Assembly: GCA_965227515.1 (NCBI GenBank)
Contig: CBDDFZ010000001.1
Location: 3,488,001 to 3,552,000 of the forward strand
Direction of reading: 5' to 3'
Source: Alphaproteobacteria bacterium
GTDB lineage: Bacteria > Pseudomonadota > Alphaproteobacteria > CALKHQ01
Length of the DNA: 64,000 nt
Below the pieces are notes generated by a model. The model was not told the DNA's origin. It searched no databases and worked only from the letters and a program-made list of their open reading frames with translations. A program made the position numbers and the translations under genes. Below are positions 1 through 64,000 of this stretch, one piece after another (positions within the stretch are counted from its first letter, which is position 1; the number at the start of each line of letters is the position of its first letter).

Positions 1-1720
1 GACGCTGCGCGACCCTGATCGGCTGACCTATTTCAAGGAGGAGGTCGGCGGCCTGGTGATGGGCGGCTACGAGCCGAACCCGAAGCCCTGGGCGGTCGAC
101 GGCCTGCCAGACGGCTTCAACTTCTCGCTGCTCGACGCCGACATCGACCATTTCGAGCCGCTGATGGAACAGGCGATGGCGCGCGTGCCCGCGCTGGCGA
201 ACGCGGGCGTCAAGCAGCTTCTCAACGGGCCGGAGAGCTTCACGCCCGATGGCAACTTCATCCTTGGCGAGGCGCCCGAGCTGCCCGGCTTCTTTGTGGG
301 CGCCGGCTTCAATGCGTTCGGCATCGCATCGGCCGGCGGGGCCGGCATGGTGCTGGCCGAATGGGTGGCCGACGGCGCGCCGCCCTACGACGTGTGGCCG
401 GTCGATATCCGCCGCTTCGGCCAGCCGCACGCCGATACCGTCTGGGTGCGCCGCCGCACGCTGGAGGCCTATGCCAAACACTACACCATGGCCTGGCCGC
501 ACGAGGAGCACAGCAGCGGCCGGCCGTTGCGCCGCTCGCCGCTCTATCCGCTGCTGGCGTCGGCGGACGCCTGCTTCGGCGAGAAGATCGGCTGGGAGCG
601 GCCGAACTGGTTCGCCGACCGCGGCGCCGGTGAGCTGCCCCACGACACCCACACCTATGGACGTCCGAACTGGTTCGGCGCGGTCGCGCGCGAGCACGCT
701 GCCACCCGCGAGGCAGTGACGCTGTTCGACCAGACCTCGTTCGCCAAGTTCCGCATGGGCGGCCGCGATTCAGAGGCGGCGCTGGCCTGGATCTGCGCCA
801 ACAATACCGCGCGGCCGCCGGGCAAGGTCGTCTACACCCAGCTTCTCAACGACCATGGCGGCATCGAGGCCGACCTGACCGTCACCCGGCTGGCGGCGGA
901 CGACTACTACATCGTCACCGGCACCGGCTTCGCGACCCGCGACTTCGACTGGATCCAGCGCAACGTCCCGGCGGGCCTCGATGCGCACCTGATCGACGTC
1001 ACCGCGTCGCGGGCCGTGCTGGCGCTGATGGGGCCGAAGGCGCGCGACGTGCTCGCCGCGGTCACCGATGCCGATGTTTCCAACGAAGGATTTCCGTTCG
1101 CTACAGCGCAGACCGTCACAATTGCGGGCGCGCCGGTGCTGGCGGTCCGCATCACCTATGTCGGCGAACTGGGCTGGGAGCTGCACGTCCCGACGGACAT
1201 GGCGATCCCGGTCTACGAGGCGCTGATGGCCGCCGGCGAGACCCATGGCATCCGCAACGCCGGCTACCGCGCCATCGAGAGCCTGCGGCTGGAGAAGGGG
1301 TATCGCGCCTGGGGCGCGGACATCGGCCCCGACCACACGCCGGTCGAGGCCGGCCTCGACTGGGCGGTGCGCCGTGACCCGGCGACGCCCTATCGCGGCC
1401 AGGATGCCATCGAACGGCAGAGGCGCGACTGCGTCGCCAAGCGATTGGTCGGCTTCACAGTGGATGACCCCAATGTGGTGCTGCTGGGCCGCGAGACCAT
1501 CTACCGCGACGGCGCGCGGGTCGGCTGGCTGACCAGCGGCGGCTTCGGCCACAGCATCGGCAGGCCCATCGGCTATGGCTATGTCCGTAACGCCGACGGC
1601 GTCGACACGGCTTGGCTGGACTCCGGCGCCTACGAGCTCGACGTCGCGACCGTGCGCGTGCCCTGCCAGTTGCACCTGCGTCCGCTGTTCGACCCTGCGA
1701 ACACCCGCATTCGGGGTTAG
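1..1720 (+). CDS. GcvT-family FAD-dependent oxidoreductase (dimethylglycine/sarcosine dehydrogenase-like), 5'-truncated by the window edge
   Basis: Frame is open from base 2 (TLRDPDRLTYFKEEVGGLVMGGYE). Motifs NGPESFTPDG, GWERPNWF, RITYVGELGWELH and SLRLEKGYRAWG of the FAO central and aminomethyltransferase domains. Confidence 0.9.
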   Translation, partial: TLRDPDRLTYFKEEVGGLVMGGYEPNPKPWAVDGLPDGFNFSLLDADIDHFEPLMEQAMARVPALANAGVKQLLNGPESFTPDGNFILGEAPELPGFFVGAGFNAFGIASAGGAGMVLAEWVADGAPPYDVWPVDIRRFGQPHADTVWVRRRTLEAYAKHYTMAWPHEEHSSGRPLRRSPLYPLLASADACFGEKIGWERPNWFADRGAGELPHDTHTYGRPNWFGAVAREHAATREAVTLFDQTSFAKFRMGGRDSEAALAWICANNTARPPGKVVYTQLLNDHGGIEADLTVTRLAADDYYIVTGTGFATRDFDWIQRNVPAGLDAHLIDVTASRAVLALMGPKARDVLAAVTDADVSNEGFPFATAQTVTIAGAPVLAVRITYVGELGWELHVPTDMAIPVYEALMAAGETHGIRNAGYRAIESLRLEKGYRAWGADIGPDHTPVEAGLDWAVRRDPATPYRGQDAIERQRRDCVAKRLVGFTVDDPNVVLLGRETIYRDGARVGWLTSGGFGHSIGRPIGYGYVRNADGVDTAWLDSGAYELDVATVRVPCQLHLRPLFDPANTRIRG

Positions 1721-1736
1721 GCTTTCAGTCTCAAGA

Positions 1737-1874
1737 CCCTCACCCTCCCGTCCGGCCGAGCCGGCCGGGTCCCTCCCTCTCCCACATCGCGGGAGAGGGT
1801 GAAGAAGCGCGGCCGAATCCCCTCTCCCATTTTGGGAGAGGGAGGGGCCCAGCCGCAGGCTGGGAGGGTGAGGG
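1737..1874. repeat. Compound palindromic REP-like element (CCCTCACCCTCCC / CCCTCTCCC family)
   Basis: CCCTCACCCTCCC (1737-1749) is the exact reverse complement of GGGAGGGTGAGGG (1862-1874). Two inner hairpins CCCTCTCCC-loop-GGGAGAGGG at 1775-1799 and 1820-1842. Lies between convergent genes. Confidence 0.85.
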
Positions 1875-1905
1875 CCTAATTGGCTTGGCCCAGCGCACGC
1901 GGCTG

Positions 1906-3579
1906 CTACCGGTCGCTGGTCTGCCAGCGCGGGTTCATCCACGGTTCGGCGTTGGAGGCCGGCAGCGGCTCGCGCCCAAGGATGTGATCGCTGGCCTTCT
2001 CGCCGACCATGATCGACGGCGCGTTCAGATTGCCATTGGTGATGCGCGGGAAAATGGAGCTGTCGGCCACCCGCAGCCCATCGACACCGATCACCCGGCA
2101 TTCCGGGTCGACCACCGCCATCGGATCGTCGGCCGCCCCCATCCGCGCCGTCCCGCACGGGTGGTACGCGCTCTCGGCGTGATCGCGGACAAAGCCGTCG
2201 ATCTCCGCGTCGCTGGCGCACCCCTCACCCGGCTGGATCTCCTTGCCGCGATAGGCGTCGAACGCCGCCTGGCCGAAGATCTCGCGGGTCAGCCGGATGC
2301 AGCGGCGGAAATCGGCCCAGTCTTCCGGTTCGCTCATGTAGTTGAAGACGATGCGCGGCGGGTCGTCCGGGTTGGCCGACCGCAGCGTCACCGCCCCGCG
2401 CGACGCCGACCGCATCGGCCCGACATGGGCCTGGAAGCCATGGCCCTCCGCCGCCGCCTGGCCGTCGTAGCGCACCGCGATCGGCAGGAAGTGATACTGG
2501 ATGTCGGGATAGCGCACCCCGGCGCGCGACCGCACGAAGGCCGCACTCTCGAACTGGTTGGAGGCGCCAAGCCCAGTCCCGAGGAACAGCCATTGCGCGC
2601 CGATCCACGTCTTGCCCCACAGGTTCCAGTACTTGTAGAGCGTGATCGGCTTGGTGCTGGCCTGCTGGACGTAGACCTCCAGGTGGTCCTGCAGATTCTG
2701 GCCGACGCCGGGCCGGTCGGCCACGACCGCGATGCCGTGGTCGGCCAAGTGCGCCGCCGGGCCGATGCCCGACAGCATCAATATCTTCGGCGTGTTGATC
2801 GAGGACGCGGCCAGGATCACCTCGCGCCGCGCGCGGACGGTCTCGACCCGGCCACGGCGTTCGATCTCGACGCCCGTGGCGCGGCCGTTCTCGACGATCA
2901 CCCGGCGGGCAAAGCAGCGCAGCAGGCGGCAGTTGGGGCGTTTCAGCGCCGGCCTCAGATAGGCGTTCGCGGCCGACCATCGCCGGCCCTTCCACACCGT
3001 CTGCTCCATCGGCCCGAAGCCTTCCTGCTTCTCGCCATTGTAATCGCCGGTGACCTCGAACCCCGCCTGCCGCCCCGCCTCGACAAAGGCGTGGAACAGC
3101 GGATTGGCGCGCGGTCCACGCGTCACGTGGAGCGGGCCGTCGCTGCCGCGCCATGACGGGTCGCCGCCATGGCCGCCGTCGTGCCAATGCTCCATCCGCT
3201 TGAAGTACGGCAGCACGTCCTTGTAGGCCCAGCCGGCAGCCCCCGACTCCGCCCAATGATCGAAGTCGCAGGCGTGGCCCCGCACATAGACCATGCCGTT
3301 GATGGACGACGACCCGCCGATCACCTTGCCGCGCGGTGTCGCCAGTTGCCGACCGCCGAGATGCGGCTCCGGCTCCGACCGGTAGCCCCAATCGTAGCGC
3401 GCCATGTTCATGGGATAGGACAACGCCGCCGGCATCTGGATCAGCGGCCCGGCATCGGTGCCGCCATATTCCAGCACCAGCACGTCATTGCGGCCGTCCT
3501 CGGACAGGCGATAAGCCATCGCGGCACCCGCCGACCCGGAGCCGACGATAACGAAGTCCGCTTCCCGGCCGTCCGCCAT
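1906..3579 (-). CDS. betA: Choline dehydrogenase (GMC oxidoreductase)
   Basis: [14 protein letters not shown] motif, [30 protein letters not shown]. Start set at MADGREADF, which overlaps the betB stop (TGATG). Confidence 0.95.
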
Positions 3580-5045
3580 CAATACGGGCTCTCGACCCCG
3601 CCTGCCGCAACATAGACCGATTTGAGCTGGCTGTAGTGCGCTATGGCCGCGGCGGCGTTCTCGCGGCCGACGCCCGACATCTTGGCCCCGCCGAACGGCA
3701 CCTCGACCGGCGCCAGATTGTAGGTGTTGAGCCAGCACGACCCGGCCTGAAGCCGGCCGATCACCCGGTGGCCGCGTTGTAAATCGCGGGTGAACACGCC
3801 GGCCGACAGCCCGAAGGCGGTGTCGTTGGCGCGGGCCACCACCTCATCCTCGTCGTCGAACGCGAGCACCGAGGCAACGGGCCCGAAGATCTCCTCGCGC
3901 GCGATGCGCATGTCGTCGCGCACGCCGGTGAAGATGGTCGGCTCGATGTAATAGCCGCCCTCCAGGCCCTGCAAGGTGACCGGGTTGCCGCCATAGGCCA
4001 GGTGCGCGCCCTCCTCCCGGCCGATGCGGATGTAGTCGAACACAATATCGCGCTGGCGGGCCGAGACCATGGGGCCGAAGTTCACTTCCTCGTCCATCGG
4101 GTCGCCGATGCGGGCCTGCGCCGTGCGCGCGACCAGCCGCTCCACGAACCGGTCGTGCAGGCCGCGCTGCACGAACACGCGGGTGCCGTTGGAGCAGACC
4201 TGGCCGGTCGAATAGAAATTGCCCAGGATCGCGCCGCCGACGGCGGCCTCGACGTCGGCGTCGTCGAACACGATCAGCGGTGACTTGCCGCCGAGTTCCA
4301 TGGTGACGTGCTTCATCTCGCCGGCCGCCGCCGCGGCAACCTTGCGGCCGGTCGGCACCGAGCCGGTCAACGAGACCTTGGCGACGTCCGAGTGGGTGAC
4401 CAGCGCGCCGCCCGCCTCGCCGTCGCCTTGCACCACGTTGTAGAGGCCCGGCGGTGCGCCCGCCTCAGCCATGATCTCGGCCACCTTCAGCGCGCACAGC
4501 GGCGTGGTCTCCGACGGTTTGAACACCATGGCGTTGCCGCAGGCGAGCGCCGGCGCACCCTTCCAGCATGCGATCTGGGTCGGATAGTTCCAGGCGCCGA
4601 TGCCGACGCACACGCCCAGCGGCTCGCGCACGGTATAGGCGAAGTCGCCGCCGCCGAGCGGGATGTGCTGCCCTGTCAGGGTCGCCGCCATGCCGCCGAA
4701 GTATTCCAGCGCATCGGCGCCGGAGGTCGCGTCCGCCACCAACGTCTCCTGCAAGGGCTTGCCGGTGTCCAGCGTCTCCAGTTCGGAGAGGTCACGGTTG
4801 CGCGCGCGCATGATGTCGGCGGCGCGGCGCAGCACCCGTCCGCGTTCCACCGGCGCCCAGGTCGCCCACTCGGCTTGCGCCCGTGCCGCGGCGGCAACTG
4901 CCTGGTCCACGATGGCCGGCGTGGCGCAGTGCACCCGCGCGATCACCTCGCCAGTCGCCGGGTAGTGGCAGTCGATGGCCTTCCCGCCGTCGTCCTCCAC
5001 ATATGCACCATCGATGAAGTGCGAGGCTGTCGGCTGCGCGCGCAT
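3579..5045 (-). CDS. betB: Betaine aldehyde dehydrogenase
   Basis: ALDH motifs [23 protein letters not shown] and EEIFGPV; sits between betI and betA. Confidence 0.95.
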
Positions 5046-5629
5046 CAGGCCACACCACCGGCCAGCACCTGCTCGAAATGCCGGCTCACCATCTCGACCG
5101 CCGCCTGCGGGTTCGGCTTCTGCCGGTTCAGCGCCTGACGGATGTAGACCCCGTCGATCAGCGCGCCGACACCGGCGGCGACCTCCCCCGCCCGCGCGCC
5201 GGCCAAGGGGCGGATCGCGGCGGTGAGATTGGAGTCGAGGCGGCGCTGGTAGATGCGCAACAGCCGCATCGCCTCGCCGGAGGTCTGCGACAGCACATAG
5301 AAGTTCAGCCAGGCCGCCACCGATTCCTTGTTGAAGTTCTTGTCCTCGAAGCAGCCGCGGATGATCGCGACCACACGGTCCCTGGGTGTCGACGCCGCGC
5401 GCAAACGCGCCCGGACGTCATGCCCGAACTCCGTCAGCAGATGGCGCATGGACGCCAGGAAAAGCTGCTCCTTGCCGCCGAAATAGTGATGCGCCAACGC
5501 GCTGGAGACCCCGGCGCGGCGCGCGATGGTCGTGACCGTCACGTCCAGCGAGCCTGCGCGGCCCACTTCGTGGATCGTGGCATCCACCAACGCCGACCGG
5601 CGGATCGGTTCCATTCCGAGCTTAGGCAT
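5045..5629 (-). CDS. betI: TetR-family choline-responsive repressor
   Basis: Characteristic N-terminus [11 protein letters not shown], helix-turn-helix [16 protein letters not shown], and bet context. Confidence 0.95.
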
Positions 5630-5654
5630 GGACCTGGCGTGTTCCCATTTTTAG

Positions 5655-5683
5655 TTGACTGACCAGTCAATCAAAAATATTCT
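5655..5683 (+). promoter_or_regulatory. Sigma-70 promoter of choXWV overlapped by a palindromic operator (probable BetI site)
   Basis: TTGACT-N17-TATTCT (5655-5683). The palindrome TTGACTG-AC-CAGTCAA (5655-5670) covers the -35 in the betI/choX divergent gap. Confidence 0.8.
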
Positions 5684-5740
5684 CCACCCAATCTCGATTG
5701 TCAACAAGACCAATTCGACACAACCGCACAGGGGGAGAAA

Positions 5741-6661
5741 ATGAAGCATCTCTTGTCAGGAGTTGCGATGGTCGGCCTGTTTGCCGGCCAGGCCTATGCC
5801 GACTGTGAGACCGTCAGTTTCTCCGACGTTGGCTGGACAGATATCACCGCGACCACGGCGGTGACCACAACTGTACTTGAAGCGCTGGGCTACGAGACCG
5901 AGGTCAAGGTGCTGTCGGTGCCGGTGACCTATACCGCACTTGCCGAGGGCGATATCGACATCTTCCTGGGCAACTGGATGCCGACGATGGAAGGCGACAT
6001 CGCCCCCTACCGCGAGGCGGGCACCGTCGACATCGTCGGCGTCAACCTTGAGGGCGCGAAGTACACCCTGGCGGCCAACCGTGCGGCCGCCGATCTCGGC
6101 ATCGCCGACTTCGCCGACATCGCCGCCCACGCCGATGCCCTGGAAAGCGAGATCTACGGTATCGAGCCGGGCAATGACGGCAATCGCCTGATCATCGAGA
6201 TGATCGAGGCCGACGCGTTCGGGCTGTCCGGCTTCGAGGTGGTGGAAAGTTCCGAGCAGGGCATGCTGGCCCAGGTGGCCCGCGCCGACGGCAATGGCGA
6301 CCCGGTCATCTTCCTGGGCTGGGAACCGCACCCGATGAACGCCAATTTCGACATGGTCTATTTGACTGGCGGCGACGACTGGTTCGGCCCCGACTTTGGC
6401 GGCGCTACGGTCTACACCAACACCCGCGCCGGTTATGTCGATGAGTGCCCGAACGTCGGCGCGCTGCTCAACAACCTGACGTTCTCGCTGGCGCTGGAGA
6501 ACGAGATCATGGGCGCGATCCTGAACGATGGCGAGGATCCCAACGATGCCGCCGCGGCCTGGCTTGCGGCGCACATGGACGTCGTGGAGCCATGGCTGGA
6601 CGGCGTCACTACCCTGGACGGCGGCGATGCCATGGAAGCCGTCACCGCCGCCCTGAACTAG
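5741..6661 (+). CDS. choX: Choline ABC transporter substrate-binding protein
   Basis: Signal peptide; FSDVGWTDI, FLGNWMP, GIEPGNDGN, FLGWEPHPMN; RBS-like GGGGAG upstream. Confidence 0.93.
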   Translation: MKHLLSGVAMVGLFAGQAYADCETVSFSDVGWTDITATTAVTTTVLEALGYETEVKVLSVPVTYTALAEGDIDIFLGNWMPTMEGDIAPYREAGTVDIVGVNLEGAKYTLAANRAAADLGIADFADIAAHADALESEIYGIEPGNDGNRLIIEMIEADAFGLSGFEVVESSEQGMLAQVARADGNGDPVIFLGWEPHPMNANFDMVYLTGGDDWFGPDFGGATVYTNTRAGYVDECPNVGALLNNLTFSLALENEIMGAILNDGEDPNDAAAAWLAAHMDVVEPWLDGVTTLDGGDAMEAVTAALN

Positions 6662-6675
6662 CGGCAATCGAATAC

Positions 6676-6702
6676 AAGGGCGCCATCCGGCGCCCTTTTT
6701 TT
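6676..6702 (+). terminator. Intrinsic terminator/attenuator hairpin after choX
   Basis: AAGGGCGCC-ATCC-GGCGCCCTT followed by a T run. Confidence 0.8.
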
Positions 6703-6721
6703 GCTGTCAGGGAGCCGCGCG

Positions 6722-7552
6722 ATGGATTGGCTGACCGACAACAAGATCCCCATCGGCAAATGGGCCAAGTGGCTGGTCGACTGGCTGATCGAGAACGTCG
6801 CCTGGTTCTTCGATGGGCTGGCCGTCGTGTTCGAGCTCATCATCGACGGCATCTTGTGGGTGCTGCAGACACCGCCGGCATTCGTGGTGGTTGCCGCCTT
6901 CGTGGTCGGCACCTATGCGTTGCAACGCTCGTGGGTGATTGCCGGCGGCGTCCTGATCGGCTTCCTGTTCGTCATCAACCAGGGCTATTGGGAGGAAACC
7001 ACGGAGACTCTGACCCTGGTGGTTACCTCCTGCCTGCTTTGCATGGGGCTTGGCGTGCCGATCGGCATTTTCGCGGCCCACAACCCGAAGGTCTATCGGG
7101 CGATGCGCCCGGTGCTGGACCTGATGCAGACCCTGCCCACCTTCGTCTATCTGATCCCGGCCATCGTCTTTTTCGGCATCGGCATGGTGCCTGGCCTCAT
7201 CGCCACCGCCATCTTCGTGATCCCGGCGCCGATCCGGCTCACTCATCTCGGCATCTCGTCCACGCCCACGGCGTTGATCGAGGCCGGAAAGGCGTTCGGC
7301 TGCACGCGGCGGCAACTGCTGTTCAAGGTCGAGCTGCCGTATGCGCTGCCGCAGATCATGGCCGGGCTGACCCAGACCATCATGCTGTCGCTGTCGATGG
7401 TGGTGATCGCGGCCCTGGTCGGTGCCGACGGGCTCGGCGTGCCGGTGGTCCGCGCGCTCAACAGCGTCAACACCGCGCTGGGCTTCGAGGCGGGGCTGGT
7501 GATCGTGGTGCTGGCGATCATGCTCGACCGCATCTTCCGCCGGGAGCGGTAG
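6722..7552 (+). CDS. choW: Choline ABC transporter permease
   Basis: MDWLTDNKIPIG start; PVLDLMQTLPTFVYLIPA and EAGKAFG (EAA loop) of ProW-type permeases. Confidence 0.92.
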   Translation: MDWLTDNKIPIGKWAKWLVDWLIENVAWFFDGLAVVFELIIDGILWVLQTPPAFVVVAAFVVGTYALQRSWVIAGGVLIGFLFVINQGYWEETTETLTLVVTSCLLCMGLGVPIGIFAAHNPKVYRAMRPVLDLMQTLPTFVYLIPAIVFFGIGMVPGLIATAIFVIPAPIRLTHLGISSTPTALIEAGKAFGCTRRQLLFKVELPYALPQIMAGLTQTIMLSLSMVVIAALVGADGLGVPVVRALNSVNTALGFEAGLVIVVLAIMLDRIFRRER

Positions 7553-7554
7553 GC

Positions 7555-8616
7555 ATGGCCCGCGAGGCGATCGTCTTCGACAAGGTGTCGATCGTCTTCG
7601 GCGACCGGCCGCGCGCGGCCCTGCGGCAGATGGACGACGGGCTGGACCGCGCCGCCATCCAGGAACGAACCGGCCAGATCCTGGGCGTGCACGACTGCTC
7701 GCTGACGGTGGCGGAAGGCGAAATCTCGGTGCTGATGGGCTTGTCAGGGTCCGGCAAGTCGACCCTTCTCCGCGCCGTCAACCGGCTGAATCCGGTCACC
7801 CGCGGCAGCCTGATGGTGCGCGACGGCAATACTCTGGTCGATGTCGCGCAGGCCAGCGAGGCGACGCTCGGCCACATCCGCCAGCACTGCGTCTCGATGG
7901 TGTTCCAGCAGTTCGCGCTGCTGCCCTGGCGCACGGTCATCGACAACGTCGCCCTGGGACTGGAGATCGCCAACGTCCCGCCGCGCGAACGCCGCGAGCG
8001 CGCCCATGCCGAGCTTAAGACCGTCAACCTGGCCGACTGGGCCGACCGCAAGGTCAGCGAGCTCTCCGGCGGCATGCAGCAGCGGGTTGGCCTGGCCCGT
8101 GCCTTCGCCACCGATGCGCCGATCCTGCTGATGGACGAGCCGTTCTCCGCCCTCGACCCGCTGATCCGCAACAAGCTGCAGGACGAGCTGCTGGAGTTGC
8201 AGGAGCGCAAGCAGCGCACGATCCTGTTCGTCAGCCACGACCTGGAGGAAGCGGTCAAGATCGGCAACACCATCACCATCCTGGAGGGCGGCAGGATCGT
8301 GCAGTCGGGCCGCGCCGAGGACATCGTGCTGAAGCCGGCGGACGACTATGTGGCCGAGTTCGTTGCCCACCTGAACTTGCTGCCGGTGCTGCGGGTGCGC
8401 GACGTGATGCGCGAGGGAACCAACGGCACCACTGGCAGCGTCGCGGTCGATGCCGATGCGCCCATCGTCTCGGTGATCGAGACCGTGCTGGCCGCCGAGG
8501 GGCGTTCGGTCGCGGTGATGGGGGATGGCGCGCCCATCGGCCACATCTCGGCCGGCGACATCCTGGGCAAGCTGTCGCGCACCGCCCCACCATCCCCGCC
8601 ACATGAGCCAGACTGA
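7555..8616 (+). CDS. choV: Choline ABC transporter ATP-binding protein
   Basis: [28 protein letters not shown]; start MAREAIVF lies 2 nt after the choW stop. Confidence 0.92.
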   Translation: MAREAIVFDKVSIVFGDRPRAALRQMDDGLDRAAIQERTGQILGVHDCSLTVAEGEISVLMGLSGSGKSTLLRAVNRLNPVTRGSLMVRDGNTLVDVAQASEATLGHIRQHCVSMVFQQFALLPWRTVIDNVALGLEIANVPPRERRERAHAELKTVNLADWADRKVSELSGGMQQRVGLARAFATDAPILLMDEPFSALDPLIRNKLQDELLELQERKQRTILFVSHDLEEAVKIGNTITILEGGRIVQSGRAEDIVLKPADDYVAEFVAHLNLLPVLRVRDVMREGTNGTTGSVAVDADAPIVSVIETVLAAEGRSVAVMGDGAPIGHISAGDILGKLSRTAPPSPPHEPD

Positions 8617-9172
8617 GCGCCTGATCGCCGAGGCGATGGCCGCCATCCGCGACCGGCAGTGGCCAAAGGCCGAGGCGCTGCTGCGCCGGCTGGCACGCGG
8701 CAAGGACGTGCCTCCGCAGGTGCCTTACAATCTGGCACTCGTGCTGCGCGAGCTGGGCAAGCCGCGTCAGGTCGGCCACTGGCTCGGCGAGGCGGTGCGC
8801 CTGAAGCCCGACTATGCCGCCGCCTGGTTCGAACTCGGGCGCTGTCGCCTGGACGAAGCCGGCGACATGGCGGGCGCCCGCGACGCATTCGCCGAGGCCG
8901 CGCGGCATGACCCGACCGATGCCGATGCCTGGCGCAATCTGGCTCGGATATCGGCGCGGCTGGGCGACCACGCCGCCGCGCGCGATGCCTGGCGACAGGC
9001 CCTCGCGATCCGCGACGATATCGAGGACCGGGTCGGCCTGGTACAGGCATTGCTCGAATTGCGCGACCCGGACGCCGATGCCCTGCTGAAGGTCCTCTGG
9101 ACCCAACCCGCCAGCCGCGCCTATCTGCTCAAGGCGCTGACCCACAGCAGCGCCGGCACCCTGACCCTGTAG
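8603..9172 (+). CDS. Tetratricopeptide-repeat protein
   Basis: TPR-like units (YNLALVL, PDYAAAWFELG, PTDADAWRNLA); ATG overlaps the end of choV. Confidence 0.8.
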   Translation: MSQTERLIAEAMAAIRDRQWPKAEALLRRLARGKDVPPQVPYNLALVLRELGKPRQVGHWLGEAVRLKPDYAAAWFELGRCRLDEAGDMAGARDAFAEAARHDPTDADAWRNLARISARLGDHAAARDAWRQALAIRDDIEDRVGLVQALLELRDPDADALLKVLWTQPASRAYLLKALTHSSAGTLTL

Positions 9173-9874
9173 CTAGCTTCTGTAGTTCTTCCGATACGCG
9201 CCGCGTTCGGCCTGCACGTCCTCTTGCAGGGCGCGGGTGGCGGCCTGACGGTCCGCGTCCATGGTCTCGACCACAAGGTCCAGGCGCTCGCGCGGCACCG
9301 GCACCGCTTGCGCTACCGGCGTGCCAGCGGCAATGACGCCGCTGAAGCCGGGGTCCGTCCACACCGCCGGGAAGTGCACGTACCCATCGCGGTAGGTGTC
9401 GCAATCGACCAGTCCGGTGAGCGTCTGGAACGGGGTTGGCGGACGCCCGAACGGATGGGTGAACAGTACCGACCAGCCATCCGGCGCCTCCAATGCCCAG
9501 AAGTTCATGAACTTGACGAAGAACCGGCCGCTGCCCGCCAGCGGGCTGCCGGTTGCCTGCTCCGGCGCGTGGACCGCCACCGGCGCGCGGGCCGACACCT
9601 GGTCGGGCAACACCGGTATGTCCCAGTCCCAGGAGATGGCGCCGTTCTCCACCCGCAGGTCGCAGGCGAGCGGCATCAGCAGCCCCAATCCCAGGGCGTC
9701 GATCAGTGGCGGGCAGTGCTTCAGGGTGCGGATCGGCATGCCGCCCAGGCTGTCGGCCGGTACCTCCGAGGGCATGTCGCGCAGCCAGTCCGGCAAGGCC
9801 GACCCCGCCGGTACCGGCTTCGGCAGAATGTGCTCCAGCGCCGGATGGCAGCGCGCGGTGATCTGGATGGTCAT
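9173..9874 (-). CDS. Conserved hypothetical protein, DUF6065-like
   Basis: PVPA..LPDW, HCPPLIDA, GWSVLFTHP, LTGLVDCD and GTPVAQAVP pattern recalled from that family; host-like codon use. Confidence 0.65.
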   Translation of the reverse strand: MTIQITARCHPALEHILPKPVPAGSALPDWLRDMPSEVPADSLGGMPIRTLKHCPPLIDALGLGLLMPLACDLRVENGAISWDWDIPVLPDQVSARAPVAVHAPEQATGSPLAGSGRFFVKFMNFWALEAPDGWSVLFTHPFGRPPTPFQTLTGLVDCDTYRDGYVHFPAVWTDPGFSGVIAAGTPVAQAVPVPRERLDLVVETMDADRQAATRALQEDVQAERGAYRKNYRS

Positions 9875-9922
9875 GGGTGGTCAATTATTAGCCTGCAGCA
9901 CGCTACCTTACCCAACAACAAC

Positions 9923-10014
9923 CGTCATGCTCGGGCTTGACCCGAGCATCCACGAAAATGGCCGCATGAGCGGCCAACAAGACGTGGATGCCCGCAACAA
10001 GTGCGGGCATGACG
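9923..10014. repeat. CGTC-tagged REP doublet (92 bp), copy 1
   Basis: CGTCATGCTCGGG-CTTGA-CCCGAGCATCCAC ... GTGGATGCCCGCA-ACAAG-TGCGGGCATGACG with central hairpin TGGCCGC-ATGA-GCGGCCA; inverted copy at 39210-39301. Confidence 0.92.
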
Positions 10015-10027
10015 AAAGGAAGTGGTG

Positions 10028-10897
10028 CTAAGCCTTCTGCTCCCGGCGGAGGAAAAACGTGTAGACCACGGCACTGACCACCGTCAGCACCACGATGATG
10101 GCGCCGATGGCGTTGATCACCGGCGGGTGGCCGTTGGGGTTGCGCACCATCGCCCCGATCTCGGTGGAAAAGGTGCACGAGCCGCCCTTGGCGAACATGG
10201 TGGTGTTGTAGTTCTCGAACGACGACATGAACGCGATCACGCCCGCGGTGGCCAGCGCCGGCACCAGATATGGCAGCGTGATCCGCCGAAACACCCGCCA
10301 GGTCGAGGCACCCAGGTCCAGCGCCGCCTCCTCGTACTCCGGCGGCTGGCGCTGCAGGCGCGCCATGATCACCAGCATCGGGTAGCCGGCGATGAAGGTT
10401 GTCTGCGCCAGGATGATGGTGGTGAGCCCGGCGTCGACGCCGAAATTGTTCCACATCACCAGGGTCGACAGGCCAAGCACGATGCCCGGTGCGAGCATCG
10501 GCGACAGCAGCACCCACCACAGGAAGCTGTTGAACCGGGTCTGCCAGCGGGTCAGCAGGATGGCGCCGGAGAGCCCCAGCACTAGCGACAGCGGCACCAC
10601 GAAGGCGGCTACGATGAGGGAGTTGCCGAAGCAGTTGGTCAGCCGCGGACGGTCCAGGCTGCGCAGCACGCTGTCGGCGCGCAGGCCCGCATCGTCCATC
10701 CAGAAGAACGCGTACCACTTGCCGGTCAGCCCGTGCCATTCGGTGACGCTGGGCGGCGAGATGTCGTTGAACGACGCGATGATCAGCAGGATCAGCGGCG
10801 CGAACATGAACACCAGGAAGCAGCCGGTGTAGAACTTCAGCACCGTGCCGCTGGCGCCGCGCCCGGTGCGGCCTACCGTTGCCGTCATGACGCTCAT
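10028..10897 (-). CDS. ABC transporter permease, PotC-like
   Basis: EEAALDLGAS EAA loop and hydrophobic helices; ATG overlaps the upstream stop (ATGA). Confidence 0.88.
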   Translation of the reverse strand: MSVMTATVGRTGRGASGTVLKFYTGCFLVFMFAPLILLIIASFNDISPPSVTEWHGLTGKWYAFFWMDDAGLRADSVLRSLDRPRLTNCFGNSLIVAAFVVPLSLVLGLSGAILLTRWQTRFNSFLWWVLLSPMLAPGIVLGLSTLVMWNNFGVDAGLTTIILAQTTFIAGYPMLVIMARLQRQPPEYEEAALDLGASTWRVFRRITLPYLVPALATAGVIAFMSSFENYNTTMFAKGGSCTFSTEIGAMVRNPNGHPPVINAIGAIIVVLTVVSAVVYTFFLRREQKA

Positions 10898-12294
10898 GCC
10901 CGGATGAAGTCCTTCAGGCGCGCACGCACCAGCCACATGAACAGCCCGACGATGACGAAGCAAATCAGGGTGTATGCGAACGCGTACGCCGACCCCAGAT
11001 TAGCGTTCTGGGATTCGAAGAACTTGTTGTAGATCGACTGGCTGAACCACTCGCCCTGCAAGCCGCGCGAGATGATGCGCGGCACCGAGAACGCGCCCGC
11101 CGACAGCATGAAGGTCGCGATGCAGCCGACCGCGATGCCGGGTTTGGAATGCGGCACGATGATGCGCCGGTGGATACGGAAGGTGGATGCCCCCAGGTCG
11201 CGTGCCGCCTCGATCTGGTTGCGGTCGAGCGTCGCCATCACGTTGTAGAGCGGGAACACCATGAACAGGATGTACGTGTAGACGATCACTACGAACACGG
11301 TGACCGGGCTGCGCTTGAACGCGATCCCCTCCCCGTCGGAAAGATCGAGGATGCCGATGAGGTCGAGCACCTGGTTGAACACGCCATTGGCGTCGATCAG
11401 CGCCACCCAGGCGTACACCCGCATCAGCTCGACGGTGGCATATGGGATGATCAGCGCCAGGAACAGCCAGACCGCGCGCTTCGGCGTTGCCGTCAGGGCC
11501 AGATTGTACGCGATCGGATAACAGGCGATCAGCGCCAACCCGGTGGCGAGCACGGCGAAGATCACCGTGCGGATCAGGGTCGTCAGCGTGATCCGCTCGT
11601 ACACCTCCCCATCGCGCTCGTAACGCAGGCCGACCAGTTGCTGGAGCTGGGTGCCGAACTCGGCATCGGCGCGGGCGCGGGCATCATCGGTCAGCGGGAT
11701 CAGCCGCGACTGCACCATGTGCTCGAAGTTGGTCAGGCTGTAGGGGCTGACGTCGGCTTCCTCGACCAGCAGGCGCTGCTGCAGGTCGCGCGCCACCGCT
11801 TCGATCTCGACCGCCTGGGCGAACTGGGTCTCCAGATCCGCGGACTGGTCGACCGACAGAGTTGCAACGCCGTACTCCTCGTCGAGGAACAGGGTCACGT
11901 CCTCGTCGCGGATCAGCTGCTGGTGGGTGTTCGCCCGGTCGCACTGGATGATGTAGGGCAGTGCGCCGGCATCCGCCCCGCCCATGCTGGGGATGCCCAT
12001 CTCGCCCGGCGCGGGCTGATGGCTGGGCGACGGCGTGATCGACGGGATCGCCAGGCCGCCGTCATCTTCCGGCGCCGCATCCTCGCGATAGCTGTCCAGC
12101 ACGGTCTGGCAGGTGCTCGCGTCCTGCATCAGCGCGAACGCGATCGAGCTGTCGTTCTGGCGCGCGGGCGTGCGCAATGCCTGATCCAGCATCGTGATCT
12201 GCGGCAGGATGATCAGCAGCACGCCCCACAGCGCCGCGGCGGCGACGAAGAATGTCGTCAGCCCCGGCCCATAGGCGCGTACGAGCTTACGCAT
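10894..12294 (-). CDS. ABC transporter permease, PotB-like, with a large extracytoplasmic insertion
   Basis: EAARDLGAS loop and CYPIAY core; about 190 aa acidic segment after the first transmembrane helix. Confidence 0.85.
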   Translation of the reverse strand: MRKLVRAYGPGLTTFFVAAAALWGVLLIILPQITMLDQALRTPARQNDSSIAFALMQDASTCQTVLDSYREDAAPEDDGGLAIPSITPSPSHQPAPGEMGIPSMGGADAGALPYIIQCDRANTHQQLIRDEDVTLFLDEEYGVATLSVDQSADLETQFAQAVEIEAVARDLQQRLLVEEADVSPYSLTNFEHMVQSRLIPLTDDARARADAEFGTQLQQLVGLRYERDGEVYERITLTTLIRTVIFAVLATGLALIACYPIAYNLALTATPKRAVWLFLALIIPYATVELMRVYAWVALIDANGVFNQVLDLIGILDLSDGEGIAFKRSPVTVFVVIVYTYILFMVFPLYNVMATLDRNQIEAARDLGASTFRIHRRIIVPHSKPGIAVGCIATFMLSAGAFSVPRIISRGLQGEWFSQSIYNKFFESQNANLGSAYAFAYTLICFVIVGLFMWLVRARLKDFIRA

Positions 12295-12317
12295 GGTAGG
12301 CCCGACCGCGCGCTGGC

Positions 12318-13439
12318 CTAGGCATTTTCGGCCATGTCCTTGCCGGTGGCCGCCAGCGGCCCCTGAGGGAGGACGACCGCGTTCTCGCAGGCAAAGCCGA
12401 TGTGCTGGCGTCCCTCCAGGTCGCGACCGGCGGCACCCGTATTGGTCAGGTGCATGGCGATCTGACGGTCGCCGGCACGCAGGAACACGTTGACGAACGG
12501 TCCTTCCAGATCGCGACGTTCGACATCGGCATCGAGCGCGTTGCCGTACGCGCCGCCTTCGGCCTCGCCTTGCAGGCCGACATGCTCCGGCCGGACGAAC
12601 ACCATCGCCTGCGCGCCGACCGCCAGCCCGGATGGATTGCGGCCGAGAAAACGCCCCGCCGGCGTCTCGACCTGGGCCATGTCGCCCTCAAGTGCGGCGA
12701 CGTTGCCCTGGAACACGTTGGTCTCGCCAACGAAGCTGGCGACGAACGAGGTCGCCGGGCGGCTATAGACCTCATCGGCAGCCCCCACCTGCTCGACCAC
12801 GCCGTCCTTCATCACCGCGACCCGGTCGGACATGGTCAGGGCCTCGCCCTGGTCGTGGGTGATGTAGATGAAGGTGACGCCGGTCTGGCGCTGAATCGCG
12901 CGCAACTCGGCGCGCATGTGCTGGCGCAACTTAAGGTCCAACGCCGACAACGGCTCGTCCAGCAACAGCACCGCCGGCTCGACCGCCAGTGCGCGGGCAA
13001 TCGCCACCCGCTGCCGCTGCCCGCCGGAAAGCTCGGTCGGCTTCTTTGTGCCCTGTCCGCCCAGCGCCACCAGGTCCAGCAGCTCCATGGCGCGCTGCTT
13101 GCGCTTCGCCTTGGAGACGCCGCGGGACTCGAGCCCGAAGGCCACGTTCTCCCACACCGTCATCAGCGGGAACAATGCCAGGTTCTGGAAGATCAGCGCG
13201 GTCGGCCGCGCATTGGGGCCGGAGCGACCCATGTCCTCGCCGCCGATCAGGATGCGGCCTGCACTCGGCTGAATGAAGCCGGAGATGGCGCGCAGGATCG
13301 TGGTCTTGCCGCAGCCCGAAGGCCCGAGGATGGAAAAGAACTCGCCGGCGGCGACGGTCAGCGAGGTCGGCTGCACCGCGGTGAAGCCGTTGGGATAGGT
13401 AATCCGGAGCTCGTCGAGGACGACGTCGTTGCCACGCAT
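12318..13439 (-). CDS. ABC transporter ATP-binding protein, PotA-like
   Basis: GPSGCGKTT, LSGGQRQR, LLLDEPLSALD, ITHDQGEAL; TOBE-like C-terminus. Confidence 0.92.
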   Translation of the reverse strand: MRGNDVVLDELRITYPNGFTAVQPTSLTVAAGEFFSILGPSGCGKTTILRAISGFIQPSAGRILIGGEDMGRSGPNARPTALIFQNLALFPLMTVWENVAFGLESRGVSKAKRKQRAMELLDLVALGGQGTKKPTELSGGQRQRVAIARALAVEPAVLLLDEPLSALDLKLRQHMRAELRAIQRQTGVTFIYITHDQGEALTMSDRVAVMKDGVVEQVGAADEVYSRPATSFVASFVGETNVFQGNVAALEGDMAQVETPAGRFLGRNPSGLAVGAQAMVFVRPEHVGLQGEAEGGAYGNALDADVERRDLEGPFVNVFLRAGDRQIAMHLTNTGAAGRDLEGRQHIGFACENAVVLPQGPLAATGKDMAENA

Positions 13440-13481
13440 GCCTCAAGCCCCCATCACGTCGGCACGTGAGTTCCCGGCGAG

Positions 13482-13509
13482 CGGGCGGCGAGCCAAGACC
13501 CGCCGCCCG
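13482..13509. terminator. GC-rich hairpin downstream of the binding-protein gene (mRNA stabiliser or partial terminator)
   Basis: CGGGCGGCG-N10-CGCCGCCCG; no T run. Confidence 0.5.
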
Positions 13510-13516
13510 ACCCGGC

Positions 13517-14647
13517 TCAGGCGTTGGTGATGATCTCGACGAATTCGTCGCGGACCGGTGCGAAGAATGCGGTGTCGGCCTGCCACCACCACATATTGCT
13601 CAGCACGTCCGGCCGGTAGACCTCGTTGAACTGCTGCTTGAACTCGTCGGAGGCGTAGTCGGCCGCGCCCGCAACCGCGGAGTTGTAGCCGGTGTTGTTG
13701 GCGAACATGCCGCCGACCTCCGGGGTCAGCATGAAGTTGATGAAGGCGTACGCCTGCTCCACGTTCTCCGCGCCCGAGGTCAGGCCGATGGAGTCCATCC
13801 AGGTGATGATGCCTTCCTTCGGCGCGCGATAGACGTAGTTGGCATCCTCGCGGTTCAGCAGCAGGCCAGTGGTGTCCCAGGTCTGCCCGATCACGCAGCC
13901 GGCGTCCTTGAACGCGCCGGTCGCCTCGGTGGCGTTGTTCCAGAAGGCGCCGAAATTGGCCTTGTGCTCGATGATGTACTCGGTGACCGCACCCCACACC
14001 CGGCGCGCATCCTCTTCGGACTTGTAGACGTCGAGCATGCGGTTGGACGGCACGTCGCCGGTCGCGTCCAGGTAGAGGCCGGTGCCCATGATCGCCGACT
14101 TCTGGCGGAATGCCGCGGCACCCGCCGCCTCCGGCCGCCACAGGTCGCCGAACGACAGGTCCTCGTCGGAAATGTCGAGCGCGCCGCGGTTCAGCGTGAT
14201 GCCCTCGGTGCCCCAGTCGAACGGGATCAGGTAGCGGTCGCCGCCGATGGTGGCGCCCAGCGCGATGGAGTCGCGCAGGAACGACGGGATCACCGCGTCC
14301 AGATTGGCCTTGGACTCGTCGATCGCGCCCAGCCAGGTGCCGTTCGGCGCGTCCGCATCGTCGTACCCCGGCCGGTTGGTGATCGACGGCATGATGACGT
14401 CGAAGCCCTTGCCGCCATTGGCGCGCAGGGTCGACTCCGCCTCGTCGTTGGAACCGAACGTGGTCAGGTTCAGCGTGATGCCGGTGTCCGCCTCGAACTT
14501 CTCGGCGATGTTCGGCTGGATGTAGTCCTGCCAGGCGAACACGTTGACCGCGCCTGACGAGGCAAGCGCATCGTGGGCGCGCAGAACGGCAGGTGCCGCA
14601 ACCGCGGCCGCCGCGCCCTTCAGGACGGTACGACGGGACATGGACAT
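13517..14647 (-). CDS. ABC transporter substrate-binding protein, PotD/PotF-like, Tat-exported
   Basis: Twin-arginine SRRTVLK; FAWQDYI, PFDWGTEG, PKEG...WMD, AYAFINFM. Confidence 0.9.
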   Translation of the reverse strand: MSMSRRTVLKGAAAAVAAPAVLRAHDALASSGAVNVFAWQDYIQPNIAEKFEADTGITLNLTTFGSNDEAESTLRANGGKGFDVIMPSITNRPGYDDADAPNGTWLGAIDESKANLDAVIPSFLRDSIALGATIGGDRYLIPFDWGTEGITLNRGALDISDEDLSFGDLWRPEAAGAAAFRQKSAIMGTGLYLDATGDVPSNRMLDVYKSEEDARRVWGAVTEYIIEHKANFGAFWNNATEATGAFKDAGCVIGQTWDTTGLLLNREDANYVYRAPKEGIITWMDSIGLTSGAENVEQAYAFINFMLTPEVGGMFANNTGYNSAVAGAADYASDEFKQQFNEVYRPDVLSNMWWWQADTAFFAPVRDEFVEIITNA

Positions 14648-14738
14648 GGTGGATCTCCCCTGAGGAACGGAAATTTTGGAGTCTTGATGACGAGCAGGCT
14701 GCTACCGCGCCTCCTTTAACAACGTCACGTGCACCTTC

Positions 14739-14779
14739 TATTGCATTATTGTGACACTTTTATTGCGGATCGTGACACT
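14739..14779 (-). promoter_or_regulatory. Tandem direct repeat, degenerate Pho-box-like, upstream of the ABC operon
   Basis: Minus strand reads AGTGTCAC-GATCC-GCAATA-AA-AGTGTCAC-AATAAT-GCAATA; the second unit fits 7-4-7 spacing (GTGTCAC-AATA-ATGCAAT). Confidence 0.5.
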
Positions 14780-14826
14780 CTCTTGACGCTGCCGAAAAGC
14801 CATTTTCCAGGGGACAATTGGCCCTG

Positions 14827-14844
14827 CTGTCATTCCACTGTCAT
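14827..14844 (+). promoter_or_regulatory. Pho box (PhoB binding site)
   Basis: CTGTCAT-TCCA-CTGTCAT: two consensus half-sites at 11-bp period, 83 nt before the hydrolase ATG. Confidence 0.85.
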
Positions 14845-14927
14845 GGCAATTGGTTAGACGGCAATGTTCCCAGCAACGGCGAGCTGCCATGCTGGCCTGC
14901 ATCTCCTGCACACGGGTTGGAACCGCG

Positions 14928-16436
14928 ATGAACGTCCTCCTGATCACTTGCGACCAATGGCGCGGCGACTGCCTTTCGGCGGTCGGCCATCCCGTCGTCA
15001 GAACGCCGAATGCCGACCGGCTGGCAGCGCGCGGCACCTTGTTCGAGCGCCACTATTGCCAGGCGGCGCCATGCTCGCCGGCCCGCGCATCGCTGCTGAC
15101 CGGGCTCTACCAGATGAACCACCGGGTCTGCCGCAACGGCACGCCGCTGGACGCGCGCCACGACAACCTGGCGCTGGCCGCCCGGCGCCATGGCTACAAT
15201 CCCGTGCTGTTCGGCTACACTGATACCGGTGTCGATCCGCGCACCTGCAGCCCGGCCGACCCGCGCACCCGCACCTATGAGGGCGTGCTGCCCGGCTTCC
15301 ATGCCGAGCAATTGCTGCCTGAGTCGTCGGAGCCTTGGTTGGCCTGGTTGAGACGCAAGGGCGTGCCGGTGCCCGAGACCGGGCTGGACGTCTACCTGCC
15401 CGAGGATGGCGCCATCGACCCGCCCACCGGTGCGCCCGTGCGCCATCCGGCCGAGGCAACGGAAGCCGCGTTTCTGGCCGAGGCCTGCATGGACTACATC
15501 GGCGAAATGGGGGCGACGCCCTGGTTCGCGCATGTCAGCTTCCTGCGCCCGCATCCACCGTTCACCGCGCCGGCGCCCTACAACAAGATGGTCTCGCCAG
15601 ACGAGGCGCCGGACTTCGTGCGCGCGCCCTCCATTGACGCCGAGCGCGCATCGCACCCATTCGTCAACGGCGCGCTCGCCATGATCGAGAAGGGCGACTT
15701 CATTCGCGGCGCGACGGGACTGGCGGCGGACTGGGACGACGACGCGCGCCGGCAGATCCGCGCCACCTACTACGGACTGGTCGCCGAGGCGGATGCGCAG
15801 GTCGGGCGCCTGCTCGACTTCCTGGAGGAAACCCGCCAGCTCGACGACACGCTGGTGGTGCTGACCACCGACCACGGCGAGATGCTGGGCGACCACTACC
15901 TGTTCGGCAAGCTCGGCTATTTCGACCAGGCCTTCCACATTCCGCTGATCGTCGCCGGACCCAATGTGGCGCGCGGGCACCGGGTCAACGCTTTCACCGA
16001 GTCCGTCGACGTGACACCGACTGTGATCGCCCACATGGGCGAGACGCCGCCGCGCGCGATGGACGGGCGGTCTCTGGCGCCGTTCCTGTCAGGCGGTGCA
16101 CCGGGCCAGTGGCGCGACTGCGCGCATTGGGAGTTCGATTTTCGGGAAGTGGCAAACCCGGCCGTTCAGGCGGCCATCGGCCTGCCCATCGACGACTGCG
16201 CTCTGGCGGTGATCCGCGATGAGCGCTTCAAGTATGTGCATTTCACTGCGCTGCCGCCGTTGCTGTTCGACCTGGCCAACGACCCGGGCGAACTGAACAA
16301 CCTGGCGGACGATCCCACCCATGCGTCCACGCGGGTTATCTATGCCGAGAAAATGCTGTCGTGGCGCGCCCGCCATCTGGACCGCACACTGACCGGCATC
16401 GAATTACACCCCGACGGGATGGTCAGTTTGCCTTGA
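14928..16436 (+). CDS. Phosphonate monoester hydrolase/phosphodiesterase-like enzyme (formylglycine sulfatase, alkaline phosphatase superfamily)
   Basis: NVLLITCDQWRGD, CSPARASLLTG, YQMNHR..NGTPLD, LFGYTD, RPHPPF, TDHGEMLGDH, KYVHFTALPPLLFDL: pattern of PMH/PehA-type enzymes; upstream Pho box. Confidence 0.82.
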   Translation: MNVLLITCDQWRGDCLSAVGHPVVRTPNADRLAARGTLFERHYCQAAPCSPARASLLTGLYQMNHRVCRNGTPLDARHDNLALAARRHGYNPVLFGYTDTGVDPRTCSPADPRTRTYEGVLPGFHAEQLLPESSEPWLAWLRRKGVPVPETGLDVYLPEDGAIDPPTGAPVRHPAEATEAAFLAEACMDYIGEMGATPWFAHVSFLRPHPPFTAPAPYNKMVSPDEAPDFVRAPSIDAERASHPFVNGALAMIEKGDFIRGATGLAADWDDDARRQIRATYYGLVAEADAQVGRLLDFLEETRQLDDTLVVLTTDHGEMLGDHYLFGKLGYFDQAFHIPLIVAGPNVARGHRVNAFTESVDVTPTVIAHMGETPPRAMDGRSLAPFLSGGAPGQWRDCAHWEFDFREVANPAVQAAIGLPIDDCALAVIRDERFKYVHFTALPPLLFDLANDPGELNNLADDPTHASTRVIYAEKMLSWRARHLDRTLTGIELHPDGMVSLP

Positions 16437-16459
16437 GTCCGCTGTCGCTCAGCAGACTG

Positions 16460-16930
16460 TTAGATCGGCGTTGCGGGCGGCCCGCCAAGTGTCGTCTCGT
16501 TATCGCTGTCCAGCGGCCCCGGCCCCAAGCCGGGCGCGGCCGCCGGCGTCACGGGACCAGCCGCGGGTGCAGGCCCGGCCGCCGGCTCCGCTCCAGCCAG
16601 CAAGCAGGCGGAGGTGAAACTGTCCACCAGTTCTGGCGCCAACACCGCCTGGGCCGTCGCCACGATATCGAACACAGCCTCGCTGCTGATGCTGCAGCAC
16701 GACGTCGCCAATGCCTCCAACTCCGCCGCCGTGGCGGAACCGATGGCGCCTGACGGCGCGCATATGCCGCCGCTGGCAAATACCGTTGGGTCGACATTGC
16801 CCCCCTGGGGCAACGGCTCGTCCGACTGAGTGATCCCTGGCAAGTCTTGCGCAAGCGCCTGCCCGGCGAACACCGCCAAGACCGGCACCAGGCATCCCAC
16901 TGCAAATCTGCGGCCCAGTTGCATCTGCAT
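16460..16930 (-). CDS. Hypothetical secreted protein, Cys-containing core with Pro/Ala-rich tail
   Basis: RBS-like AAGGGGAAG before MQMQLGRRF; signal peptide ending AGQALA; four Cys in the mature part; PAAGP repeats. Confidence 0.65.
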   Translation of the reverse strand: MQMQLGRRFAVGCLVPVLAVFAGQALAQDLPGITQSDEPLPQGGNVDPTVFASGGICAPSGAIGSATAAELEALATSCCSISSEAVFDIVATAQAVLAPELVDSFTSACLLAGAEPAAGPAPAAGPVTPAAAPGLGPGPLDSDNETTLGGPPATPI

Positions 16931-17026
16931 CTCACTTCCCCCTTGCAGTCCTACCTGCATGTCAGTTCGGGTACGCGAAACCTCGTACGCCTGACGACAC
17001 CGGCACGCCTGGCCGGCAGACAACGG

Positions 17027-18547
17027 TCAATCGATCGTTGGATCGCGCCACGCCGCCGTCGCACCGCGCAGCAGCAACTTGATATCCAACAAGAGTGACC
17101 AATTCCTGATATAGGCGATGTCCAAGTCCAAACGATGGCGCAAGTGCTCATCAGAGTCCACAATTCCGCGGAAGCCGGCAATCTGCGCCATGCCGATCAG
17201 GCCAGGCCGCATCCGATACCGCGCCATGTAATCGGCATAGATTTCGGAAACCAGCCGCCCGTCGTGCATCATGTTCTCAGGGTGCGGGCGTGGGCCCACG
17301 ATCGACATCTCGCCCAGCAACACGTTGAAGAGCTGCGGCAGCTCATCCAGGCTATACTTCCGCAACACGCGGCCGACCCGCGTGATGCGCGCATCGCCGC
17401 GCGCGGTCTGCCGGGTGCCCGTCGTGTCGCAGTCCGTCGACTGCATCGACCGGAATTTCCAGACCCTGAAGGTGTTGCCGTTGAAGCCGCGACGGGTCTG
17501 CCGGTAGAAGACCGGGCCGGGCGAGTCCAGCTTGATTGCGATGGCCGCCGCGATCATAAGCGGCGCCAGCAGCAGCAACAGCAATGCGGCACCGACGCGA
17601 TCCTCTGCCATCTTCAGCAGTCGGGCCGAGCGGCGCGCCATCGGCCACTCAGACAGGCGACGGCCAATGCCGGTGCGCGGCGCGTCGGCGGAGCCGGCGG
17701 CCCCGGCGAGCGCCATGCTGTCGTCGGCGGCATGCACCAGCACGGGCATCATGCGCAGGCGCTCGGCCAGCATGTCGATCCGCTGGCCCGCATGACCTGG
17801 CAACGCGACAAAGACATGGGTGACGCCGAACCGGTTGACCAGTTCTCGAATGTTGTCGACATCGCCCAGCAGAGGCCCGACACGATCCGCGTCGATACGG
17901 GTGCGGCGGTCGTCCACGAACCCCACCAATTCGATGCCGCTGGCGTGCTGCCGTGCCTGTTGCGCGGCAAACTGGCGGCCCTCCTCGCCCGCGCCCACCA
18001 CCACCGCACGGGCGATCGGCCTCACCCGCACACGGCCGCTGCGCAACGCGGCGCAGAACGCCGCACGAAGACCAGCGACGATCGGCGCCCCCACAACAGC
18101 AGCCGCCGCGGCATTGGCGGCGGAGGTGGCAAGGTCGCCGGTCACGACAGCCGCCACCGCGAGCGCGAACGCGCAAGTGCTCAGCCAGATGGCCACGCCG
18201 CGTCCGACCGATACCGGCCGACACACGTCCAGCCCGGCGTCCCGCCACATCCAGGCCAGACACGCGATTGCGAACGCCGCGGGCACGCCCGCCAGCCAAG
18301 TTGCGTGCTGATACCAGTGGATCGTGGCGATCTGGTCGCCGCCAAACATCCCTGGCGCCGCGAAGCCCCAGGTTGTCAGCACGACCGCGAGAAGCAGCGC
18401 CTCAAGGCCGAAAGCGACCTCATACGAAAGGCGTGGCCAGGCAACGGCGCCTGAAGTCCGGATGTTACGCTGAGACGAAGACCGACGCGGCGAAGCAAGC
18501 GACGCCAACGCACCTGTGGGTTCATCCTGCACGGACACAGAATACAT
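17027..18547 (-). CDS. Polyprenyl-phosphate priming glycosylphosphotransferase (WcaJ/CpsE type)
   Basis: N-terminal TM helices, VVVGAG/VGFVDD domain, KFRSM, SLDELPQLFNVL, SIVGPRP, DIAYIRNWS. Confidence 0.92.
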   Translation of the reverse strand: MYSVSVQDEPTGALASLASPRRSSSQRNIRTSGAVAWPRLSYEVAFGLEALLLAVVLTTWGFAAPGMFGGDQIATIHWYQHATWLAGVPAAFAIACLAWMWRDAGLDVCRPVSVGRGVAIWLSTCAFALAVAAVVTGDLATSAANAAAAAVVGAPIVAGLRAAFCAALRSGRVRVRPIARAVVVGAGEEGRQFAAQQARQHASGIELVGFVDDRRTRIDADRVGPLLGDVDNIRELVNRFGVTHVFVALPGHAGQRIDMLAERLRMMPVLVHAADDSMALAGAAGSADAPRTGIGRRLSEWPMARRSARLLKMAEDRVGAALLLLLLAPLMIAAAIAIKLDSPGPVFYRQTRRGFNGNTFRVWKFRSMQSTDCDTTGTRQTARGDARITRVGRVLRKYSLDELPQLFNVLLGEMSIVGPRPHPENMMHDGRLVSEIYADYMARYRMRPGLIGMAQIAGFRGIVDSDEHLRHRLDLDIAYIRNWSLLLDIKLLLRGATAAWRDPTID

Positions 18548-18919
18548 TCCCTCGAAAAACCGCGGGGACTGCCTACCTGTCGCCCGCTATCGCTATTTGA
18601 CGTTCAGCCCTCGTCAGGGGACGTCCAGAGCCGTCCGAACAGGCTCGTTGACACGTTGAAAAATCATAACGAAAAATTTAGACTAACACAAGGTCAATTC
18701 AAGGAATTTCGTTTTGATTTGAGGCAGTTGCGCGCCGCGGCATTAACCAAATTTCCGTTAGTTGGCGATCATATTTTCGCCCACCCGGATCTTCGTTTTG
18801 CGTCTAGACATCGCGCGCCAACCCTGGGCACCGGCGCAACCAAGGCCGTCGTGCCGCACTCGCACCGCGCCGGCCCGCACCATGGCGTTTGACATACACA
18901 GGCAATACGGACGATCAAC

Positions 18920-21202
18920 GTGGCCGTGATGCACGCGAACGACGACAAACCGGGCCATGTGGCGGCGCGCGCCGAACCAGTGTTGTTCAGGCAGGCCGCC
19001 GACCCCGCCCCGCTGGCGAGCCTGCTGTTGCCGATCTGGCGTCGGCGATGGCAGTTCCTGGCCGCGGCGCTGCTGACCCTGGTCGCCGCATTCCTTGTCA
19101 TCGAGCAACTGCCGAAGAAATACACAGCCTCCGCCAGCATCCTGGTCGACCCACGCGAACGTCGGGTCACCGAGTTCGATGCGGTCGTGGATGCGCTGCC
19201 TGGCTCGTCGGAGACCGTCGCCAGCCAGATCGAGCTGCTGACGTCTGACACGGTGTTGCGCGCGGTGGTCGACCGTCTGGCACTGCAACGGTCGGAAGAA
19301 TGGAATCCGAATGGCGGCTCGCCGCGGCGTGGCCTGATTTCGCGCACCTTGATGTGGTTCGGCGCATCGGCGGACTGGGTGGATACCCTGGTCGGTGCCC
19401 CGGCATACGAGGAACTGGCGCCTGCGCAGCGCGCCGAGCTGGTCGAGACCAACATCGTGGACCGGGTCCGCCGCGCCTTGAATGTCGCACCGGCCGGGCG
19501 GTCGTTCGTCATCGACATCGAGGCCACGTCGCGCGACCGCGCCATGGCGCAGCAAATGGCCAATGCTGTCGCCGAGGTATTCATCGAGCAACAGCTGCAG
19601 GCCAAACAGGAGCTGACCCGCCAGGCCACCCAATGGCTCGAAGACCGGTTGGTCACGCTGCGGGCGGAGGTTGCGGTTGCCGAGCAGGCCCTCGACCATG
19701 CGCGCCTGGAGCTCGAATTGCGCCAGCAGCTCGACCCACTGCTAGTGGAGCGCCAGATCGACGAGCTGATCGGCATGACGTTGCAGGCCACGTTGCAACG
19801 GGTTCGTGCGGAGGCCCAGCTCAGCCAGGTCGAGACCTTGTTGGCCGAGCAGGGCACGACAGCCCTGTCGTCCCTGGTGCAGCCGTCCGACTTGTTCGCG
19901 GTCAACTACCAGCTCACCGAGTTGACCAATACCGCGGCGCAACTTGCCGCGCAGTACGGGCCGGACAACCCAACGGTTCAAGCCCTGGAAGCGCGCATCG
20001 CGCAGCTCGAGGCCCAGGCGACGGACAGCATTCTCGCCATCTACCGGCGCGACGTCGCCGAGGCAACGGCCACATTGGACCTGTTGCAGGAGCAACTTGA
20101 AGCTGCCCGGGTCCGTGCCTTGGACCTGAAGCGCGAGTTCGCCGACGCCGAGTTGGCATTGCGGGAGCTGGAGCGCGAGGCCGAGGCCAGCCGCACCATC
20201 TACGAGACGCTGCTGCTGCGCCTGAAAGAGACCGAACAGGGCGGGTTCGAGTCAGCCGACATCACCCTGGCTTCACGCGCCATATTGCCGTCCGAACAGA
20301 GCTGGCCGAACCGGACCGTCTTCCTGGCCGTGGCCCTGTTGCTGGCGGCAGGCGTCGGACTTGGCGTGGTCGGCCTGGGCGAGGCCCTGGAAAGCGGCTT
20401 CCGAGATGCAACCAAGCTGGAGGAAGCCTTCGGTGCGCCGTGCCTCGGCCTGATACCGGAGGAGCGAAATCCCAAGTTCCGCACCGATCCGGCGACGTAC
20501 TTGCGCAACGAGTCGTTGTCCCCGATCGCAGAGGCGCTGCGATCGCTCGCCTTCGTATGGCGCAGCCAATTCGGCCAGAAATGCCACGCCACCATGATCA
20601 CGTCTTCCCTGCCCGAGGAGGGCAAGTCGTCGACGGCCATTGGCCTGGCCTATTCCTTGGCGCTTGCCGGCCGAAAAGTCTGTCTCATCGACTGCGATAT
20701 TCGCCGTCCAACCGTTGGCAGACAGCTTGGGATCGCCAATTCAGTGACACTGCAGGACCTGCTCGCGGGCGCACAGGTTGAGTTTCCGAAGGCGTGGCGA
20801 CATGCCGATGTTCCATTGACGGTCATTCCGGCGGGCCCCCCGTCCAATACGAGGCACGACATTGGATTGGCGGAGTGGCTCCCGGCATTCTTTGCAAAAC
20901 TGAAGTCTCATTTCGACGTCATACTCGCTGACGCGCCGCCAATTCTCTCGTCCGCCGACAGCCGTGCGATCGCGCAGGCGTGCGACACCTCTGTCCTGGT
21001 CGTGCGATGGCGCAAGACGCCGCGCAATGCGGTCACCAAGACCTACCGAGAAATGAGAGTTGCCAACATCGCCATCGGCGGCGTCATCCTGTCGCGCGTG
21101 CGCACGTCCCGCGGCGCCTACTACGACTACAACTATCGTGCCCGTCCGGCGGACCCCGCGATGGCCAGTCACGGCGAAGCCGAGGAAAAGCGCGTAGGCT
21201 GA
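18920..21202 (+). CDS. wzc: Polysaccharide co-polymerase/tyrosine autokinase (Wzc/ExoP/GumC type)
   Basis: Wzz domain (YTASASILV, SQIELLTS), coiled coil, Walker A SSLPEEGKS, LIDCD, DAPP and Tyr cluster GAYYDYNY. Confidence 0.9.
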   Translation: MAVMHANDDKPGHVAARAEPVLFRQAADPAPLASLLLPIWRRRWQFLAAALLTLVAAFLVIEQLPKKYTASASILVDPRERRVTEFDAVVDALPGSSETVASQIELLTSDTVLRAVVDRLALQRSEEWNPNGGSPRRGLISRTLMWFGASADWVDTLVGAPAYEELAPAQRAELVETNIVDRVRRALNVAPAGRSFVIDIEATSRDRAMAQQMANAVAEVFIEQQLQAKQELTRQATQWLEDRLVTLRAEVAVAEQALDHARLELELRQQLDPLLVERQIDELIGMTLQATLQRVRAEAQLSQVETLLAEQGTTALSSLVQPSDLFAVNYQLTELTNTAAQLAAQYGPDNPTVQALEARIAQLEAQATDSILAIYRRDVAEATATLDLLQEQLEAARVRALDLKREFADAELALRELEREAEASRTIYETLLLRLKETEQGGFESADITLASRAILPSEQSWPNRTVFLAVALLLAAGVGLGVVGLGEALESGFRDATKLEEAFGAPCLGLIPEERNPKFRTDPATYLRNESLSPIAEALRSLAFVWRSQFGQKCHATMITSSLPEEGKSSTAIGLAYSLALAGRKVCLIDCDIRRPTVGRQLGIANSVTLQDLLAGAQVEFPKAWRHADVPLTVIPAGPPSNTRHDIGLAEWLPAFFAKLKSHFDVILADAPPILSSADSRAIAQACDTSVLVVRWRKTPRNAVTKTYREMRVANIAIGGVILSRVRTSRGAYYDYNYRARPADPAMASHGEAEEKRVG

Positions 21203-21203
21203 C

Positions 21204-21947
21204 ATGGGCTATCCCGCTAACGGTGGCGCGCTCCAGACGCGCCGGCGGCGCCGAGCGGGTGCAGCCGTCCTGTTCCTGCTGAGCGCCATGCTGCTGGCAT
21301 TGGCCGTGCCGCGCCTGTTGGCCGGGGTCACCAACATGGCCGGCGATGTCGTTGCCTTCGACATACGCTATGACCGCCCCGTCACCCGGCGCGACCTGGG
21401 CGTCCTGATCGCCACCCGCTCCGGCGCCAACGGCTGGCTCAGCGCGCCGGCCAACTATCGTGAAATATCGGTGGCGACCTATCGCCTGGCGCTGCTGACC
21501 GACGACGCGGCAGTGCGCGCCGACCTGTTCGAGCAGGCGCGTGCCGCCAGTTCCACCGCCATCGCCATGGCACCTGCGGACCCATTCATGTGGGCCATTC
21601 GCTCCCAGGCCCTGGTCCAGCTCGGCGGAGACCGGCAACAGGCGCTAGAAGACCTGCGCCGCCTCAACCTGACGGGCCGGTTCGACCCCGAACTCTATGC
21701 CGAGCGGGTGGCGTTGCCGCTGGTGCTGTGGGACTTGCTGGACGAGAACGACCGCGCCCAAGCCAGCGAGGCGGCTCGCGCACTGGTGGATGCCAGGCCG
21801 GAAGCCCTCGCCGCCATGGGTTCCGACCAGCAAACCCGGACCCGGGTCATGGGCTTGCTGGCGGATCGCGACCTGATAGCGCGCTACCTGGACGCCCTGA
21901 ACGCCGCGACAGCCGACAGCCGGCCGGGGGACGAACACGATGAGTAG
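21204..21947 (+). CDS. Hypothetical membrane-anchored alpha-helical (TPR-like) protein
   Basis: Basic N-terminus plus hydrophobic helix; AIAMAPADPFMW TPR-like turn; tightly coupled to both neighbours. Confidence 0.65.
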   Translation: MGYPANGGALQTRRRRRAGAAVLFLLSAMLLALAVPRLLAGVTNMAGDVVAFDIRYDRPVTRRDLGVLIATRSGANGWLSAPANYREISVATYRLALLTDDAAVRADLFEQARAASSTAIAMAPADPFMWAIRSQALVQLGGDRQQALEDLRRLNLTGRFDPELYAERVALPLVLWDLLDENDRAQASEAARALVDARPEALAAMGSDQQTRTRVMGLLADRDLIARYLDALNAATADSRPGDEHDE

Positions 21948-23388
21948 CGCGCAACACGGCATGCGCGGGGCTTACTATGCCACCCCGGAACGCTCGTTGC
22001 CGGCAAGCCGTCGTCCCAAGGTCGACCGCTGGCTGCTGGTCTGCCTCGCCGTGCTGCTGGCGCTGGCGCCATTGCCCTTCGGTTCGGCCCGCCCCTGGGC
22101 GACGGCCGCGGTGGCCTTGGCAGTCGGGGGCATCGGCCTGATCGCCGCCCTCGCCGCGTGGCGCAAGACCCCAAGCGCCACCGAACCGCCCGTGCCGGTG
22201 TCACTCTGGCTTGTCGTGCCGTTTGCCATGGTCTGCATGCACGCAGCCCTGCAATCCGCGCTGGCGGTGCCGCAGGGGATGGCGCATCCGGTGTGGGCGA
22301 TGGCGCGCGACACCGCCATCGACAACCTCGCCATGACCATCAGTGCCAACCCTGCCGCCGGGCTGGAGGCGGTCATGCGGTTGCTCGCCATGGGCGTCGC
22401 GTTTCTGCTGGCCCGGCGCCTGGCACAATCGCAGCGGCGGGCGCGCCAGCTCGTCACGGCGCTGGCCCTGATCTCCGGCGCATACAGCTTCTACGGCATC
22501 CTGGCGCACATCTCCGGCAGCGAGACGATCCTGTGGTTGGAGCGCTGGTCGCATCAGGGCAGCCTCAGCGGCACCTTCGTCAGCCGCAACAGCCACGCCG
22601 TGTTCGCCGGGCTCGGCCTGTTGTGCTGTGTAGCCGCGATTACGGCGCAGGTGGCCAGGATTGCGCGGCCCGACGACCTCATGCGCGAGCGAGTCGTCTC
22701 CGTGCTGGAGATCGCCGGGCCGCTGTTGGCTGTCGTGGCCGCGGCCCTGCTGTGCAATCTGGTCGCCCTGGTGCTGACCCAGTCGCGCGCCGGTACAGCC
22801 TCCAGCGCGCTGGCGCTGCTGGTCTTGATCGGCCTGCTGTGGCGCGGCAGCCGGCGGCGGCGCGGCGCCAATCTGGTCGTATTGGGGCTGGTCGCCGTGG
22901 TTGCGCTGTATGCCGTCCTGGCCGGTGGCGGCCTGTTCGAGCGGCTGGCCGGCACCGACATCGCCACCAACGAGCGCATGGAGGTCTACCGGGCGACGCT
23001 GCGCGCGATTGCGGATCGGCCGCTGCTCGGCCACGGGCTCGCCGCTTTCGAGGACGTGTTCCATCTCTACCGGACCAGCGGCATGCCCTCGAATTGGGCG
23101 CATGACCACAACACCTACCTCGGCATGGCGATGGAACTGGGCATTCCGGCGGCCGCCCTGATGCTGTTCGTCTTCGCGGCCCTCGCTTTCAGGCTTGCCC
23201 GGCACAGCGGTCGCAAGACCTGGATGTACCCGCTGCCCGCACTCGGCCTGACGGCGCTGGTGCTTGTGGGCGCCAATGCCCTGCTCGACTTCAGTATCGA
23301 GATCCCGGCGATCGGGCTGATGCTGGCCTGCATCCTGGGCGCCGCCGACGGTCGCGCCCGGCGCGCCGGCGACCGCCACGGCCGGTAA
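21940..23388 (+). CDS. O-antigen ligase/Wzy_C family membrane protein
   Basis: GTFVSRN, LTQSRAG, RPLLGHG and AHDHNTYL....ELG motifs; many TM helices. Confidence 0.88.
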   Translation: MSSAQHGMRGAYYATPERSLPASRRPKVDRWLLVCLAVLLALAPLPFGSARPWATAAVALAVGGIGLIAALAAWRKTPSATEPPVPVSLWLVVPFAMVCMHAALQSALAVPQGMAHPVWAMARDTAIDNLAMTISANPAAGLEAVMRLLAMGVAFLLARRLAQSQRRARQLVTALALISGAYSFYGILAHISGSETILWLERWSHQGSLSGTFVSRNSHAVFAGLGLLCCVAAITAQVARIARPDDLMRERVVSVLEIAGPLLAVVAAALLCNLVALVLTQSRAGTASSALALLVLIGLLWRGSRRRRGANLVVLGLVAVVALYAVLAGGGLFERLAGTDIATNERMEVYRATLRAIADRPLLGHGLAAFEDVFHLYRTSGMPSNWAHDHNTYLGMAMELGIPAAALMLFVFAALAFRLARHSGRKTWMYPLPALGLTALVLVGANALLDFSIEIPAIGLMLACILGAADGRARRAGDRHGR

Positions 23389-23417
23389 CGCCAGCGACCG
23401 CCACGGCCAGTAGCGCC
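23364..23417 (+). repeat. 25-bp tandem duplication of the ligase gene 3' end
   Basis: CGCCGGCGACCGCCACGGCCGGTAA (23364-23388) followed by CGCCAGCGACCGCCACGGCCAGTAG (23389-23413) and CGCC; 3 mismatches. Confidence 0.8.
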
Positions 23418-23427
23418 TCGCGACGGC

Positions 23428-24726
23428 CTAAGACGACAGTCGCGCCCGAGCGAGTTGGCGGTATGCCCGCACGAAATAGACGACCAGACCCGCATGCAGT
23501 GCCACGTCTGCGATCAAGAGCGTGGCCGCCGCGCCATAGGTCTCTGCAAGGAGCACCAGCGGAAAGACCGCAACCGCTGCAATCGAAACCTGGATAACTG
23601 CCACATGCAGGAATGGGCGCGTCTGCTCCAGCGCATGTAGTCCACCACCCGTCGGCACAGCAAAGAAACGGACCAGATAGATGACGCAATATAGCAATAT
23701 CAAGTAGTGATAGGCTGCGTATTCATCGCCAAACACGAGGTCCATGATTTGATCCGAAAACACGCCCACGAACAATACGACGACCACGGTGACAACAGCC
23801 CCGATCTTGGTCGCCTCCACCAGAGCATCGCGAAATCCCGTTAGGTTCTTGTCCCCTATGTATTTGCTGAGCACGGGTATCAAGGCGTTCTCGGCACCGC
23901 GAAAGAGCACATTCAGCACATTCATGATCGTCTCACACGCTCGCATCGCGCCGACCGCTGCCGTACCGACCAGCCAGCCTGCAACCAGATAAACTATGCC
24001 GACCGATGCCAGCTGAAGCAGCGCCGACACGCCGAGCCATTTGCCAAACCGCCAGTGCCGGCGCACGAAGGTCCGAAACAGCGTGGCCTGCAAGCTTGGG
24101 CGCGGCATGCAGGCGGCTGCACCGGCGGCCGCGACCAGGCCGCATCCGGCAAGCATCCAGACGATATCGGGGATGGCGACAGGCTCTTCCGCGATGATCA
24201 CGATTGCCAGCAGTACCGCAACCTGCAATCCATAGCGGGCGACATCGAGCATCAAAGCGGCCTTCCGCCGCTGCATTGCCAGGAAGATCCGGCGATAATA
24301 CTCATGGAGCGGGATCGTCAGGCTGGCGACCGCAACGGACAGGGCCAAGGAAACAGGCTGATCGATGACGATTATCTGATTTGCGACGACAAAGACCAGA
24401 ATGGTCAGCCCGAACACCGCTGTGGACAGCACGGCCTGGAGGACCAAAGTTGCGCCATAGTATGATCGAACGCGATCGGGATCGACTTTCGGTGTGATCA
24501 CCATCATCGGAGCCCCGACCAGCGCGATCTGAAGGGCCAGTACGAAAAGGATCAGCAGCCAGTAGAGGCTGTACTGCCCGAACATTTCGATGCCCAGGTG
24601 CCGTGCGAGGAGAACGCCAGTGGCGAAGTTGGCACCGCTCACCACCATCTGGTCCAGTAGGGCCCAGCCCATCGTCCTCGGCACCGCGGTAAGGCGTGCG
24701 AACCTGCCCGAGTACCCACGATTCAC
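23428..24726 (-). CDS. wzx: Oligosaccharide flippase (Wzx)
   Basis: LLDQMVVSGANF..LLARHLG..FG N-terminus, about 12 TM helices, VFGDEY motif; visibly more AT-rich. Confidence 0.85.
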   Translation of the reverse strand: MNRGYSGRFARLTAVPRTMGWALLDQMVVSGANFATGVLLARHLGIEMFGQYSLYWLLILFVLALQIALVGAPMMVITPKVDPDRVRSYYGATLVLQAVLSTAVFGLTILVFVVANQIIVIDQPVSLALSVAVASLTIPLHEYYRRIFLAMQRRKAALMLDVARYGLQVAVLLAIVIIAEEPVAIPDIVWMLAGCGLVAAAGAAACMPRPSLQATLFRTFVRRHWRFGKWLGVSALLQLASVGIVYLVAGWLVGTAAVGAMRACETIMNVLNVLFRGAENALIPVLSKYIGDKNLTGFRDALVEATKIGAVVTVVVVLFVGVFSDQIMDLVFGDEYAAYHYLILLYCVIYLVRFFAVPTGGGLHALEQTRPFLHVAVIQVSIAAVAVFPLVLLAETYGAAATLLIADVALHAGLVVYFVRAYRQLARARLSS

Positions 24727-25006
24727 CGATCAAGGCTCCTTTCGATGGCGCGTGTCGCGCGGCGGTGAATCCGCAGGCAGACTGCTTTGGCGCGACTCAG
24801 GTAAGTGGCAATATCCTGCCAACTTGTGAATGCCAACATGTTCGGCAGGTACGAAACCCTTAGATCAGTCAGCCAAACGTCCGGTAGTTCGACATGACCC
24901 TGGGACCTGGCTCACGAAAGACCGCACCGGTGGGGAAACGGGCACCTTGACATTCAGGCATTCCAACAAGGACGACCATGCAGCACCGCCCGGACTGCCG
25001 CATGCG

Positions 25007-26134
25007 ATGTCTATGGCGGCCAAAGCACCCACAATCAGGATTACGCCGCTAATCTATGCCGTGGTCGTGTTTTTCTATTTCACGTTTCCAGATATTCGGC
25101 CCTTCCGTCTCGCGATATACCTCATACCCGCGCTATTGGTGGCGGAACTGATCGCACAACGCACTGTTCGATTCTACCGGCTTATTGCCGCTGCTTTTGT
25201 TACGTATTCCGCACTTTTGTTGCCATTCGTCATATCCGAGGATGCGGTCGGATTTCCCCGCGACGAAATGATCTTCCTTGCATCGTCAATGTTCATGTTC
25301 GTTTTCTGGTATCGAACCGATGAGCTTATCTTGCACGCGCTGCTTGCAGTCGGTGGCCTCAGCGTTGTTGCGCTTTTGCTGTTTGCACCGTCAAACAATA
25401 CCTCACTATCCCTGGTAGCCGGCACGGGCTTTGCGGAAACCAGCCTCGGCCTGATACTACCGTTGGTCAGTATCGCCTATTATCTTCGGGGATACTGGAT
25501 GTTGTTCGCGATATCCATTGTCGTCGATTACTTTTTATTCAAGAGGATCGCCCTATTCGCGCTTCTGTGCACGCTGGCGGTCGACTTTTTCATCTATCGG
25601 CGCAGCGCCGACAGACCTCCATCCAATTCACATCGCTTGGTGGCGGCCATATCAACATCGGTCGTAGTGCTTATCGCACTCAACCTGCGTGCGCTATTCG
25701 ATTTCTTGTCGGATTTCCTCCAGTCGTTCGCCGGCATCACGGTCGCACCGAACGATCTCTCGTCCGGCCGATACGCGGCCCTCGACATCTATTGGACCGA
25801 CCTGACCGCCAGAAGCTCAATGCTTGAGTGGCTGTTTGGCAATGGACCAGGATACACCACATCGCTGATACGGTCGGACTACGATCTACAGGAATGGAAC
25901 TTCACCCACCTTCATAATGACTGGATCCGGTTGCTCGGCGACTACGGAATCCTGGGCATGGGCGTCGCGGCCGCCGCCTTCATGTGGGCCATGTCGCGCG
26001 ACCGGGTTACCGCGCTGATTGCGCTCTATTCCATGCTGGTCCTGTTGACCGACAACATATTGACATATCTGAGCTACTGGATCGCCGCGGCCTTCGTCTT
26101 GCGTTGCGTGACAGCGACCCGGCAACGCGCATGA
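25007..26134 (+). CDS. Putative polysaccharide polymerase (Wzy)
   Basis: Very hydrophobic; LSSGR, WLFGNGPG and HLHNDW...DYGILG; AT-rich; stop overlaps the next ATG. Start uncertain. Confidence 0.75.
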   Translation: MSMAAKAPTIRITPLIYAVVVFFYFTFPDIRPFRLAIYLIPALLVAELIAQRTVRFYRLIAAAFVTYSALLLPFVISEDAVGFPRDEMIFLASSMFMFVFWYRTDELILHALLAVGGLSVVALLLFAPSNNTSLSLVAGTGFAETSLGLILPLVSIAYYLRGYWMLFAISIVVDYFLFKRIALFALLCTLAVDFFIYRRSADRPPSNSHRLVAAISTSVVVLIALNLRALFDFLSDFLQSFAGITVAPNDLSSGRYAALDIYWTDLTARSSMLEWLFGNGPGYTTSLIRSDYDLQEWNFTHLHNDWIRLLGDYGILGMGVAAAAFMWAMSRDRVTALIALYSMLVLLTDNILTYLSYWIAAAFVLRCVTATRQRA

Positions 26135-27327
26135 AGATATTGCTGCTCCACAACTACTATCAGCAACCCGGCGGCGAGGATGTGGTGTTGGCCAATGAGA
26201 TGTCCCTGCTCGAAGCCAATGGGCACGAGGTGGAGACCTATCTGGTCGACAACGATGACATTCGGGACATGAGCGCCCCGGCTGTTGCGGCGGGCACGAT
26301 TTGGAGCCGCAGGTCGTATCGCCGCATACGCGAACGGGTTCGCCAGTTCCAGCCGACGGTCGCTCATTTCCACAACACGCTGCCACTGATCTCTCCAGCG
26401 GGTTTCCATGCCGCGCGCGCCGAAGGTGCGGCGGTCGTGCAAACGCTGCACAACTATCGGCTCGCCTGCCCCGGTACGACGCTCTTCCGAGATGGTCACG
26501 TGTGCGAGGATTGTTTGGGAAAGCTGCCCTGGCGTGGCGTGTTGCATGGCTGCTACCGCAACAGCCGGCTGCAAACGGGCGGCGTCGCAGCCATGCTAGC
26601 AACGCACCGAATGTTGCGAACATGGACACGCAAGGTGGACCTTTACATCGCTTTGACCGCATTCGCCCGTGACAAGCTGTTGGCGACTGGCCTGCGTGCC
26701 GATCGGGTGGTCGTCAAACCAAACTTCCTAGCCGGAAACGTTGATGTGCCAGACGGCTCGGACGGCCCGCGCCAGGGCGGATTGTTCGTTGGCCGGCTCA
26801 GCGCGGAGAAAGGCATCTCACCGATGCTGGAAGCCTGGCGATCGTTGAATGTGCCGCTCAGGCTTGTCGGCAGCGGACCGCTCGATGCCCAGGTGCGGAA
26901 TACCGGGGTCGCGAGCGTGGAAATCCTGGGCGCCCAGCCACGCGAAGAAGTTGCCGCCCTGATGCGCCAGGCCCAATTCCTCGTTGTCCCGTCGGTTTGG
27001 TACGAAGGCTTCCCGATGGTCGTGGTCGAAGCATATGCCCATGGCCTTCCCGTCATTGCTTCCAGGCTCGGCTCGCTTGCCGAAGTGGTCGACGACCAGG
27101 TCACCGGCCTGCACGTCAATCCAGGCGACCCTGACGACCTCGCCGCCAAGGTGGCGTGGGCCGTCAGCAATTCGGACCGGATGAGGGAGATGGGCAGGAA
27201 TGCCCAACGTCGCTTCCAGGAGCGCTATACGGCGGACACCAATCTCAGGCTGCTGTTGGCGTGCTACGATCAGGCGATTGCGCGACGCGGTGCAGAAATG
27301 CGCGGTGCAACGCCGACCGCCGCTTGA
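26131..27327 (+). CDS. Glycosyltransferase family 4
   Basis: MKILLLHNYYQQPGGED, FVGRLSAEKG and EGFPMVVVEA (E-X7-E). Confidence 0.92.
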   Translation: MKILLLHNYYQQPGGEDVVLANEMSLLEANGHEVETYLVDNDDIRDMSAPAVAAGTIWSRRSYRRIRERVRQFQPTVAHFHNTLPLISPAGFHAARAEGAAVVQTLHNYRLACPGTTLFRDGHVCEDCLGKLPWRGVLHGCYRNSRLQTGGVAAMLATHRMLRTWTRKVDLYIALTAFARDKLLATGLRADRVVVKPNFLAGNVDVPDGSDGPRQGGLFVGRLSAEKGISPMLEAWRSLNVPLRLVGSGPLDAQVRNTGVASVEILGAQPREEVAALMRQAQFLVVPSVWYEGFPMVVVEAYAHGLPVIASRLGSLAEVVDDQVTGLHVNPGDPDDLAAKVAWAVSNSDRMREMGRNAQRRFQERYTADTNLRLLLACYDQAIARRGAEMRGATPTAA

Positions 27328-28318
27328 AGGCGAAAAAGTTATAACCGCGCGAGGCGCGTCGTTTCACGGCCTTGATCTGCGCAACATCTGTCATGTTGCG
27401 GAAGCGCGCGCCGTCAAAGAAGTACACATCCAGCCCCCTGGCCAACACGGCATGGCTGACGCTGCACGCGGGGTCGGCGCCATGATCCTCATAGATGATC
27501 AGGACATCGCGCCGCAGGGTGTCTGCCGCGCCTTCGAGTGCGTCGATCTCCGCGCCTTCGACATCCAGCTTCAAGACAATCGTCGCCGCATCGGGGCAAT
27601 GGTTCTGGACCAATACATCGACGCTGGTGGCCGGCGTATCCTCGCCACCAGACAGCGACTGCGATGGTGCTTCCGCCGAGATCGAGGCGCCGACATTGGA
27701 GATGTGATTGGGGTCGGTTCGGATCGTGACAGTTCCCTCGCCGGAAGACGTCGCTGCCGCGTGTACGCATGTGAACCGGTCAGCGTTGCGCGTCGCAATC
27801 GCCGCCAGCATGCGAAATGTGGCCGAGACAGGCTCCACCGCCACCGCTCTATGCGCCCCGAACGCCGGCGACGAAACAAGAACGCTCCAGAAGCCGTAGT
27901 TTGCACCGACATCAAGAAATACAAAATCCTCGGCGCCGATGGCCTCGAACACTGCCAGAAGCTCGGTTTCGTAGCTAAACTGGGGGCTGAGCAGGCGGTT
28001 CCAGTAGGGGTCGGCCAGGCGAAACGCGAACTGAGAACCGGCGCCGATCTCGATCTCGATTGTCTCGCCCCTGCGGGCCAACCGCGAAAGACGACTGTTG
28101 ATTGGGTAGTAGAACTTGCCACCGATCAGGGATGTCGCCCATCCGACACATTTTATGCACCAGGCGAGAAACCGCACGCGGAAAGGCACTTGTCCCGCAA
28201 GCCGATCGGCGACCGCGCCTTTCGACCAGGTGGCGTCGCCACGGCCAACCGAGAGGTCCTGCGCTGAACCGAGGAAATTTGCCTCATGCGCGTGATAACC
28301 GATGATCCGCCGCAGCAT
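27245..28318 (-). CDS. FkbM-family SAM-dependent methyltransferase
   Basis: FLDVGANYGFWS, AVEP and LKLDVEGAE motifs. Start may be the GTG at 28351. Confidence 0.88.
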   Translation of the reverse strand: MLRRIIGYHAHEANFLGSAQDLSVGRGDATWSKGAVADRLAGQVPFRVRFLAWCIKCVGWATSLIGGKFYYPINSRLSRLARRGETIEIEIGAGSQFAFRLADPYWNRLLSPQFSYETELLAVFEAIGAEDFVFLDVGANYGFWSVLVSSPAFGAHRAVAVEPVSATFRMLAAIATRNADRFTCVHAAATSSGEGTVTIRTDPNHISNVGASISAEAPSQSLSGGEDTPATSVDVLVQNHCPDAATIVLKLDVEGAEIDALEGAADTLRRDVLIIYEDHGADPACSVSHAVLARGLDVYFFDGARFRNMTDVAQIKAVKRRASRGYNFFAFKRRSALHRAFLHRVAQSPDRSTPTAA

Positions 28319-28412
28319 CCCTGAGTTCACCGAGACCTGCGGATCAACCACCGCGCCACGCCAACGGGCTCCGCAGGAGCTCGTTACCAAACGCGGCGCA
28401 CCGGCTGACCTG

Positions 28413-29219
28413 CTACCCATACCGCACCATGCCATCGGGGGCCGCGGCACCGGCCGCACGCACCGGCGCCAGGCCAATGCGCTGCAAACCGATCATCGCC
28501 AGGTACAACGGATTCAGGAAGACATACCGCCGCCATAGCCGGCGCGGTTCGCGGATCAGCCGATAGAGCCATTCCAGCCCGCGCTTCTGCCACCACTCCG
28601 GCGCCTGGGCGAGCTTGCCGGCGTGAAACGCGAACGCGGCCCCGACCGCGATCATCGGCATCGGCAGGTCCTCCAGGTGCTCGTAGACCCAGACCTCCTG
28701 GCGGGGGCAGCCCAGGCCGACGAATAGGATCGCGGCACCGCTGGCCTTGATCTCGCCGATCTCCTCGGCCCGCTCGGCGTCACTCAAGGTGCGAAAACGC
28801 GACGGACGGCAACCTGCGATGACAAGGTCGGGATACCTAGCCTCCAACCGCGCGGTCAACGCCGCCAGCATGTCGGCGTCGCTGCCCATGAAAAATACTG
28901 GCAGCTTCTCGCGCGCCGCCATTTCGCAGACCCGCAGCGTGAGGTTTGGGCCGTAGACGCGGTCCGGCAGTCGCTTGCGATGCAGCCAGCCGAGCGCCCA
29001 GCGCACAGGCTGCCCGTCGGGGACCAGCATGTCGAGGCGGTTGAGCCGGAACCGCTGCTGCCGGTCCAGCGCGCCCGTCATCAGGCCGTGCACGGCCAGC
29101 GCCGAGACGCCGAAGGCCCGCTTTTCCTGGGCGGCGATCCTGATCTTGTCGACCGCCGCGTCATAGTCGACACCGCTGACGCGCACGCCCAGGATCTCGT
29201 GCCGGCCCAGGTCAAGCAT
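28413..29219 (-). CDS. WecB/TagA/CpsF family glycosyltransferase (GT26)
   Basis: [29 protein letters not shown] and [17 protein letters not shown]. Confidence 0.92.
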
Positions 29220-30294
29220 GGGCGGCCTGGCGCTGCCACTTCTCCTGGTTCGCGTCATGGATTTCGCGGAGGATGGCATCGACGTCGTACGCAGGTTTCC
29301 ACGTTGGGTAGTCGGCCTGAAACGCCGACAGATCGCTGATCCACCAGATGTGGTCGCCGATCCGGTTCTCGTCCTTGTACTGCCAGTTCATCGCGCGGCC
29401 GGTCAGCTTCTCGCACGTGGCGATCGCTTCCAGCATCGAGCAGTTGGAGTACCGCCCACCGCCGATGTTGTAGACGGCGCCCGATTTCGGGTTGCTGTAG
29501 AACTGCTCGAACGCGGCGATCAGGTCGGCGCTGTGCAGGTTGTCGCGCACCTGCTTGGCCTTGTAGCCGAACACCGTGTAAGGCGTGCCGTCGATGGCGC
29601 ATTTCATCAGGTACGACAGGAAGCCGTGCAGCATTGCGCCGGAGTGGTTGGGGCCGGTCAGGCAGCCGCCCCGGAAACAGGCCGTCTTCATGCCGAAATA
29701 CCGGCCATACTCCTGTACCAGCACGTCGGCCGACAGCTTCGATGCCCCGAACAGGCTGTGCAGCGAGCCGTCGATGCTGAAGGATTCCGGGATGCCCTTC
29801 TCGTAGTCGTGGCCGGGCGCGATCTCCCATCGCGTCTCCAGTTCGACCAGTGGCAGGGAATTGGGGCGGTCGCCATAGACCTTGTTGGTCGAGGTGAAGA
29901 TGAAGACGGCGTCTGGCGCATGTCGCCGTGTCGCCTCCAGCATGTTCAGGGTGCCGGTGGCGTTGACCGCGAAATCGGTCTGCGGATCCTTGACTGCCCA
30001 GTCGTGCGAGGGCTGGGCCGCCGTGTGCACGACCAGTGAGATCTCGCGCCCGTAGCCGGCGAACAAACGGTCCAGGCTGTCGGCGTCGCGGATGTCGATG
30101 TCGGCGTGGGTGTACGCGCCCTTCAGGCTGGCCTCAACCGCCTGGCGCACCTGTGCGGTCGACGCGGACGCCCCAAAGAACTGGCGCCGCATGTCGTTGT
30201 CGATTCCGGCAACGTGGTGGCCTCGACCGGCGAAGTGGGATGCGGCCTCGGACCCGATCAGGCCTGACGACCCGGAGACAATGACGACGGACAT
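29212..30294 (-). CDS. NAD-dependent nucleotide-sugar epimerase/dehydratase (CDP-paratose 2-epimerase-like)
   Basis: [35 protein letters not shown]. Confidence 0.88.
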
Positions 30295-30413
30295 TCGGTC
30301 AACCTATCAAGAGCGTGATCGGGCATTGTGCGCCGGCGACGGTGATATTTCCGTCAACGAACGGCGTCATCGGCCAATGCACGGCCCGGCACCGCCGTGA
30401 TGTTCGGCTGCGT

Positions 30414-31544
30414 CTACTCGGCTGCCGCGCGCCCCAGGTGCGCTTCGGCGGCCAGGCGACCCGATGCCAGCAACCCCTCGAAGTACTCCAGGGTGCGCGC
30501 CAATCCCACCTTCAGCGAAACCGTCGGCGCCCAGTCGAGCTCACGCCCGGCAAGCTCGATGTCGGGCCGGCGGCGCGTCGGATCGTCGGTCGGCAACGGC
30601 TGGAATACGATATCGACCTGGCTGCCCAGCAGGCCCCTCACCTCTTCGGCCAGCTCGATCATGGTCAACTCGATCGGATTGCCCAGATTGATCGGCCCGC
30701 AAACCGACGACGGCGCCATCGCAAGGCGGAAAATGCCCTCGACCGTGTCATCGACGTAGCAGAACGACCGCGTCTGCGAGCCATCGCCATAGATCGTCAG
30801 CGGCTCGCCCATCAGCGCCTGGCGCAGGAAGTTGCTGACGACACGCCCGTCGTACGGGTCCATGCGCGGGCCATAGGAGTTGAACAGGCGGCAAACACCG
30901 ATGTTGGTGCCGAACTGGCGCTGATAGTCGAACAGAATGGTCTCGGCGGCCCGTTTGCCCTCGTCATAGCAGGCGCGCGGCCCAATCGGGTTCACCGCGC
31001 CGCGATAATCCTCGGGCTGCGGATGTATCTCCGGGTCGCCATAGACCTCACTGGTCGAGGTGTGGACCAGCCGCGATCCGCATCGTTTCGCGATATCGCA
31101 GACATTGAACGCGCCATTGATGTTGGTGCGCATGGTGTGGAGCGGATCTGCCTGGTAACGGGGCGGCGACGCCGGGCAGGCCAGGTTGAAGATCAAATCG
31201 GCGCCGACCTCGATCGGCTCGATCACGTCTTGCTCCAGAAATTCGAACCGGCCGGACGCCAGCGCGAATTCGAGATTGTCGACAGAGCCGGTCAGCAGGT
31301 TGTCGACACCGACAACATGCCAGCCCTCGAAGATCAGGCAGTCCGTCAAGTGGGAGCCCAGGAAACCTGCGCACCCCGTCACCAAGGCGACCTTGCCGCG
31401 CGCGCCATTGTCGCGCCCTGCAGCGTCGCTATCGTTGGCGCTATCGTTGCGCGGCTGGTTGGCCGCCCGTCCGAAATCGGCCCGATGCACTGTCGTTTTC
31501 GACGCCGCCTCCTCGCGGCGAAAACCGGCCTTGCCCACCCTCAT
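30414..31544 (-). CDS. UDP-glucuronate decarboxylase (UDP-xylose synthase)
   Basis: GCAGFLGSHL, NLACPASP, STSEVYGDP, ACYDEGKR, GRVVSNF, QTRSFCYV, DDPTRRRPDI; RBS AAGGAG; about 45 aa N-terminal extension. Confidence 0.92.
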   Translation of the reverse strand: MRVGKAGFRREEAASKTTVHRADFGRAANQPRNDSANDSDAAGRDNGARGKVALVTGCAGFLGSHLTDCLIFEGWHVVGVDNLLTGSVDNLEFALASGRFEFLEQDVIEPIEVGADLIFNLACPASPPRYQADPLHTMRTNINGAFNVCDIAKRCGSRLVHTSTSEVYGDPEIHPQPEDYRGAVNPIGPRACYDEGKRAAETILFDYQRQFGTNIGVCRLFNSYGPRMDPYDGRVVSNFLRQALMGEPLTIYGDGSQTRSFCYVDDTVEGIFRLAMAPSSVCGPINLGNPIELTMIELAEEVRGLLGSQVDIVFQPLPTDDPTRRRPDIELAGRELDWAPTVSLKVGLARTLEYFEGLLASGRLAAEAHLGRAAAE

Positions 31545-31857
31545 GGCAGCTCCTTGCGTCTCCGGTCGAAACTGACAGGTGCTCGCAGTAACGGGCCCGA
31601 TGGCCACGGCGCACTATCGATCGAACCACTTGGGATCGACTACCGCTGACCATGTTGCCTTATACATACGATACCGCAGTTGGCGTCGTGCACCGCAGCG
31701 TCACCAACTGTCAAGCTACCGCCCCAAAGACCTCGTCTGACTATCGACAAGGCGTGCGACCTGGGAAAACCCTGAAATCGCAAACACTTGCCGCCCCCAG
31801 CCACATACATGTGACTATCCACACATTCATATTCATGAACTAAGATTCAGAATATGG

Positions 31858-31902
31858 CAAGAATGCAAACATTCTTGGCTTTGTTCGAAAACGTAACAAA
31901 GC
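31858..31902. promoter_or_regulatory. Two adjacent AT-rich inverted repeats (candidate operators)
   Basis: CAAGAATG-CAAA-CATTCTTG (31858-31877) and GCTTTGTT-N9-AACAAAGC (31878-31902) in a divergent intergenic gap. Confidence 0.45.
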
Positions 31903-32069
31903 GAGCCGTATCCACCCATGCCCCCACCGTCGCGCACGGTCACACCGTGATGCCGCGATAATCCTCTGTCTTCGGCGAGGGTGTTGGTATCAGCCTTGCT
32001 TGGGCAAGCCGTTGCGGCGATGCTGCACCTGCAAACATCGCCACAATCATCTACGGCATCGGGGGACGG

Positions 32070-32864
32070 ATGGACGCACAGCGACTTGCCGGACGGGTGG
32101 CGCTGGTCACCGGCGCGGCGCGGGGCATCGGCCGAGGCATCGCCGCCCGGCTGGCCAGCGAGGGGGCCACGGTCTGGTACACTGACATCGATGGCGACGA
32201 GGCCGAAACCGCCGCGCAAGACTTCGGCGCACCTTCGGTCGGCCGAGAGATCGACATCACTGACCGCCCGGGTGTCGATACCGTTGTTGCCGAGATCGCA
32301 TCAGCGCATGGGCGGCTGGACATCCTGGTCAACAACGCCGCGATCCTGGATATGACGGCGTTCGACGAATTGACCGAGGCTCGCTTCCAGCGCGTGATCG
32401 ACGTCAACCTGACAGGCGCATTGACGTGCGTGTTGGCCGCCAGCGACCTGATGGCCGCGTCGGCAAGGTCCGGCCCCGGCGGGCGCATACTCAACATCGC
32501 CTCCATCATGGGCCTGTTCGGCGCGCCCGACTCCCTGCCCTACTCCACCGCCAAGGCAGGCATCGTCAACATGACGCGCTGCCTGGCCTGCGACCTGGCG
32601 CCCGACAACATCACGGTCAACGCCATCGCGCCCGGCTTCATCGACACCCGCATGGCGCTGCGCGACGTCGACGACCGCCAAGAGCACGAACACCAGACCG
32701 ACTGGTTCAAGACCATCTATCTCAAGTACAAGCGGCTGCCCGCTGGCCGGCCTGGCAAGCCGGTCGACATCGCCGGCCCCGCCTACTTCCTGTGCAGCGA
32801 CGACAGCGCGTACGTCACCGGCCAGACGCTGCTGGTCGATGGCGGCGTCTCGGCAACGTTCTAG
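32070..32864 (+). CDS. Short-chain dehydrogenase/reductase
   Basis: TGAARGIG, NNAA, YSTAK, VNAIAPG, VTGQTLLVDGG. Confidence 0.92.
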   Translation: MDAQRLAGRVALVTGAARGIGRGIAARLASEGATVWYTDIDGDEAETAAQDFGAPSVGREIDITDRPGVDTVVAEIASAHGRLDILVNNAAILDMTAFDELTEARFQRVIDVNLTGALTCVLAASDLMAASARSGPGGRILNIASIMGLFGAPDSLPYSTAKAGIVNMTRCLACDLAPDNITVNAIAPGFIDTRMALRDVDDRQEHEHQTDWFKTIYLKYKRLPAGRPGKPVDIAGPAYFLCSDDSAYVTGQTLLVDGGVSATF

Positions 32865-32891
32865 ACAGGGTATCGGCATGCTGGGGGGCAT

Positions 32892-34001
32892 ATGAGCCAG
32901 AGCGCGGCAATCGCGACGCCCGTGACGACACCAGGAACGGTCTCCGGCAGCGCCCTGGTGCACCTGGACGGGGTCGCCAAGACCTATGGCAAGGTCGAGG
33001 CGGTCAAGCCGTTGGACCTGGAGATCCATCGCGGCGACTTCCTGGCCATACTCGGCCCGTCGGGCTGCGGCAAGACAACCCTCCTGAAAATGATCGGCGG
33101 GTTCGAGCGCCCGACGGAGGGCACCATCCGCATCGGCGACCGCGACGTGACCGGGCTCAACCCGGAGCGCCGGCCGACCAACATGGTGTTCCAGGGCTAC
33201 GGTCTGTTCCCGCACATGACCGTGCGCCAGAACGTCGGCTACGGGCTGAAGATCGCCGGCAAGCCCCGCAATGAGATCGCGGCACGGGTCGAGGAGGCGT
33301 TGGACCTCATCCGCCTCGGCGACCTGGCGGACCGGCCCATCGACAAGCTTTCCGGCGGACAGCAACAGCGGGTGGCGCTGGCCCGGGCCCTGATCATGCG
33401 CCCCGACGTGCTGTTGCTGGACGAGCCGCTGGCCGCCCTCGACCTGAAGCTGCGCCAGGCGATGCAGGAGGAACTGCGCCGCATCCACCAGGAGACCGGC
33501 GGCACCTTCGTGTTCGTCACCCACGACCAGGGCGAGGCACTGGCGCTGGCCAACCGCATCGCGGTGATGGACGGTGGGCGCGTGGTGCAGGTGGGCAGTG
33601 CGGAGGAGATCTATTTCAAGCCGCGCACCCGGTTTGTGGCGCTGTTCATTGGCGAGGCGAACGTGTTCGACGCCACCCGCACCGGCGGCAGCGTGGTATT
33701 GCGCGACGGCGACCGCGAGCAGCGGATCGCCGCACCCGGTCCCGACGGCCCGGTCGCGGTAATGGTACGGCCTGAATCGGCGCATCTGGTCGAGCCTGGC
33801 TGGTCCGGCGGCCCCACCCTGTCCGCCCGGCTGGACGACGTGCTGTTCCTGGGCTCGGTGTTGCGCTTCGTGCTGACCACGACCGGCGGCCACCACGTCA
33901 TCGTGCACGAGACCGACATCGGCTGGCGCGACCGGGTGCGGGTCGGCGACATGGTCACCATCGGCTGGGCCGACGCCGCACAGCGCGTGATCGACGAATG
34001 A
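32892..34001 (+). CDS. ABC transporter ATP-binding protein, PotA-like
   Basis: GPSGCGKTT, LSGGQQQR, LLLDEP, VTHDQGEAL. Confidence 0.92.
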   Translation: MSQSAAIATPVTTPGTVSGSALVHLDGVAKTYGKVEAVKPLDLEIHRGDFLAILGPSGCGKTTLLKMIGGFERPTEGTIRIGDRDVTGLNPERRPTNMVFQGYGLFPHMTVRQNVGYGLKIAGKPRNEIAARVEEALDLIRLGDLADRPIDKLSGGQQQRVALARALIMRPDVLLLDEPLAALDLKLRQAMQEELRRIHQETGGTFVFVTHDQGEALALANRIAVMDGGRVVQVGSAEEIYFKPRTRFVALFIGEANVFDATRTGGSVVLRDGDREQRIAAPGPDGPVAVMVRPESAHLVEPGWSGGPTLSARLDDVLFLGSVLRFVLTTTGGHHVIVHETDIGWRDRVRVGDMVTIGWADAAQRVIDE

Positions 34002-35170
34002 AAATCTCGCGCATCGATATCTGGCCGGTCCGGGTCGACTACAGCCACGACGAGGTCAGTGCGCTGGTCGAGCGCGGCGGTGTCAGCGACGTCATCGTCA
34101 AGCTGACCACCGACGACGGCCTGGTCGGCTGGGGCGAGTGCACCCGCGCCGCCGATGTGCCTGGCATCGAGGCCGCGGTGCGTGCCATGGCGCCCCTGGT
34201 GATGGGGCGCGATCCGTGGCACCGCGACGCGATCCTGGCCGATATCCGCATCGCCGGCGGCTGGCAGTTCCAGGCGATGACCGGCAATTTCGCCTATGCC
34301 GGCATCGACATGGCGCTGTGGGACATCTGTGCGCAGGCCGCCGGCCGGCCGTTGGTCGACCTGCTCGGCGGGCCGCTGCGCGCCCTGGTCGACTATTTCT
34401 ACTACCTGCACTGGGACACGCCGGAGGGCATCGCGGCACAAGCGACAGCGGGGCGCGCGGCCGGCTACGGCGTCTACTACCTGAAGGTCGGCGTCGACGA
34501 GGCCCTGGAAGAGGCGATGCTGCTGGCGCTGCGCGACGCCGCCGGCCCGGACGCGCGCATCCGCATCGACACCAACCAGGCCTGGAGCGTGCCCGACGCG
34601 ATCCGCCTGCTGACCCGCTGGAACGACATGGTCGGCATCGACTTCGCCGAGGCGCCGGTGCCGATCCACCCCGAGCACCTGATGGCCGAGGTGAAAGCCC
34701 GCCAGCCGGTGCCGCTGTGCGTCAACGAGGGCATGTGGACAGTGCAGGACGCGGAACGGGTGATCCGCTCGCGCTGCGGCGATTATCTGTGCTTCTCGCC
34801 CTACTGGGTCGGCAGCATTGCGGAGTTCATGTGGCTGAGCCGGCTGGCCGCCCACCATGGCTGGATGATCTGCAAGCACACTCATGGCGAACTGGGCCTG
34901 ACCGCCGCCATGGGACAGCACTTGATGCTGGCGGTACCCAATGCCACCATCGGCCATCAGCAAACGGCGCAAGTCATGGCGGACGACGTGCTCACGGCGC
35001 CGGTGCCCATTGCCAGCTGCCCGTCCTGGGGCATCCCGGCGGGGCCGGGCCTGGGTGTCCAGGTCGATGAGGACAAGGTGGCCGCGCTCAACGCGGACTA
35101 CCGCGCGCACGGCGAGCACAGGGTTTATGGGAGCCGTTTCGGGGATACGACCTCGGGCGGCGAGGCATGA
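33998..35170 (+). CDS. Enolase superfamily (mandelate racemase/muconate lactonising) enzyme
   Basis: TDDGLVGWGE, GIDMALWDI, RIDTNQAW, AEAP, PGLGV. Confidence 0.88.
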   Translation: MKISRIDIWPVRVDYSHDEVSALVERGGVSDVIVKLTTDDGLVGWGECTRAADVPGIEAAVRAMAPLVMGRDPWHRDAILADIRIAGGWQFQAMTGNFAYAGIDMALWDICAQAAGRPLVDLLGGPLRALVDYFYYLHWDTPEGIAAQATAGRAAGYGVYYLKVGVDEALEEAMLLALRDAAGPDARIRIDTNQAWSVPDAIRLLTRWNDMVGIDFAEAPVPIHPEHLMAEVKARQPVPLCVNEGMWTVQDAERVIRSRCGDYLCFSPYWVGSIAEFMWLSRLAAHHGWMICKHTHGELGLTAAMGQHLMLAVPNATIGHQQTAQVMADDVLTAPVPIASCPSWGIPAGPGLGVQVDEDKVAALNADYRAHGEHRVYGSRFGDTTSGGEA

Positions 35171-35247
35171 TGTGGCGCGGGAGGTTTCCCGCCGCTGCAC
35201 CTACAGCCGACGGCGATGGGGCCGCGGCACTCACAGGAGGCAAGACC

Positions 35248-36390
35248 ATGCAACACAAGCCATCGAATTCGGGCCTGATCCATATCCGCTCGATGATGAT
35301 GACGCGGCGCGGCTTCAATGCCGGCGCGGCCGGGCTGGGGGCGCTCGCGGGGACCGGGCTGGCAAGCCGCGCGGCGTTTGCCGAGACCGAGGTCACCTTC
35401 CTGGGCTGGCAGGGCTACGACGAGGGCCTGTTCGTCGACGACTTCATGGCCGAGAACGAGATCACGCTCAACACGACCTATATCGGCAACAACGACGAGA
35501 TCGTCACCCGGCTGGCCTCCGGCGGCCTGGGCTCCATCGACATCGTCACCCCCTACATGGGCTACATCCCGCTGCTGGCGGAATCCGGCCTGATCCAGCC
35601 GATCGACGAATCCAAGATCTCCAACATGGGCAGCATGATGCCCCTGTTCCGCAACGACCCGAACGTCAGCGTCGACGGGGCGCTCTATGGCGTGCCGTTC
35701 ACCTGGGGCTCGGCGCCGATGATGTACAACCCTGCCGTCACCGGCGGCGTGCCGGCGTCGTGGATGGACCTGTTCAAGCCCGAGTACGAGGGCAAGGTCG
35801 GCATGATGGACGACCCGCTGGGCAACCTGATGCTGGCGGCCGTGATCGCCACCGACGCTGAGGTCGCGACCTCGCTGACCCACGAGCAGCTCAAGGCCGC
35901 CACCGACTTCCTGATCGAGGTCAAGGGCATCTCGCGCCTGGTCGCGGTGAGCTGGGGCGACCTGGCCGACGCGCTGGCGCGCGGCGATGTCGACATCACC
36001 TTCTCCGGCTGGGAGACGATCAAGAAATTCGCCGCCGACATGGGTACCACCATCGACTACACCTATCCCGAGGAAGGCACCTTCGCGTGGCTGGACACAT
36101 TCTCCATCGCCACCGACGCGCCTAATCCGGACGTCGATCACATGCTGTGCGACAAGATCATCAGCACCGAGGCGCAGGTGGTGATCGGCGGCGAGTGGCT
36201 GCAGGGCATCGTCAACAGCGACGCGGTGGCCGAACTGGGCGACGAAGCCCAGGCACTCTACCCGTACGACGACATGGACGCGTTCGGCGAGAAGGCGACC
36301 TTCTTCGCGTTCCCGCCGCTTGACGACAGCGAGGGCCTGGCCACGTTCGACGACTGGCTGGAGGAATACGAGCGCTTCAAGGTTGCCTGA
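35248..36390 (+). CDS. ABC transporter substrate-binding protein, PotD/PotF-like, Tat-exported
   Basis: RBS AGGAGG; TRRGFN twin-arginine; WQGY, YGVPFTWG, PEEG...WLD. Confidence 0.9.
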   Translation: MQHKPSNSGLIHIRSMMMTRRGFNAGAAGLGALAGTGLASRAAFAETEVTFLGWQGYDEGLFVDDFMAENEITLNTTYIGNNDEIVTRLASGGLGSIDIVTPYMGYIPLLAESGLIQPIDESKISNMGSMMPLFRNDPNVSVDGALYGVPFTWGSAPMMYNPAVTGGVPASWMDLFKPEYEGKVGMMDDPLGNLMLAAVIATDAEVATSLTHEQLKAATDFLIEVKGISRLVAVSWGDLADALARGDVDITFSGWETIKKFAADMGTTIDYTYPEEGTFAWLDTFSIATDAPNPDVDHMLCDKIISTEAQVVIGGEWLQGIVNSDAVAELGDEAQALYPYDDMDAFGEKATFFAFPPLDDSEGLATFDDWLEEYERFKVA

Positions 36391-36446
36391 CCCAAGCTCA
36401 TGCATTGTTCCCGGCGGTCCACACGGCCGCCGGGGCCACCCTCCAA

Positions 36447-36513
36447 CGTCACGCGCGGACTTGAGGAGCCTGTCCTTGGGTCGGCCTTCGGCCGAGCCCG
36501 AGGGCGCATCCAT
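36447..36513. repeat. CGTC-family REP unit interrupted by a ~40-bp hairpin insert
   Basis: CGTCACGCGCGGA-CTTGA, then GGAGCCTGTCCTTGGGTCGGCCTTCGGCCGAGCCCGAGG, then GCGCATCCAT. Confidence 0.65.
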
Positions 36514-36563
36514 GCCTTGGGGGCGGCGGCAATGATGCACGTAACCGTCCACAACCCTTATTT

Positions 36564-36742
36564 GTCGTCCTCGCCCTTGTGGCGAGGACCCATTTTTGTC
36601 CAGTACACCAGCAAGTTATGGTGCGAACTTGAGCGCTTGCGGCAAACTTTGATCGCACGATCGGCACTTGGGCTTCCGGGCCTCCAAGGCGCGCACCACG
36701 CATGTGACGACGATGGGCCCTCGGCACAAGGCCGAGGGCGAC
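36564..36742. repeat. REP doublet with a long spacer (MITE/REPIN-like)
   Basis: GTCGTCCTCGCC-CTTGT-GGCGAGGACCCAT and the inverted unit ATGGGCCCTCGGC-ACAAG-GCCGAGGGCGAC around 119 bp; same arms at 63171-63345. Confidence 0.88.
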
Positions 36743-36752
36743 GATCGGCGCA

Positions 36753-37589
36753 ATGAACCGCCGCCTGCCCTGGCTGCTGGTGACGCCGTCGATGGCGATC
36801 TTCATCGCGCTGTTCGTGGCGCCGTTCGCCTATTTCCTGGTGATGAGCTTCTGGCGCAAGAACCGCTTCACCATCGAGCATGACTTCAATCTCGAAAACT
36901 ACGTCACCGCGCTGACCGACGAGAATCTGGAGATCGGCCTGCAGACGCTGGCCGTCGCGTTCGCCGTCGCCGTGCTGACCGCCGTTCTCGGCTTCATCTA
37001 CGCCTATATCGTGCGCTTCAAGGCCGGGCGCTGGGCCAACGCGCTGCTGTTCGTGGCCCTGGTCACCCTGTTCGGCGGCTATTTGATGAAGATATACGCC
37101 TGGAAGACCATTCTGGGCACCGAGGGTGTGCTGAACACAGCGTTTTCGAGCATGGGGTTGATCTCCGAGCCGATCTCCGCCCTGCTCTACAGCCCGGGTG
37201 CGGTGATCGTGACCCTGACCCACTTCCTGCTGCCGTTCGCCATCCTGCCGATCTACGGCACCATGCGCTCAATCAGCGACATCGAGCTGGATGCCGCGCG
37301 CGACCTGGGCGCCGGGCCGTGGCAGCGCATGGCCGGCATCATCGTGCCGCGGTGCCGCGCCGGCATCACCACCGCGTTCCTGTTCGCGTTCCTGATCGCG
37401 GCCGGCGACTACATCACGCCGCAGCTCGTCGGCGGCAAGCTGACCATGACCGGCAACATGATCGCGCTCCAGTTCGGCCAGCGCTTCAACTGGCCGCTGG
37501 GTGCCGCGATGTCGTTCGTGGTGTTGACGACAGCCCTGTTCGTGATTGCCGCGACCCACTCGCTGATGTCGCTGTGGCGGCCGCGATGA
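36753..37589 (+). CDS. ABC transporter permease, PotB-like
   Basis: NLENY, GVLN, LLPFAILPIY and DAARDLGA. Confidence 0.9.
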   Translation: MNRRLPWLLVTPSMAIFIALFVAPFAYFLVMSFWRKNRFTIEHDFNLENYVTALTDENLEIGLQTLAVAFAVAVLTAVLGFIYAYIVRFKAGRWANALLFVALVTLFGGYLMKIYAWKTILGTEGVLNTAFSSMGLISEPISALLYSPGAVIVTLTHFLLPFAILPIYGTMRSISDIELDAARDLGAGPWQRMAGIIVPRCRAGITTAFLFAFLIAAGDYITPQLVGGKLTMTGNMIALQFGQRFNWPLGAAMSFVVLTTALFVIAATHSLMSLWRPR

Positions 37590-38362
37590 ACGGTATCGCC
37601 CCCCTCCTCTGGAAGCTGCTCGGCGCGATCTTCGTGTTCGTGCTGCTGTCGCCGCTGGTGCTGGTGATCGTGTTCGCGTTCACCAGCCGGTCGCTCGCCA
37701 ACTTCCCTATCGAGGCGCTGTCGCTGCAATGGTGGGGCGAGATGCTGGACCACCGGCAATTCGCCACCGCGTTCTGGAACTCGCTGATTGTCGCCGGCCT
37801 GGTCGGCCTGTGCTCGGCCACCGTCGGCACCGCTGCCGCCATCGGGTTCGCCCGGCTGCCACCAAAGCGGGCGGGCATCGGCATCGCGATCCTGGCGCTG
37901 CCGCTGATGATGCCGCCACTGGTGCTGGCCGTCGCCCTGCTGACCGCGTTCGTCAGCGTCGACATGACACTGTCGCTGACCACCGTGGTGCTGAGCCACC
38001 TGCTGTTCACCCAGCCCTTCGTCATCCTGGTGGTCTATGCCCGGATGGCGAGCTTCGACTGGCGGGTGGTCGACAGTGCGCGCGACCTCGGCGCCACGCC
38101 GCTGCGCGCGTTCTGGACCGTGACCCTGCCGATCATCCAGCCGACGGTAGTGGGCGCCGCGCTGTTCGCGGTGGCGCTTTCCATCGACGACTTCGTCATC
38201 ACCCTGTTCACCATCGGCGACGGCAATACGCTGCCGATCTTCGTGTGGGGTATGATGCGCACCGGCCTGAAGCCGACGGTCAACGCCATCGGCACGCTGA
38301 TCATCGTGATGTCAATCGGCTTCACCCTGATCGCGCTCTGGCTGACCCGGTACCGCGGCTGA
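37586..38362 (+). CDS. ABC transporter permease, PotC-like
   Basis: SLQWW, NSLIVA, DSARDLGA, SIDDFVIT, TLPI; ATGA overlap with the previous gene. Confidence 0.9.
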   Translation: MNGIAPLLWKLLGAIFVFVLLSPLVLVIVFAFTSRSLANFPIEALSLQWWGEMLDHRQFATAFWNSLIVAGLVGLCSATVGTAAAIGFARLPPKRAGIGIAILALPLMMPPLVLAVALLTAFVSVDMTLSLTTVVLSHLLFTQPFVILVVYARMASFDWRVVDSARDLGATPLRAFWTVTLPIIQPTVVGAALFAVALSIDDFVITLFTIGDGNTLPIFVWGMMRTGLKPTVNAIGTLIIVMSIGFTLIALWLTRYRG

Positions 38363-38379
38363 GGGAGCGCCGATCTGCA

Positions 38380-39183
38380 ATGGGCATGCTGGACGGCAAG
38401 GTCGCCATCGTCACCGGCGGTGCATCGGGCATCGGCCGCGCCGGCGTGCTGCGGATAGCCGGCGAAGGTGCGGCGGTGGTCGCAGCCGACCTCAATGAGG
38501 AGGCCGCAGAGGCCGTGGTTGGGATCGTCGAGGCGACCGGCGGGCTGGCGATGGCGCAGAAGGTCGACGTGCGCGACAGCGCCTCGGTGCAGGCGATGGT
38601 GGCCGCGACGTTGGACCGGTTCGGCAAGGTAGACGCGCTGTTCCATAACGCCGTCAACGTGCCGATGGTCAACCGGCAGGACGCGCGCATCACCGAGCTG
38701 GATGTAGACGTCTGGCACGCCATCACCGACCTGGTGCTGACCGGCACCTTCCTCACCGCCAAATACGTCGCCCAGGCGATGCTGAAGGCGGGGTCGGGCT
38801 CGATCATCCTGACCGGCACCGTCGACGCGCTGGTCGGCCAGGCAGGTCTCGACGCCTACACCGCCGCGAAGGGCGGGGTTGTGGCGATGACCCGCTCGAT
38901 GGCCGCCGGCCTCGCCGCAGACGGCATACGGGTCAACACCATCTGTCCCGGCTTCGTGGAGACCCCGCACCAGGCCGCCTTCCTGGACGACCCGGCGCAG
39001 CGCGCGGAGATCGAGGCGTTGCAGCCGCTGGGCGTGCTGTCACCCGAGGACATTGCCGAGATGGCGGTGTTCCTGGCCTCCGACCGGGCGCGGCGGATCA
39101 CCGGCGCCACCCATGTGGTGGACGCCGGCTACACCGCGATCAAGGGCGGCATGGACATCAAGGCGGTCGTCGCGCGTGAGTGA
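38380..39183 (+). CDS. Short-chain dehydrogenase/reductase
   Basis: TGGASGIG, YTAAKGG, IRVNTICPG. Confidence 0.92.
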   Translation: MGMLDGKVAIVTGGASGIGRAGVLRIAGEGAAVVAADLNEEAAEAVVGIVEATGGLAMAQKVDVRDSASVQAMVAATLDRFGKVDALFHNAVNVPMVNRQDARITELDVDVWHAITDLVLTGTFLTAKYVAQAMLKAGSGSIILTGTVDALVGQAGLDAYTAAKGGVVAMTRSMAAGLAADGIRVNTICPGFVETPHQAAFLDDPAQRAEIEALQPLGVLSPEDIAEMAVFLASDRARRITGATHVVDAGYTAIKGGMDIKAVVARE

Positions 39184-39209
39184 GTGAGGCTGTGCCGCAA
39201 AAACAACCT

Positions 39210-39301
39210 CGTCATGCCCGCACTTGTTGCGGGCATCCACGTCTTATTGGCCGCTTGAGCGGCCATTTTGGTGGATGCTCGGGTCAAGCCCGAGCATGAC
39301 G
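39210..39301. repeat. CGTC-tagged REP doublet (92 bp), copy 2 (inverted)
   Basis: Matches the reverse complement of 9923-10014 at 87 of 92 positions by manual alignment; lies between convergent genes. Confidence 0.92.
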
Positions 39302-39317
39302 ACTGAGGATTGTTGCG

Positions 39318-40226
39318 CTACCGCCCGAACACGCCTTGCGGCAGGCCTTTCACCCCCGGCTTGCAGGCGAAGATGGCGCCGGCCAGCGGTTGCCTGGCCA
39401 ACTCGGCGTCGTCGTGACCATAGCGCGCGGTGGTGATGTAGAGCGTGTCGAGGTCCGGGCCGCCGAACGCCGCACTGGTCACGCGCGAGGCCGGCACCTC
39501 CAGCTTGCGGTCGATGCTGCCGTCGGGCGCGAAGCGGATGACGCAGCCGCCGTCCCACCGGCAATTCCACAGATAGCCCTCGGCATCGATGGTGGACCCG
39601 TCGGGGTGCCCGAGGTCGGCGAGGTCCGCCCGGTCCTGCATCGCGAACTCGCGGCGGTTACTCAGGGAGCCGGCATCGGGGTCGAAGTCGAACGCCCAGA
39701 TACCCTTCAACGTGTCGGCGAAATAGAACAACCGGTTATCGGCGCGCCACGCCAGCGTGTTGGAGATGCCGAGCCCGGTCACCATCGCCTCGTACGATCC
39801 GTCGGGCTGCACCCGCCACAGGGTGCCGGTGTCGCCCTCCATGTCGACCGGCGAACCGTCATCGGCCAGATTGTTGTACATGGTGCCGACCCAGAACCGG
39901 CCCTGCCGGTCCGCCCCACCGTCGTTACAGCGGTTGAGCGGCTTGTCGGCCTCCGGCGCCACGAACGGCGTCAGCGCACCCGTCTCGGTGTCGAAGAACG
40001 ACAGCCCATGCACCTCGGCCACGATCAGCCCGCCCGACGTGCAGGGCGCCAACGCGCTGATCATGTTGGGCACGTCCCAGGTCTTGTGCCCGTCCGCCGC
40101 GGACCAGCGGTGCAGCCGTCTGGACGGCACGTCGGTCCAATAGAGGGCCTGCTCGCCGCCATGCCAGCACGGCCCCTCGCCCAGCCAGCATCCCGCCTCA
40201 ACGACACATTCGACCTCGGTGCTCAC
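39318..40226 (-). CDS. SMP-30/gluconolactonase family protein
   Basis: [44 protein letters not shown]. Confidence 0.92.
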
Positions 40227-40303
40227 GCCCCTGCCTCCCCTTCCGTTCGCTGGCGGTATTCTCCACCCGATTGCGGCCGGGTGTCCATGGCGGAGGGTGT
40301 CGC

Positions 40304-40768
40304 CTAGCCGGTCAGCGCCAGTTGCGCCGCGAAGTCCCGTATCAGGCCGTCATAGTCCTCCCTTGGCGGGAACTTCTCATAGCTGCGCACGGCGGAGGTC
40401 GCGGCCCATGGCAGCATCTCGCTGGTGTAGGTCTCGACGTACGGCGCGAACCACCGGTTGTCGTCGAGCATGGTCGGGCGGACGTTGACCATGAAGTCGA
40501 GCCCCTCCGGCTCGGTGAACATCCAGCTCATGCAGTGCGGGCAGAAATGATGGCGGCTGGCCCCGTGCAGCCCGCCGATCACCGGCGCGCCTTCCAAGAC
40601 GTCGAACCCCTCGCGCGGTATCGCGGTACTGAGGGAATAGGCGCTGGAGGACATGCGCTGGCAGCCGGTGCAGTGGCACGCCATGGTCATGATCGGTATC
40701 GCACTGACCCTGAAGCGCACCTGGCCGCAGCGGCAGCCGCCGTCCAATGGCAGTTTCGGGAGGTCCAT
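40304..40768 (-). CDS. GFA family Zn-binding protein (glutathione-dependent formaldehyde-activating-like)
   Basis: [18 protein letters not shown] and FCPHC; GGAGG 8 nt before MDLPK. Confidence 0.88.
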
Positions 40769-40840
40769 GGGCATACCCTCCGGGTCGGTTCGGTCAGGGT
40801 GCAGTCTTGCCGCAAAAGCGGGATCGTGTATAGGCGCTGG

Positions 40841-40857
40841 CTGGCATGTCCCTTGCT
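40841..40857 (+). promoter_or_regulatory. Candidate sigma-54 (-24/-12) promoter
   Basis: CTGGCAT-GTCCC-TTGCT with correct GG-N10-GC spacing, upstream of the exporter operon. Confidence 0.5.
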
Positions 40858-40993
40858 CCATTCTGTGACGTCACGTCGTCGCAGTTGCCGGCTGGCGCGA
40901 TGCATCATTGTGCGAACATGGTCATATTTGGAGTGTGAGCCTGTATTCCTCGCCGGGCCCAGTCTCTCGGCGCCCGGCCAAGCGGGGAGTTGC

Positions 40994-41746
40994 ATGACCT
41001 CTGCGCCCGATAGTGCCGCCGTAACCGACGCGCATGGCCCGGAAGACGTCGCGTTGTGCGCGACCGGCGTCACCAAGATCTACCGCATGGGCGCGGTGGA
41101 GGTGCACGCGCTCCGCGGTGTCGACGTCGCGTTTCGCGCCGGCGAACTGGTCGTGTTGCTGGGTCAGTCGGGCAGCGGCAAGTCCACCTTGCTCAACATC
41201 CTGGGCGGCCTCGACGTGCCGACCGCCGGCGAGGTGCGATTCCGCGACCACGACCTCACCCACGCCAGCGACCGCGCGCTCAACCTCTACCGGCGCGAGC
41301 ACGTCGGCTTCGTCTTCCAGTTCTACAACCTGATCCCCAGCCTGACCGCGCGCGAGAACGTGGCACTGGTGACCGAGATCGCGCGAAACCCGATGCCGCC
41401 GGAAGACGCGCTGGACCTGGTCGGCCTCGGCAACCGGCTCGACCACTTCCCGGCCCAGCTTTCCGGCGGCGAGCAGCAACGGGTGGCCATCGCGCGCGCC
41501 ATCGCCAAGCGGCCGGAATTGTTGCTCTGCGACGAACCGACGGGCGCGCTGGACAGCGAGACCGGCATTCTGGTGCTGGAGGCGATTTTGAAGGTTAACC
41601 AGGAGCTTGGCACCACCACGGCGCTGATCACCCACAACGCCGTCATCGCCGATGTCGCCCACCGCGTGCTGCACTTCGCCGACGGCCGCATCGTCGAGAC
41701 CCGGGTCAACCGGACCCGCCGCTCACCGCGCGACCTGGAATGGTAG
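40994..41746 (+). CDS. ABC exporter ATP-binding protein (LolD/MacB type)
   Basis: [44 protein letters not shown]. Confidence 0.92.
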
Positions 41747-41750
41747 GACC

Positions 41751-44114
41751 GTGAGCAGCCTGGACCACAAGCTGCTGCGCGCCCTGGTCGCGCTGAAGGC
41801 GCAGGTGCTGGCCATTGCGCTGGTCATCGCGTCGGGCGCGGCCCTGCTGGTGATGGCTCTGACCACCATCGAGGCGCTGGAGGAGACGACGGCCGCCTAT
41901 TACGAGCGGGCCCGCTTCGCCGATGTCTTCGCCACCGTCACCCGCGCGCCAGAGGCCCTGGGCCGCGACATTGCCGCCATTCCGGGCGTGCAGGCGGTCG
42001 AGACCCGCATCGTCGAGGGCGCGGTGCTGGATATCGCCGGGTTCGAGGAGCCGGTGACCGGGCAGCTCATCTCGCTGCCCGACCACGGCCCGCAGGTGCT
42101 CAACATGCTGGTGCTGCGATCCGGCCGCATGGTCGAGCCCGGCCGGCCGGACGAAGTGGTGATCAGCGAGCCCTTCGCCGAGGCGCACGAACTGGTGCCC
42201 GGCGACAGCTTCGATGCCGTGCTCAGCGGCCGAAAACGCACACTGCAGGTGGTGGGCACCGCGCTGAGCCCCGAGTTCGTGCACGCCATTGCACCCGGCG
42301 GACTGATGCCCGATGACGAGCGCTTCGGCATCATCTGGATGGGGCGCGAGGCGCTGGCGGCGGCGTTCGACTTCGACGGCGCGTTCAACAGCGTCACCCT
42401 GGGCCTGGCGCGCCCCGACGACACGCAGCAGGTCATGCTGGAATTGGACGCCCTGCTTGCACCCTATGGCGGCACCGGCGCCATCGCGCGGGCGGACCAG
42501 CTCTCCAACTGGTTCCTGCAGAACGAGATCACCCAGCAGAAGAACATGGCGTCGCTGTTGCCGATGATCTTCCTCGGCGTGGCGGCGTTCCTGACCAACA
42601 TGGTGCTGGCCCGGCTGATCGCGACCGAGCGGCGGGAGATAGGCCTGCTGAAGGCGTTCGGCTATTCGGACCTGGCCGTGGGCTGGCACTATGCCAAGCT
42701 GATCCTGGTCATCGGCGGCATCGGCGTGTTGCTGGGGGCGGTGCTCGGCGCCTGGCTCGGCCAGTTCAACACCAGGCTTTATGCCGAGCTCTACCGCTTC
42801 CCGTTCCTGCTCTACCGGCCGGGCCCCACCAGCTTTGCCATCGCCGGCCTGATCAGCCTGGGTGCAGCGTTGGCCGGCAGCCTGATTACGGTGCGGCGGG
42901 CGATCAAGCTGCCGCCGGCAGCGGCCATGCTGCCGCCGACCCCGCCCAGCTATCGCCGCAGCCGGATCGGGCTCGCAGCCCTTGCCGGCGCGCTCGACGA
43001 GCCGTCGCGGATGGTCATTCGCCGCATCGTCAACTGGCCGCTACGCGCCTTCCTGGCCAGCTTCGGCCTGGCCATGTCGGTCGCCGTCTTGATTATGGGC
43101 CTGCAATGGATCGACGCCATCGACAGCATGGTCGACAGCGTGTTCATCCGCGGCCAGCACCAGGACGCCACGGTGGCCCTGACCGACATCAAGCCGGAAC
43201 GGGTGATGCAGTCGTTCGGGCAACTGCCGGGCGTGATGGCGGTGGAGCCCGCGCGCGGCGTCGCGGCACGGCTGACCAACGGCGCGCTGGTCCAGCGCGA
43301 GGGGATCAGCGGCGTCGCCGAAGGCGCGGTGCTCAGCCCGGTGTACGACGAGAGCGGCACCCGCATCGAGGTACCGCCAGACGGCCTGCTGATGTCGCGC
43401 AAGCTGGCCGAGGTCCTGAACGTCAGGCCGGGCGACACGGTGCGGGTGGAAGTGCTGGAGGGTCGGCGACCCATCCTCGACCTGCCTGTGGTGCGCACGT
43501 TCGACACACTGATCGGCACGCCCGCCTATATGTCGCTGTCGGCACTGAACCGCCTGATGGGCGACGGACGGGTCGTGAACCAGCTCCACATCGCCGTCGA
43601 CGAAGCGCACCAGGCCGCCCTGCTGTCGCAGCTGAAGAACATGCCCTCGGTTGCCGGCGTTCTGTTCCGCCAGGCCGCGATCGACACCTTCTACACCACT
43701 GTCGGCGAAACGATTTACGTCTTCATTGGCTTCTTCGTCGCCTTCGCCGTCGTGCTGTCGGTCGGCGTCACCTACAACTCGATCCGCATCGCGCTGTCGG
43801 AACGGGCGCGCGAACTGGCGACGCTCAGGGTGCTCGGCTTCAGCCGATGGGAGATCTCGTACATCCTGCTCGGTGAGATCGGGCTGCTGACCTGGTTTGC
43901 AATTCCGCTTGGCTGCATTACCGGGTTCGTGCTGGCCTGGTACATCGCCGCCAGTTTCGAGACCGAGCTTTACCGCATTCCGCTGGTCATCCTGGACGCA
44001 ACCTATGGCAAGGCGGCGCTGGTGGCGCTCGCAGCCACCATTCTGTGCGCCGCTGTCGTGCGCCGCCGGCTCGACCGGCTGGACCTGATCGGCGTTCTGA
44101 AGACGAGGGAGTAG
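41751..44114 (+). CDS. FtsX/MacB-type ABC permease with two repeated halves
   Basis: [12 protein letters not shown] and [13 protein letters not shown] motifs, two periplasmic domains; GTG start. Confidence 0.9.
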
Positions 44115-44120
44115 CGAGCC

Positions 44121-45320
44121 TTGAAATCCAAGCTGCCGAGACTGGTGATCTGGGGCGGGCTGCTGGCGGTGCTGGCCGCGGCCATTGTCTATGCCCTGCG
44201 CCCCCAGCCGATACAGGTCGACCTGGCCGGCGCCGATATCAGCCTGTTGCGGGTCACCATCGACGAGGAAGGCGAAGCGCGGGTGCGCGACGTCTACACG
44301 CTTTATGCGCCGCTCAGCGGCTACATGCATCGGATCGAGGCGGAGGCCGGCGACGAGGTGGCGGCGGACGTGACCGAGCTTGCCATGATCGAGCCGGCGC
44401 CGCCCGCCTTCCTCGATGTGCGCACCGAGGCTGAGCAGCAGGCCGCGATGGAGGCGGCCGTGGCCGCGCGCAACCTCGCCGCCGCCGAACTCAGCCGCGC
44501 CCAGGCCGATCTGGCCTTCGCTACCTCCGAGCTGGAGCGCGCCAACCGCCTGATCCAGCAGTCCATCATTCCTGAGCGCACTCTGGACGACGCCCGCCGC
44601 GCCCACGCCATTGCCTCGGCCAATTTGGAGATGGCGCAGGCGGCGCTGGCGGTCCGCGAGCACGAACTGGAGCAGGCCCAATCGCGGCTGCTGACCCGCG
44701 CGGAGATCCTGGAGCGCACCGGCGCTTGCGAATGCGTGCCGATCACGGCCCCGGTCAACGGCGTCGTACTGCGGGTTCAGCGCCGCAGCGAAGGGGTCGT
44801 GGAGGCCGGCACGCCGCTGCTCGACATCGGTAACCCCGGCGACCTGGAGGTCGTGGTCTCGCTGCTGTCGGAAGATGCCGTACGGATCGAGCGCGGTCAC
44901 GACGCCATCATCTCTGGCTGGGGCGGCCCCGACCTGGCAGCGATCGTGCAGCGGATCGAACCGTTCGGCGAAACCGAGGTGTCGGCGCTGGGCATCGAGG
45001 AACAGCGCGTCGACGTGGTGCTCGACCTGGCCGACCCGCCGGAACATTGGGCGCGGCTGGGCCACGGATACCGGGTCGACGTGCATGTGATCTTGTTCGA
45101 GGACGAGGTGCTGCGCGTGCCGTTGGGCTCGCTGATCCGCCATGGCGACGGCTGGGCCGTCTACGTCGACGATGACGGCACGGCGCGGCTGCAACCGGTC
45201 GAGGTCGGGCAGCGCAACAGCCTGCACGTCGGCATCGTTGGCGGCCTTGCCGAGGGCCAGCAGGTGGTGCTGTTTCCCGGCGACCGGATCGCCGACGGCG
45301 CCTCCATCGAGCGGAGGTAG
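44121..45320 (+). CDS. Periplasmic adaptor/membrane fusion protein (HlyD/MacA type)
   Basis: N-terminal anchor, coiled-coil hairpin, ITAPVNGVVL and SALGIEEQRV. Confidence 0.9.
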   Translation: MKSKLPRLVIWGGLLAVLAAAIVYALRPQPIQVDLAGADISLLRVTIDEEGEARVRDVYTLYAPLSGYMHRIEAEAGDEVAADVTELAMIEPAPPAFLDVRTEAEQQAAMEAAVAARNLAAAELSRAQADLAFATSELERANRLIQQSIIPERTLDDARRAHAIASANLEMAQAALAVREHELEQAQSRLLTRAEILERTGACECVPITAPVNGVVLRVQRRSEGVVEAGTPLLDIGNPGDLEVVVSLLSEDAVRIERGHDAIISGWGGPDLAAIVQRIEPFGETEVSALGIEEQRVDVVLDLADPPEHWARLGHGYRVDVHVILFEDEVLRVPLGSLIRHGDGWAVYVDDDGTARLQPVEVGQRNSLHVGIVGGLAEGQQVVLFPGDRIADGASIERR

Positions 45321-45406
45321 GCTCGGACCGTCGTTCGGTTGCTGGGTTTGGCCGGCCATTGGGGTAGTGTCGCTGCGCACACGCCGCCGACCAAGAGAGT
45401 CCGACC

Positions 45407-46606
45407 ATGAAGATCACCGCGATCGAGACCATCCGTCTCGCCGAATTCCCCAACCTGTTGTGGGTGGAGGTGCGCACCGACGAGGGCGTGACCGGGCTCG
45501 GCGAAACGTTCTTCGGGGCCGCGGCGGTCGAGGCCCATATCCACGAGACGGCGGCACCAAAGCTGATCGGCCGCGATCCGCTCGCCATCGACCGCATCGC
45601 CAAGGACCTGGTCGGCTATATAGGCTTCCGCGCGGCGGGCGCGGAGACGCGCGGCAACTCCGCCATCGACATCGCGCTGTGGGACCTGTTCGGCAAGGCC
45701 ACCGGCCAGCCGTTGGCGCAATTGCTGGGCGGTTTCTCGCGGCCCAGCATCCGCACCTACAACACCTGCGCCGGCTCCCACTATGTGCGCGAAGCGAGCG
45801 GTCAGCGCACCACCAACTGGGGGCTTGGCGAGCAGCGCGAGTACGACGACCTGAGCATGTTCCTGACCCGCGCCGACGACCTGGCCGAGGAGCTGCTGGA
45901 CGACGGCATCACGGCGATGAAGATCTGGCCGTTCGACCCGGCGGCCGAGGCATCGGATGGTCACTACATTTCAGCCAGTGACCTTAAGAAGGCGCTGGAA
46001 CCGTTTGATAAGATACGCAAACGGGTCGGCGACCGCATGGACATCATGGTCGAGTTCCACTCGCTGTGGCAGTTGCTGCCGGCGATGCAGATCGCCCGTG
46101 CGCTGGCGCCCTACAACACCTTCTGGCACGAGGACCCGATCAAGATGGACAGCCTCGGCAGCCTGCGCCGCTATGCCGAGGCGAGCACGGCCCCGATTTG
46201 CGCGTCGGAGACGCTGTCCTCGCGCTGGGCGTTTCGCGACCTGCTGGAAACCGGGGTGGCCGGTGTGGTGATGCTCGACATCTCGTGGTGCGGCGGCATC
46301 TCCGAGGCGCGCAAGATCGCGGCGATGGCGGAGGCATGGCACCTGCCGGTGGCGCCGCACGACTGCACCGGCCCGGTGGTGCTGGCCGCCTCCACCCACC
46401 TGTCGCTGAACGCGCCGAACGCGCTGGTGCAGGAGAGCGTGCGCGGCTTCTACCGCACCTGGTACCGCGACCTGGTGACCGCGTTGCCAGACGTCTCCGA
46501 CGGCATGATCACGGTACCGCCCGGGCCCGGCCATGGGCTGGAGCTTCGGGCCGACCTGGCCGAGCGCTTCACCATGACCCGCCGCACCGCAGACGCCGAC
46601 ACCTGA
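45407..46606 (+). CDS. Mandelate racemase-subgroup enzyme (acid-sugar dehydratase-like)
   Basis: TDEGVTGLGE, SAIDIALWD, MKIWPFD, VEFH/HEDP/ASE ligands, LD...APH dyad. Confidence 0.9.
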   Translation: MKITAIETIRLAEFPNLLWVEVRTDEGVTGLGETFFGAAAVEAHIHETAAPKLIGRDPLAIDRIAKDLVGYIGFRAAGAETRGNSAIDIALWDLFGKATGQPLAQLLGGFSRPSIRTYNTCAGSHYVREASGQRTTNWGLGEQREYDDLSMFLTRADDLAEELLDDGITAMKIWPFDPAAEASDGHYISASDLKKALEPFDKIRKRVGDRMDIMVEFHSLWQLLPAMQIARALAPYNTFWHEDPIKMDSLGSLRRYAEASTAPICASETLSSRWAFRDLLETGVAGVVMLDISWCGGISEARKIAAMAEAWHLPVAPHDCTGPVVLAASTHLSLNAPNALVQESVRGFYRTWYRDLVTALPDVSDGMITVPPGPGHGLELRADLAERFTMTRRTADADT

Positions 46607-46636
46607 GCCGACGGCGCGCGCCCGACCTCCGCTGGA

Positions 46637-46654
46637 GCGTCATGGCACTGTCAT
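46637..46654 (+). promoter_or_regulatory. Pho box upstream of phnG
   Basis: GCGTCAT-GGCA-CTGTCAT (7-4-7), 88 nt before the phnG ATG. Confidence 0.7.
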
Positions 46655-46742
46655 TTGGTTTTGCCTGGGGGATACGATATAGGCGCTGGTTCTGTCCGCC
46701 CCAGCAAACCCTGCCAACGACGAGTCCGGCCGAGCTTTCGCC

Positions 46743-47204
46743 ATGCCGCACACCGAAGAACAGCGCAAATCCTGGCTTCGCGCACTGGCTTTGGCCACCG
46801 GCGAAGAGTTGTCGGCGGCGTGGGCTCTGGTGGACGAGGCCCCGTCCTTTGAGGTGCTGAAAGGCCCCGAAGTCGGGTTGGCGATGGCGCGCGGGCGGAC
46901 CGGCGGCACTGGCGCCGCGTTCAATGTCGGCGAGGTCAGCGTGACCCGGTGCGTGGTCAGCGCGACCGACCAATCCACTGGCAGTAACCTTCACGGCGTC
47001 GGGTTCGTAACCGGGCGCGACACGGAGCGTGCCCTGCTGGTCGCGCGGCTGGACGCCCTGTTCCAGGACAGCGCCCAGGGAGCGAAAGCACGCGCCGCCG
47101 TGCTGGCGCATCTCGACAACGCGCTGGCGGAGCGCCGCGCAACGCAGGCGGCGCGCACCGCCGCGACCCGCGTCGACTTCTTCACCATGCAGCGGGGCGA
47201 GTGA
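46743..47204 (+). CDS. phnG: C-P lyase subunit PhnG
   Basis: PEVGLAMARGRTGGTGAAFNVGEVSVTRC and AATRVDFFTMQRGE. Confidence 0.95.
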   Translation: MPHTEEQRKSWLRALALATGEELSAAWALVDEAPSFEVLKGPEVGLAMARGRTGGTGAAFNVGEVSVTRCVVSATDQSTGSNLHGVGFVTGRDTERALLVARLDALFQDSAQGAKARAAVLAHLDNALAERRATQAARTAATRVDFFTMQRGE

Positions 47205-47803
47205 TGCCGGTGACTGGAACGATTGCGGCAAACGATCCGGTGCTTGCCGACCAGCGGACCTTTCGGGCGTTGCTGGATGCGCTCGCCCGGCCGGGCCAGA
47301 TCACGGCGCTGGACCCTATGGGCGGCACCGTACCCTCGCCCCTGTTGGCGGCGTCGGCGGCGGTCGCCCGTTGCCTGTTCGACCACACCACGGCGATATG
47401 GCTGGACCCGGCATGCGACACCGAGCCGGTGCGCGCGTTCCTGCGCTTGCACACGGGTGCGCGGTTGACCGACGATGCCGGCGTGGCTGAATTCGCGGTT
47501 TGCCCGGTCGACGGACTCGCCGCGCGCATCCCCACCTTCAAGGCAGGCACGGCCGACTACCCGGACCGCTCGGCGACGGTGATCGTGCAAGTGGCCGAAC
47601 TGCAGGATCACGGCGGCCCGCGCCTGACCGGCCCTGGCATCGACGGTGCCGCGCGGTTCTCGTTTGCCGGCGCCGACGATGCGCTGTGGCAGGCGCTGCG
47701 CGTGAACCACCGGCGGTTTCCGCTCGGCATCGACTGCGTCTTCTGCACGCAAGACAAGGTCGCGTGCCTGCCCCGCTCAACCCGGATCGAGATCGAGGAC
47801 TGA
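47201..47803 (+). CDS. phnG-associated phnH: C-P lyase subunit PhnH
   Basis: QRTFRALLDALARPG, GTADYPDRSAT, LTGPGI, FPLGID, LPRSTR. Confidence 0.95.
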   Translation: MMPVTGTIAANDPVLADQRTFRALLDALARPGQITALDPMGGTVPSPLLAASAAVARCLFDHTTAIWLDPACDTEPVRAFLRLHTGARLTDDAGVAEFAVCPVDGLAARIPTFKAGTADYPDRSATVIVQVAELQDHGGPRLTGPGIDGAARFSFAGADDALWQALRVNHRRFPLGIDCVFCTQDKVACLPRSTRIEIED

Positions 47804-47806
47804 GCC

Positions 47807-48928
47807 ATGTATGTCGCGGTCAAGGGTGGCGAAAAGGCCATCGACAATGCCCATGCGCTGCTGGCCCACGAGCGGCGCGGCGACCCGGCCACGCCCGAAC
47901 TGAGCGTCGCCCAGATCCGCGAGCAGATGTCGCTCGCCGTCGACCGGGTGATGGCGGAAGGCTCGCTCTACGACCGCGACCTGGCCGCGCTCGCCATCAA
48001 GCAGGCGCGCGGTGACCTGGTGGAGGCGATCTTCCTGATCCGCGCCTACCGCACCACCCTGCCCCGGCTGGCCGACTGCCAGCCGCTGGACACCGCGGGC
48101 ATGCTGATCGAGCGCCGGATCTCGGCCACCTACAAGGACCTACCGGGCGGCCAGGTGCTTGGCCCGACCTTCGACTACACCCACCGCCTGCTTGACTTCG
48201 CGCTGGCGGCCGAGGGCGGCACGGTGCCGACGCCCGCGCGCGGCGACACGCCGACCGAGGCCAATGGCACGACGCCACGGGTCGCCGACCTGCTGGCCGG
48301 CGAGGCGCTGCTGGCACGGGAGGCCGATGACGGCACCAAGCCCGCGCCCGGCGACCTGACCCGCGAGCCGATCTCGTTCCCCGCCGACCGTGACGTCCGC
48401 CTGCAATCGTTGGCCCGCGCCGACGAAGGCTATGTGCTGGCAATGGCCTATTCCAGCCAGCGTGGCTATGGCCGCACCCATCCGTTTGCCGGCGAAATCC
48501 GCTTCGGCGCAGTCGAGGTCGAGGTCTTCGACGAGATGCTGGGCTTCGCGGTCACGGTCGGCGAGATCAAGGTGACCGAGTGCGAGATGGTCAACCAGTT
48601 CCAGGGTTCGAAATCGGCGCCGCCGCAGTTCACCCGCGGCTACGGGCTGGTGTTCGGCTACAACGAGCGCAAGGCGATGGCGATGGCGCTGGTCGACCGC
48701 TCGTTGCAGGCGCGCGAGCTGGGCGAGCCGGTCGACGCTCCGGTGCAGGACGAGGAGTTCGTGCTGATGCACGGCGACAACGTCGAGGCATCGGGCTTCG
48801 TGCAGCACCTGAAGCTGCCCCATTACGTCGACTTCCAGTCCGAGCTGGAACTGGTGCGCAAGATGCGCCGCGAGCACGAGCAGGGCCGCTGGCAGACGCA
48901 GGAGGTGGACAATGCCGCCGCCGAATAG
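47807..48928 (+). CDS. phnI: C-P lyase subunit PhnI
   Basis: MYVAVKGGEKAI, LGPTFDYTHRLLD, GFVQHLKLPHYVDFQSEL. Confidence 0.97.
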   Translation: MYVAVKGGEKAIDNAHALLAHERRGDPATPELSVAQIREQMSLAVDRVMAEGSLYDRDLAALAIKQARGDLVEAIFLIRAYRTTLPRLADCQPLDTAGMLIERRISATYKDLPGGQVLGPTFDYTHRLLDFALAAEGGTVPTPARGDTPTEANGTTPRVADLLAGEALLAREADDGTKPAPGDLTREPISFPADRDVRLQSLARADEGYVLAMAYSSQRGYGRTHPFAGEIRFGAVEVEVFDEMLGFAVTVGEIKVTECEMVNQFQGSKSAPPQFTRGYGLVFGYNERKAMAMALVDRSLQARELGEPVDAPVQDEEFVLMHGDNVEASGFVQHLKLPHYVDFQSELELVRKMRREHEQGRWQTQEVDNAAAE

Positions 48929-49841
48929 CGCCGCTGCCCAGCCGGAAGACTCCGCCGCGCCGCGCGACCAGGGCTACAACTTCGCGTTCCTGGACGAGCA
49001 GACCAAGCGGATGATCCGCCGCACGATCCTGAAGGCGGTCGCGATTCCCGGCTATCAGGCGCCGTTCGCCAGCCGGGAGATGCCGATGCCCTATGGCTGG
49101 GGTACCGGCGGCATACAGCTCACCGCCGCGCTGATCGGCCCGGCCGACGTGCTGAAGGTCATCGACCAGGGCTCCGACGACACCACCAACGCCATCAGCA
49201 TCCGCAAGTTCTTCGCCCGGGTGACCGGGGTCGCCACCACCGAGCGGACCGAGGACGCGACCCTGATCCAGACCCGCCACCGCATTCCGGAGGCCGATCT
49301 GGGCGCGCACCAGATCCTGGTCTACCAGGTGCCGATCCCCGAGCCGCTGCGCTTCCTGGAGCCGCGCGAGACCGAGACCCGGCAGATGCACGCGCTGGAG
49401 GATTACGGCCTGATGCACGTGAAGCTCTACGAGGACATCGCGCGCCACGGCCACATCGCCACCAGCTACGCCTATCCGGTGAAGGTCTCCGACCGCTACA
49501 TCATGGACCCCTCGCCGATCCCGAAGTTCGACAACCCGAAGATGGACGGCATGGCCGCCCTCCAGCTCTTCGGCGCCGGGCGCGAGCAGCGTATCTACGC
49601 GATCCCGCCGCATACGCCGGTGAAGAGCCTGGACTTCGATGACTACCCGTTCGAGAAGCCGACCTGGGAGGCCAACTGCGCGCTGTGCGGCAGCGGCACC
49701 TCGTACCTGGACGAGATCATTCTGGATGATGCCGGGCGGCGGATGTTCGTGTGCTCGGACACCGACTATTGCGGGCGCCGCCGCGCCGATGGCCATACCG
49801 GCAGCGCCAGCGCGGTGTGGATCGAGGACGACCGGACGTGA
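48912..49841 (+). CDS. phnJ: Radical-SAM C-P lyase PhnJ
   Basis: YNFAFLDEQTKRMIRR, PYGWGTGG, CALC...VCSDTDYC. Confidence 0.97.
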   Translation: MPPPNSAAAQPEDSAAPRDQGYNFAFLDEQTKRMIRRTILKAVAIPGYQAPFASREMPMPYGWGTGGIQLTAALIGPADVLKVIDQGSDDTTNAISIRKFFARVTGVATTERTEDATLIQTRHRIPEADLGAHQILVYQVPIPEPLRFLEPRETETRQMHALEDYGLMHVKLYEDIARHGHIATSYAYPVKVSDRYIMDPSPIPKFDNPKMDGMAALQLFGAGREQRIYAIPPHTPVKSLDFDDYPFEKPTWEANCALCGSGTSYLDEIILDDAGRRMFVCSDTDYCGRRRADGHTGSASAVWIEDDRT

Positions 49842-50620
49842 ACGCGCCCGACAACCCGCTGCTGCGTGCCGACAATGTCGCCCACTACTACGGGCACCGG
49901 GTCGGTTGCCGCGACGTCAGCTTCGACCTCTATCCCCGCGAAATCATTGGCGTTGTCGGTGAATCGGGATCCGGCAAGTCGACCCTGCTGAAGGTGCTGT
50001 CCGGGCAGATGCCGGCGAGCGAGGGCAGCGTGGTCTATCGCGACCGCACCGGCGCCGATGTCGACGTGCACGCGACCAGCGAGGCGACGCGCCGCATGCT
50101 GATGCGCACCGACTGGGCGTTCGTGCACCAGCACGCCCGCGACGGACTGCGCATGAACGTGTCGGCCGGCGCCAATGTCGGCGAGCGGCTGATGGCCATC
50201 GGGCAGCGGCACTACGGCGACATCCGCCATAGCGCCGAGGATTGGCTGGACCGGGTGGAGGTGGCGACCGACCGCATCGACGACCTGCCGGCCACCTTTT
50301 CCGGCGGCATGCAACAGCGGCTGCAGATCGCACGCAACCTGGTGACCCAGCCGCGGATCGTGTTCATGGACGAGCCGACCAGCGGCCTCGACGTCTCGGT
50401 GCAGGCCCGCCTGCTCGACCTGATCCGCGGGCTGGTGGCCGATCTGGAGCTCTCCGCGATCATCGTTACCCACGATCTGGCGGTCGCGCGCCTGCTGGCC
50501 CACCGCCTGATGGTGATGAAGGACGGCGCCGTCGTCGAGGCCGGGCTGACCGACCAGGTGCTCGACGACCCACAGCATCCATATTCGCAGCTCCTCGTCG
50601 CCTCCATCCTGCCAACTTGA
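49838..50620 (+). CDS. phnK: C-P lyase ABC-ATPase PhnK
   Basis: GESGSGKST, FSGGMQQRLQIARNL, DQVLDDPQHPY; GTG overlaps the phnJ stop. Confidence 0.95.
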   Translation: MNAPDNPLLRADNVAHYYGHRVGCRDVSFDLYPREIIGVVGESGSGKSTLLKVLSGQMPASEGSVVYRDRTGADVDVHATSEATRRMLMRTDWAFVHQHARDGLRMNVSAGANVGERLMAIGQRHYGDIRHSAEDWLDRVEVATDRIDDLPATFSGGMQQRLQIARNLVTQPRIVFMDEPTSGLDVSVQARLLDLIRGLVADLELSAIIVTHDLAVARLLAHRLMVMKDGAVVEAGLTDQVLDDPQHPYSQLLVASILPT

Positions 50621-50637
50621 GAGCCTACCCAGGACCC

Positions 50638-51345
50638 ATGGGCGCAAACACCAAGATCGACCTCCGCGGCGTTTCGAAATCATTCACGCTCCACGTGCAG
50701 GACGGCGTGCAAATTCCTGTTCTGGATCGTTTTTCATTGCGGGTCGATGCCGGCGACTGCGCCGCCCTGGTCGGTCCCTCCGGCGCGGGCAAGAGCACGA
50801 TCCTGCGCATCATCTTCGCCAGCTACCTGACCACCGCCGGCCAGGTGCTGCTGCGCCACGGCAGCGACTGGATCGACATGGCGAGCGCCCACCCGCACGC
50901 GGTGCTGGACGTGCGGCGGCGCACGCTGGGCTATGTCTCGCAGTTCCTGCGCATCGTGCCCCGGGTACCGGCGCTGGACATCGTTGCCGAACCGCTGCGG
51001 ACCCTCGGCACGCCGGCGGACGAGGCGCGCGACCGCGCCGCCATGCTGTTGCGCCGCCTCAATGTGCCGGAAAATCTGTGGCCACTGTCGCCGATGACCT
51101 TTTCCGGCGGCGAGCAGCAGCGCATCAACATCGCGCGGTGCTTCGTGCACCCCTACCCGATCCTGCTGCTGGACGAGCCGACGGCAAGCCTGGATGCCGA
51201 GAACCGTGACGTTGTCGCCGCGCTGATCCGCGAGGCGTGCGCGAACGGGGCCGCCATCCTGGGCATCTTCCATGACCGGGAGGTGCGCCAGGCCATCGGC
51301 GCCAGGGAAGTCGAGGTCGCACCGATCAGGACCCAGGCGGCATGA
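50638..51345 (+). CDS. phnL: C-P lyase ABC-ATPase PhnL
   Basis: KSFTLHVQ, GPSGAGKS, GYVSQFLR, TFSGGEQQRINIAR, GIFHD. Confidence 0.95.
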   Translation: MGANTKIDLRGVSKSFTLHVQDGVQIPVLDRFSLRVDAGDCAALVGPSGAGKSTILRIIFASYLTTAGQVLLRHGSDWIDMASAHPHAVLDVRRRTLGYVSQFLRIVPRVPALDIVAEPLRTLGTPADEARDRAAMLLRRLNVPENLWPLSPMTFSGGEQQRINIARCFVHPYPILLLDEPTASLDAENRDVVAALIREACANGAAILGIFHDREVRQAIGAREVEVAPIRTQAA

Positions 51346-52484
51346 CCGAGACCGTTTTCACCAACGCGCAGGTGGCACTGGCCGACGAGGTTATCGACGG
51401 CACGGTCGTAGTGCGCGATGGCGAGATCGCCGAGGTGGCGGCGGGCCGGTCGGCCATTCCATCCGCCATCGATCTCGGCGGCGACATCCTGATGCCGGGC
51501 ATGGTCGAGCTCCACACCGACAACCTGGAAAAGCACCTGACGCCGCGACCGAAGACCGACTGGCCGGCGACCGCGGCGCTGGTCGCCCACGACAGCCAGC
51601 TCACCGCCGCCGGCATCACCACGGTGTTCGACAGCATCTCGGTCGGCGCGGTGGTGGCGAAGAGCGACCGGCTGACCAAGCTGCAATCCATCGTCGAGGC
51701 GATCGAGACCGGCGTCGCCAACAACCTGTTGCGCGCAGAGCACCATCTGCACTTGAGGTGTGAGGTCGCCTACGCCGAGCTGCCGCAACTACTGGAACCG
51801 CTGATTGCACACCCGTTGGTTGGGCTGGTCTCGATCATGGACCACACCCCGGGGCAGCGGCAATTCGTGTCCGAGGAGGCGTACCGCACTTATTACCAGG
51901 GCAAGTACGGGCTGACCGACGACCAGATGGAGACCTTCATCCGCGACCGCAAGGCGGACCAGCGCGCCTATGGCGAGGCGCATCGGCGCTACGCCGTGGA
52001 GCGCGCCCGCGCACTGGGCCACAGCCTGGCGAGCCACGACGACGCCACGCCCGAACACGTGGCGGAGGCGCTGGCGGACGGCATGTCGTTTGCCGAGTTC
52101 CCCACCACGGTAGAGGCGGCACAGGCGGCCCACGCCGCCGGACTGGCGGTGATGATGGGCGCGCCCAATCTGGTGCGCGGCCGCTCGCACTCCGGCAACG
52201 TCTCCGCCCGCGATCTCGCCGCGCTGGATGCGCTGGACATCGTCTCCAGCGACTACATCCCGAACGCGCTGCTGCACGCCGCCTTCCTGCTGGACGACAC
52301 GCTGCCGAACTTCAACCTGCCCAAGGCGGTGCGCACGGTGACCAAGGCGCCGGCCGACGCCGCCGGGATGCATGACCGGGGCGAGATCGCCGCCGGCAAG
52401 CGCGCCGACCTGATCCGCGTCCACCGCTCGCCGCACCACCCGCTGATCCGCGGGGTCTGGCGTGGTGGTGAGAGGATTGCGTAG
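51342..52484 (+). CDS. phnM: Alpha-D-ribose 1-methylphosphonate 5-triphosphate diphosphatase
   Basis: ELHTDNLE, MDHTPGQRQF, ASHDD, GAPNLVRG.SHSGN, SSDY. Confidence 0.96.
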   Translation: MTETVFTNAQVALADEVIDGTVVVRDGEIAEVAAGRSAIPSAIDLGGDILMPGMVELHTDNLEKHLTPRPKTDWPATAALVAHDSQLTAAGITTVFDSISVGAVVAKSDRLTKLQSIVEAIETGVANNLLRAEHHLHLRCEVAYAELPQLLEPLIAHPLVGLVSIMDHTPGQRQFVSEEAYRTYYQGKYGLTDDQMETFIRDRKADQRAYGEAHRRYAVERARALGHSLASHDDATPEHVAEALADGMSFAEFPTTVEAAQAAHAAGLAVMMGAPNLVRGRSHSGNVSARDLAALDALDIVSSDYIPNALLHAAFLLDDTLPNFNLPKAVRTVTKAPADAAGMHDRGEIAAGKRADLIRVHRSPHHPLIRGVWRGGERIA

Positions 52485-52516
52485 CCCGCGCGTAGCCCCC
52501 AACCGACGAGGCGCCC

Positions 52517-52825
52517 GTGACCACCGAGATTGTGATATCCCAGCGCACCTGGCCGGGCGACGGCGGCACCGAGCGCGCCACCGTCTCAGCCGAAATCGGC
52601 GACGACGGCACAGTGCGGGTGGTCCAGCACGATATGGGGCCGAGCGTGGTGCGGACGTACGGCAAGGAGGATGTCGAGCACATCGTGACGCTCAGCCAGG
52701 AGAGCGCGGGCCTGCTGTTGCTCCGGTTGCTGGCGGATCGCTTCGGTGCGGCCGACCGGCCAAAGCAGGCGTTGCTCGACTTGCTGGCCGCACACGATAT
52801 CGCCCACACGAGCGAGGTCTGGTAG
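52517..52825 (+). CDS. Small hypothetical protein
   Basis: Fills the gap after phnM; GAGG before the GTG; globular composition and host-like codon use. Confidence 0.6.
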   Translation: MTTEIVISQRTWPGDGGTERATVSAEIGDDGTVRVVQHDMGPSVVRTYGKEDVEHIVTLSQESAGLLLLRLLADRFGAADRPKQALLDLLAAHDIAHTSEVW

Positions 52826-52837
52826 CGCCGAGCGCCC

Positions 52838-54001
52838 CTATCGCCGCGCGATGATGTCCGGGCCGATCTCGGCAATCGTACTGACCCCGCACAGGCCCAT
52901 CGCCCTGTCCAGCTCGCGACGGTAGATCTCGAGCACATGGGCGACGCCCGACTCGCCCGCCACAGACAGGCCCCACAGCTGCGGACGGCCGATCAGGCAG
53001 GCGGCAGCACCCAGCGCCAGCGCCCGCAGCATGTCGCCACCGCGCCTGATACCGCCGTCGACCAGAACCGGCATCCGCCCGTCCACCGCATCCATCACCG
53101 CCGGCAGAGCGTCGATGCCCGCCGCCGCGCCATCCAGTTGCCGGCCACCATGGTTGGACACGATGACACCGTCGACACCGTGGTCCAGCGCCTTGGAGGC
53201 CTCGTCGGGGTGCAGCACACCCTTCAGGATGAACGGGCCCTTCCATGCCTTGCGGATCTCGTCGACGTCCTTCCAGCTCATGCCGGGGTCGAGCAGGCTG
53301 CCCATGCGCCCGGCGAGCGTGGCGATATCGGCCGGCTCACCCGGGCGGACGTAGTTGCCGAAAGTGATGCGGCTGAACTCGCGGCGCATGCGCATGAGCC
53401 AGCCGACCTTGCGCGCCATGCCCATGTAGCCGCGCAGGCCGAAGCGCGGCGGGATGGTGAAGCCGTTGCGCAGGTCGCGCTCGCGGTTGCCCAGCAACTG
53501 ATTGTCGATGGTGAGCACCAGCACGTCGTACTTGCTGGCTGCCGCGCGGTCGACCAGCTCGCGGGTGAAGCCCGCGTCGCGATAGACGAACACCTGCATC
53601 CAGCGCGGATGGGTGTCGAGCTTCGCCATGTCCTCCAACGTGCACACCGAGCCGTGGCTGAGGCAGTAGCCGATGCCGGCCGCAGCCGCGGCACGCGCCG
53701 AGGCCAACTCACCGCCGGGCCAGAACAGGCCGGCCAGTCCCGTCGGGCCGATCACCAGCGGCATCGAAAGCTTGTGGCCGAACAGCGTGGTCGACAGGTC
53801 GCGCTCCGCGGCCCCCTGCAACGGCCGGGGCAGCAGGCCGATCTCGCCGAAGCCTGCTTCGTTGCGCCTCAGCGTGCGTTCGTCCTCGGCAGCGCCATCG
53901 GCGAAATCGAATATCGGGCGCGGCAGCGCGCGGCGCGCCAGCAGGCGCATCTCGTGCACGTTGAACGCCTGCCGACGCCAGGCCCCCGCCCGCTCAGTCA
54001 C
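52838..54001 (-). CDS. FMN-dependent alpha-hydroxy acid oxidase/dehydrogenase (lactate/mandelate/glycolate family)
   Basis: RERDLRNGF, LKGV, VSNHGGRQLD, DGGIRRG. TTG start uncertain. Confidence 0.92.
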   Translation of the reverse strand: MTERAGAWRRQAFNVHEMRLLARRALPRPIFDFADGAAEDERTLRRNEAGFGEIGLLPRPLQGAAERDLSTTLFGHKLSMPLVIGPTGLAGLFWPGGELASARAAAAAGIGYCLSHGSVCTLEDMAKLDTHPRWMQVFVYRDAGFTRELVDRAAASKYDVLVLTIDNQLLGNRERDLRNGFTIPPRFGLRGYMGMARKVGWLMRMRREFSRITFGNYVRPGEPADIATLAGRMGSLLDPGMSWKDVDEIRKAWKGPFILKGVLHPDEASKALDHGVDGVIVSNHGGRQLDGAAAGIDALPAVMDAVDGRMPVLVDGGIRRGGDMLRALALGAAACLIGRPQLWGLSVAGESGVAHVLEIYRRELDRAMGLCGVSTIAEIGPDIIARR

Positions 54002-54102
54002 AATTGGCCCTTTCGCTCATCGCGCACCGCCCCATCATCGACGCCCCCCTGCATGCGGCGAGTGTATCGCGCCGCGTCGGATCAGAGGAAGGCCATATGC
54101 CG

Positions 54103-55776
54103 CTAGGCCAGGAGTTCAAAGTAGCGGTCGATGCCAGCCGGGCCGCACCGGCACGATGACGCCAGCACCTCGAAGCGCTCGGCCAATCCGGCCAGCGCGT
54201 GCGCACCAAGGGCGCGGTTCTGTCCGTCATCGCTGGACACGAGCCGGGCCGCCATCCAGGCGGAGACGCAGGCCCAGCCAGCGCGCAGGAAGGCGTCGGC
54301 GGCAAACTCGCCATGGCGGGGAGTATCGCGCATCGCCAGCATGTCGTTCGCGAGCGCCGCGAACCGCTCGACGATGTCGGCGGCCTCGCCGTTGCCTGCC
54401 GTCTCAGAGCGCATGCGGGCGAGCACAATGGCAAGCCCCGTGCCTTCGTCGGCCCAAAGCCGCCGCTTGAGGAAATCGAGCGCCTGCATGCCGGTCGTGC
54501 CCTCGTAGATCGCGAGCACCCGGGCATCGCGGAGATATTGCTCGGCCGGCCACTCGCGCGTGTAGCCGGCACCGCCGAGCACCTGGATCGCGGCGCTAGC
54601 GGTGGCAAAGCCGGCCTCGGCGCCGAAGGTCTTGATCAGCGGCAGCATCCATGTGGCCACGGCGCGATGTTCGTCCCGCTTTGCCGGATCGAGCTCGATC
54701 TCCGCCAAGTCCATCGTGACCGCCAACTCGAAGATCGCCGCCTCCAGGATCGCGACCTCGCAATCCATCGCGATCAATTGCCGGCGGACGTCGGCGTGGT
54801 CGCGGGTCGGCACAGGCGGATCGTCGGGCGCGCCGCCCTGCCGGCGGTCCGCCGCGTAGTCGTGGGCCAGATCCCGCGCCGCGCTCGCGATGCCAAGACC
54901 CTGGCCACCGACCAGCAGGCGCATCGGCGCGATCATCGCGAACAGTTGGGCCAGACCGCGCCCCTCCTCACCGAGTAGCACGGCCTCGGCGCCATCGAAT
55001 TGCAGCGCGCAGGTCGGCGAGCCATGCAGGCCGAGCTTCTCCTCGATCCGGGTCACGGCAACGAAATTGGGCGTGCCATCGCCGCGGCGGCTCGCGACCA
55101 GGAAAAGGCTAAGCCCGCGCGTGCCCGGCGCGTCCGACGTGCGGGCGAGCAGGCAATGGCCGATGCGATCCGCCGTGTCGTGGTCGCCGAACGAGATCCA
55201 GATCTTCTCGCCGGTGACCTGCCAGCCGCCGCCTGCCCGCACGGCACGGGTGCGGGTGCGGCCAACATCCGATCCCGCATCCGGCTCGGAAATGCAGATG
55301 GTCGCGGTCCAGTCGCCGGCGGCAAGCCGCGGAATCCAAGTGGCGGCAATGTCCGGGTCCGCCACCGCGTCGAGCAGACGTACGGCACAGCGGTTGGCGC
55401 CCGCCGCCATCATGATCGCCGGGCAGGCCCGGTCCATCAGCACCTGGCAGGCAGTGTGGAGCGCGATCGGCAGGCCCTGGCCGCCATGGCTATCCGGCAG
55501 GTCCATGGCGATCCAGCCGTCGCCGGCCAATTGCCGCCACGCTGCCTTGAAGGCGCCGGGCGTGACGACGCGGCCGTCCTCGATGCGGCATCCTTCCCGG
55601 TCGGCAACCCGGTTGAGGGGTGCCAGCACGCCCTCGGCGAAGCCCGCCGCCGCGTCAACAATCTGCGAGACGGTCTCACGATCCAACTCCGGATGCAGTG
55701 CGGCGATCCGGTCCCAGCCCGGCGTACTGAGCAGCCGCCTGATGGCGCGCGCGGCGTGGTTGGCGTAGCCGGTCAT
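54103..55776 (-). CDS. Acyl-CoA dehydrogenase
   Basis: ISEPDAGSD, GEKIWIS, EEKLGLHGSPT, GGAGY, IYEGTTG. Confidence 0.92.
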   Translation of the reverse strand: MTGYANHAARAIRRLLSTPGWDRIAALHPELDRETVSQIVDAAAGFAEGVLAPLNRVADREGCRIEDGRVVTPGAFKAAWRQLAGDGWIAMDLPDSHGGQGLPIALHTACQVLMDRACPAIMMAAGANRCAVRLLDAVADPDIAATWIPRLAAGDWTATICISEPDAGSDVGRTRTRAVRAGGGWQVTGEKIWISFGDHDTADRIGHCLLARTSDAPGTRGLSLFLVASRRGDGTPNFVAVTRIEEKLGLHGSPTCALQFDGAEAVLLGEEGRGLAQLFAMIAPMRLLVGGQGLGIASAARDLAHDYAADRRQGGAPDDPPVPTRDHADVRRQLIAMDCEVAILEAAIFELAVTMDLAEIELDPAKRDEHRAVATWMLPLIKTFGAEAGFATASAAIQVLGGAGYTREWPAEQYLRDARVLAIYEGTTGMQALDFLKRRLWADEGTGLAIVLARMRSETAGNGEAADIVERFAALANDMLAMRDTPRHGEFAADAFLRAGWACVSAWMAARLVSSDDGQNRALGAHALAGLAERFEVLASSCRCGPAGIDRYFELLA

Positions 55777-55786
55777 GGCGCGGCGA

Positions 55787-57646
55787 TCAGGCCGCGTCGA
55801 CCGCCGCCGTGGCGCGGATCACACGTGGGTCGTCGTCGCGGTAGAGCGCCTCGACCAGGCCAGCGCGATGGCGCAGCACCGCGCGCTGGTTGACCGATCC
55901 CTTGTCGGTGACCTCGCCCTTGTCGAACGACAGCGGCTCGACCAGCACCATGGCGCGCGCGATGCGGTTCGAGGCACCTGTTGCGGCATCGGCATGGCGC
56001 GCCAGTACCTCGGCAAGGCGGGCGCGCACGATGGGATGGGACAGCACGGCGGCATCATCGACTTCCCTAACATTACCGGCCACAGCACGCAGAGCCGGGA
56101 TCGATGGCACCAGCAGCACGCCCAGTTCCTCCCGCCCCTCGCCGGCAACCACCGCGTCGCGGATCAGCCCGCCGAAGGCGTCGACCAGCTTCGCCCGCAA
56201 CACACCGACCGCAACGAAGGTGCCGTTCAGGATCTTGAAGTTCTCCGCGATCCGGCCGTCGAAGTAGAAGCCCTTGGTTGCGTCCCCCGGCACCGCGAAC
56301 CGCAACGCGTCGCCCAGCTTGTAGAAGCCTTCGTCGTCATAGGCCTTGGCGGTCAGCTCGGGGCTGCGCCAGTACCCCGGCGTGTTCGACGGGCTCTTCA
56401 GCCGCGCCTCCAGCTTGTCCTCGTTGGGCACCAGCTTCAGCGTGATGCCGTGGGCCGGCACGCCGACATTGCCGGGCCGGTCCTGCGGATCGGTGCACAT
56501 CAGCGCGAACGGGCCGGTCTCGGTGGCGCCAAGCCCGGTTGCCAGCAGCACCGGGCAGCCGAGCGTCTGCTCGGACAGCTCGGACAACCGCTCCCAGGTG
56601 TGCTGGGCCATGCCGGCACCGGCGTACATCGCCATCCTGAGCCGGGCGAAGAAGCGCTCGCGCAGCGCGCCGTCCTCCTCCATCGCCGCCACCAGCGCCT
56701 CGTAGCCTGCGGGCACGTTGAAGTACCAGGTCGGCGAGATCTCGCGCAGGTTGCGGATCGTGGTCGCGATCGCCGCCGGGCTCGGCTTGCCTTCGTCGAT
56801 GTAATAGGTGCCCCCGTTGTAGAGCACCATGTTGAACACCTTGTTCCCGCTGGCGGTGTGGTTCCACGGCGCCCAGTCGACCACCACCGGCGGCTCGTCG
56901 CGCAGGAAGGTGTAGCAGCTCGCCACCATCTCCTGGTTGGCGCAGAGCATGCGCTGGGACTGGATCACCGCTTTCGGCGACCCGGTGGTGCCTGATGTGA
57001 ACAGGAACTTGGCGACAGTGTCCGGGCCGACCTTGGCGTGGGCATTGTCGACGTCGGCCGTTGCGGGCGTTGCGGCCAATTCGGCGAAGCCTAGGTGTTG
57101 GCGTCCTTCGACCGGGCTGACGGTCGTCGCCACCGGCACGTCCGGATCGAATACGGCATCAATGGCCTGCTGGAACTTCGCACCGTCATTGGCGAACACC
57201 AGGCCGGGCGTGATCTGGCCGATGATGTCGCGCAGCTTGGCGTGATCGGTGGAGACCAGCGAATAGGCCGGCGACACCGCCGCCGATGGGATGCCGACAT
57301 GCTGCGCCGCCACCGCGACCAGCGCATGCTCGATGTCGTTCTCCGACAGGATCAGCACCGGCCGCTCGGTGGAGAGCCCGAGGTCGAGCAGCGCCTGGGC
57401 AATGTTTCGGATCGTCGCCAGCGCATCCCCGTAGGAGACCGTGCGCCAGCCGCCCTCTGCCGTGCGCTGGGCGAGCCAAGTTCGGTCTGGCGCGACGGCG
57501 GCCCAATGGACCAGCCGCTCGGTGATCTTGTCCGGATACGGGCCAAGGGGGTCCGCCTGCCAGACTAGCACGGACCCATCGGCCCGCGTTTCCGACAACA
57601 CGTGCGGGGTCCAGAAGTCTGAGTTGTGCCGCCCTGTCTGCGCCAT
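55787..57646 (-). CDS. fcs: Feruloyl-CoA synthetase-like acyl-CoA ligase
   Basis: FLFTSGTTGSPK, DWAPWNHT, GLGATET, FDGRIAENFK, EVTDKGSVNQR. Confidence 0.88.
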   Translation of the reverse strand: MAQTGRHNSDFWTPHVLSETRADGSVLVWQADPLGPYPDKITERLVHWAAVAPDRTWLAQRTAEGGWRTVSYGDALATIRNIAQALLDLGLSTERPVLILSENDIEHALVAVAAQHVGIPSAAVSPAYSLVSTDHAKLRDIIGQITPGLVFANDGAKFQQAIDAVFDPDVPVATTVSPVEGRQHLGFAELAATPATADVDNAHAKVGPDTVAKFLFTSGTTGSPKAVIQSQRMLCANQEMVASCYTFLRDEPPVVVDWAPWNHTASGNKVFNMVLYNGGTYYIDEGKPSPAAIATTIRNLREISPTWYFNVPAGYEALVAAMEEDGALRERFFARLRMAMYAGAGMAQHTWERLSELSEQTLGCPVLLATGLGATETGPFALMCTDPQDRPGNVGVPAHGITLKLVPNEDKLEARLKSPSNTPGYWRSPELTAKAYDDEGFYKLGDALRFAVPGDATKGFYFDGRIAENFKILNGTFVAVGVLRAKLVDAFGGLIRDAVVAGEGREELGVLLVPSIPALRAVAGNVREVDDAAVLSHPIVRARLAEVLARHADAATGASNRIARAMVLVEPLSFDKGEVTDKGSVNQRAVLRHRAGLVEALYRDDDPRVIRATAAVDAA

Positions 57647-57745
57647 GCCGCAGCCTCCCCGTAGACTATTCGTTGGGTACCCTTTCTTGTCGAGCCCGAT
57701 GGTTGGATCGGGCTCGCGCGCGGGCTTGACGTGCCATGTGCAGGC

Positions 57746-57777
57746 TGTTTTCATGGAAACATTATCCTTGGAAACTA
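57746..57777. promoter_or_regulatory. Candidate MarR operator in the divergent gap
   Basis: Near-palindrome TGTTTTCATGGAAACA followed by the related TTATCCTTGGAAACTA; AT-rich island. Confidence 0.5.
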
Positions 57778-57791
57778 GTCAAGGCACCCCG

Positions 57792-58643
57792 ATGGCGCCA
57801 GGGTCGACCAACACGCAGGCAAGCCGGGACGTGCAGAACGACGCGGCGGACATGCCGTCCGACGACGCCATGGTCAGCTTCGAGATCAGGGACGATATCG
57901 CCCTGGTCGGCCTGAACCGTCCCGACAAGCGCAACGCCATCAACGACCGGGTGATCGAGGCGTTGGCCGCCGCCGTGCTGCGTGCCGAGGACGAGGCGAA
58001 GGCCGCCGTGCTGTTTGGCCATGGCGGCAATTTCTGCGCCGGGCTCGATCTCGCAGAGCACGTCACCAAGTCGCAGATGGATTCGGTGCGAGGCTCGCGG
58101 CGCTGGCATGCGGTGTTCGCCACCATCGAGCACGGCACCATCCCATGGGTCTGCGCCCTGCATGGCGCGACCGTCGGCGGTGGGGTGGAGCTTGCGTCAT
58201 CCACCCACATCCGGGTTGCGGACCGCTCGGCGTTCTTTGCGCTGCCCGAAGGCCAACGCGGCATCTTCGTCGGCGGTGGCGGCTCGGTGCGCACCGCGCG
58301 CCTGATCGGGGTTGCGCGCATGACCGACATGATGCTGACCACCCGCACCGTCTCGGCCGAGGCAGCCGAGCGTTGGAACCTGGTGCAGTATGTGGTGGAG
58401 GAAGGCGGTGCGCTGGCGAAGGCGACCGAACTGGCCCGCGCTGCCGCGGCGAACTCGCCGCTCTCCAACTATGCCGTCCTGAACGCCCTGCCCCGCATCC
58501 AGGACATGGCGAAGGAGGACGGGCTGTTCGTGGAGTCCTTCGTCTCGGCGTTCACCTCCGGCACGCCCGAGGCCCAGGAACGGCTGCAAGCCTTTCTGGA
58601 GAAGCGTGCCGCCCGGTTGCGCAATCCGGGCGGGGACGGCTGA
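57792..58643 (+). CDS. Enoyl-CoA hydratase/crotonase family protein
   Basis: LNRPDKRNA, FCAGLDL, GGGVEL, LPEGQRGIFVGGG. Start uncertain. Confidence 0.9.
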   Translation: MAPGSTNTQASRDVQNDAADMPSDDAMVSFEIRDDIALVGLNRPDKRNAINDRVIEALAAAVLRAEDEAKAAVLFGHGGNFCAGLDLAEHVTKSQMDSVRGSRRWHAVFATIEHGTIPWVCALHGATVGGGVELASSTHIRVADRSAFFALPEGQRGIFVGGGGSVRTARLIGVARMTDMMLTTRTVSAEAAERWNLVQYVVEEGGALAKATELARAAAANSPLSNYAVLNALPRIQDMAKEDGLFVESFVSAFTSGTPEAQERLQAFLEKRAARLRNPGGDG

Positions 58644-58645
58644 GC

Positions 58646-59164
58646 ATGCACGACCGGGCCGCCGACATCCTGACCGACACATTGCCCGGCCCCGAAGCGG
58701 GTTCAGGGCCACGCGAGCCCGCCCTGGATTACGGGCCGCTCGCCTCGTCGACCGGGTTCCTGATCCGCATCGCCCAGCTCAAGATCTTCGCCGCGTTCTA
58801 CGAGCAGGTCGGCGAACTGGGGCTGAAGCCGGGCGAGTTCTCTGTCCTCTGGCTGATCCTGCGCAATCCCGGCATTCGCCAGGGCGTGCTGGCCCAGCAA
58901 TTGATGATCAAGCCACCTCATATGGCCAAGCTGGTGCGCGCGTTCGAGGATCGCGGGTTCATCGCACGCCGCGTGCCCGACGACGACCGGCGCGCGGTCG
59001 AGCTGAGCCTGACCGAGGCCGGCGCTGCGTTCGTGATGCAGCACAGGGATGCGTTTTTCGCGGTCTCCGAGGCGCCGCTCGCCAGGTTGACGCCCGATGA
59101 GCGCGCGGAGCTCAGGCGCCTGTTCCAGAAGATGCTGGGGCTGGAAGACGGAGCGGCGGCATGA
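58646..59164 (+). CDS. MarR-family transcriptional regulator
   Basis: GFLIR.AQ, NPGIRQ..LA, DDRRAVELSLTEAG. Confidence 0.9.
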   Translation: MHDRAADILTDTLPGPEAGSGPREPALDYGPLASSTGFLIRIAQLKIFAAFYEQVGELGLKPGEFSVLWLILRNPGIRQGVLAQQLMIKPPHMAKLVRAFEDRGFIARRVPDDDRRAVELSLTEAGAAFVMQHRDAFFAVSEAPLARLTPDERAELRRLFQKMLGLEDGAAA

Positions 59165-60054
59165 ACCTCGACGAGCTTGTCGCACTGGATGTCCACACTC
59201 ACGCCGAGGAGCCGTGCTGCACGCCGCGCGATGACGGCTACGACGAGTTCCAGGCCGCGATGGCCAAGTACTTCAAGAACCCGGTGGGCAACGACCACCT
59301 GCCGACGGTGCAGGAGACGGCCGCCTACTACCGCGACCGCAAGATCGGCTGCGTGATCTTCCCGGTCGATGCCGAGCGCGAGACCGGCTTCCGCCGCTAC
59401 GCCAACGAAGAGGTGGCCGAGATCGCCGCCGACAACGCCGACATCATGATCCCGTTCGCCTCCATCGACCCGGCCAAGGGCCGGATGGGCGCGCGCGAGG
59501 CCCGTCGCCTGGTCCGCGACTTCGGCGTGCGCGGGTTCAAGTTCCACCCGACCATGCAGGCGTTCTACCCGAACGACCGCGCGGCCTACGTGCTCTACGA
59601 GGCCATCGCCGAGGAAGGCGCGATCACCCTGTTCCATACCGGGCAGACCGGCGTCGGCGCCGGCATGCGCGGCGGCATGGGCATGCGGCTGAAATACTCC
59701 AATCCGATCTACCTGGACGATGTAGCGGCCGACTTCCCCGACATGCCGATCATCATGGCGCACCCCTCCTTCCCCTGGCAGGAGGAAGCGCTGTCGGTCG
59801 CGACCCACAAGCCGAACGTCTACATCGATATGTCCGGGTGGTCGCCGAAGTACTTCCCGCCGATCCTGGTGCGGTACGCAAACACGCTGCTGAAGCACAA
59901 GATGCTGTTCGGTTCCGACTGGCCGGTCATCACGCCGGACCGCTGGCTGGCCGACTTCGAGACCATCGCGATCCGCGATGAGGTCCGCCCCCTGATTTTG
60001 AAAGAGAACGCCCGGAAGCTCTTCGGCCTCACGGGCGCAACGCAAGACAGATAA
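59161..60054 (+). CDS. Amidohydrolase_2 family protein (4-hydroxyphenyl-beta-ketoacyl-CoA hydrolase, CouO-like)
   Basis: DVHTH, GFKFHP, FHTGQTG, AHPSFPWQ, DMSGWSPKYF, FGSDWP. Confidence 0.85.
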   Translation: MNLDELVALDVHTHAEEPCCTPRDDGYDEFQAAMAKYFKNPVGNDHLPTVQETAAYYRDRKIGCVIFPVDAERETGFRRYANEEVAEIAADNADIMIPFASIDPAKGRMGAREARRLVRDFGVRGFKFHPTMQAFYPNDRAAYVLYEAIAEEGAITLFHTGQTGVGAGMRGGMGMRLKYSNPIYLDDVAADFPDMPIIMAHPSFPWQEEALSVATHKPNVYIDMSGWSPKYFPPILVRYANTLLKHKMLFGSDWPVITPDRWLADFETIAIRDEVRPLILKENARKLFGLTGATQDR

Positions 60055-60078
60055 CGTCGCTCAATGGGAGGAAACAGG

Positions 60079-61203
60079 ATGAAGAAGCATGTACTGGCGG
60101 CCGCGATAGCCGCCGTAGCCTTCGGGTATGGGGCCGGCATCGCCGAGGCGCGCGAACTGCGCATCGCCCCCGCCGCCCCGCCGGCCCACCCGGCCAACAG
60201 CCACCTCTATCAGAAGCTCGCCGAATACCTGCCCGAAGAGTCGGATGGCCGGCTGACCGCACAGATCATCGGCCCGGAGGTGGTCAACCTCAGCCAGATG
60301 AAAGAGGCGCTGCAGAGCGAGCTGGCGGAGATCGGCAACTTGCTGCCGCTCTATTTCCCTGCCGACCTGCCCAATATGTCGCTCGCTGGCGAGCTGGCGC
60401 TGGCGGGCCGCGACGCCCATGTGATGGCCGCGGCGATGACCGAGTTCATCGTCACCTGCGACACCTGCCAGCAGGAGCTGACCGACTTCGGCGTGGTCTT
60501 CCTGGGCTCCGGTTCGTCGGACGTCTATGCGCTGCTCACCACCAAGCCGGTCCACACCGTGGCCGACCTTGAGGGCATTCGCTTGCGCAGCGGCGGCGCG
60601 CCGTTCTCGCGCTGGGCGGAGAACTTCGACGCAAGCCCGGTCAATGTTTCGGTGTTCGAGACCTTCGAGTCCATGTCCCAGGGCGTCATCGACGGCACCA
60701 TGGCCTCGGTCGCCGACCTGCTGTCGTTCCGCATCGTCGAGCTGGCGACCTCGATCACCATGCTCGACCTCGGCACCTATCACGCGACATCGAACTTCAC
60801 GGTCGCGGGCAGCGTTTGGGCGAGCCTGAACGAAGAGGACCGGGCAGCGCTGGCCCGCGCCGCCAACCGCGCCAACGTCGACATGTCGCAGCGCTGGGGT
60901 TTCGAGATGCCGGCCGAGGCCATTGCGGCGGCCGAGGAAGCGGGGATCGAGTTTATCGAGCCCGACGCGGCATTGGTCGAGGCTACCGAAGCGTTCGCCC
61001 AGGCCGACGTCGCCACCGTGGTCGAGATTTCCACCGACCGCTACGGCATTGCCGACGCGCAGGCGCGGGTCGACCAGTTCCTGGCCCTTGTCGACAAGTG
61101 GACCGCCATCGTCGAGGAGGTCGACCACGACCCCGACGCGATCAAGGCCCGCATCCAGGCCGAGGTCTGGGACAACGTGGATTACGCGACCTACGGCCTG
61201 TGA
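60079..61203 (+). CDS. TRAP transporter substrate-binding protein (DctP family)
   Basis: Signal peptide; ADLEGIRLR and ESMSQGVIDG; precedes the small and large permeases. Confidence 0.9.
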   Translation: MKKHVLAAAIAAVAFGYGAGIAEARELRIAPAAPPAHPANSHLYQKLAEYLPEESDGRLTAQIIGPEVVNLSQMKEALQSELAEIGNLLPLYFPADLPNMSLAGELALAGRDAHVMAAAMTEFIVTCDTCQQELTDFGVVFLGSGSSDVYALLTTKPVHTVADLEGIRLRSGGAPFSRWAENFDASPVNVSVFETFESMSQGVIDGTMASVADLLSFRIVELATSITMLDLGTYHATSNFTVAGSVWASLNEEDRAALARAANRANVDMSQRWGFEMPAEAIAAAEEAGIEFIEPDAALVEATEAFAQADVATVVEISTDRYGIADAQARVDQFLALVDKWTAIVEEVDHDPDAIKARIQAEVWDNVDYATYGL

Positions 61204-61274
61204 TCGGCCAATAGCGGCTGGCCGGCGTGCCCCGGGTGCGCCGGCCCATCCCTTCCCCTTCATCGGACGCGGCC

Positions 61275-61784
61275 ATGCAACGCATCCGCATGATCTCCGA
61301 CCGGATCGTGCGCATCCTGGCCCTTGGCGGGGCCGTCGGGGTGGTGGTGATGATGCTGCACGTCGGCGCCGATATCGTGCTGCGCACCCTGTTCGACGCG
61401 CCGCTGCCGGCCACCATCGAGGTGGTCTCGCGCTACTACATGGTGCTGGTGGCGTTCCTGCCGCTGGCCTGGGTGGAGCGCAACAACGGCATGATCGCGG
61501 TCGGCCTGATCGAGGGCATGCTGCCCAAGCTGGCCCGGCGGGTGTCCGACATCATGGTGGCGATGCTTGCCGCCGCGATCTACGCGGTCATGGCCTACAC
61601 GACGTGGCTGGTCGCGCTCGACAACTACGACAGCCTGTCGTTCATCGTGGTGCTGAACAGCGAAGTGCCGGTGTGGCCGACCTATTTCCTGCCGCCATTG
61701 GGGTTCGCCCTGGCCATGCTGGCAACCTTGCTGCGGGCGGTGCTTTTCGCCTGCGGGCATGAGGTCGAGCGGCGGACGGCGTGA
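61275..61784 (+). CDS. TRAP transporter small permease (DctQ family)
   Basis: Four TM helices; DIVLR..F..P...TIE motif. Confidence 0.88.
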   Translation: MQRIRMISDRIVRILALGGAVGVVVMMLHVGADIVLRTLFDAPLPATIEVVSRYYMVLVAFLPLAWVERNNGMIAVGLIEGMLPKLARRVSDIMVAMLAAAIYAVMAYTTWLVALDNYDSLSFIVVLNSEVPVWPTYFLPPLGFALAMLATLLRAVLFACGHEVERRTA

Positions 61785-63082
61785 ACCTGGAAGTCGGCTT
61801 TTACGGGCTCGGCGCCCTCCTGGTCCTGCTGCTGCTCAGGATACCGGTGGCGCTCGCCCTGATCGCGGTCTCGTTCGGCGGCATCCTGGTCATGCTCGGC
61901 TGGTCGCCGGCGCTCGGTATCGTCTCGTCGACGCCGTACAGCTTTGTGGCGAGCTGGACGCTGAGCGCGGTCCCGATGTTTCTGCTGATGGGCTTCGTCG
62001 CCTATCACGCGGGCCTGACGGCGGGCCTGTTCGATGCCGCCAAGGTGCTGCTCAGGCGCATCCCCGGCGGGCTCGCCATCTCCTCGATTTTCGCCTGCTC
62101 CGGCTTCGCCGCCGTCTGCGGCTCCAGCCTGGCGTGCGCGGCGGCGATGGGGCGGATCGCGATCCCGGAGATGGTGCGCGCCGGCTACCGCCCCAGTTTC
62201 GCGTGCGGCTCCATCGCTGCCGGTGGCACCATCGGGGCGCTGATCCCGCCCTCGATCCTGATGATCGTCTACGGCGTGTTCGCCGAGGCGCCGATCACCG
62301 AGGTGTTCGTCGGCGGCGTCACTATCGGCATCCTGACCGCCATCGGCTATGCCACGGTGGTGCTGCTGACCTGCTGGTTGCGGCCCGACATCTCGCCGCG
62401 CCGTACGGTGGGCGACGACGTGATCTCGGTCGGGCAGGCGCTGCTCAGCATCTGGCCGGTGCTGGTCCTGGTCATCCTGGTCTTCGGCGGGCTGTTCACC
62501 GGCTTCTTCACCGCCACCGAGGCCGGCGCGGTCGGCGCGCTGGGCGCCGTCATCATCGCCGCCGCCACCGGCCGCCTGACCCGCGACGTGGTGCGCTCGT
62601 CGCTGCTGGAGACCCTGATGGTCTCCGCCTCGCTGTTCCTGATCGGCGTCGGCGCTTACATGTTCACTCGCTTCCTCGGCCTGACCGGGCTTTCCGGCTT
62701 CATCTCCTCGTTCTTCGGCGAAGGGTTCAGCTACTGGGAGCTGATGGCCATCATCGTGCTGGTCTACCTGGTGCTGGGCACGTTCATGGAGCCGTTCGGC
62801 GCGTTGCTGGTGACCCTGCCGGTGCTGCTGCCGCTGCTGAAGGCGGAGGATATCAGCCTGGTCTGGTTCGGCGTGCTGGTGGTGAAGCTGCTGGAGATCG
62901 GCATGATCACCCCGCCGGTCGGGCTGAACGTGTTCGTCATCCGCAACGTCGCCGGCAAGTACGCCAGTTTGATGCAGATCTTCGGCGGCGTGATCCCGTT
63001 CCTCGCCGCCGACCTGGTGGTGGTGGCAATCGTCGTCGCCTTCCCGCCCCTGGTGCTATTCCTGCCGGAGCTGTTGGGATAA
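61781..63082 (+). CDS. TRAP transporter large permease (DctM family)
   Basis: AVPMFLLMG, GSSLACAA, LIPPSILMIVYG, TATEAG, ITPPVGLNVF. Confidence 0.93.
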   Translation: MNLEVGFYGLGALLVLLLLRIPVALALIAVSFGGILVMLGWSPALGIVSSTPYSFVASWTLSAVPMFLLMGFVAYHAGLTAGLFDAAKVLLRRIPGGLAISSIFACSGFAAVCGSSLACAAAMGRIAIPEMVRAGYRPSFACGSIAAGGTIGALIPPSILMIVYGVFAEAPITEVFVGGVTIGILTAIGYATVVLLTCWLRPDISPRRTVGDDVISVGQALLSIWPVLVLVILVFGGLFTGFFTATEAGAVGALGAVIIAAATGRLTRDVVRSSLLETLMVSASLFLIGVGAYMFTRFLGLTGLSGFISSFFGEGFSYWELMAIIVLVYLVLGTFMEPFGALLVTLPVLLPLLKAEDISLVWFGVLVVKLLEIGMITPPVGLNVFVIRNVAGKYASLMQIFGGVIPFLAADLVVVAIVVAFPPLVLFLPELLG

Positions 63083-63088
63083 GGGCTA

Positions 63089-63120
63089 CCCCCTCACCCT
63101 CCCTCATATGCCTACGGCAT
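63089..63120. repeat. Truncated left arm of the CCCTCACCCTCCC repeat family
   Basis: CCCCCTCACCCTCCC followed by the small hairpin ATGCC-TAC-GGCAT; shares the 13-mer with 1737-1749. Confidence 0.5.
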
Positions 63121-63170
63121 TCACACATCTTACCAGCAGTGGCCTGAATCACCCCGGGATACATCCCATA

Positions 63171-63345
63171 GACGTCCTCGCCCTTGTGGCGAGGACCCAT
63201 CGTTGTCCGAAACTTCAATAGATTCGGGAGAATCGCCGCCTGAGATGGCGGCCAAGCGGATTCGATTGGTCCGCTTTGACAGCTCTTTTGGACACTGGCC
63301 GGGACTGCCCCAGGAATGGGTCCTCGCCACAAGGGCGAGGACGAC
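63171..63345. repeat. REP doublet with a long spacer (MITE/REPIN-like)
   Basis: Perfect 28-bp inverted repeats CGTCCTCGCCCTTGTGGCGAGGACCCAT (63173-63200 and 63316-63343) around 115 bp. Confidence 0.9.
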
Positions 63346-63443
63346 GATGTATTTATTACTGCGGGCTTCGAGCGCCCCCTGCGCCTTCAGTGAATCCAGT
63401 AGCCCGCATGGCGGCAAGGGGTGCGTTCACACTTCCAGGAAAT

Positions 63444-64000
63444 CTACGAAACTTCCGCCCTGACGATCGCAGCACCGTCGGCCATCGCCTTCATCTTGCC
63501 GAAGGCGACCTCGCGCGGCAGGTACTTCAGCCCACAGTCCGGCGCCACGATCACCTTGTCCGCATCCACGTGCGGCAGTGCCCGCCGGATGCGCGCCGCC
63601 ACCGTCTCCGGTGTCTCCACCGTCATGTCGGAGAGGTCCAGCACGCCAAGGATGATGGACTTGCCGCGCAGTTCCTCCAGCACCGCTGTGTCCAGGTTCG
63701 ACTGGGCGGTCTCGATGGAGACCTGGTTGCACGAGCAGCCCTTGAACTGCGGCAGGAACGAGTAGCCGGACGGCCGCTCGTGGATGATCGCGGCATAGCC
63801 GAAGCAGACATGGACGGCGGTGGTGCCGGCCGCGCCCTCCAGCGCCGCGTTCAGGGCCTCCAGCCCATATTCCTCGGCCGGCTGGGGCCGCGCCTGCATG
63901 TAGGGCTCGTCGATCTGCACCACGTCGGCACCGGCGGCGAACAGGTCGGCGATCTCCTCCCTCACCGCCTGCGCGTAGTCCATCGCCAGCGCTTTCGGGT
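63444..64000 (-). CDS. Cobalamin-independent methionine synthase (MetE catalytic domain)-like protein, 5'-truncated by the window edge
   Basis: VQIDEP, Zn ligands HVC and APDCGL, VETPE, AFGKMKAM. Confidence 0.85.
   Translation of the reverse strand, partial: PKALAMDYAQAVREEIADLFAAGADVVQIDEPYMQARPQPAEEYGLEALNAALEGAAGTTAVHVCFGYAAIIHERPSGYSFLPQFKGCSCNQVSIETAQSNLDTAVLEELRGKSIILGVLDLSDMTVETPETVAARIRRALPHVDADKVIVAPDCGLKYLPREVAFGKMKAMADGAAIVRAEVS

Follow-up and report, generated by a model that had tools for sequence, protein, structure and literature searches.

Organization of the divergent locus

The window (the whole stretch of DNA analysed, 64,000 nucleotides long) contains a 280-bp gap (14648-14927) between a minus-strand PotD/PotF-like ABC operon and a plus-strand hydrolase gene of the PMH clade (Table 1). 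The initial annotation had described this divergent arrangement, and all five elements that it claimed are present, with small corrections. An ABC operon is there as stated; however, its order is not that of the PotABCD-like operon proposed, having the genes as D-A-B-C with the binding protein (SBP) first, which matches potFGHI and not potABCD. The span given to the module (10028..16436) also leaves outside a conserved fifth gene, encoding a DUF6065-like protein, which had gone unnoticed.

Table 1. Genes and sequence features at the divergent locus (positions in the window)
Feature	Position	Strand	Properties
TPR-repeat protein	8525-9172	+	TPR Pfam matches; convergent with DUF6065-like gene; conserved neighbour
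DUF6065-like protein, fifth module gene	9173-9874	-	233 aa, cytoplasmic; dUTPase-like fold (model)
Terminator-like hairpin	9959-9976	-	7-pair stem + TTTT; in the 153-nt gap between last permease and DUF6065-like genes
Permease, PotC/PotI-like	10028-10963	-	longest ORF; PF00528 50 bits; PotC 122 bits (cut-off 326)
Permease, PotB/PotH-like core at residues ~230-460	10894-12294	-	466 aa; PF00528 at residues 283-457 only
ABC ATPase with TOBE domain	12318-13439	-	PF00005 118 bits + TOBE_2
SBP	13517-14647	-	376 aa, periplasmic; PF13416 76 bits; TAT_signal 23.2 bits; divergent member of PotD/PotF branch
About five 10-11-bp direct repeats	14736-14789	-	candidate multi-site PhoB operator; towards SBP gene
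Perfect Pho box CTGTCAT-TCCA-CTGTCAT	14827-14844	+	reads towards PMH gene
PMH-clade (PehA-like) alkaline-phosphatase-superfamily hydrolase	14928-16436	+	502 aa; no signal peptide; C49-S-P-A-R53 formylglycine motif

The PotC/PotI-like permease has an alternative ATG at 10897, which overlaps the upstream stop codon (ATGA). The gap between this permease and the DUF6065-like gene is just a few bases in most related loci, in contrast to its length here; terminator-like sites in the region show no excess (4 against 4.0 expected by shuffling). The convergent TPR gene lies within 2.5 kb past the DUF6065-like gene in 40 of the 80 related loci.

Pho-type sites in the intergenic region

The perfect Pho box (CTGTCATTCCACTGTCAT) faces the hydrolase, as had been claimed, starting 101 nt before the PMH ATG, and it is the sole perfect copy in the 5.5-Mb genome, where the consensus has three sites at no more than one mismatch and 17 at no more than two. 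Inside the window, two matches with at most two mismatches were found against 0.20 expected. Similarly, the classic Pho gene phnG has a two-repeat box with two mismatches (GCGTCATGGCACTGTCAT) starting 106 nt before its ATG, and the genome encodes phoB (342.7 bits to PhoB, above the cut-off of 296.2) adjoining pstS. In the three genomes of the same family the perfect box before the PMH gene is not retained, and among other PMH homologues a site within three mismatches of the consensus was found in the 300 nt upstream in only 2 of the 29 examined.

On the transporter side, the plus strand has GTGACAC at positions 14751-14757 and 14772-14778; read on the minus strand, these are two copies of GTGTCAC, 21 bp apart. 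The heptamer has 185 occurrences on both genome strands, and no two of them other than GTGTCAC-N14-GTGTCAC are separated by 3-25 nt (about 0.003 pairs expected genome-wide per gap length). The tandem repeat of the initial annotation is therefore present and unique in the genome; however, as GTGTCAC is palindromic (GTG-N-CAC), its facing the transporter depends on the flanking repeats and not on the heptamer itself. The units of the array are GCGTCAA / GTGTCAC / CGCAATA / GTGTCAC / ATGCAAT.

A PWM seeded with the Pho consensus was trained on the SBP upstream regions of 72 loci in other genomes, leaving out the group to which the window belongs. Matches of at least 17 bits were found upstream of SBP in 42 of the 72 loci on the forward strand and in none on the reverse strand or in shuffled sequences, and in 64 of the 72 the best match starts between -135 and -75. 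In the whole genome of this bacterium (G000), 11 sites reach at least 17 bits, the top four being those of UgpB (27.1 bits), PstS (22.6), a phytase-like esterase (22.2) and PhoD (20.2), positioned before, or at the 5' end of, their genes. Because a matrix derived from SBP upstream regions has these genes on top, the conserved motif corresponds to the Pho box. The window's own SBP site, a 33-mer from 14768, has 16.7 bits and lies at -121 from the start codon, a position that agrees with orthologous loci; it is weaker than many orthologous sites and is one of 13 genome-wide scoring at least 16.7 bits. The held-out close relatives have 21.2, 15.0, 6.0 and 5.1 bits, and four of the six Aurantimonadaceae loci have CCGTCA(C/T)-N4-CTGTCAT, at most two mismatches from the consensus. 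Pho-type sites are thus found on both divergent units, the perfect box on the PMH side and the repeat array with its PWM site on the SBP side, and Pho control of importer and PMH, as predicted from these sites, is well supported.

The PMH-clade hydrolase

The hydrolase matches Pfam Sulfatase (163.8 bits) and NCBIfam PehA (614.9 bits, under the equivalog cut-off of 900). Among solved structures, it scores 600 bits to 4uph, 498 to RlPMH (2vqr), 484 to BcPMH (2w8s) and 395 to 4upk, compared with no more than 227 bits to the dimeric arylsulfatases 4upl and 4upi. The FGE family has seven matches at six loci in the genome. In alignments, the N-terminus (MNVLLITCDQWRGD) matches the catalytic core of the solved PMHs starting at residue 2 and the genes of relatives starting at residue 1, in agreement with the claimed lack of a signal peptide. 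However, the argument built on it, that an importer is required for a hydrolase in the cytoplasm, does not hold, as a Pho-induced cytoplasmic diesterase could act on phosphodiesters of its own cell.

Transporter proteins and binding pocket

The SBP is far under the NCBIfam cut-offs of PotD (84.7 bits, cut-off 582) and PotF (73.4 bits, cut-off 636), and no PhnS model was matched at E 0.001 or better. Its closest solved proteins are all polyamine binders (PotD, PotF or SpuD/E, at about 80-123 bits). In a pairwise alignment with PotD, at about 25% identity, the pocket residues W34, E36 (as D), Y37, S83, W229, W255, D257, Y293 and Q327 are kept, whereas D168 and E171 are lost, the segment LTDDAREV being replaced by AFRQKS; under the PotD numbering and binding roles assumed here, these are two of the four polyamine-binding acids. 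Across 30 sequences of this segment, R181 and S184 are the same in all, and Q182 and K183 in almost all. The aromatic cage and the two kept acids would suit an amine ligand.

In NCBIfam, the ATPase matches PhnT2 best (340.6 bits, against a cut-off of 457.7), followed by PotA (322.7 bits, against 355.6), and reaches neither cut-off. The 466-aa permease has an extra N-terminal portion of about 200 aa after its first hydrophobic stretch, with the PotB match (121 bits) restricted to residues 230-451; closer homologues alone align over the full length, and distant ones begin at about residue 230.

A genuine importer of putrescine/spermidine type under Pho control, for example supplying polycations when phosphate-rich polyanions run down, with the PMH as an unrelated co-regulated neighbour, is an unlikely explanation. 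It would agree with the solved relatives, with the W-x-D-Y motif, aromatic cage and D285 retained in the SBP, with public annotations, which name the family spermidine/putrescine binding protein, and with the PotD/PotA annotation of a Pho-dependent system in Phaeobacter sp. MED193 (PMC10132767). However, the conserved AFRQKS in place of D168 and E171, SBP scores of about one-seventh (PotD) and one-ninth (PotF) of the equivalog cut-offs, a DUF6065-like gene (found in 65 of the 80 loci) that is absent from pot operons, and the repeated adjacency of phosphoesterase and C-P lyase genes argue against it. The importer looks different from the classical polyamine system.

The conserved five-gene module

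The SBP, ATPase, two permease and DUF6065-like genes are colinear in 63 of the 80 related loci, and the module is found behind Pho boxes in alphaproteobacteria of several orders and in a few gammaproteobacteria. The constant partner of the transporter is the DUF6065-like protein, not the PMH. This protein has zero Pfam or NCBIfam matches; it has 745 homologues, and among the best 120 of these every named one is hypothetical or uncharacterized, while the nearest Atlas cluster is named 'DUF6065 family protein'. For its AF2 model (pLDDT 90.8), VIA ranks 1-22 are all of the dUTPase/dCTP-deaminase family (Z 9.6 to 5.2, the next at 4.1), including two herpesvirus dUTPase-related proteins, and Foldseek gives E 1e-4. 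As modelled, the protein has a dUTPase-like fold.

Links to phosphorus genes

Only 6 of the 80 loci have PehA-like/PMH genes next to the module, in divergent (L045-48), same-strand upstream (L093) and convergent downstream (L115) arrangements, limited to the window's own group and two other lineages. A PHP metallohydrolase is present in 33 of the 80, in two unrelated arrangements, and was not found in G000. The C-P lyase genes phnI/phnJ adjoin the module in 10 of the 80; in this genome the C-P lyase operon lies 32 kb off, likewise behind a Pho box. Genes of a Pho regulon may cluster through co-regulation alone. The initial annotation had held that binding-protein homologues unlinked to phosphorus genes would speak against its reading; by the counts of these neighbours and of the Pho motif, the homologues are linked to such genes. 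The PMH, in contrast, does not stand as a general partner of the transporter, given its rare adjacency.

Among genomes with the DUF6065-like marker, 11 of 16 have PhnJ and 8 of 16 have PMH, compared with 49 of 385 in each case among those without it, counts that are confounded by relatedness and lifestyle. Genes annotated pmh adjoin phnWX and phnW-Y-A clusters in the available portion of a 2026 paper (PMC13608971).

It is also conceivable, if improbable, that PMH and importer are co-regulated and act on different substrates, the PMH recycling phosphodiesters of its own cell like PlcP/UgpQ with no importer needed. Of the 401 genomes of the class, 57 encode PMH homologues, usually not next to the module, two genomes (G031 and G054) have both on different contigs, and the box before the PMH gene is confined to this genome; additionally, roseobacters are known to have phosphodiesterases, PlcP for example, that are intracellular and induced through Pho (PMC10132767). 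Separate substrates fit less well with PehA-like genes having joined the module in three arrangements in distant lineages, and with the PMH enrichment among marker-positive genomes.

In Aurantimonadaceae loci, a gene for an OlsF/GlsA-like acyltransferase follows the SBP gene and precedes the ATPase gene, downstream of a Pho box. This could indicate import of a phosphorus-free amino compound, an amino-acid-like head-group precursor, for phosphorus-free aminolipids in lipid remodelling, and an amine-plus-anion pocket would fit a carboxylate too. This option appears very unlikely, as the gene has that position in only 7 of the 80 loci, all Aurantimonadaceae, an eighth copy (L105) is upstream instead, and the PMH, PHP and C-P lyase neighbours and the dUTPase-fold partner would be left unexplained.

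Proposed function

Here it is proposed, with an even chance of being correct, that the gap provides bidirectional phosphate-starvation control and that the conserved importer takes up a solute with an amine and a phosphoryl/phosphonyl group, which is processed inside by the DUF6065-like protein and a phosphoesterase. PhoB would bind the perfect Pho box to switch on the cytoplasmic PMH-type hydrolase and, on the other strand, the array of about 11-bp repeats to switch on the importer. The substrate would be a small amine-bearing solute whose phosphoryl or phosphonyl group is anionic, with 2-aminoethylphosphonate, its esters, and phospholipid/phosphonolipid head-group diesters as candidates. The DUF6065-like protein may perform the conserved intracellular step, and a lineage-specific phosphoesterase would remove the ester group (the PMH here, and a PHP-family metallohydrolase or SpdA-like metallophosphoesterase elsewhere). 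The C-P lyase of this genome could then free phosphate from a phosphonate product.

Judged from sequence, the importer looks like an uptake system for an amine-bearing compound, widely conserved and used in phosphate starvation; an organophosphorus amine is a plausible substrate for it. The initial interpretation is partly supported: its Pho sites and phosphorus-gene links stand, and its pairing with the PMH and the argument from a need for import do not.

Comparison with known systems

Like RlPMH (2vqr), BcPMH/PehA (2w8s) and 4uph, the hydrolase has the CxPxR formylglycine motif and the DHG metal-ligand segment and is predicted to be cytoplasmic, lacking a signal peptide; it differs in scoring below the PehA cut-off and in its setting, downstream of a perfect Pho box and next to an importer, an arrangement that a literature search did not find in print.

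The 2-aminoethylphosphonate systems PhnSTUV, AepXVW and AepSTU are likewise ABC importers for an amine-bearing organophosphorus compound, and PhnT2 is the best match of the ATPase. In the consulted part of PMC8316502, AepX of P. putida is induced by phosphate depletion via PhoBR, and AepX and PhnS are grouped with iron and sulphate binders (pfam13343); by this description and the NCBIfam profiles, the SBP, with PotD and PotF as best matches, is set apart from them.

In Phaeobacter sp. MED193, phosphate deprivation induces a system annotated PotD/PotA/PotC (log2 fold change ~2.6), an effect that disappears in a phoB mutant (Westermann et al. 2023, PMC10132767); the available portion of the paper gives the system no role. 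Its locus tags (PotD 11424, PotA 11419, PotC 11409) are compatible with the same gene order, and the second permease (tag 11414) does not appear in Table 1 or one supplement of that paper. Members of the SBP family occur in Pseudophaeobacter species.

Similarly to E. coli PotFGHI/PotABCD, the module has an SBP of the same fold family (PF13416/PF01547), a TOBE ATPase and two PotB/C-type permeases, with the aromatic cage, the W-x-D/E-Y motif and PotD D257 kept, in the order of potFGHI. It differs in its scores far under the equivalog cut-offs, the change of D168/E171 to AFRQKS, the TAT signal, the extra ~200 aa of the permease, the fifth DUF6065-like gene and the upstream Pho boxes.

E. coli UgpBAEC with UgpQ is a Pho-regulated glycerophosphodiester importer with a cytoplasmic phosphodiesterase, and the ugpB of this genome has the strongest Pho-box score. 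[quoted passage not shown]

Gene Organization of the Module and the Hydrolase

The window has a G+C content of 66.7% and is located on contig C1 of its genome (G000; two contigs, 5.5 Mb). Here, a binding protein (SBP), an ATPase, two permeases and a 233-aa DUF6065-like protein are encoded in a five-gene module, from which a hydrolase of the phosphonate monoester hydrolase clade (PMH) diverges across a 280-bp gap. The transporter genes, the hydrolase and the gap were already described in the initial annotation.

Main features of the importer locus and its surroundings
Feature	Coordinates	Strand	Remarks
Choline/betaine block	56-8616		directly adjoins the module
DUF6065-like gene	9173-9874	minus	233 aa; immediately downstream of the transporter genes
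PotC-like permease	10028-10963	minus	
Permease	10894-12294	minus	466 aa; PotB-like core, residues ~230-460 only
ABC ATPase	12318-13439	minus	with TOBE domain
SBP	13517-14647	minus	376 aa; TAT signal PF10518; SBP_bac_8 PF13416
Intergenic gap between SBP and PMH genes	14648-14927		280 bp
PMH (sulfatase-fold hydrolase)	14928-16436	plus	502 aa
Exopolysaccharide-type block	17027-31607		directly after the PMH gene
phnGHIJKLM C-P lyase operon	46743-52484		first gene phnG

In the PotB-like permease, ~200 aa (residues ~35-230) are inserted past the first hydrophobic segment; this insertion matches no family, is present in the closer homologues and absent from the distant ones, and may form a large extra-membrane loop. 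The last permease gene and the DUF6065-like gene abut in most related loci, unlike in G000, where the 153-nt gap between them (9875-10027) contains three hairpins rich in G+C, of which the one at 9959-9976 resembles a terminator. No match was obtained in a sigma-70-like promoter scan of 8400-16700, a scan that is uninformative for PhoB-dependent promoters.

The choline/betaine block includes genes for a GCV_T/DAO dimethylglycine-dehydrogenase-like protein, a betA-like GMC oxidoreductase and a betB-like aldehyde dehydrogenase, as well as a BetI-type TetR regulator and an OpuAC-type binding protein with its permease. A conserved link between the module and choline/betaine genes was considered and is unsupported, with unrelated genes flanking the module in another genome (G001); the GCV_T/DAO gene recurs near the module in 8 of 80 related loci. 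The exopolysaccharide-type block encodes a sugar transferase, Wzz/tyrosine-kinase-like and Wzy_C ligase-like proteins, a WecG-family transferase and epimerases.

The best NCBIfam family of the hydrolase is PehA (614.9 bits, below the equivalog cut-off of 900, so that it is not an equivalog). Against solved PMHs it scored 600 (4uph), 498 (RlPMH, 2vqr), 484 (BcPMH, 2w8s) and 395 bits (4upk), compared with 227 and 220 bits for the dimeric arylsulfatases 4upl and 4upi and 126 bits for choline sulfatase. It is thus nearer to the solved PMHs than to arylsulfatases or choline sulfatases, and its predicted activity is the hydrolysis of phosphonate monoesters and phosphodiesters. The formylglycine motif CxPxR is present as C49-S-P-A-R53, and the formylglycine-generating enzyme family PF03781 has seven matches above cut-off in G000, at six loci. 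PMH enzymes are noted chiefly for being catalytically promiscuous. The protein begins directly at the catalytic core and therefore lacks a signal peptide, in agreement with the initial annotation.

Repeat Elements and Phosphate Genes

The perfect Pho box noted as facing the hydrolase, CTGTCATTCCACTGTCAT (14827-14844, plus), is the sole perfect CTGTCAT-N4-CTGTCAT in G000, which has 3 such sites at ≤1 mismatch and 17 at ≤2; in the window, 2 sites at ≤2 mismatches were observed against 0.20 expected. It begins 101 nt ahead of the PMH ATG. Similarly, a box with two mismatches, GCGTCATGGCACTGTCAT (46637-46654), begins 106 nt ahead of the ATG of phnG, so a classic Pho operon of this genome has a like box at a like distance. 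By Pfam, this C-P lyase operon encodes PhnG, PhnH, PhnI, PhnJ, an ABC ATPase and a PhnM-like amidohydrolase. The two boxes with one mismatch (G000:C1:3936528 and G000:C1:133441) lie just upstream of MgtC-family and DUF1178 genes.

The tandem GTGTCAC repeat on the transporter side was also found as described, on the other strand as GTGTCAC-N14-GTGTCAC (plus-strand coordinates 14751-14757 and 14772-14778); it is the only pair of this heptamer with a 3-25 nt gap in G000, among 185 occurrences. PhoB is encoded beside pstS (342.7 bits, cut-off 296.2). Neither PhnW (best 76 bits, cut-off 400.8) nor PhnX (best 43 bits, cut-off 220) was found in G000, so an imported aminophosphonate would need the C-P lyase. 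Three PhnD-type binders are encoded elsewhere in the genome, and the module is therefore not the sole conceivable phosphonate importer.

A Pho-Box Motif Upstream of the Binding-Protein Genes

Within the 200 nt upstream of SBP, most of the related loci contain 11-bp direct repeats, two to four in number, that follow the pattern (C/G)NGTCA(C/T)-AAAN. A weight matrix (PWM) of 33 positions was trained on 72 loci, with the four loci of the window's own group (L045-48) held out; with this matrix, whose expectation maximization was seeded with the Pho consensus and is biased to that extent, at least 17 bits were reached on the forward strand of 42/72 loci, on the reverse strand of none (0/72) and in no shuffled sequence (0/72). 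In 64/72 loci the start of the best match falls at -135 to -75. When both strands of the whole of G000 were scanned, 11 sites reached at least 17 bits, the four strongest being located ahead of, or at the 5' end of, genes for UgpB (27.1 bits; the protein scores 528 with the NCBIfam UgpB model, cut-off 411), PstS (22.6 bits), a phytase-like esterase (22.2 bits, the site being a simple threefold repeat) and PhoD (20.2 bits, a site inside the longest ORF, at its 5' end). The SBP site of the window, CCGCAATAAAAGTGTCACAATAATGCAATAGAA (minus, 14768 to 14736), is 121 nt before the SBP ATG and scored 16.7 bits, being among the 13 sites of the genome with at least that score. Its held-out relatives scored 21.2 (L047), 15.0 (L046), 6.0 (L048) and 5.1 bits (L045).

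Additionally, CCGTCA(C/T)-N4-CTGTCAT was found at ≤2 mismatches in four of six Aurantimonadaceae loci, and GTCAY pairs spaced 11, 21 or 22 nt were found on the forward strand of 12/76 loci and the reverse strand of 5/76, compared with a mean of 0.17 loci in shuffles and 0/73 in a coding control. By these features, the conserved motif upstream of SBP is a Pho box. Gene-directed 11-bp repeats of the CTGTCAT type, as in the boxes of the Pho regulon, are present at both the PMH gene and the importer, and PhoB would be expected to control both in the source bacterium.

In Phaeobacter sp. MED193, proteins annotated PotD (MED193_11424, UniProt A3XFK5), PotA (11419) and PotC (11409) are reported to rise without phosphate, by log2 fold changes of 2.6, 2.6 and 2.2; a phoB mutant no longer shows this increase for PotD and PotA and shows a reduced one for PotC (log2 1.04), and a PHP-domain protein, MED193_18169, rises by 4.57 without phosphate (PMC10132767). 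The study gives these proteins no role. The order of these locus tags fits SBP-ATPase-permease-permease, and the SBP family is present in Pseudophaeobacter species; the name MED193_11424 is absent among the best 120 homologues listed and among the members listed (≤15 each) for 7 clusters. The MED193 Pot system is possibly an ortholog of the module and, as such, the one indirect line of evidence for PhoB-dependent induction. The literature searched contained nothing directly relevant to the Pho regulon, Rhodobacteraceae and putrescine together.

Conservation of the Five-Gene Module and the DUF6065-Like Protein

The 80 related loci were fetched with SBP at 58-84% identity. They come mostly from Rhodobacterales/Paracoccaceae, the closest being MAGs labelled Inquilinaceae; Aurantimonadaceae (e.g., Jiella) and a small number of gammaproteobacteria are represented as well. 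Colinearity of all five genes was observed in 63/80 loci, and a convergent TPR gene directly follows the module in 40/80. The DUF6065-like gene was found in 65 of the 80 loci, and it trails the transporter genes even in relatives that belong to other families; 9 of the 15 remaining loci end ≤3.3 kb from SBP, and 6 have 9 kb downstream from which the gene is absent.

The 233-aa protein belongs to no Pfam or NCBIfam family. It has 745 homologues, and among the best 120 the named ones are all 'hypothetical' or 'uncharacterized'; its Atlas neighbours form a cluster named 'DUF6065 family protein', a designation with no mention in the literature searched. An AlphaFold model built from a 38-sequence alignment had a pLDDT of 90.8, and in its VIA-align comparison the top 22 entries belong to the dUTPase/dCTP-deaminase family (Z 9.6 to 5.2, the next being 4.1), two of them herpesvirus proteins of a dUTPase-related fold. 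Foldseek matched the model with dUTPase-type structures at an E-value of 1e-4. Neither sequence homology to dUTPase nor the conserved dUTPase motifs were detected, as hhalign of the 38-sequence profile with the Dut of G000 gave a probability of 0.09 with 7 columns aligned (AGTPVAQ vs RGMRIAQ); likewise, the Pfam dUTPase model was not matched and phmmer against the PDB returned nothing meaningful. By the fold match, the only one obtained, the protein is assigned a dUTPase-like fold.

The Binding Protein and Its Pocket

SBP scored 84.7 bits with the NCBIfam PotD model and 73.4 bits with PotF, about one seventh and one ninth of the equivalog cut-offs (582 and 636), which places it below both. Its PF13416 match (76 bits) makes it a member of the PotD/PotF fold family, and its nearest solved proteins are all polyamine binders. 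Neither PhnS nor PhnS2 is among its five NCBIfam matches at E ≤ 0.001.

The pocket was compared by sequence alignment with Escherichia coli PotD (8y5h_E), using the PotD residue numbers and pocket roles of the literature, with E36, D168, E171 and D257 as the acids that hold the polyamine nitrogens. PotD W34, E36 (as D41), Y37, S83, W229, W255, D257 (as D285), Y293 and Q327 are retained. The aromatic cage of PotD W34, Y37, W229, W255 and Y293 corresponds to W39, Y42, W257, W283 and Y321, which are invariant in a 30-sequence alignment (51-91% identity to the query). In SBP, AFRQKS stands where PotD has the segment LTDDAREV with D168 and E171, and these two acids align with K183 and I186 (M187 in a second alignment), leaving two of the four acids. 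In the new segment R181 and S184 are invariant and Q182 and K183 nearly so across the 30 sequences. Amine recognition would thus be retained, with two cation-binding acids lost and basic residues gained, so the pocket is predicted to fit an amine with an anionic group. The N-terminus of SBP carries a twin-arginine signal (SRRTVLKG); since R5 and R6 are invariant in the 30 homologues, the protein is probably exported folded.

Phosphorus Genes around the Module

The check proposed in the initial annotation, for conserved neighbourhood of SBP homologues with PMH or phn genes, was positive at some of the loci. PehA-like hydrolases adjoin the module in 6/80 loci. In L045-48 the gene is divergent from the module (69-75% identity), an arrangement also seen in G001; in L093 it precedes the module in the same orientation (PehA as best NCBIfam family, 322 bits), and it is convergent after the DUF6065-like gene in L115, a Halothiobacillaceae MAG (606 bits). 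A PHP-family 'CehA/McbA metallohydrolase' is more frequent (33/80 loci), lying past the TPR gene in Rhodobacterales, whereas most Aurantimonadaceae loci have it in divergent orientation to SBP; tblastn of G000 found none. A SpdA-like metallophosphoesterase was found at one locus, L028. The flanks contain phnI/phnJ in 10/80 loci (L054, L072, L080, L118-123), plus L051, in which phnM alone was identified, immediately ahead of SBP. In the Aurantimonadaceae loci L113 and L118-L123, an OlsF/GlsA-like lyso-aminolipid acyltransferase gene (~10150-11250) lies between SBP and the ATPase, behind the Pho box, and the module is separated from a divergently oriented phnGHIJ by genes for PhnF and a PHP metallohydrolase.

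Using the DUF6065-like gene as a marker, 16 of 401 genomes of the class were positive, and PhnJ was present in 11/16 of these vs 49/385 others, and PMH in 8/16 vs 49/385, in a set where genomes are not independent and lifestyle confounds. One genome, G003, was scored negative only because its contig ends.

The partnership of PMH with the module, as initially suggested, would concern the six loci where the two adjoin; PMH is absent beside most loci. Its Pho box is perfect in G000 but is not kept in genomes of the same family, and among 29 other PMH loci examined only 2 have, in their 300-nt upstream regions, a Pho box at ≤3 mismatches, by which PMH as a general Pho gene was rejected. PMH homologues occur in 57/401 genomes, and in G031 and G054 module and PMH are on different contigs. 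Together, these observations make PMH an occasional, lineage-specific associate and not a gene that defines the module. The hydrolase could also, as a cytoplasmic Pho-induced diesterase, act on internal substrates. No paper with 'phosphonate monoester hydrolase' together with 'Pho box' was found in the literature searched; according to a 2026 paper, pmh-annotated genes lie beside phnWX and phnW-Y-A clusters of algal-associated bacteria (PMC13608971).

Proposed Role and Comparison with Known Systems

For the importer and PMH acting in sequence, we infer both the class of substrate and its passage from one to the other. In a bolder and rather unlikely reading, the module would be an unrecognised, widespread Pho-regulon pathway for amino-phosphonate esters or head-group diesters, e.g., phosphonolipid-derived glycero-2-aminoethylphosphonate. 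The PotD-derived SBP, in which two PotD acids have given way to an Arg/Lys segment, would capture the compound; the conserved step in the cytoplasm would fall to the new dUTPase-fold family (DUF6065-like). Removal of the ester would be the task of esterases that can stand in for one another (PMH, PHP or metallophosphoesterase), and the pathway would feed the C-P lyase.

Public records annotate the SBP family as a spermidine/putrescine transporter. If it were an organophosphorus importer of phosphate starvation, these annotations would mislead metagenomic readings of both polyamine and phosphorus cycling in marine alphaproteobacteria. The proposed pathway, if true, would also account for the PhoB-dependent 'PotD' of the Phaeobacter proteome, give the DUF6065-like family its first functional context, and supply the 'promiscuous' PMH enzymes with their missing physiological substrate, offering a concrete route to the native one.

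Among known systems, PotFGHI is the closest family to the module, which differs from it in falling below its score cut-offs and in its acidic residues. The closest working analogy for the module with PMH is Ugp with UgpQ.
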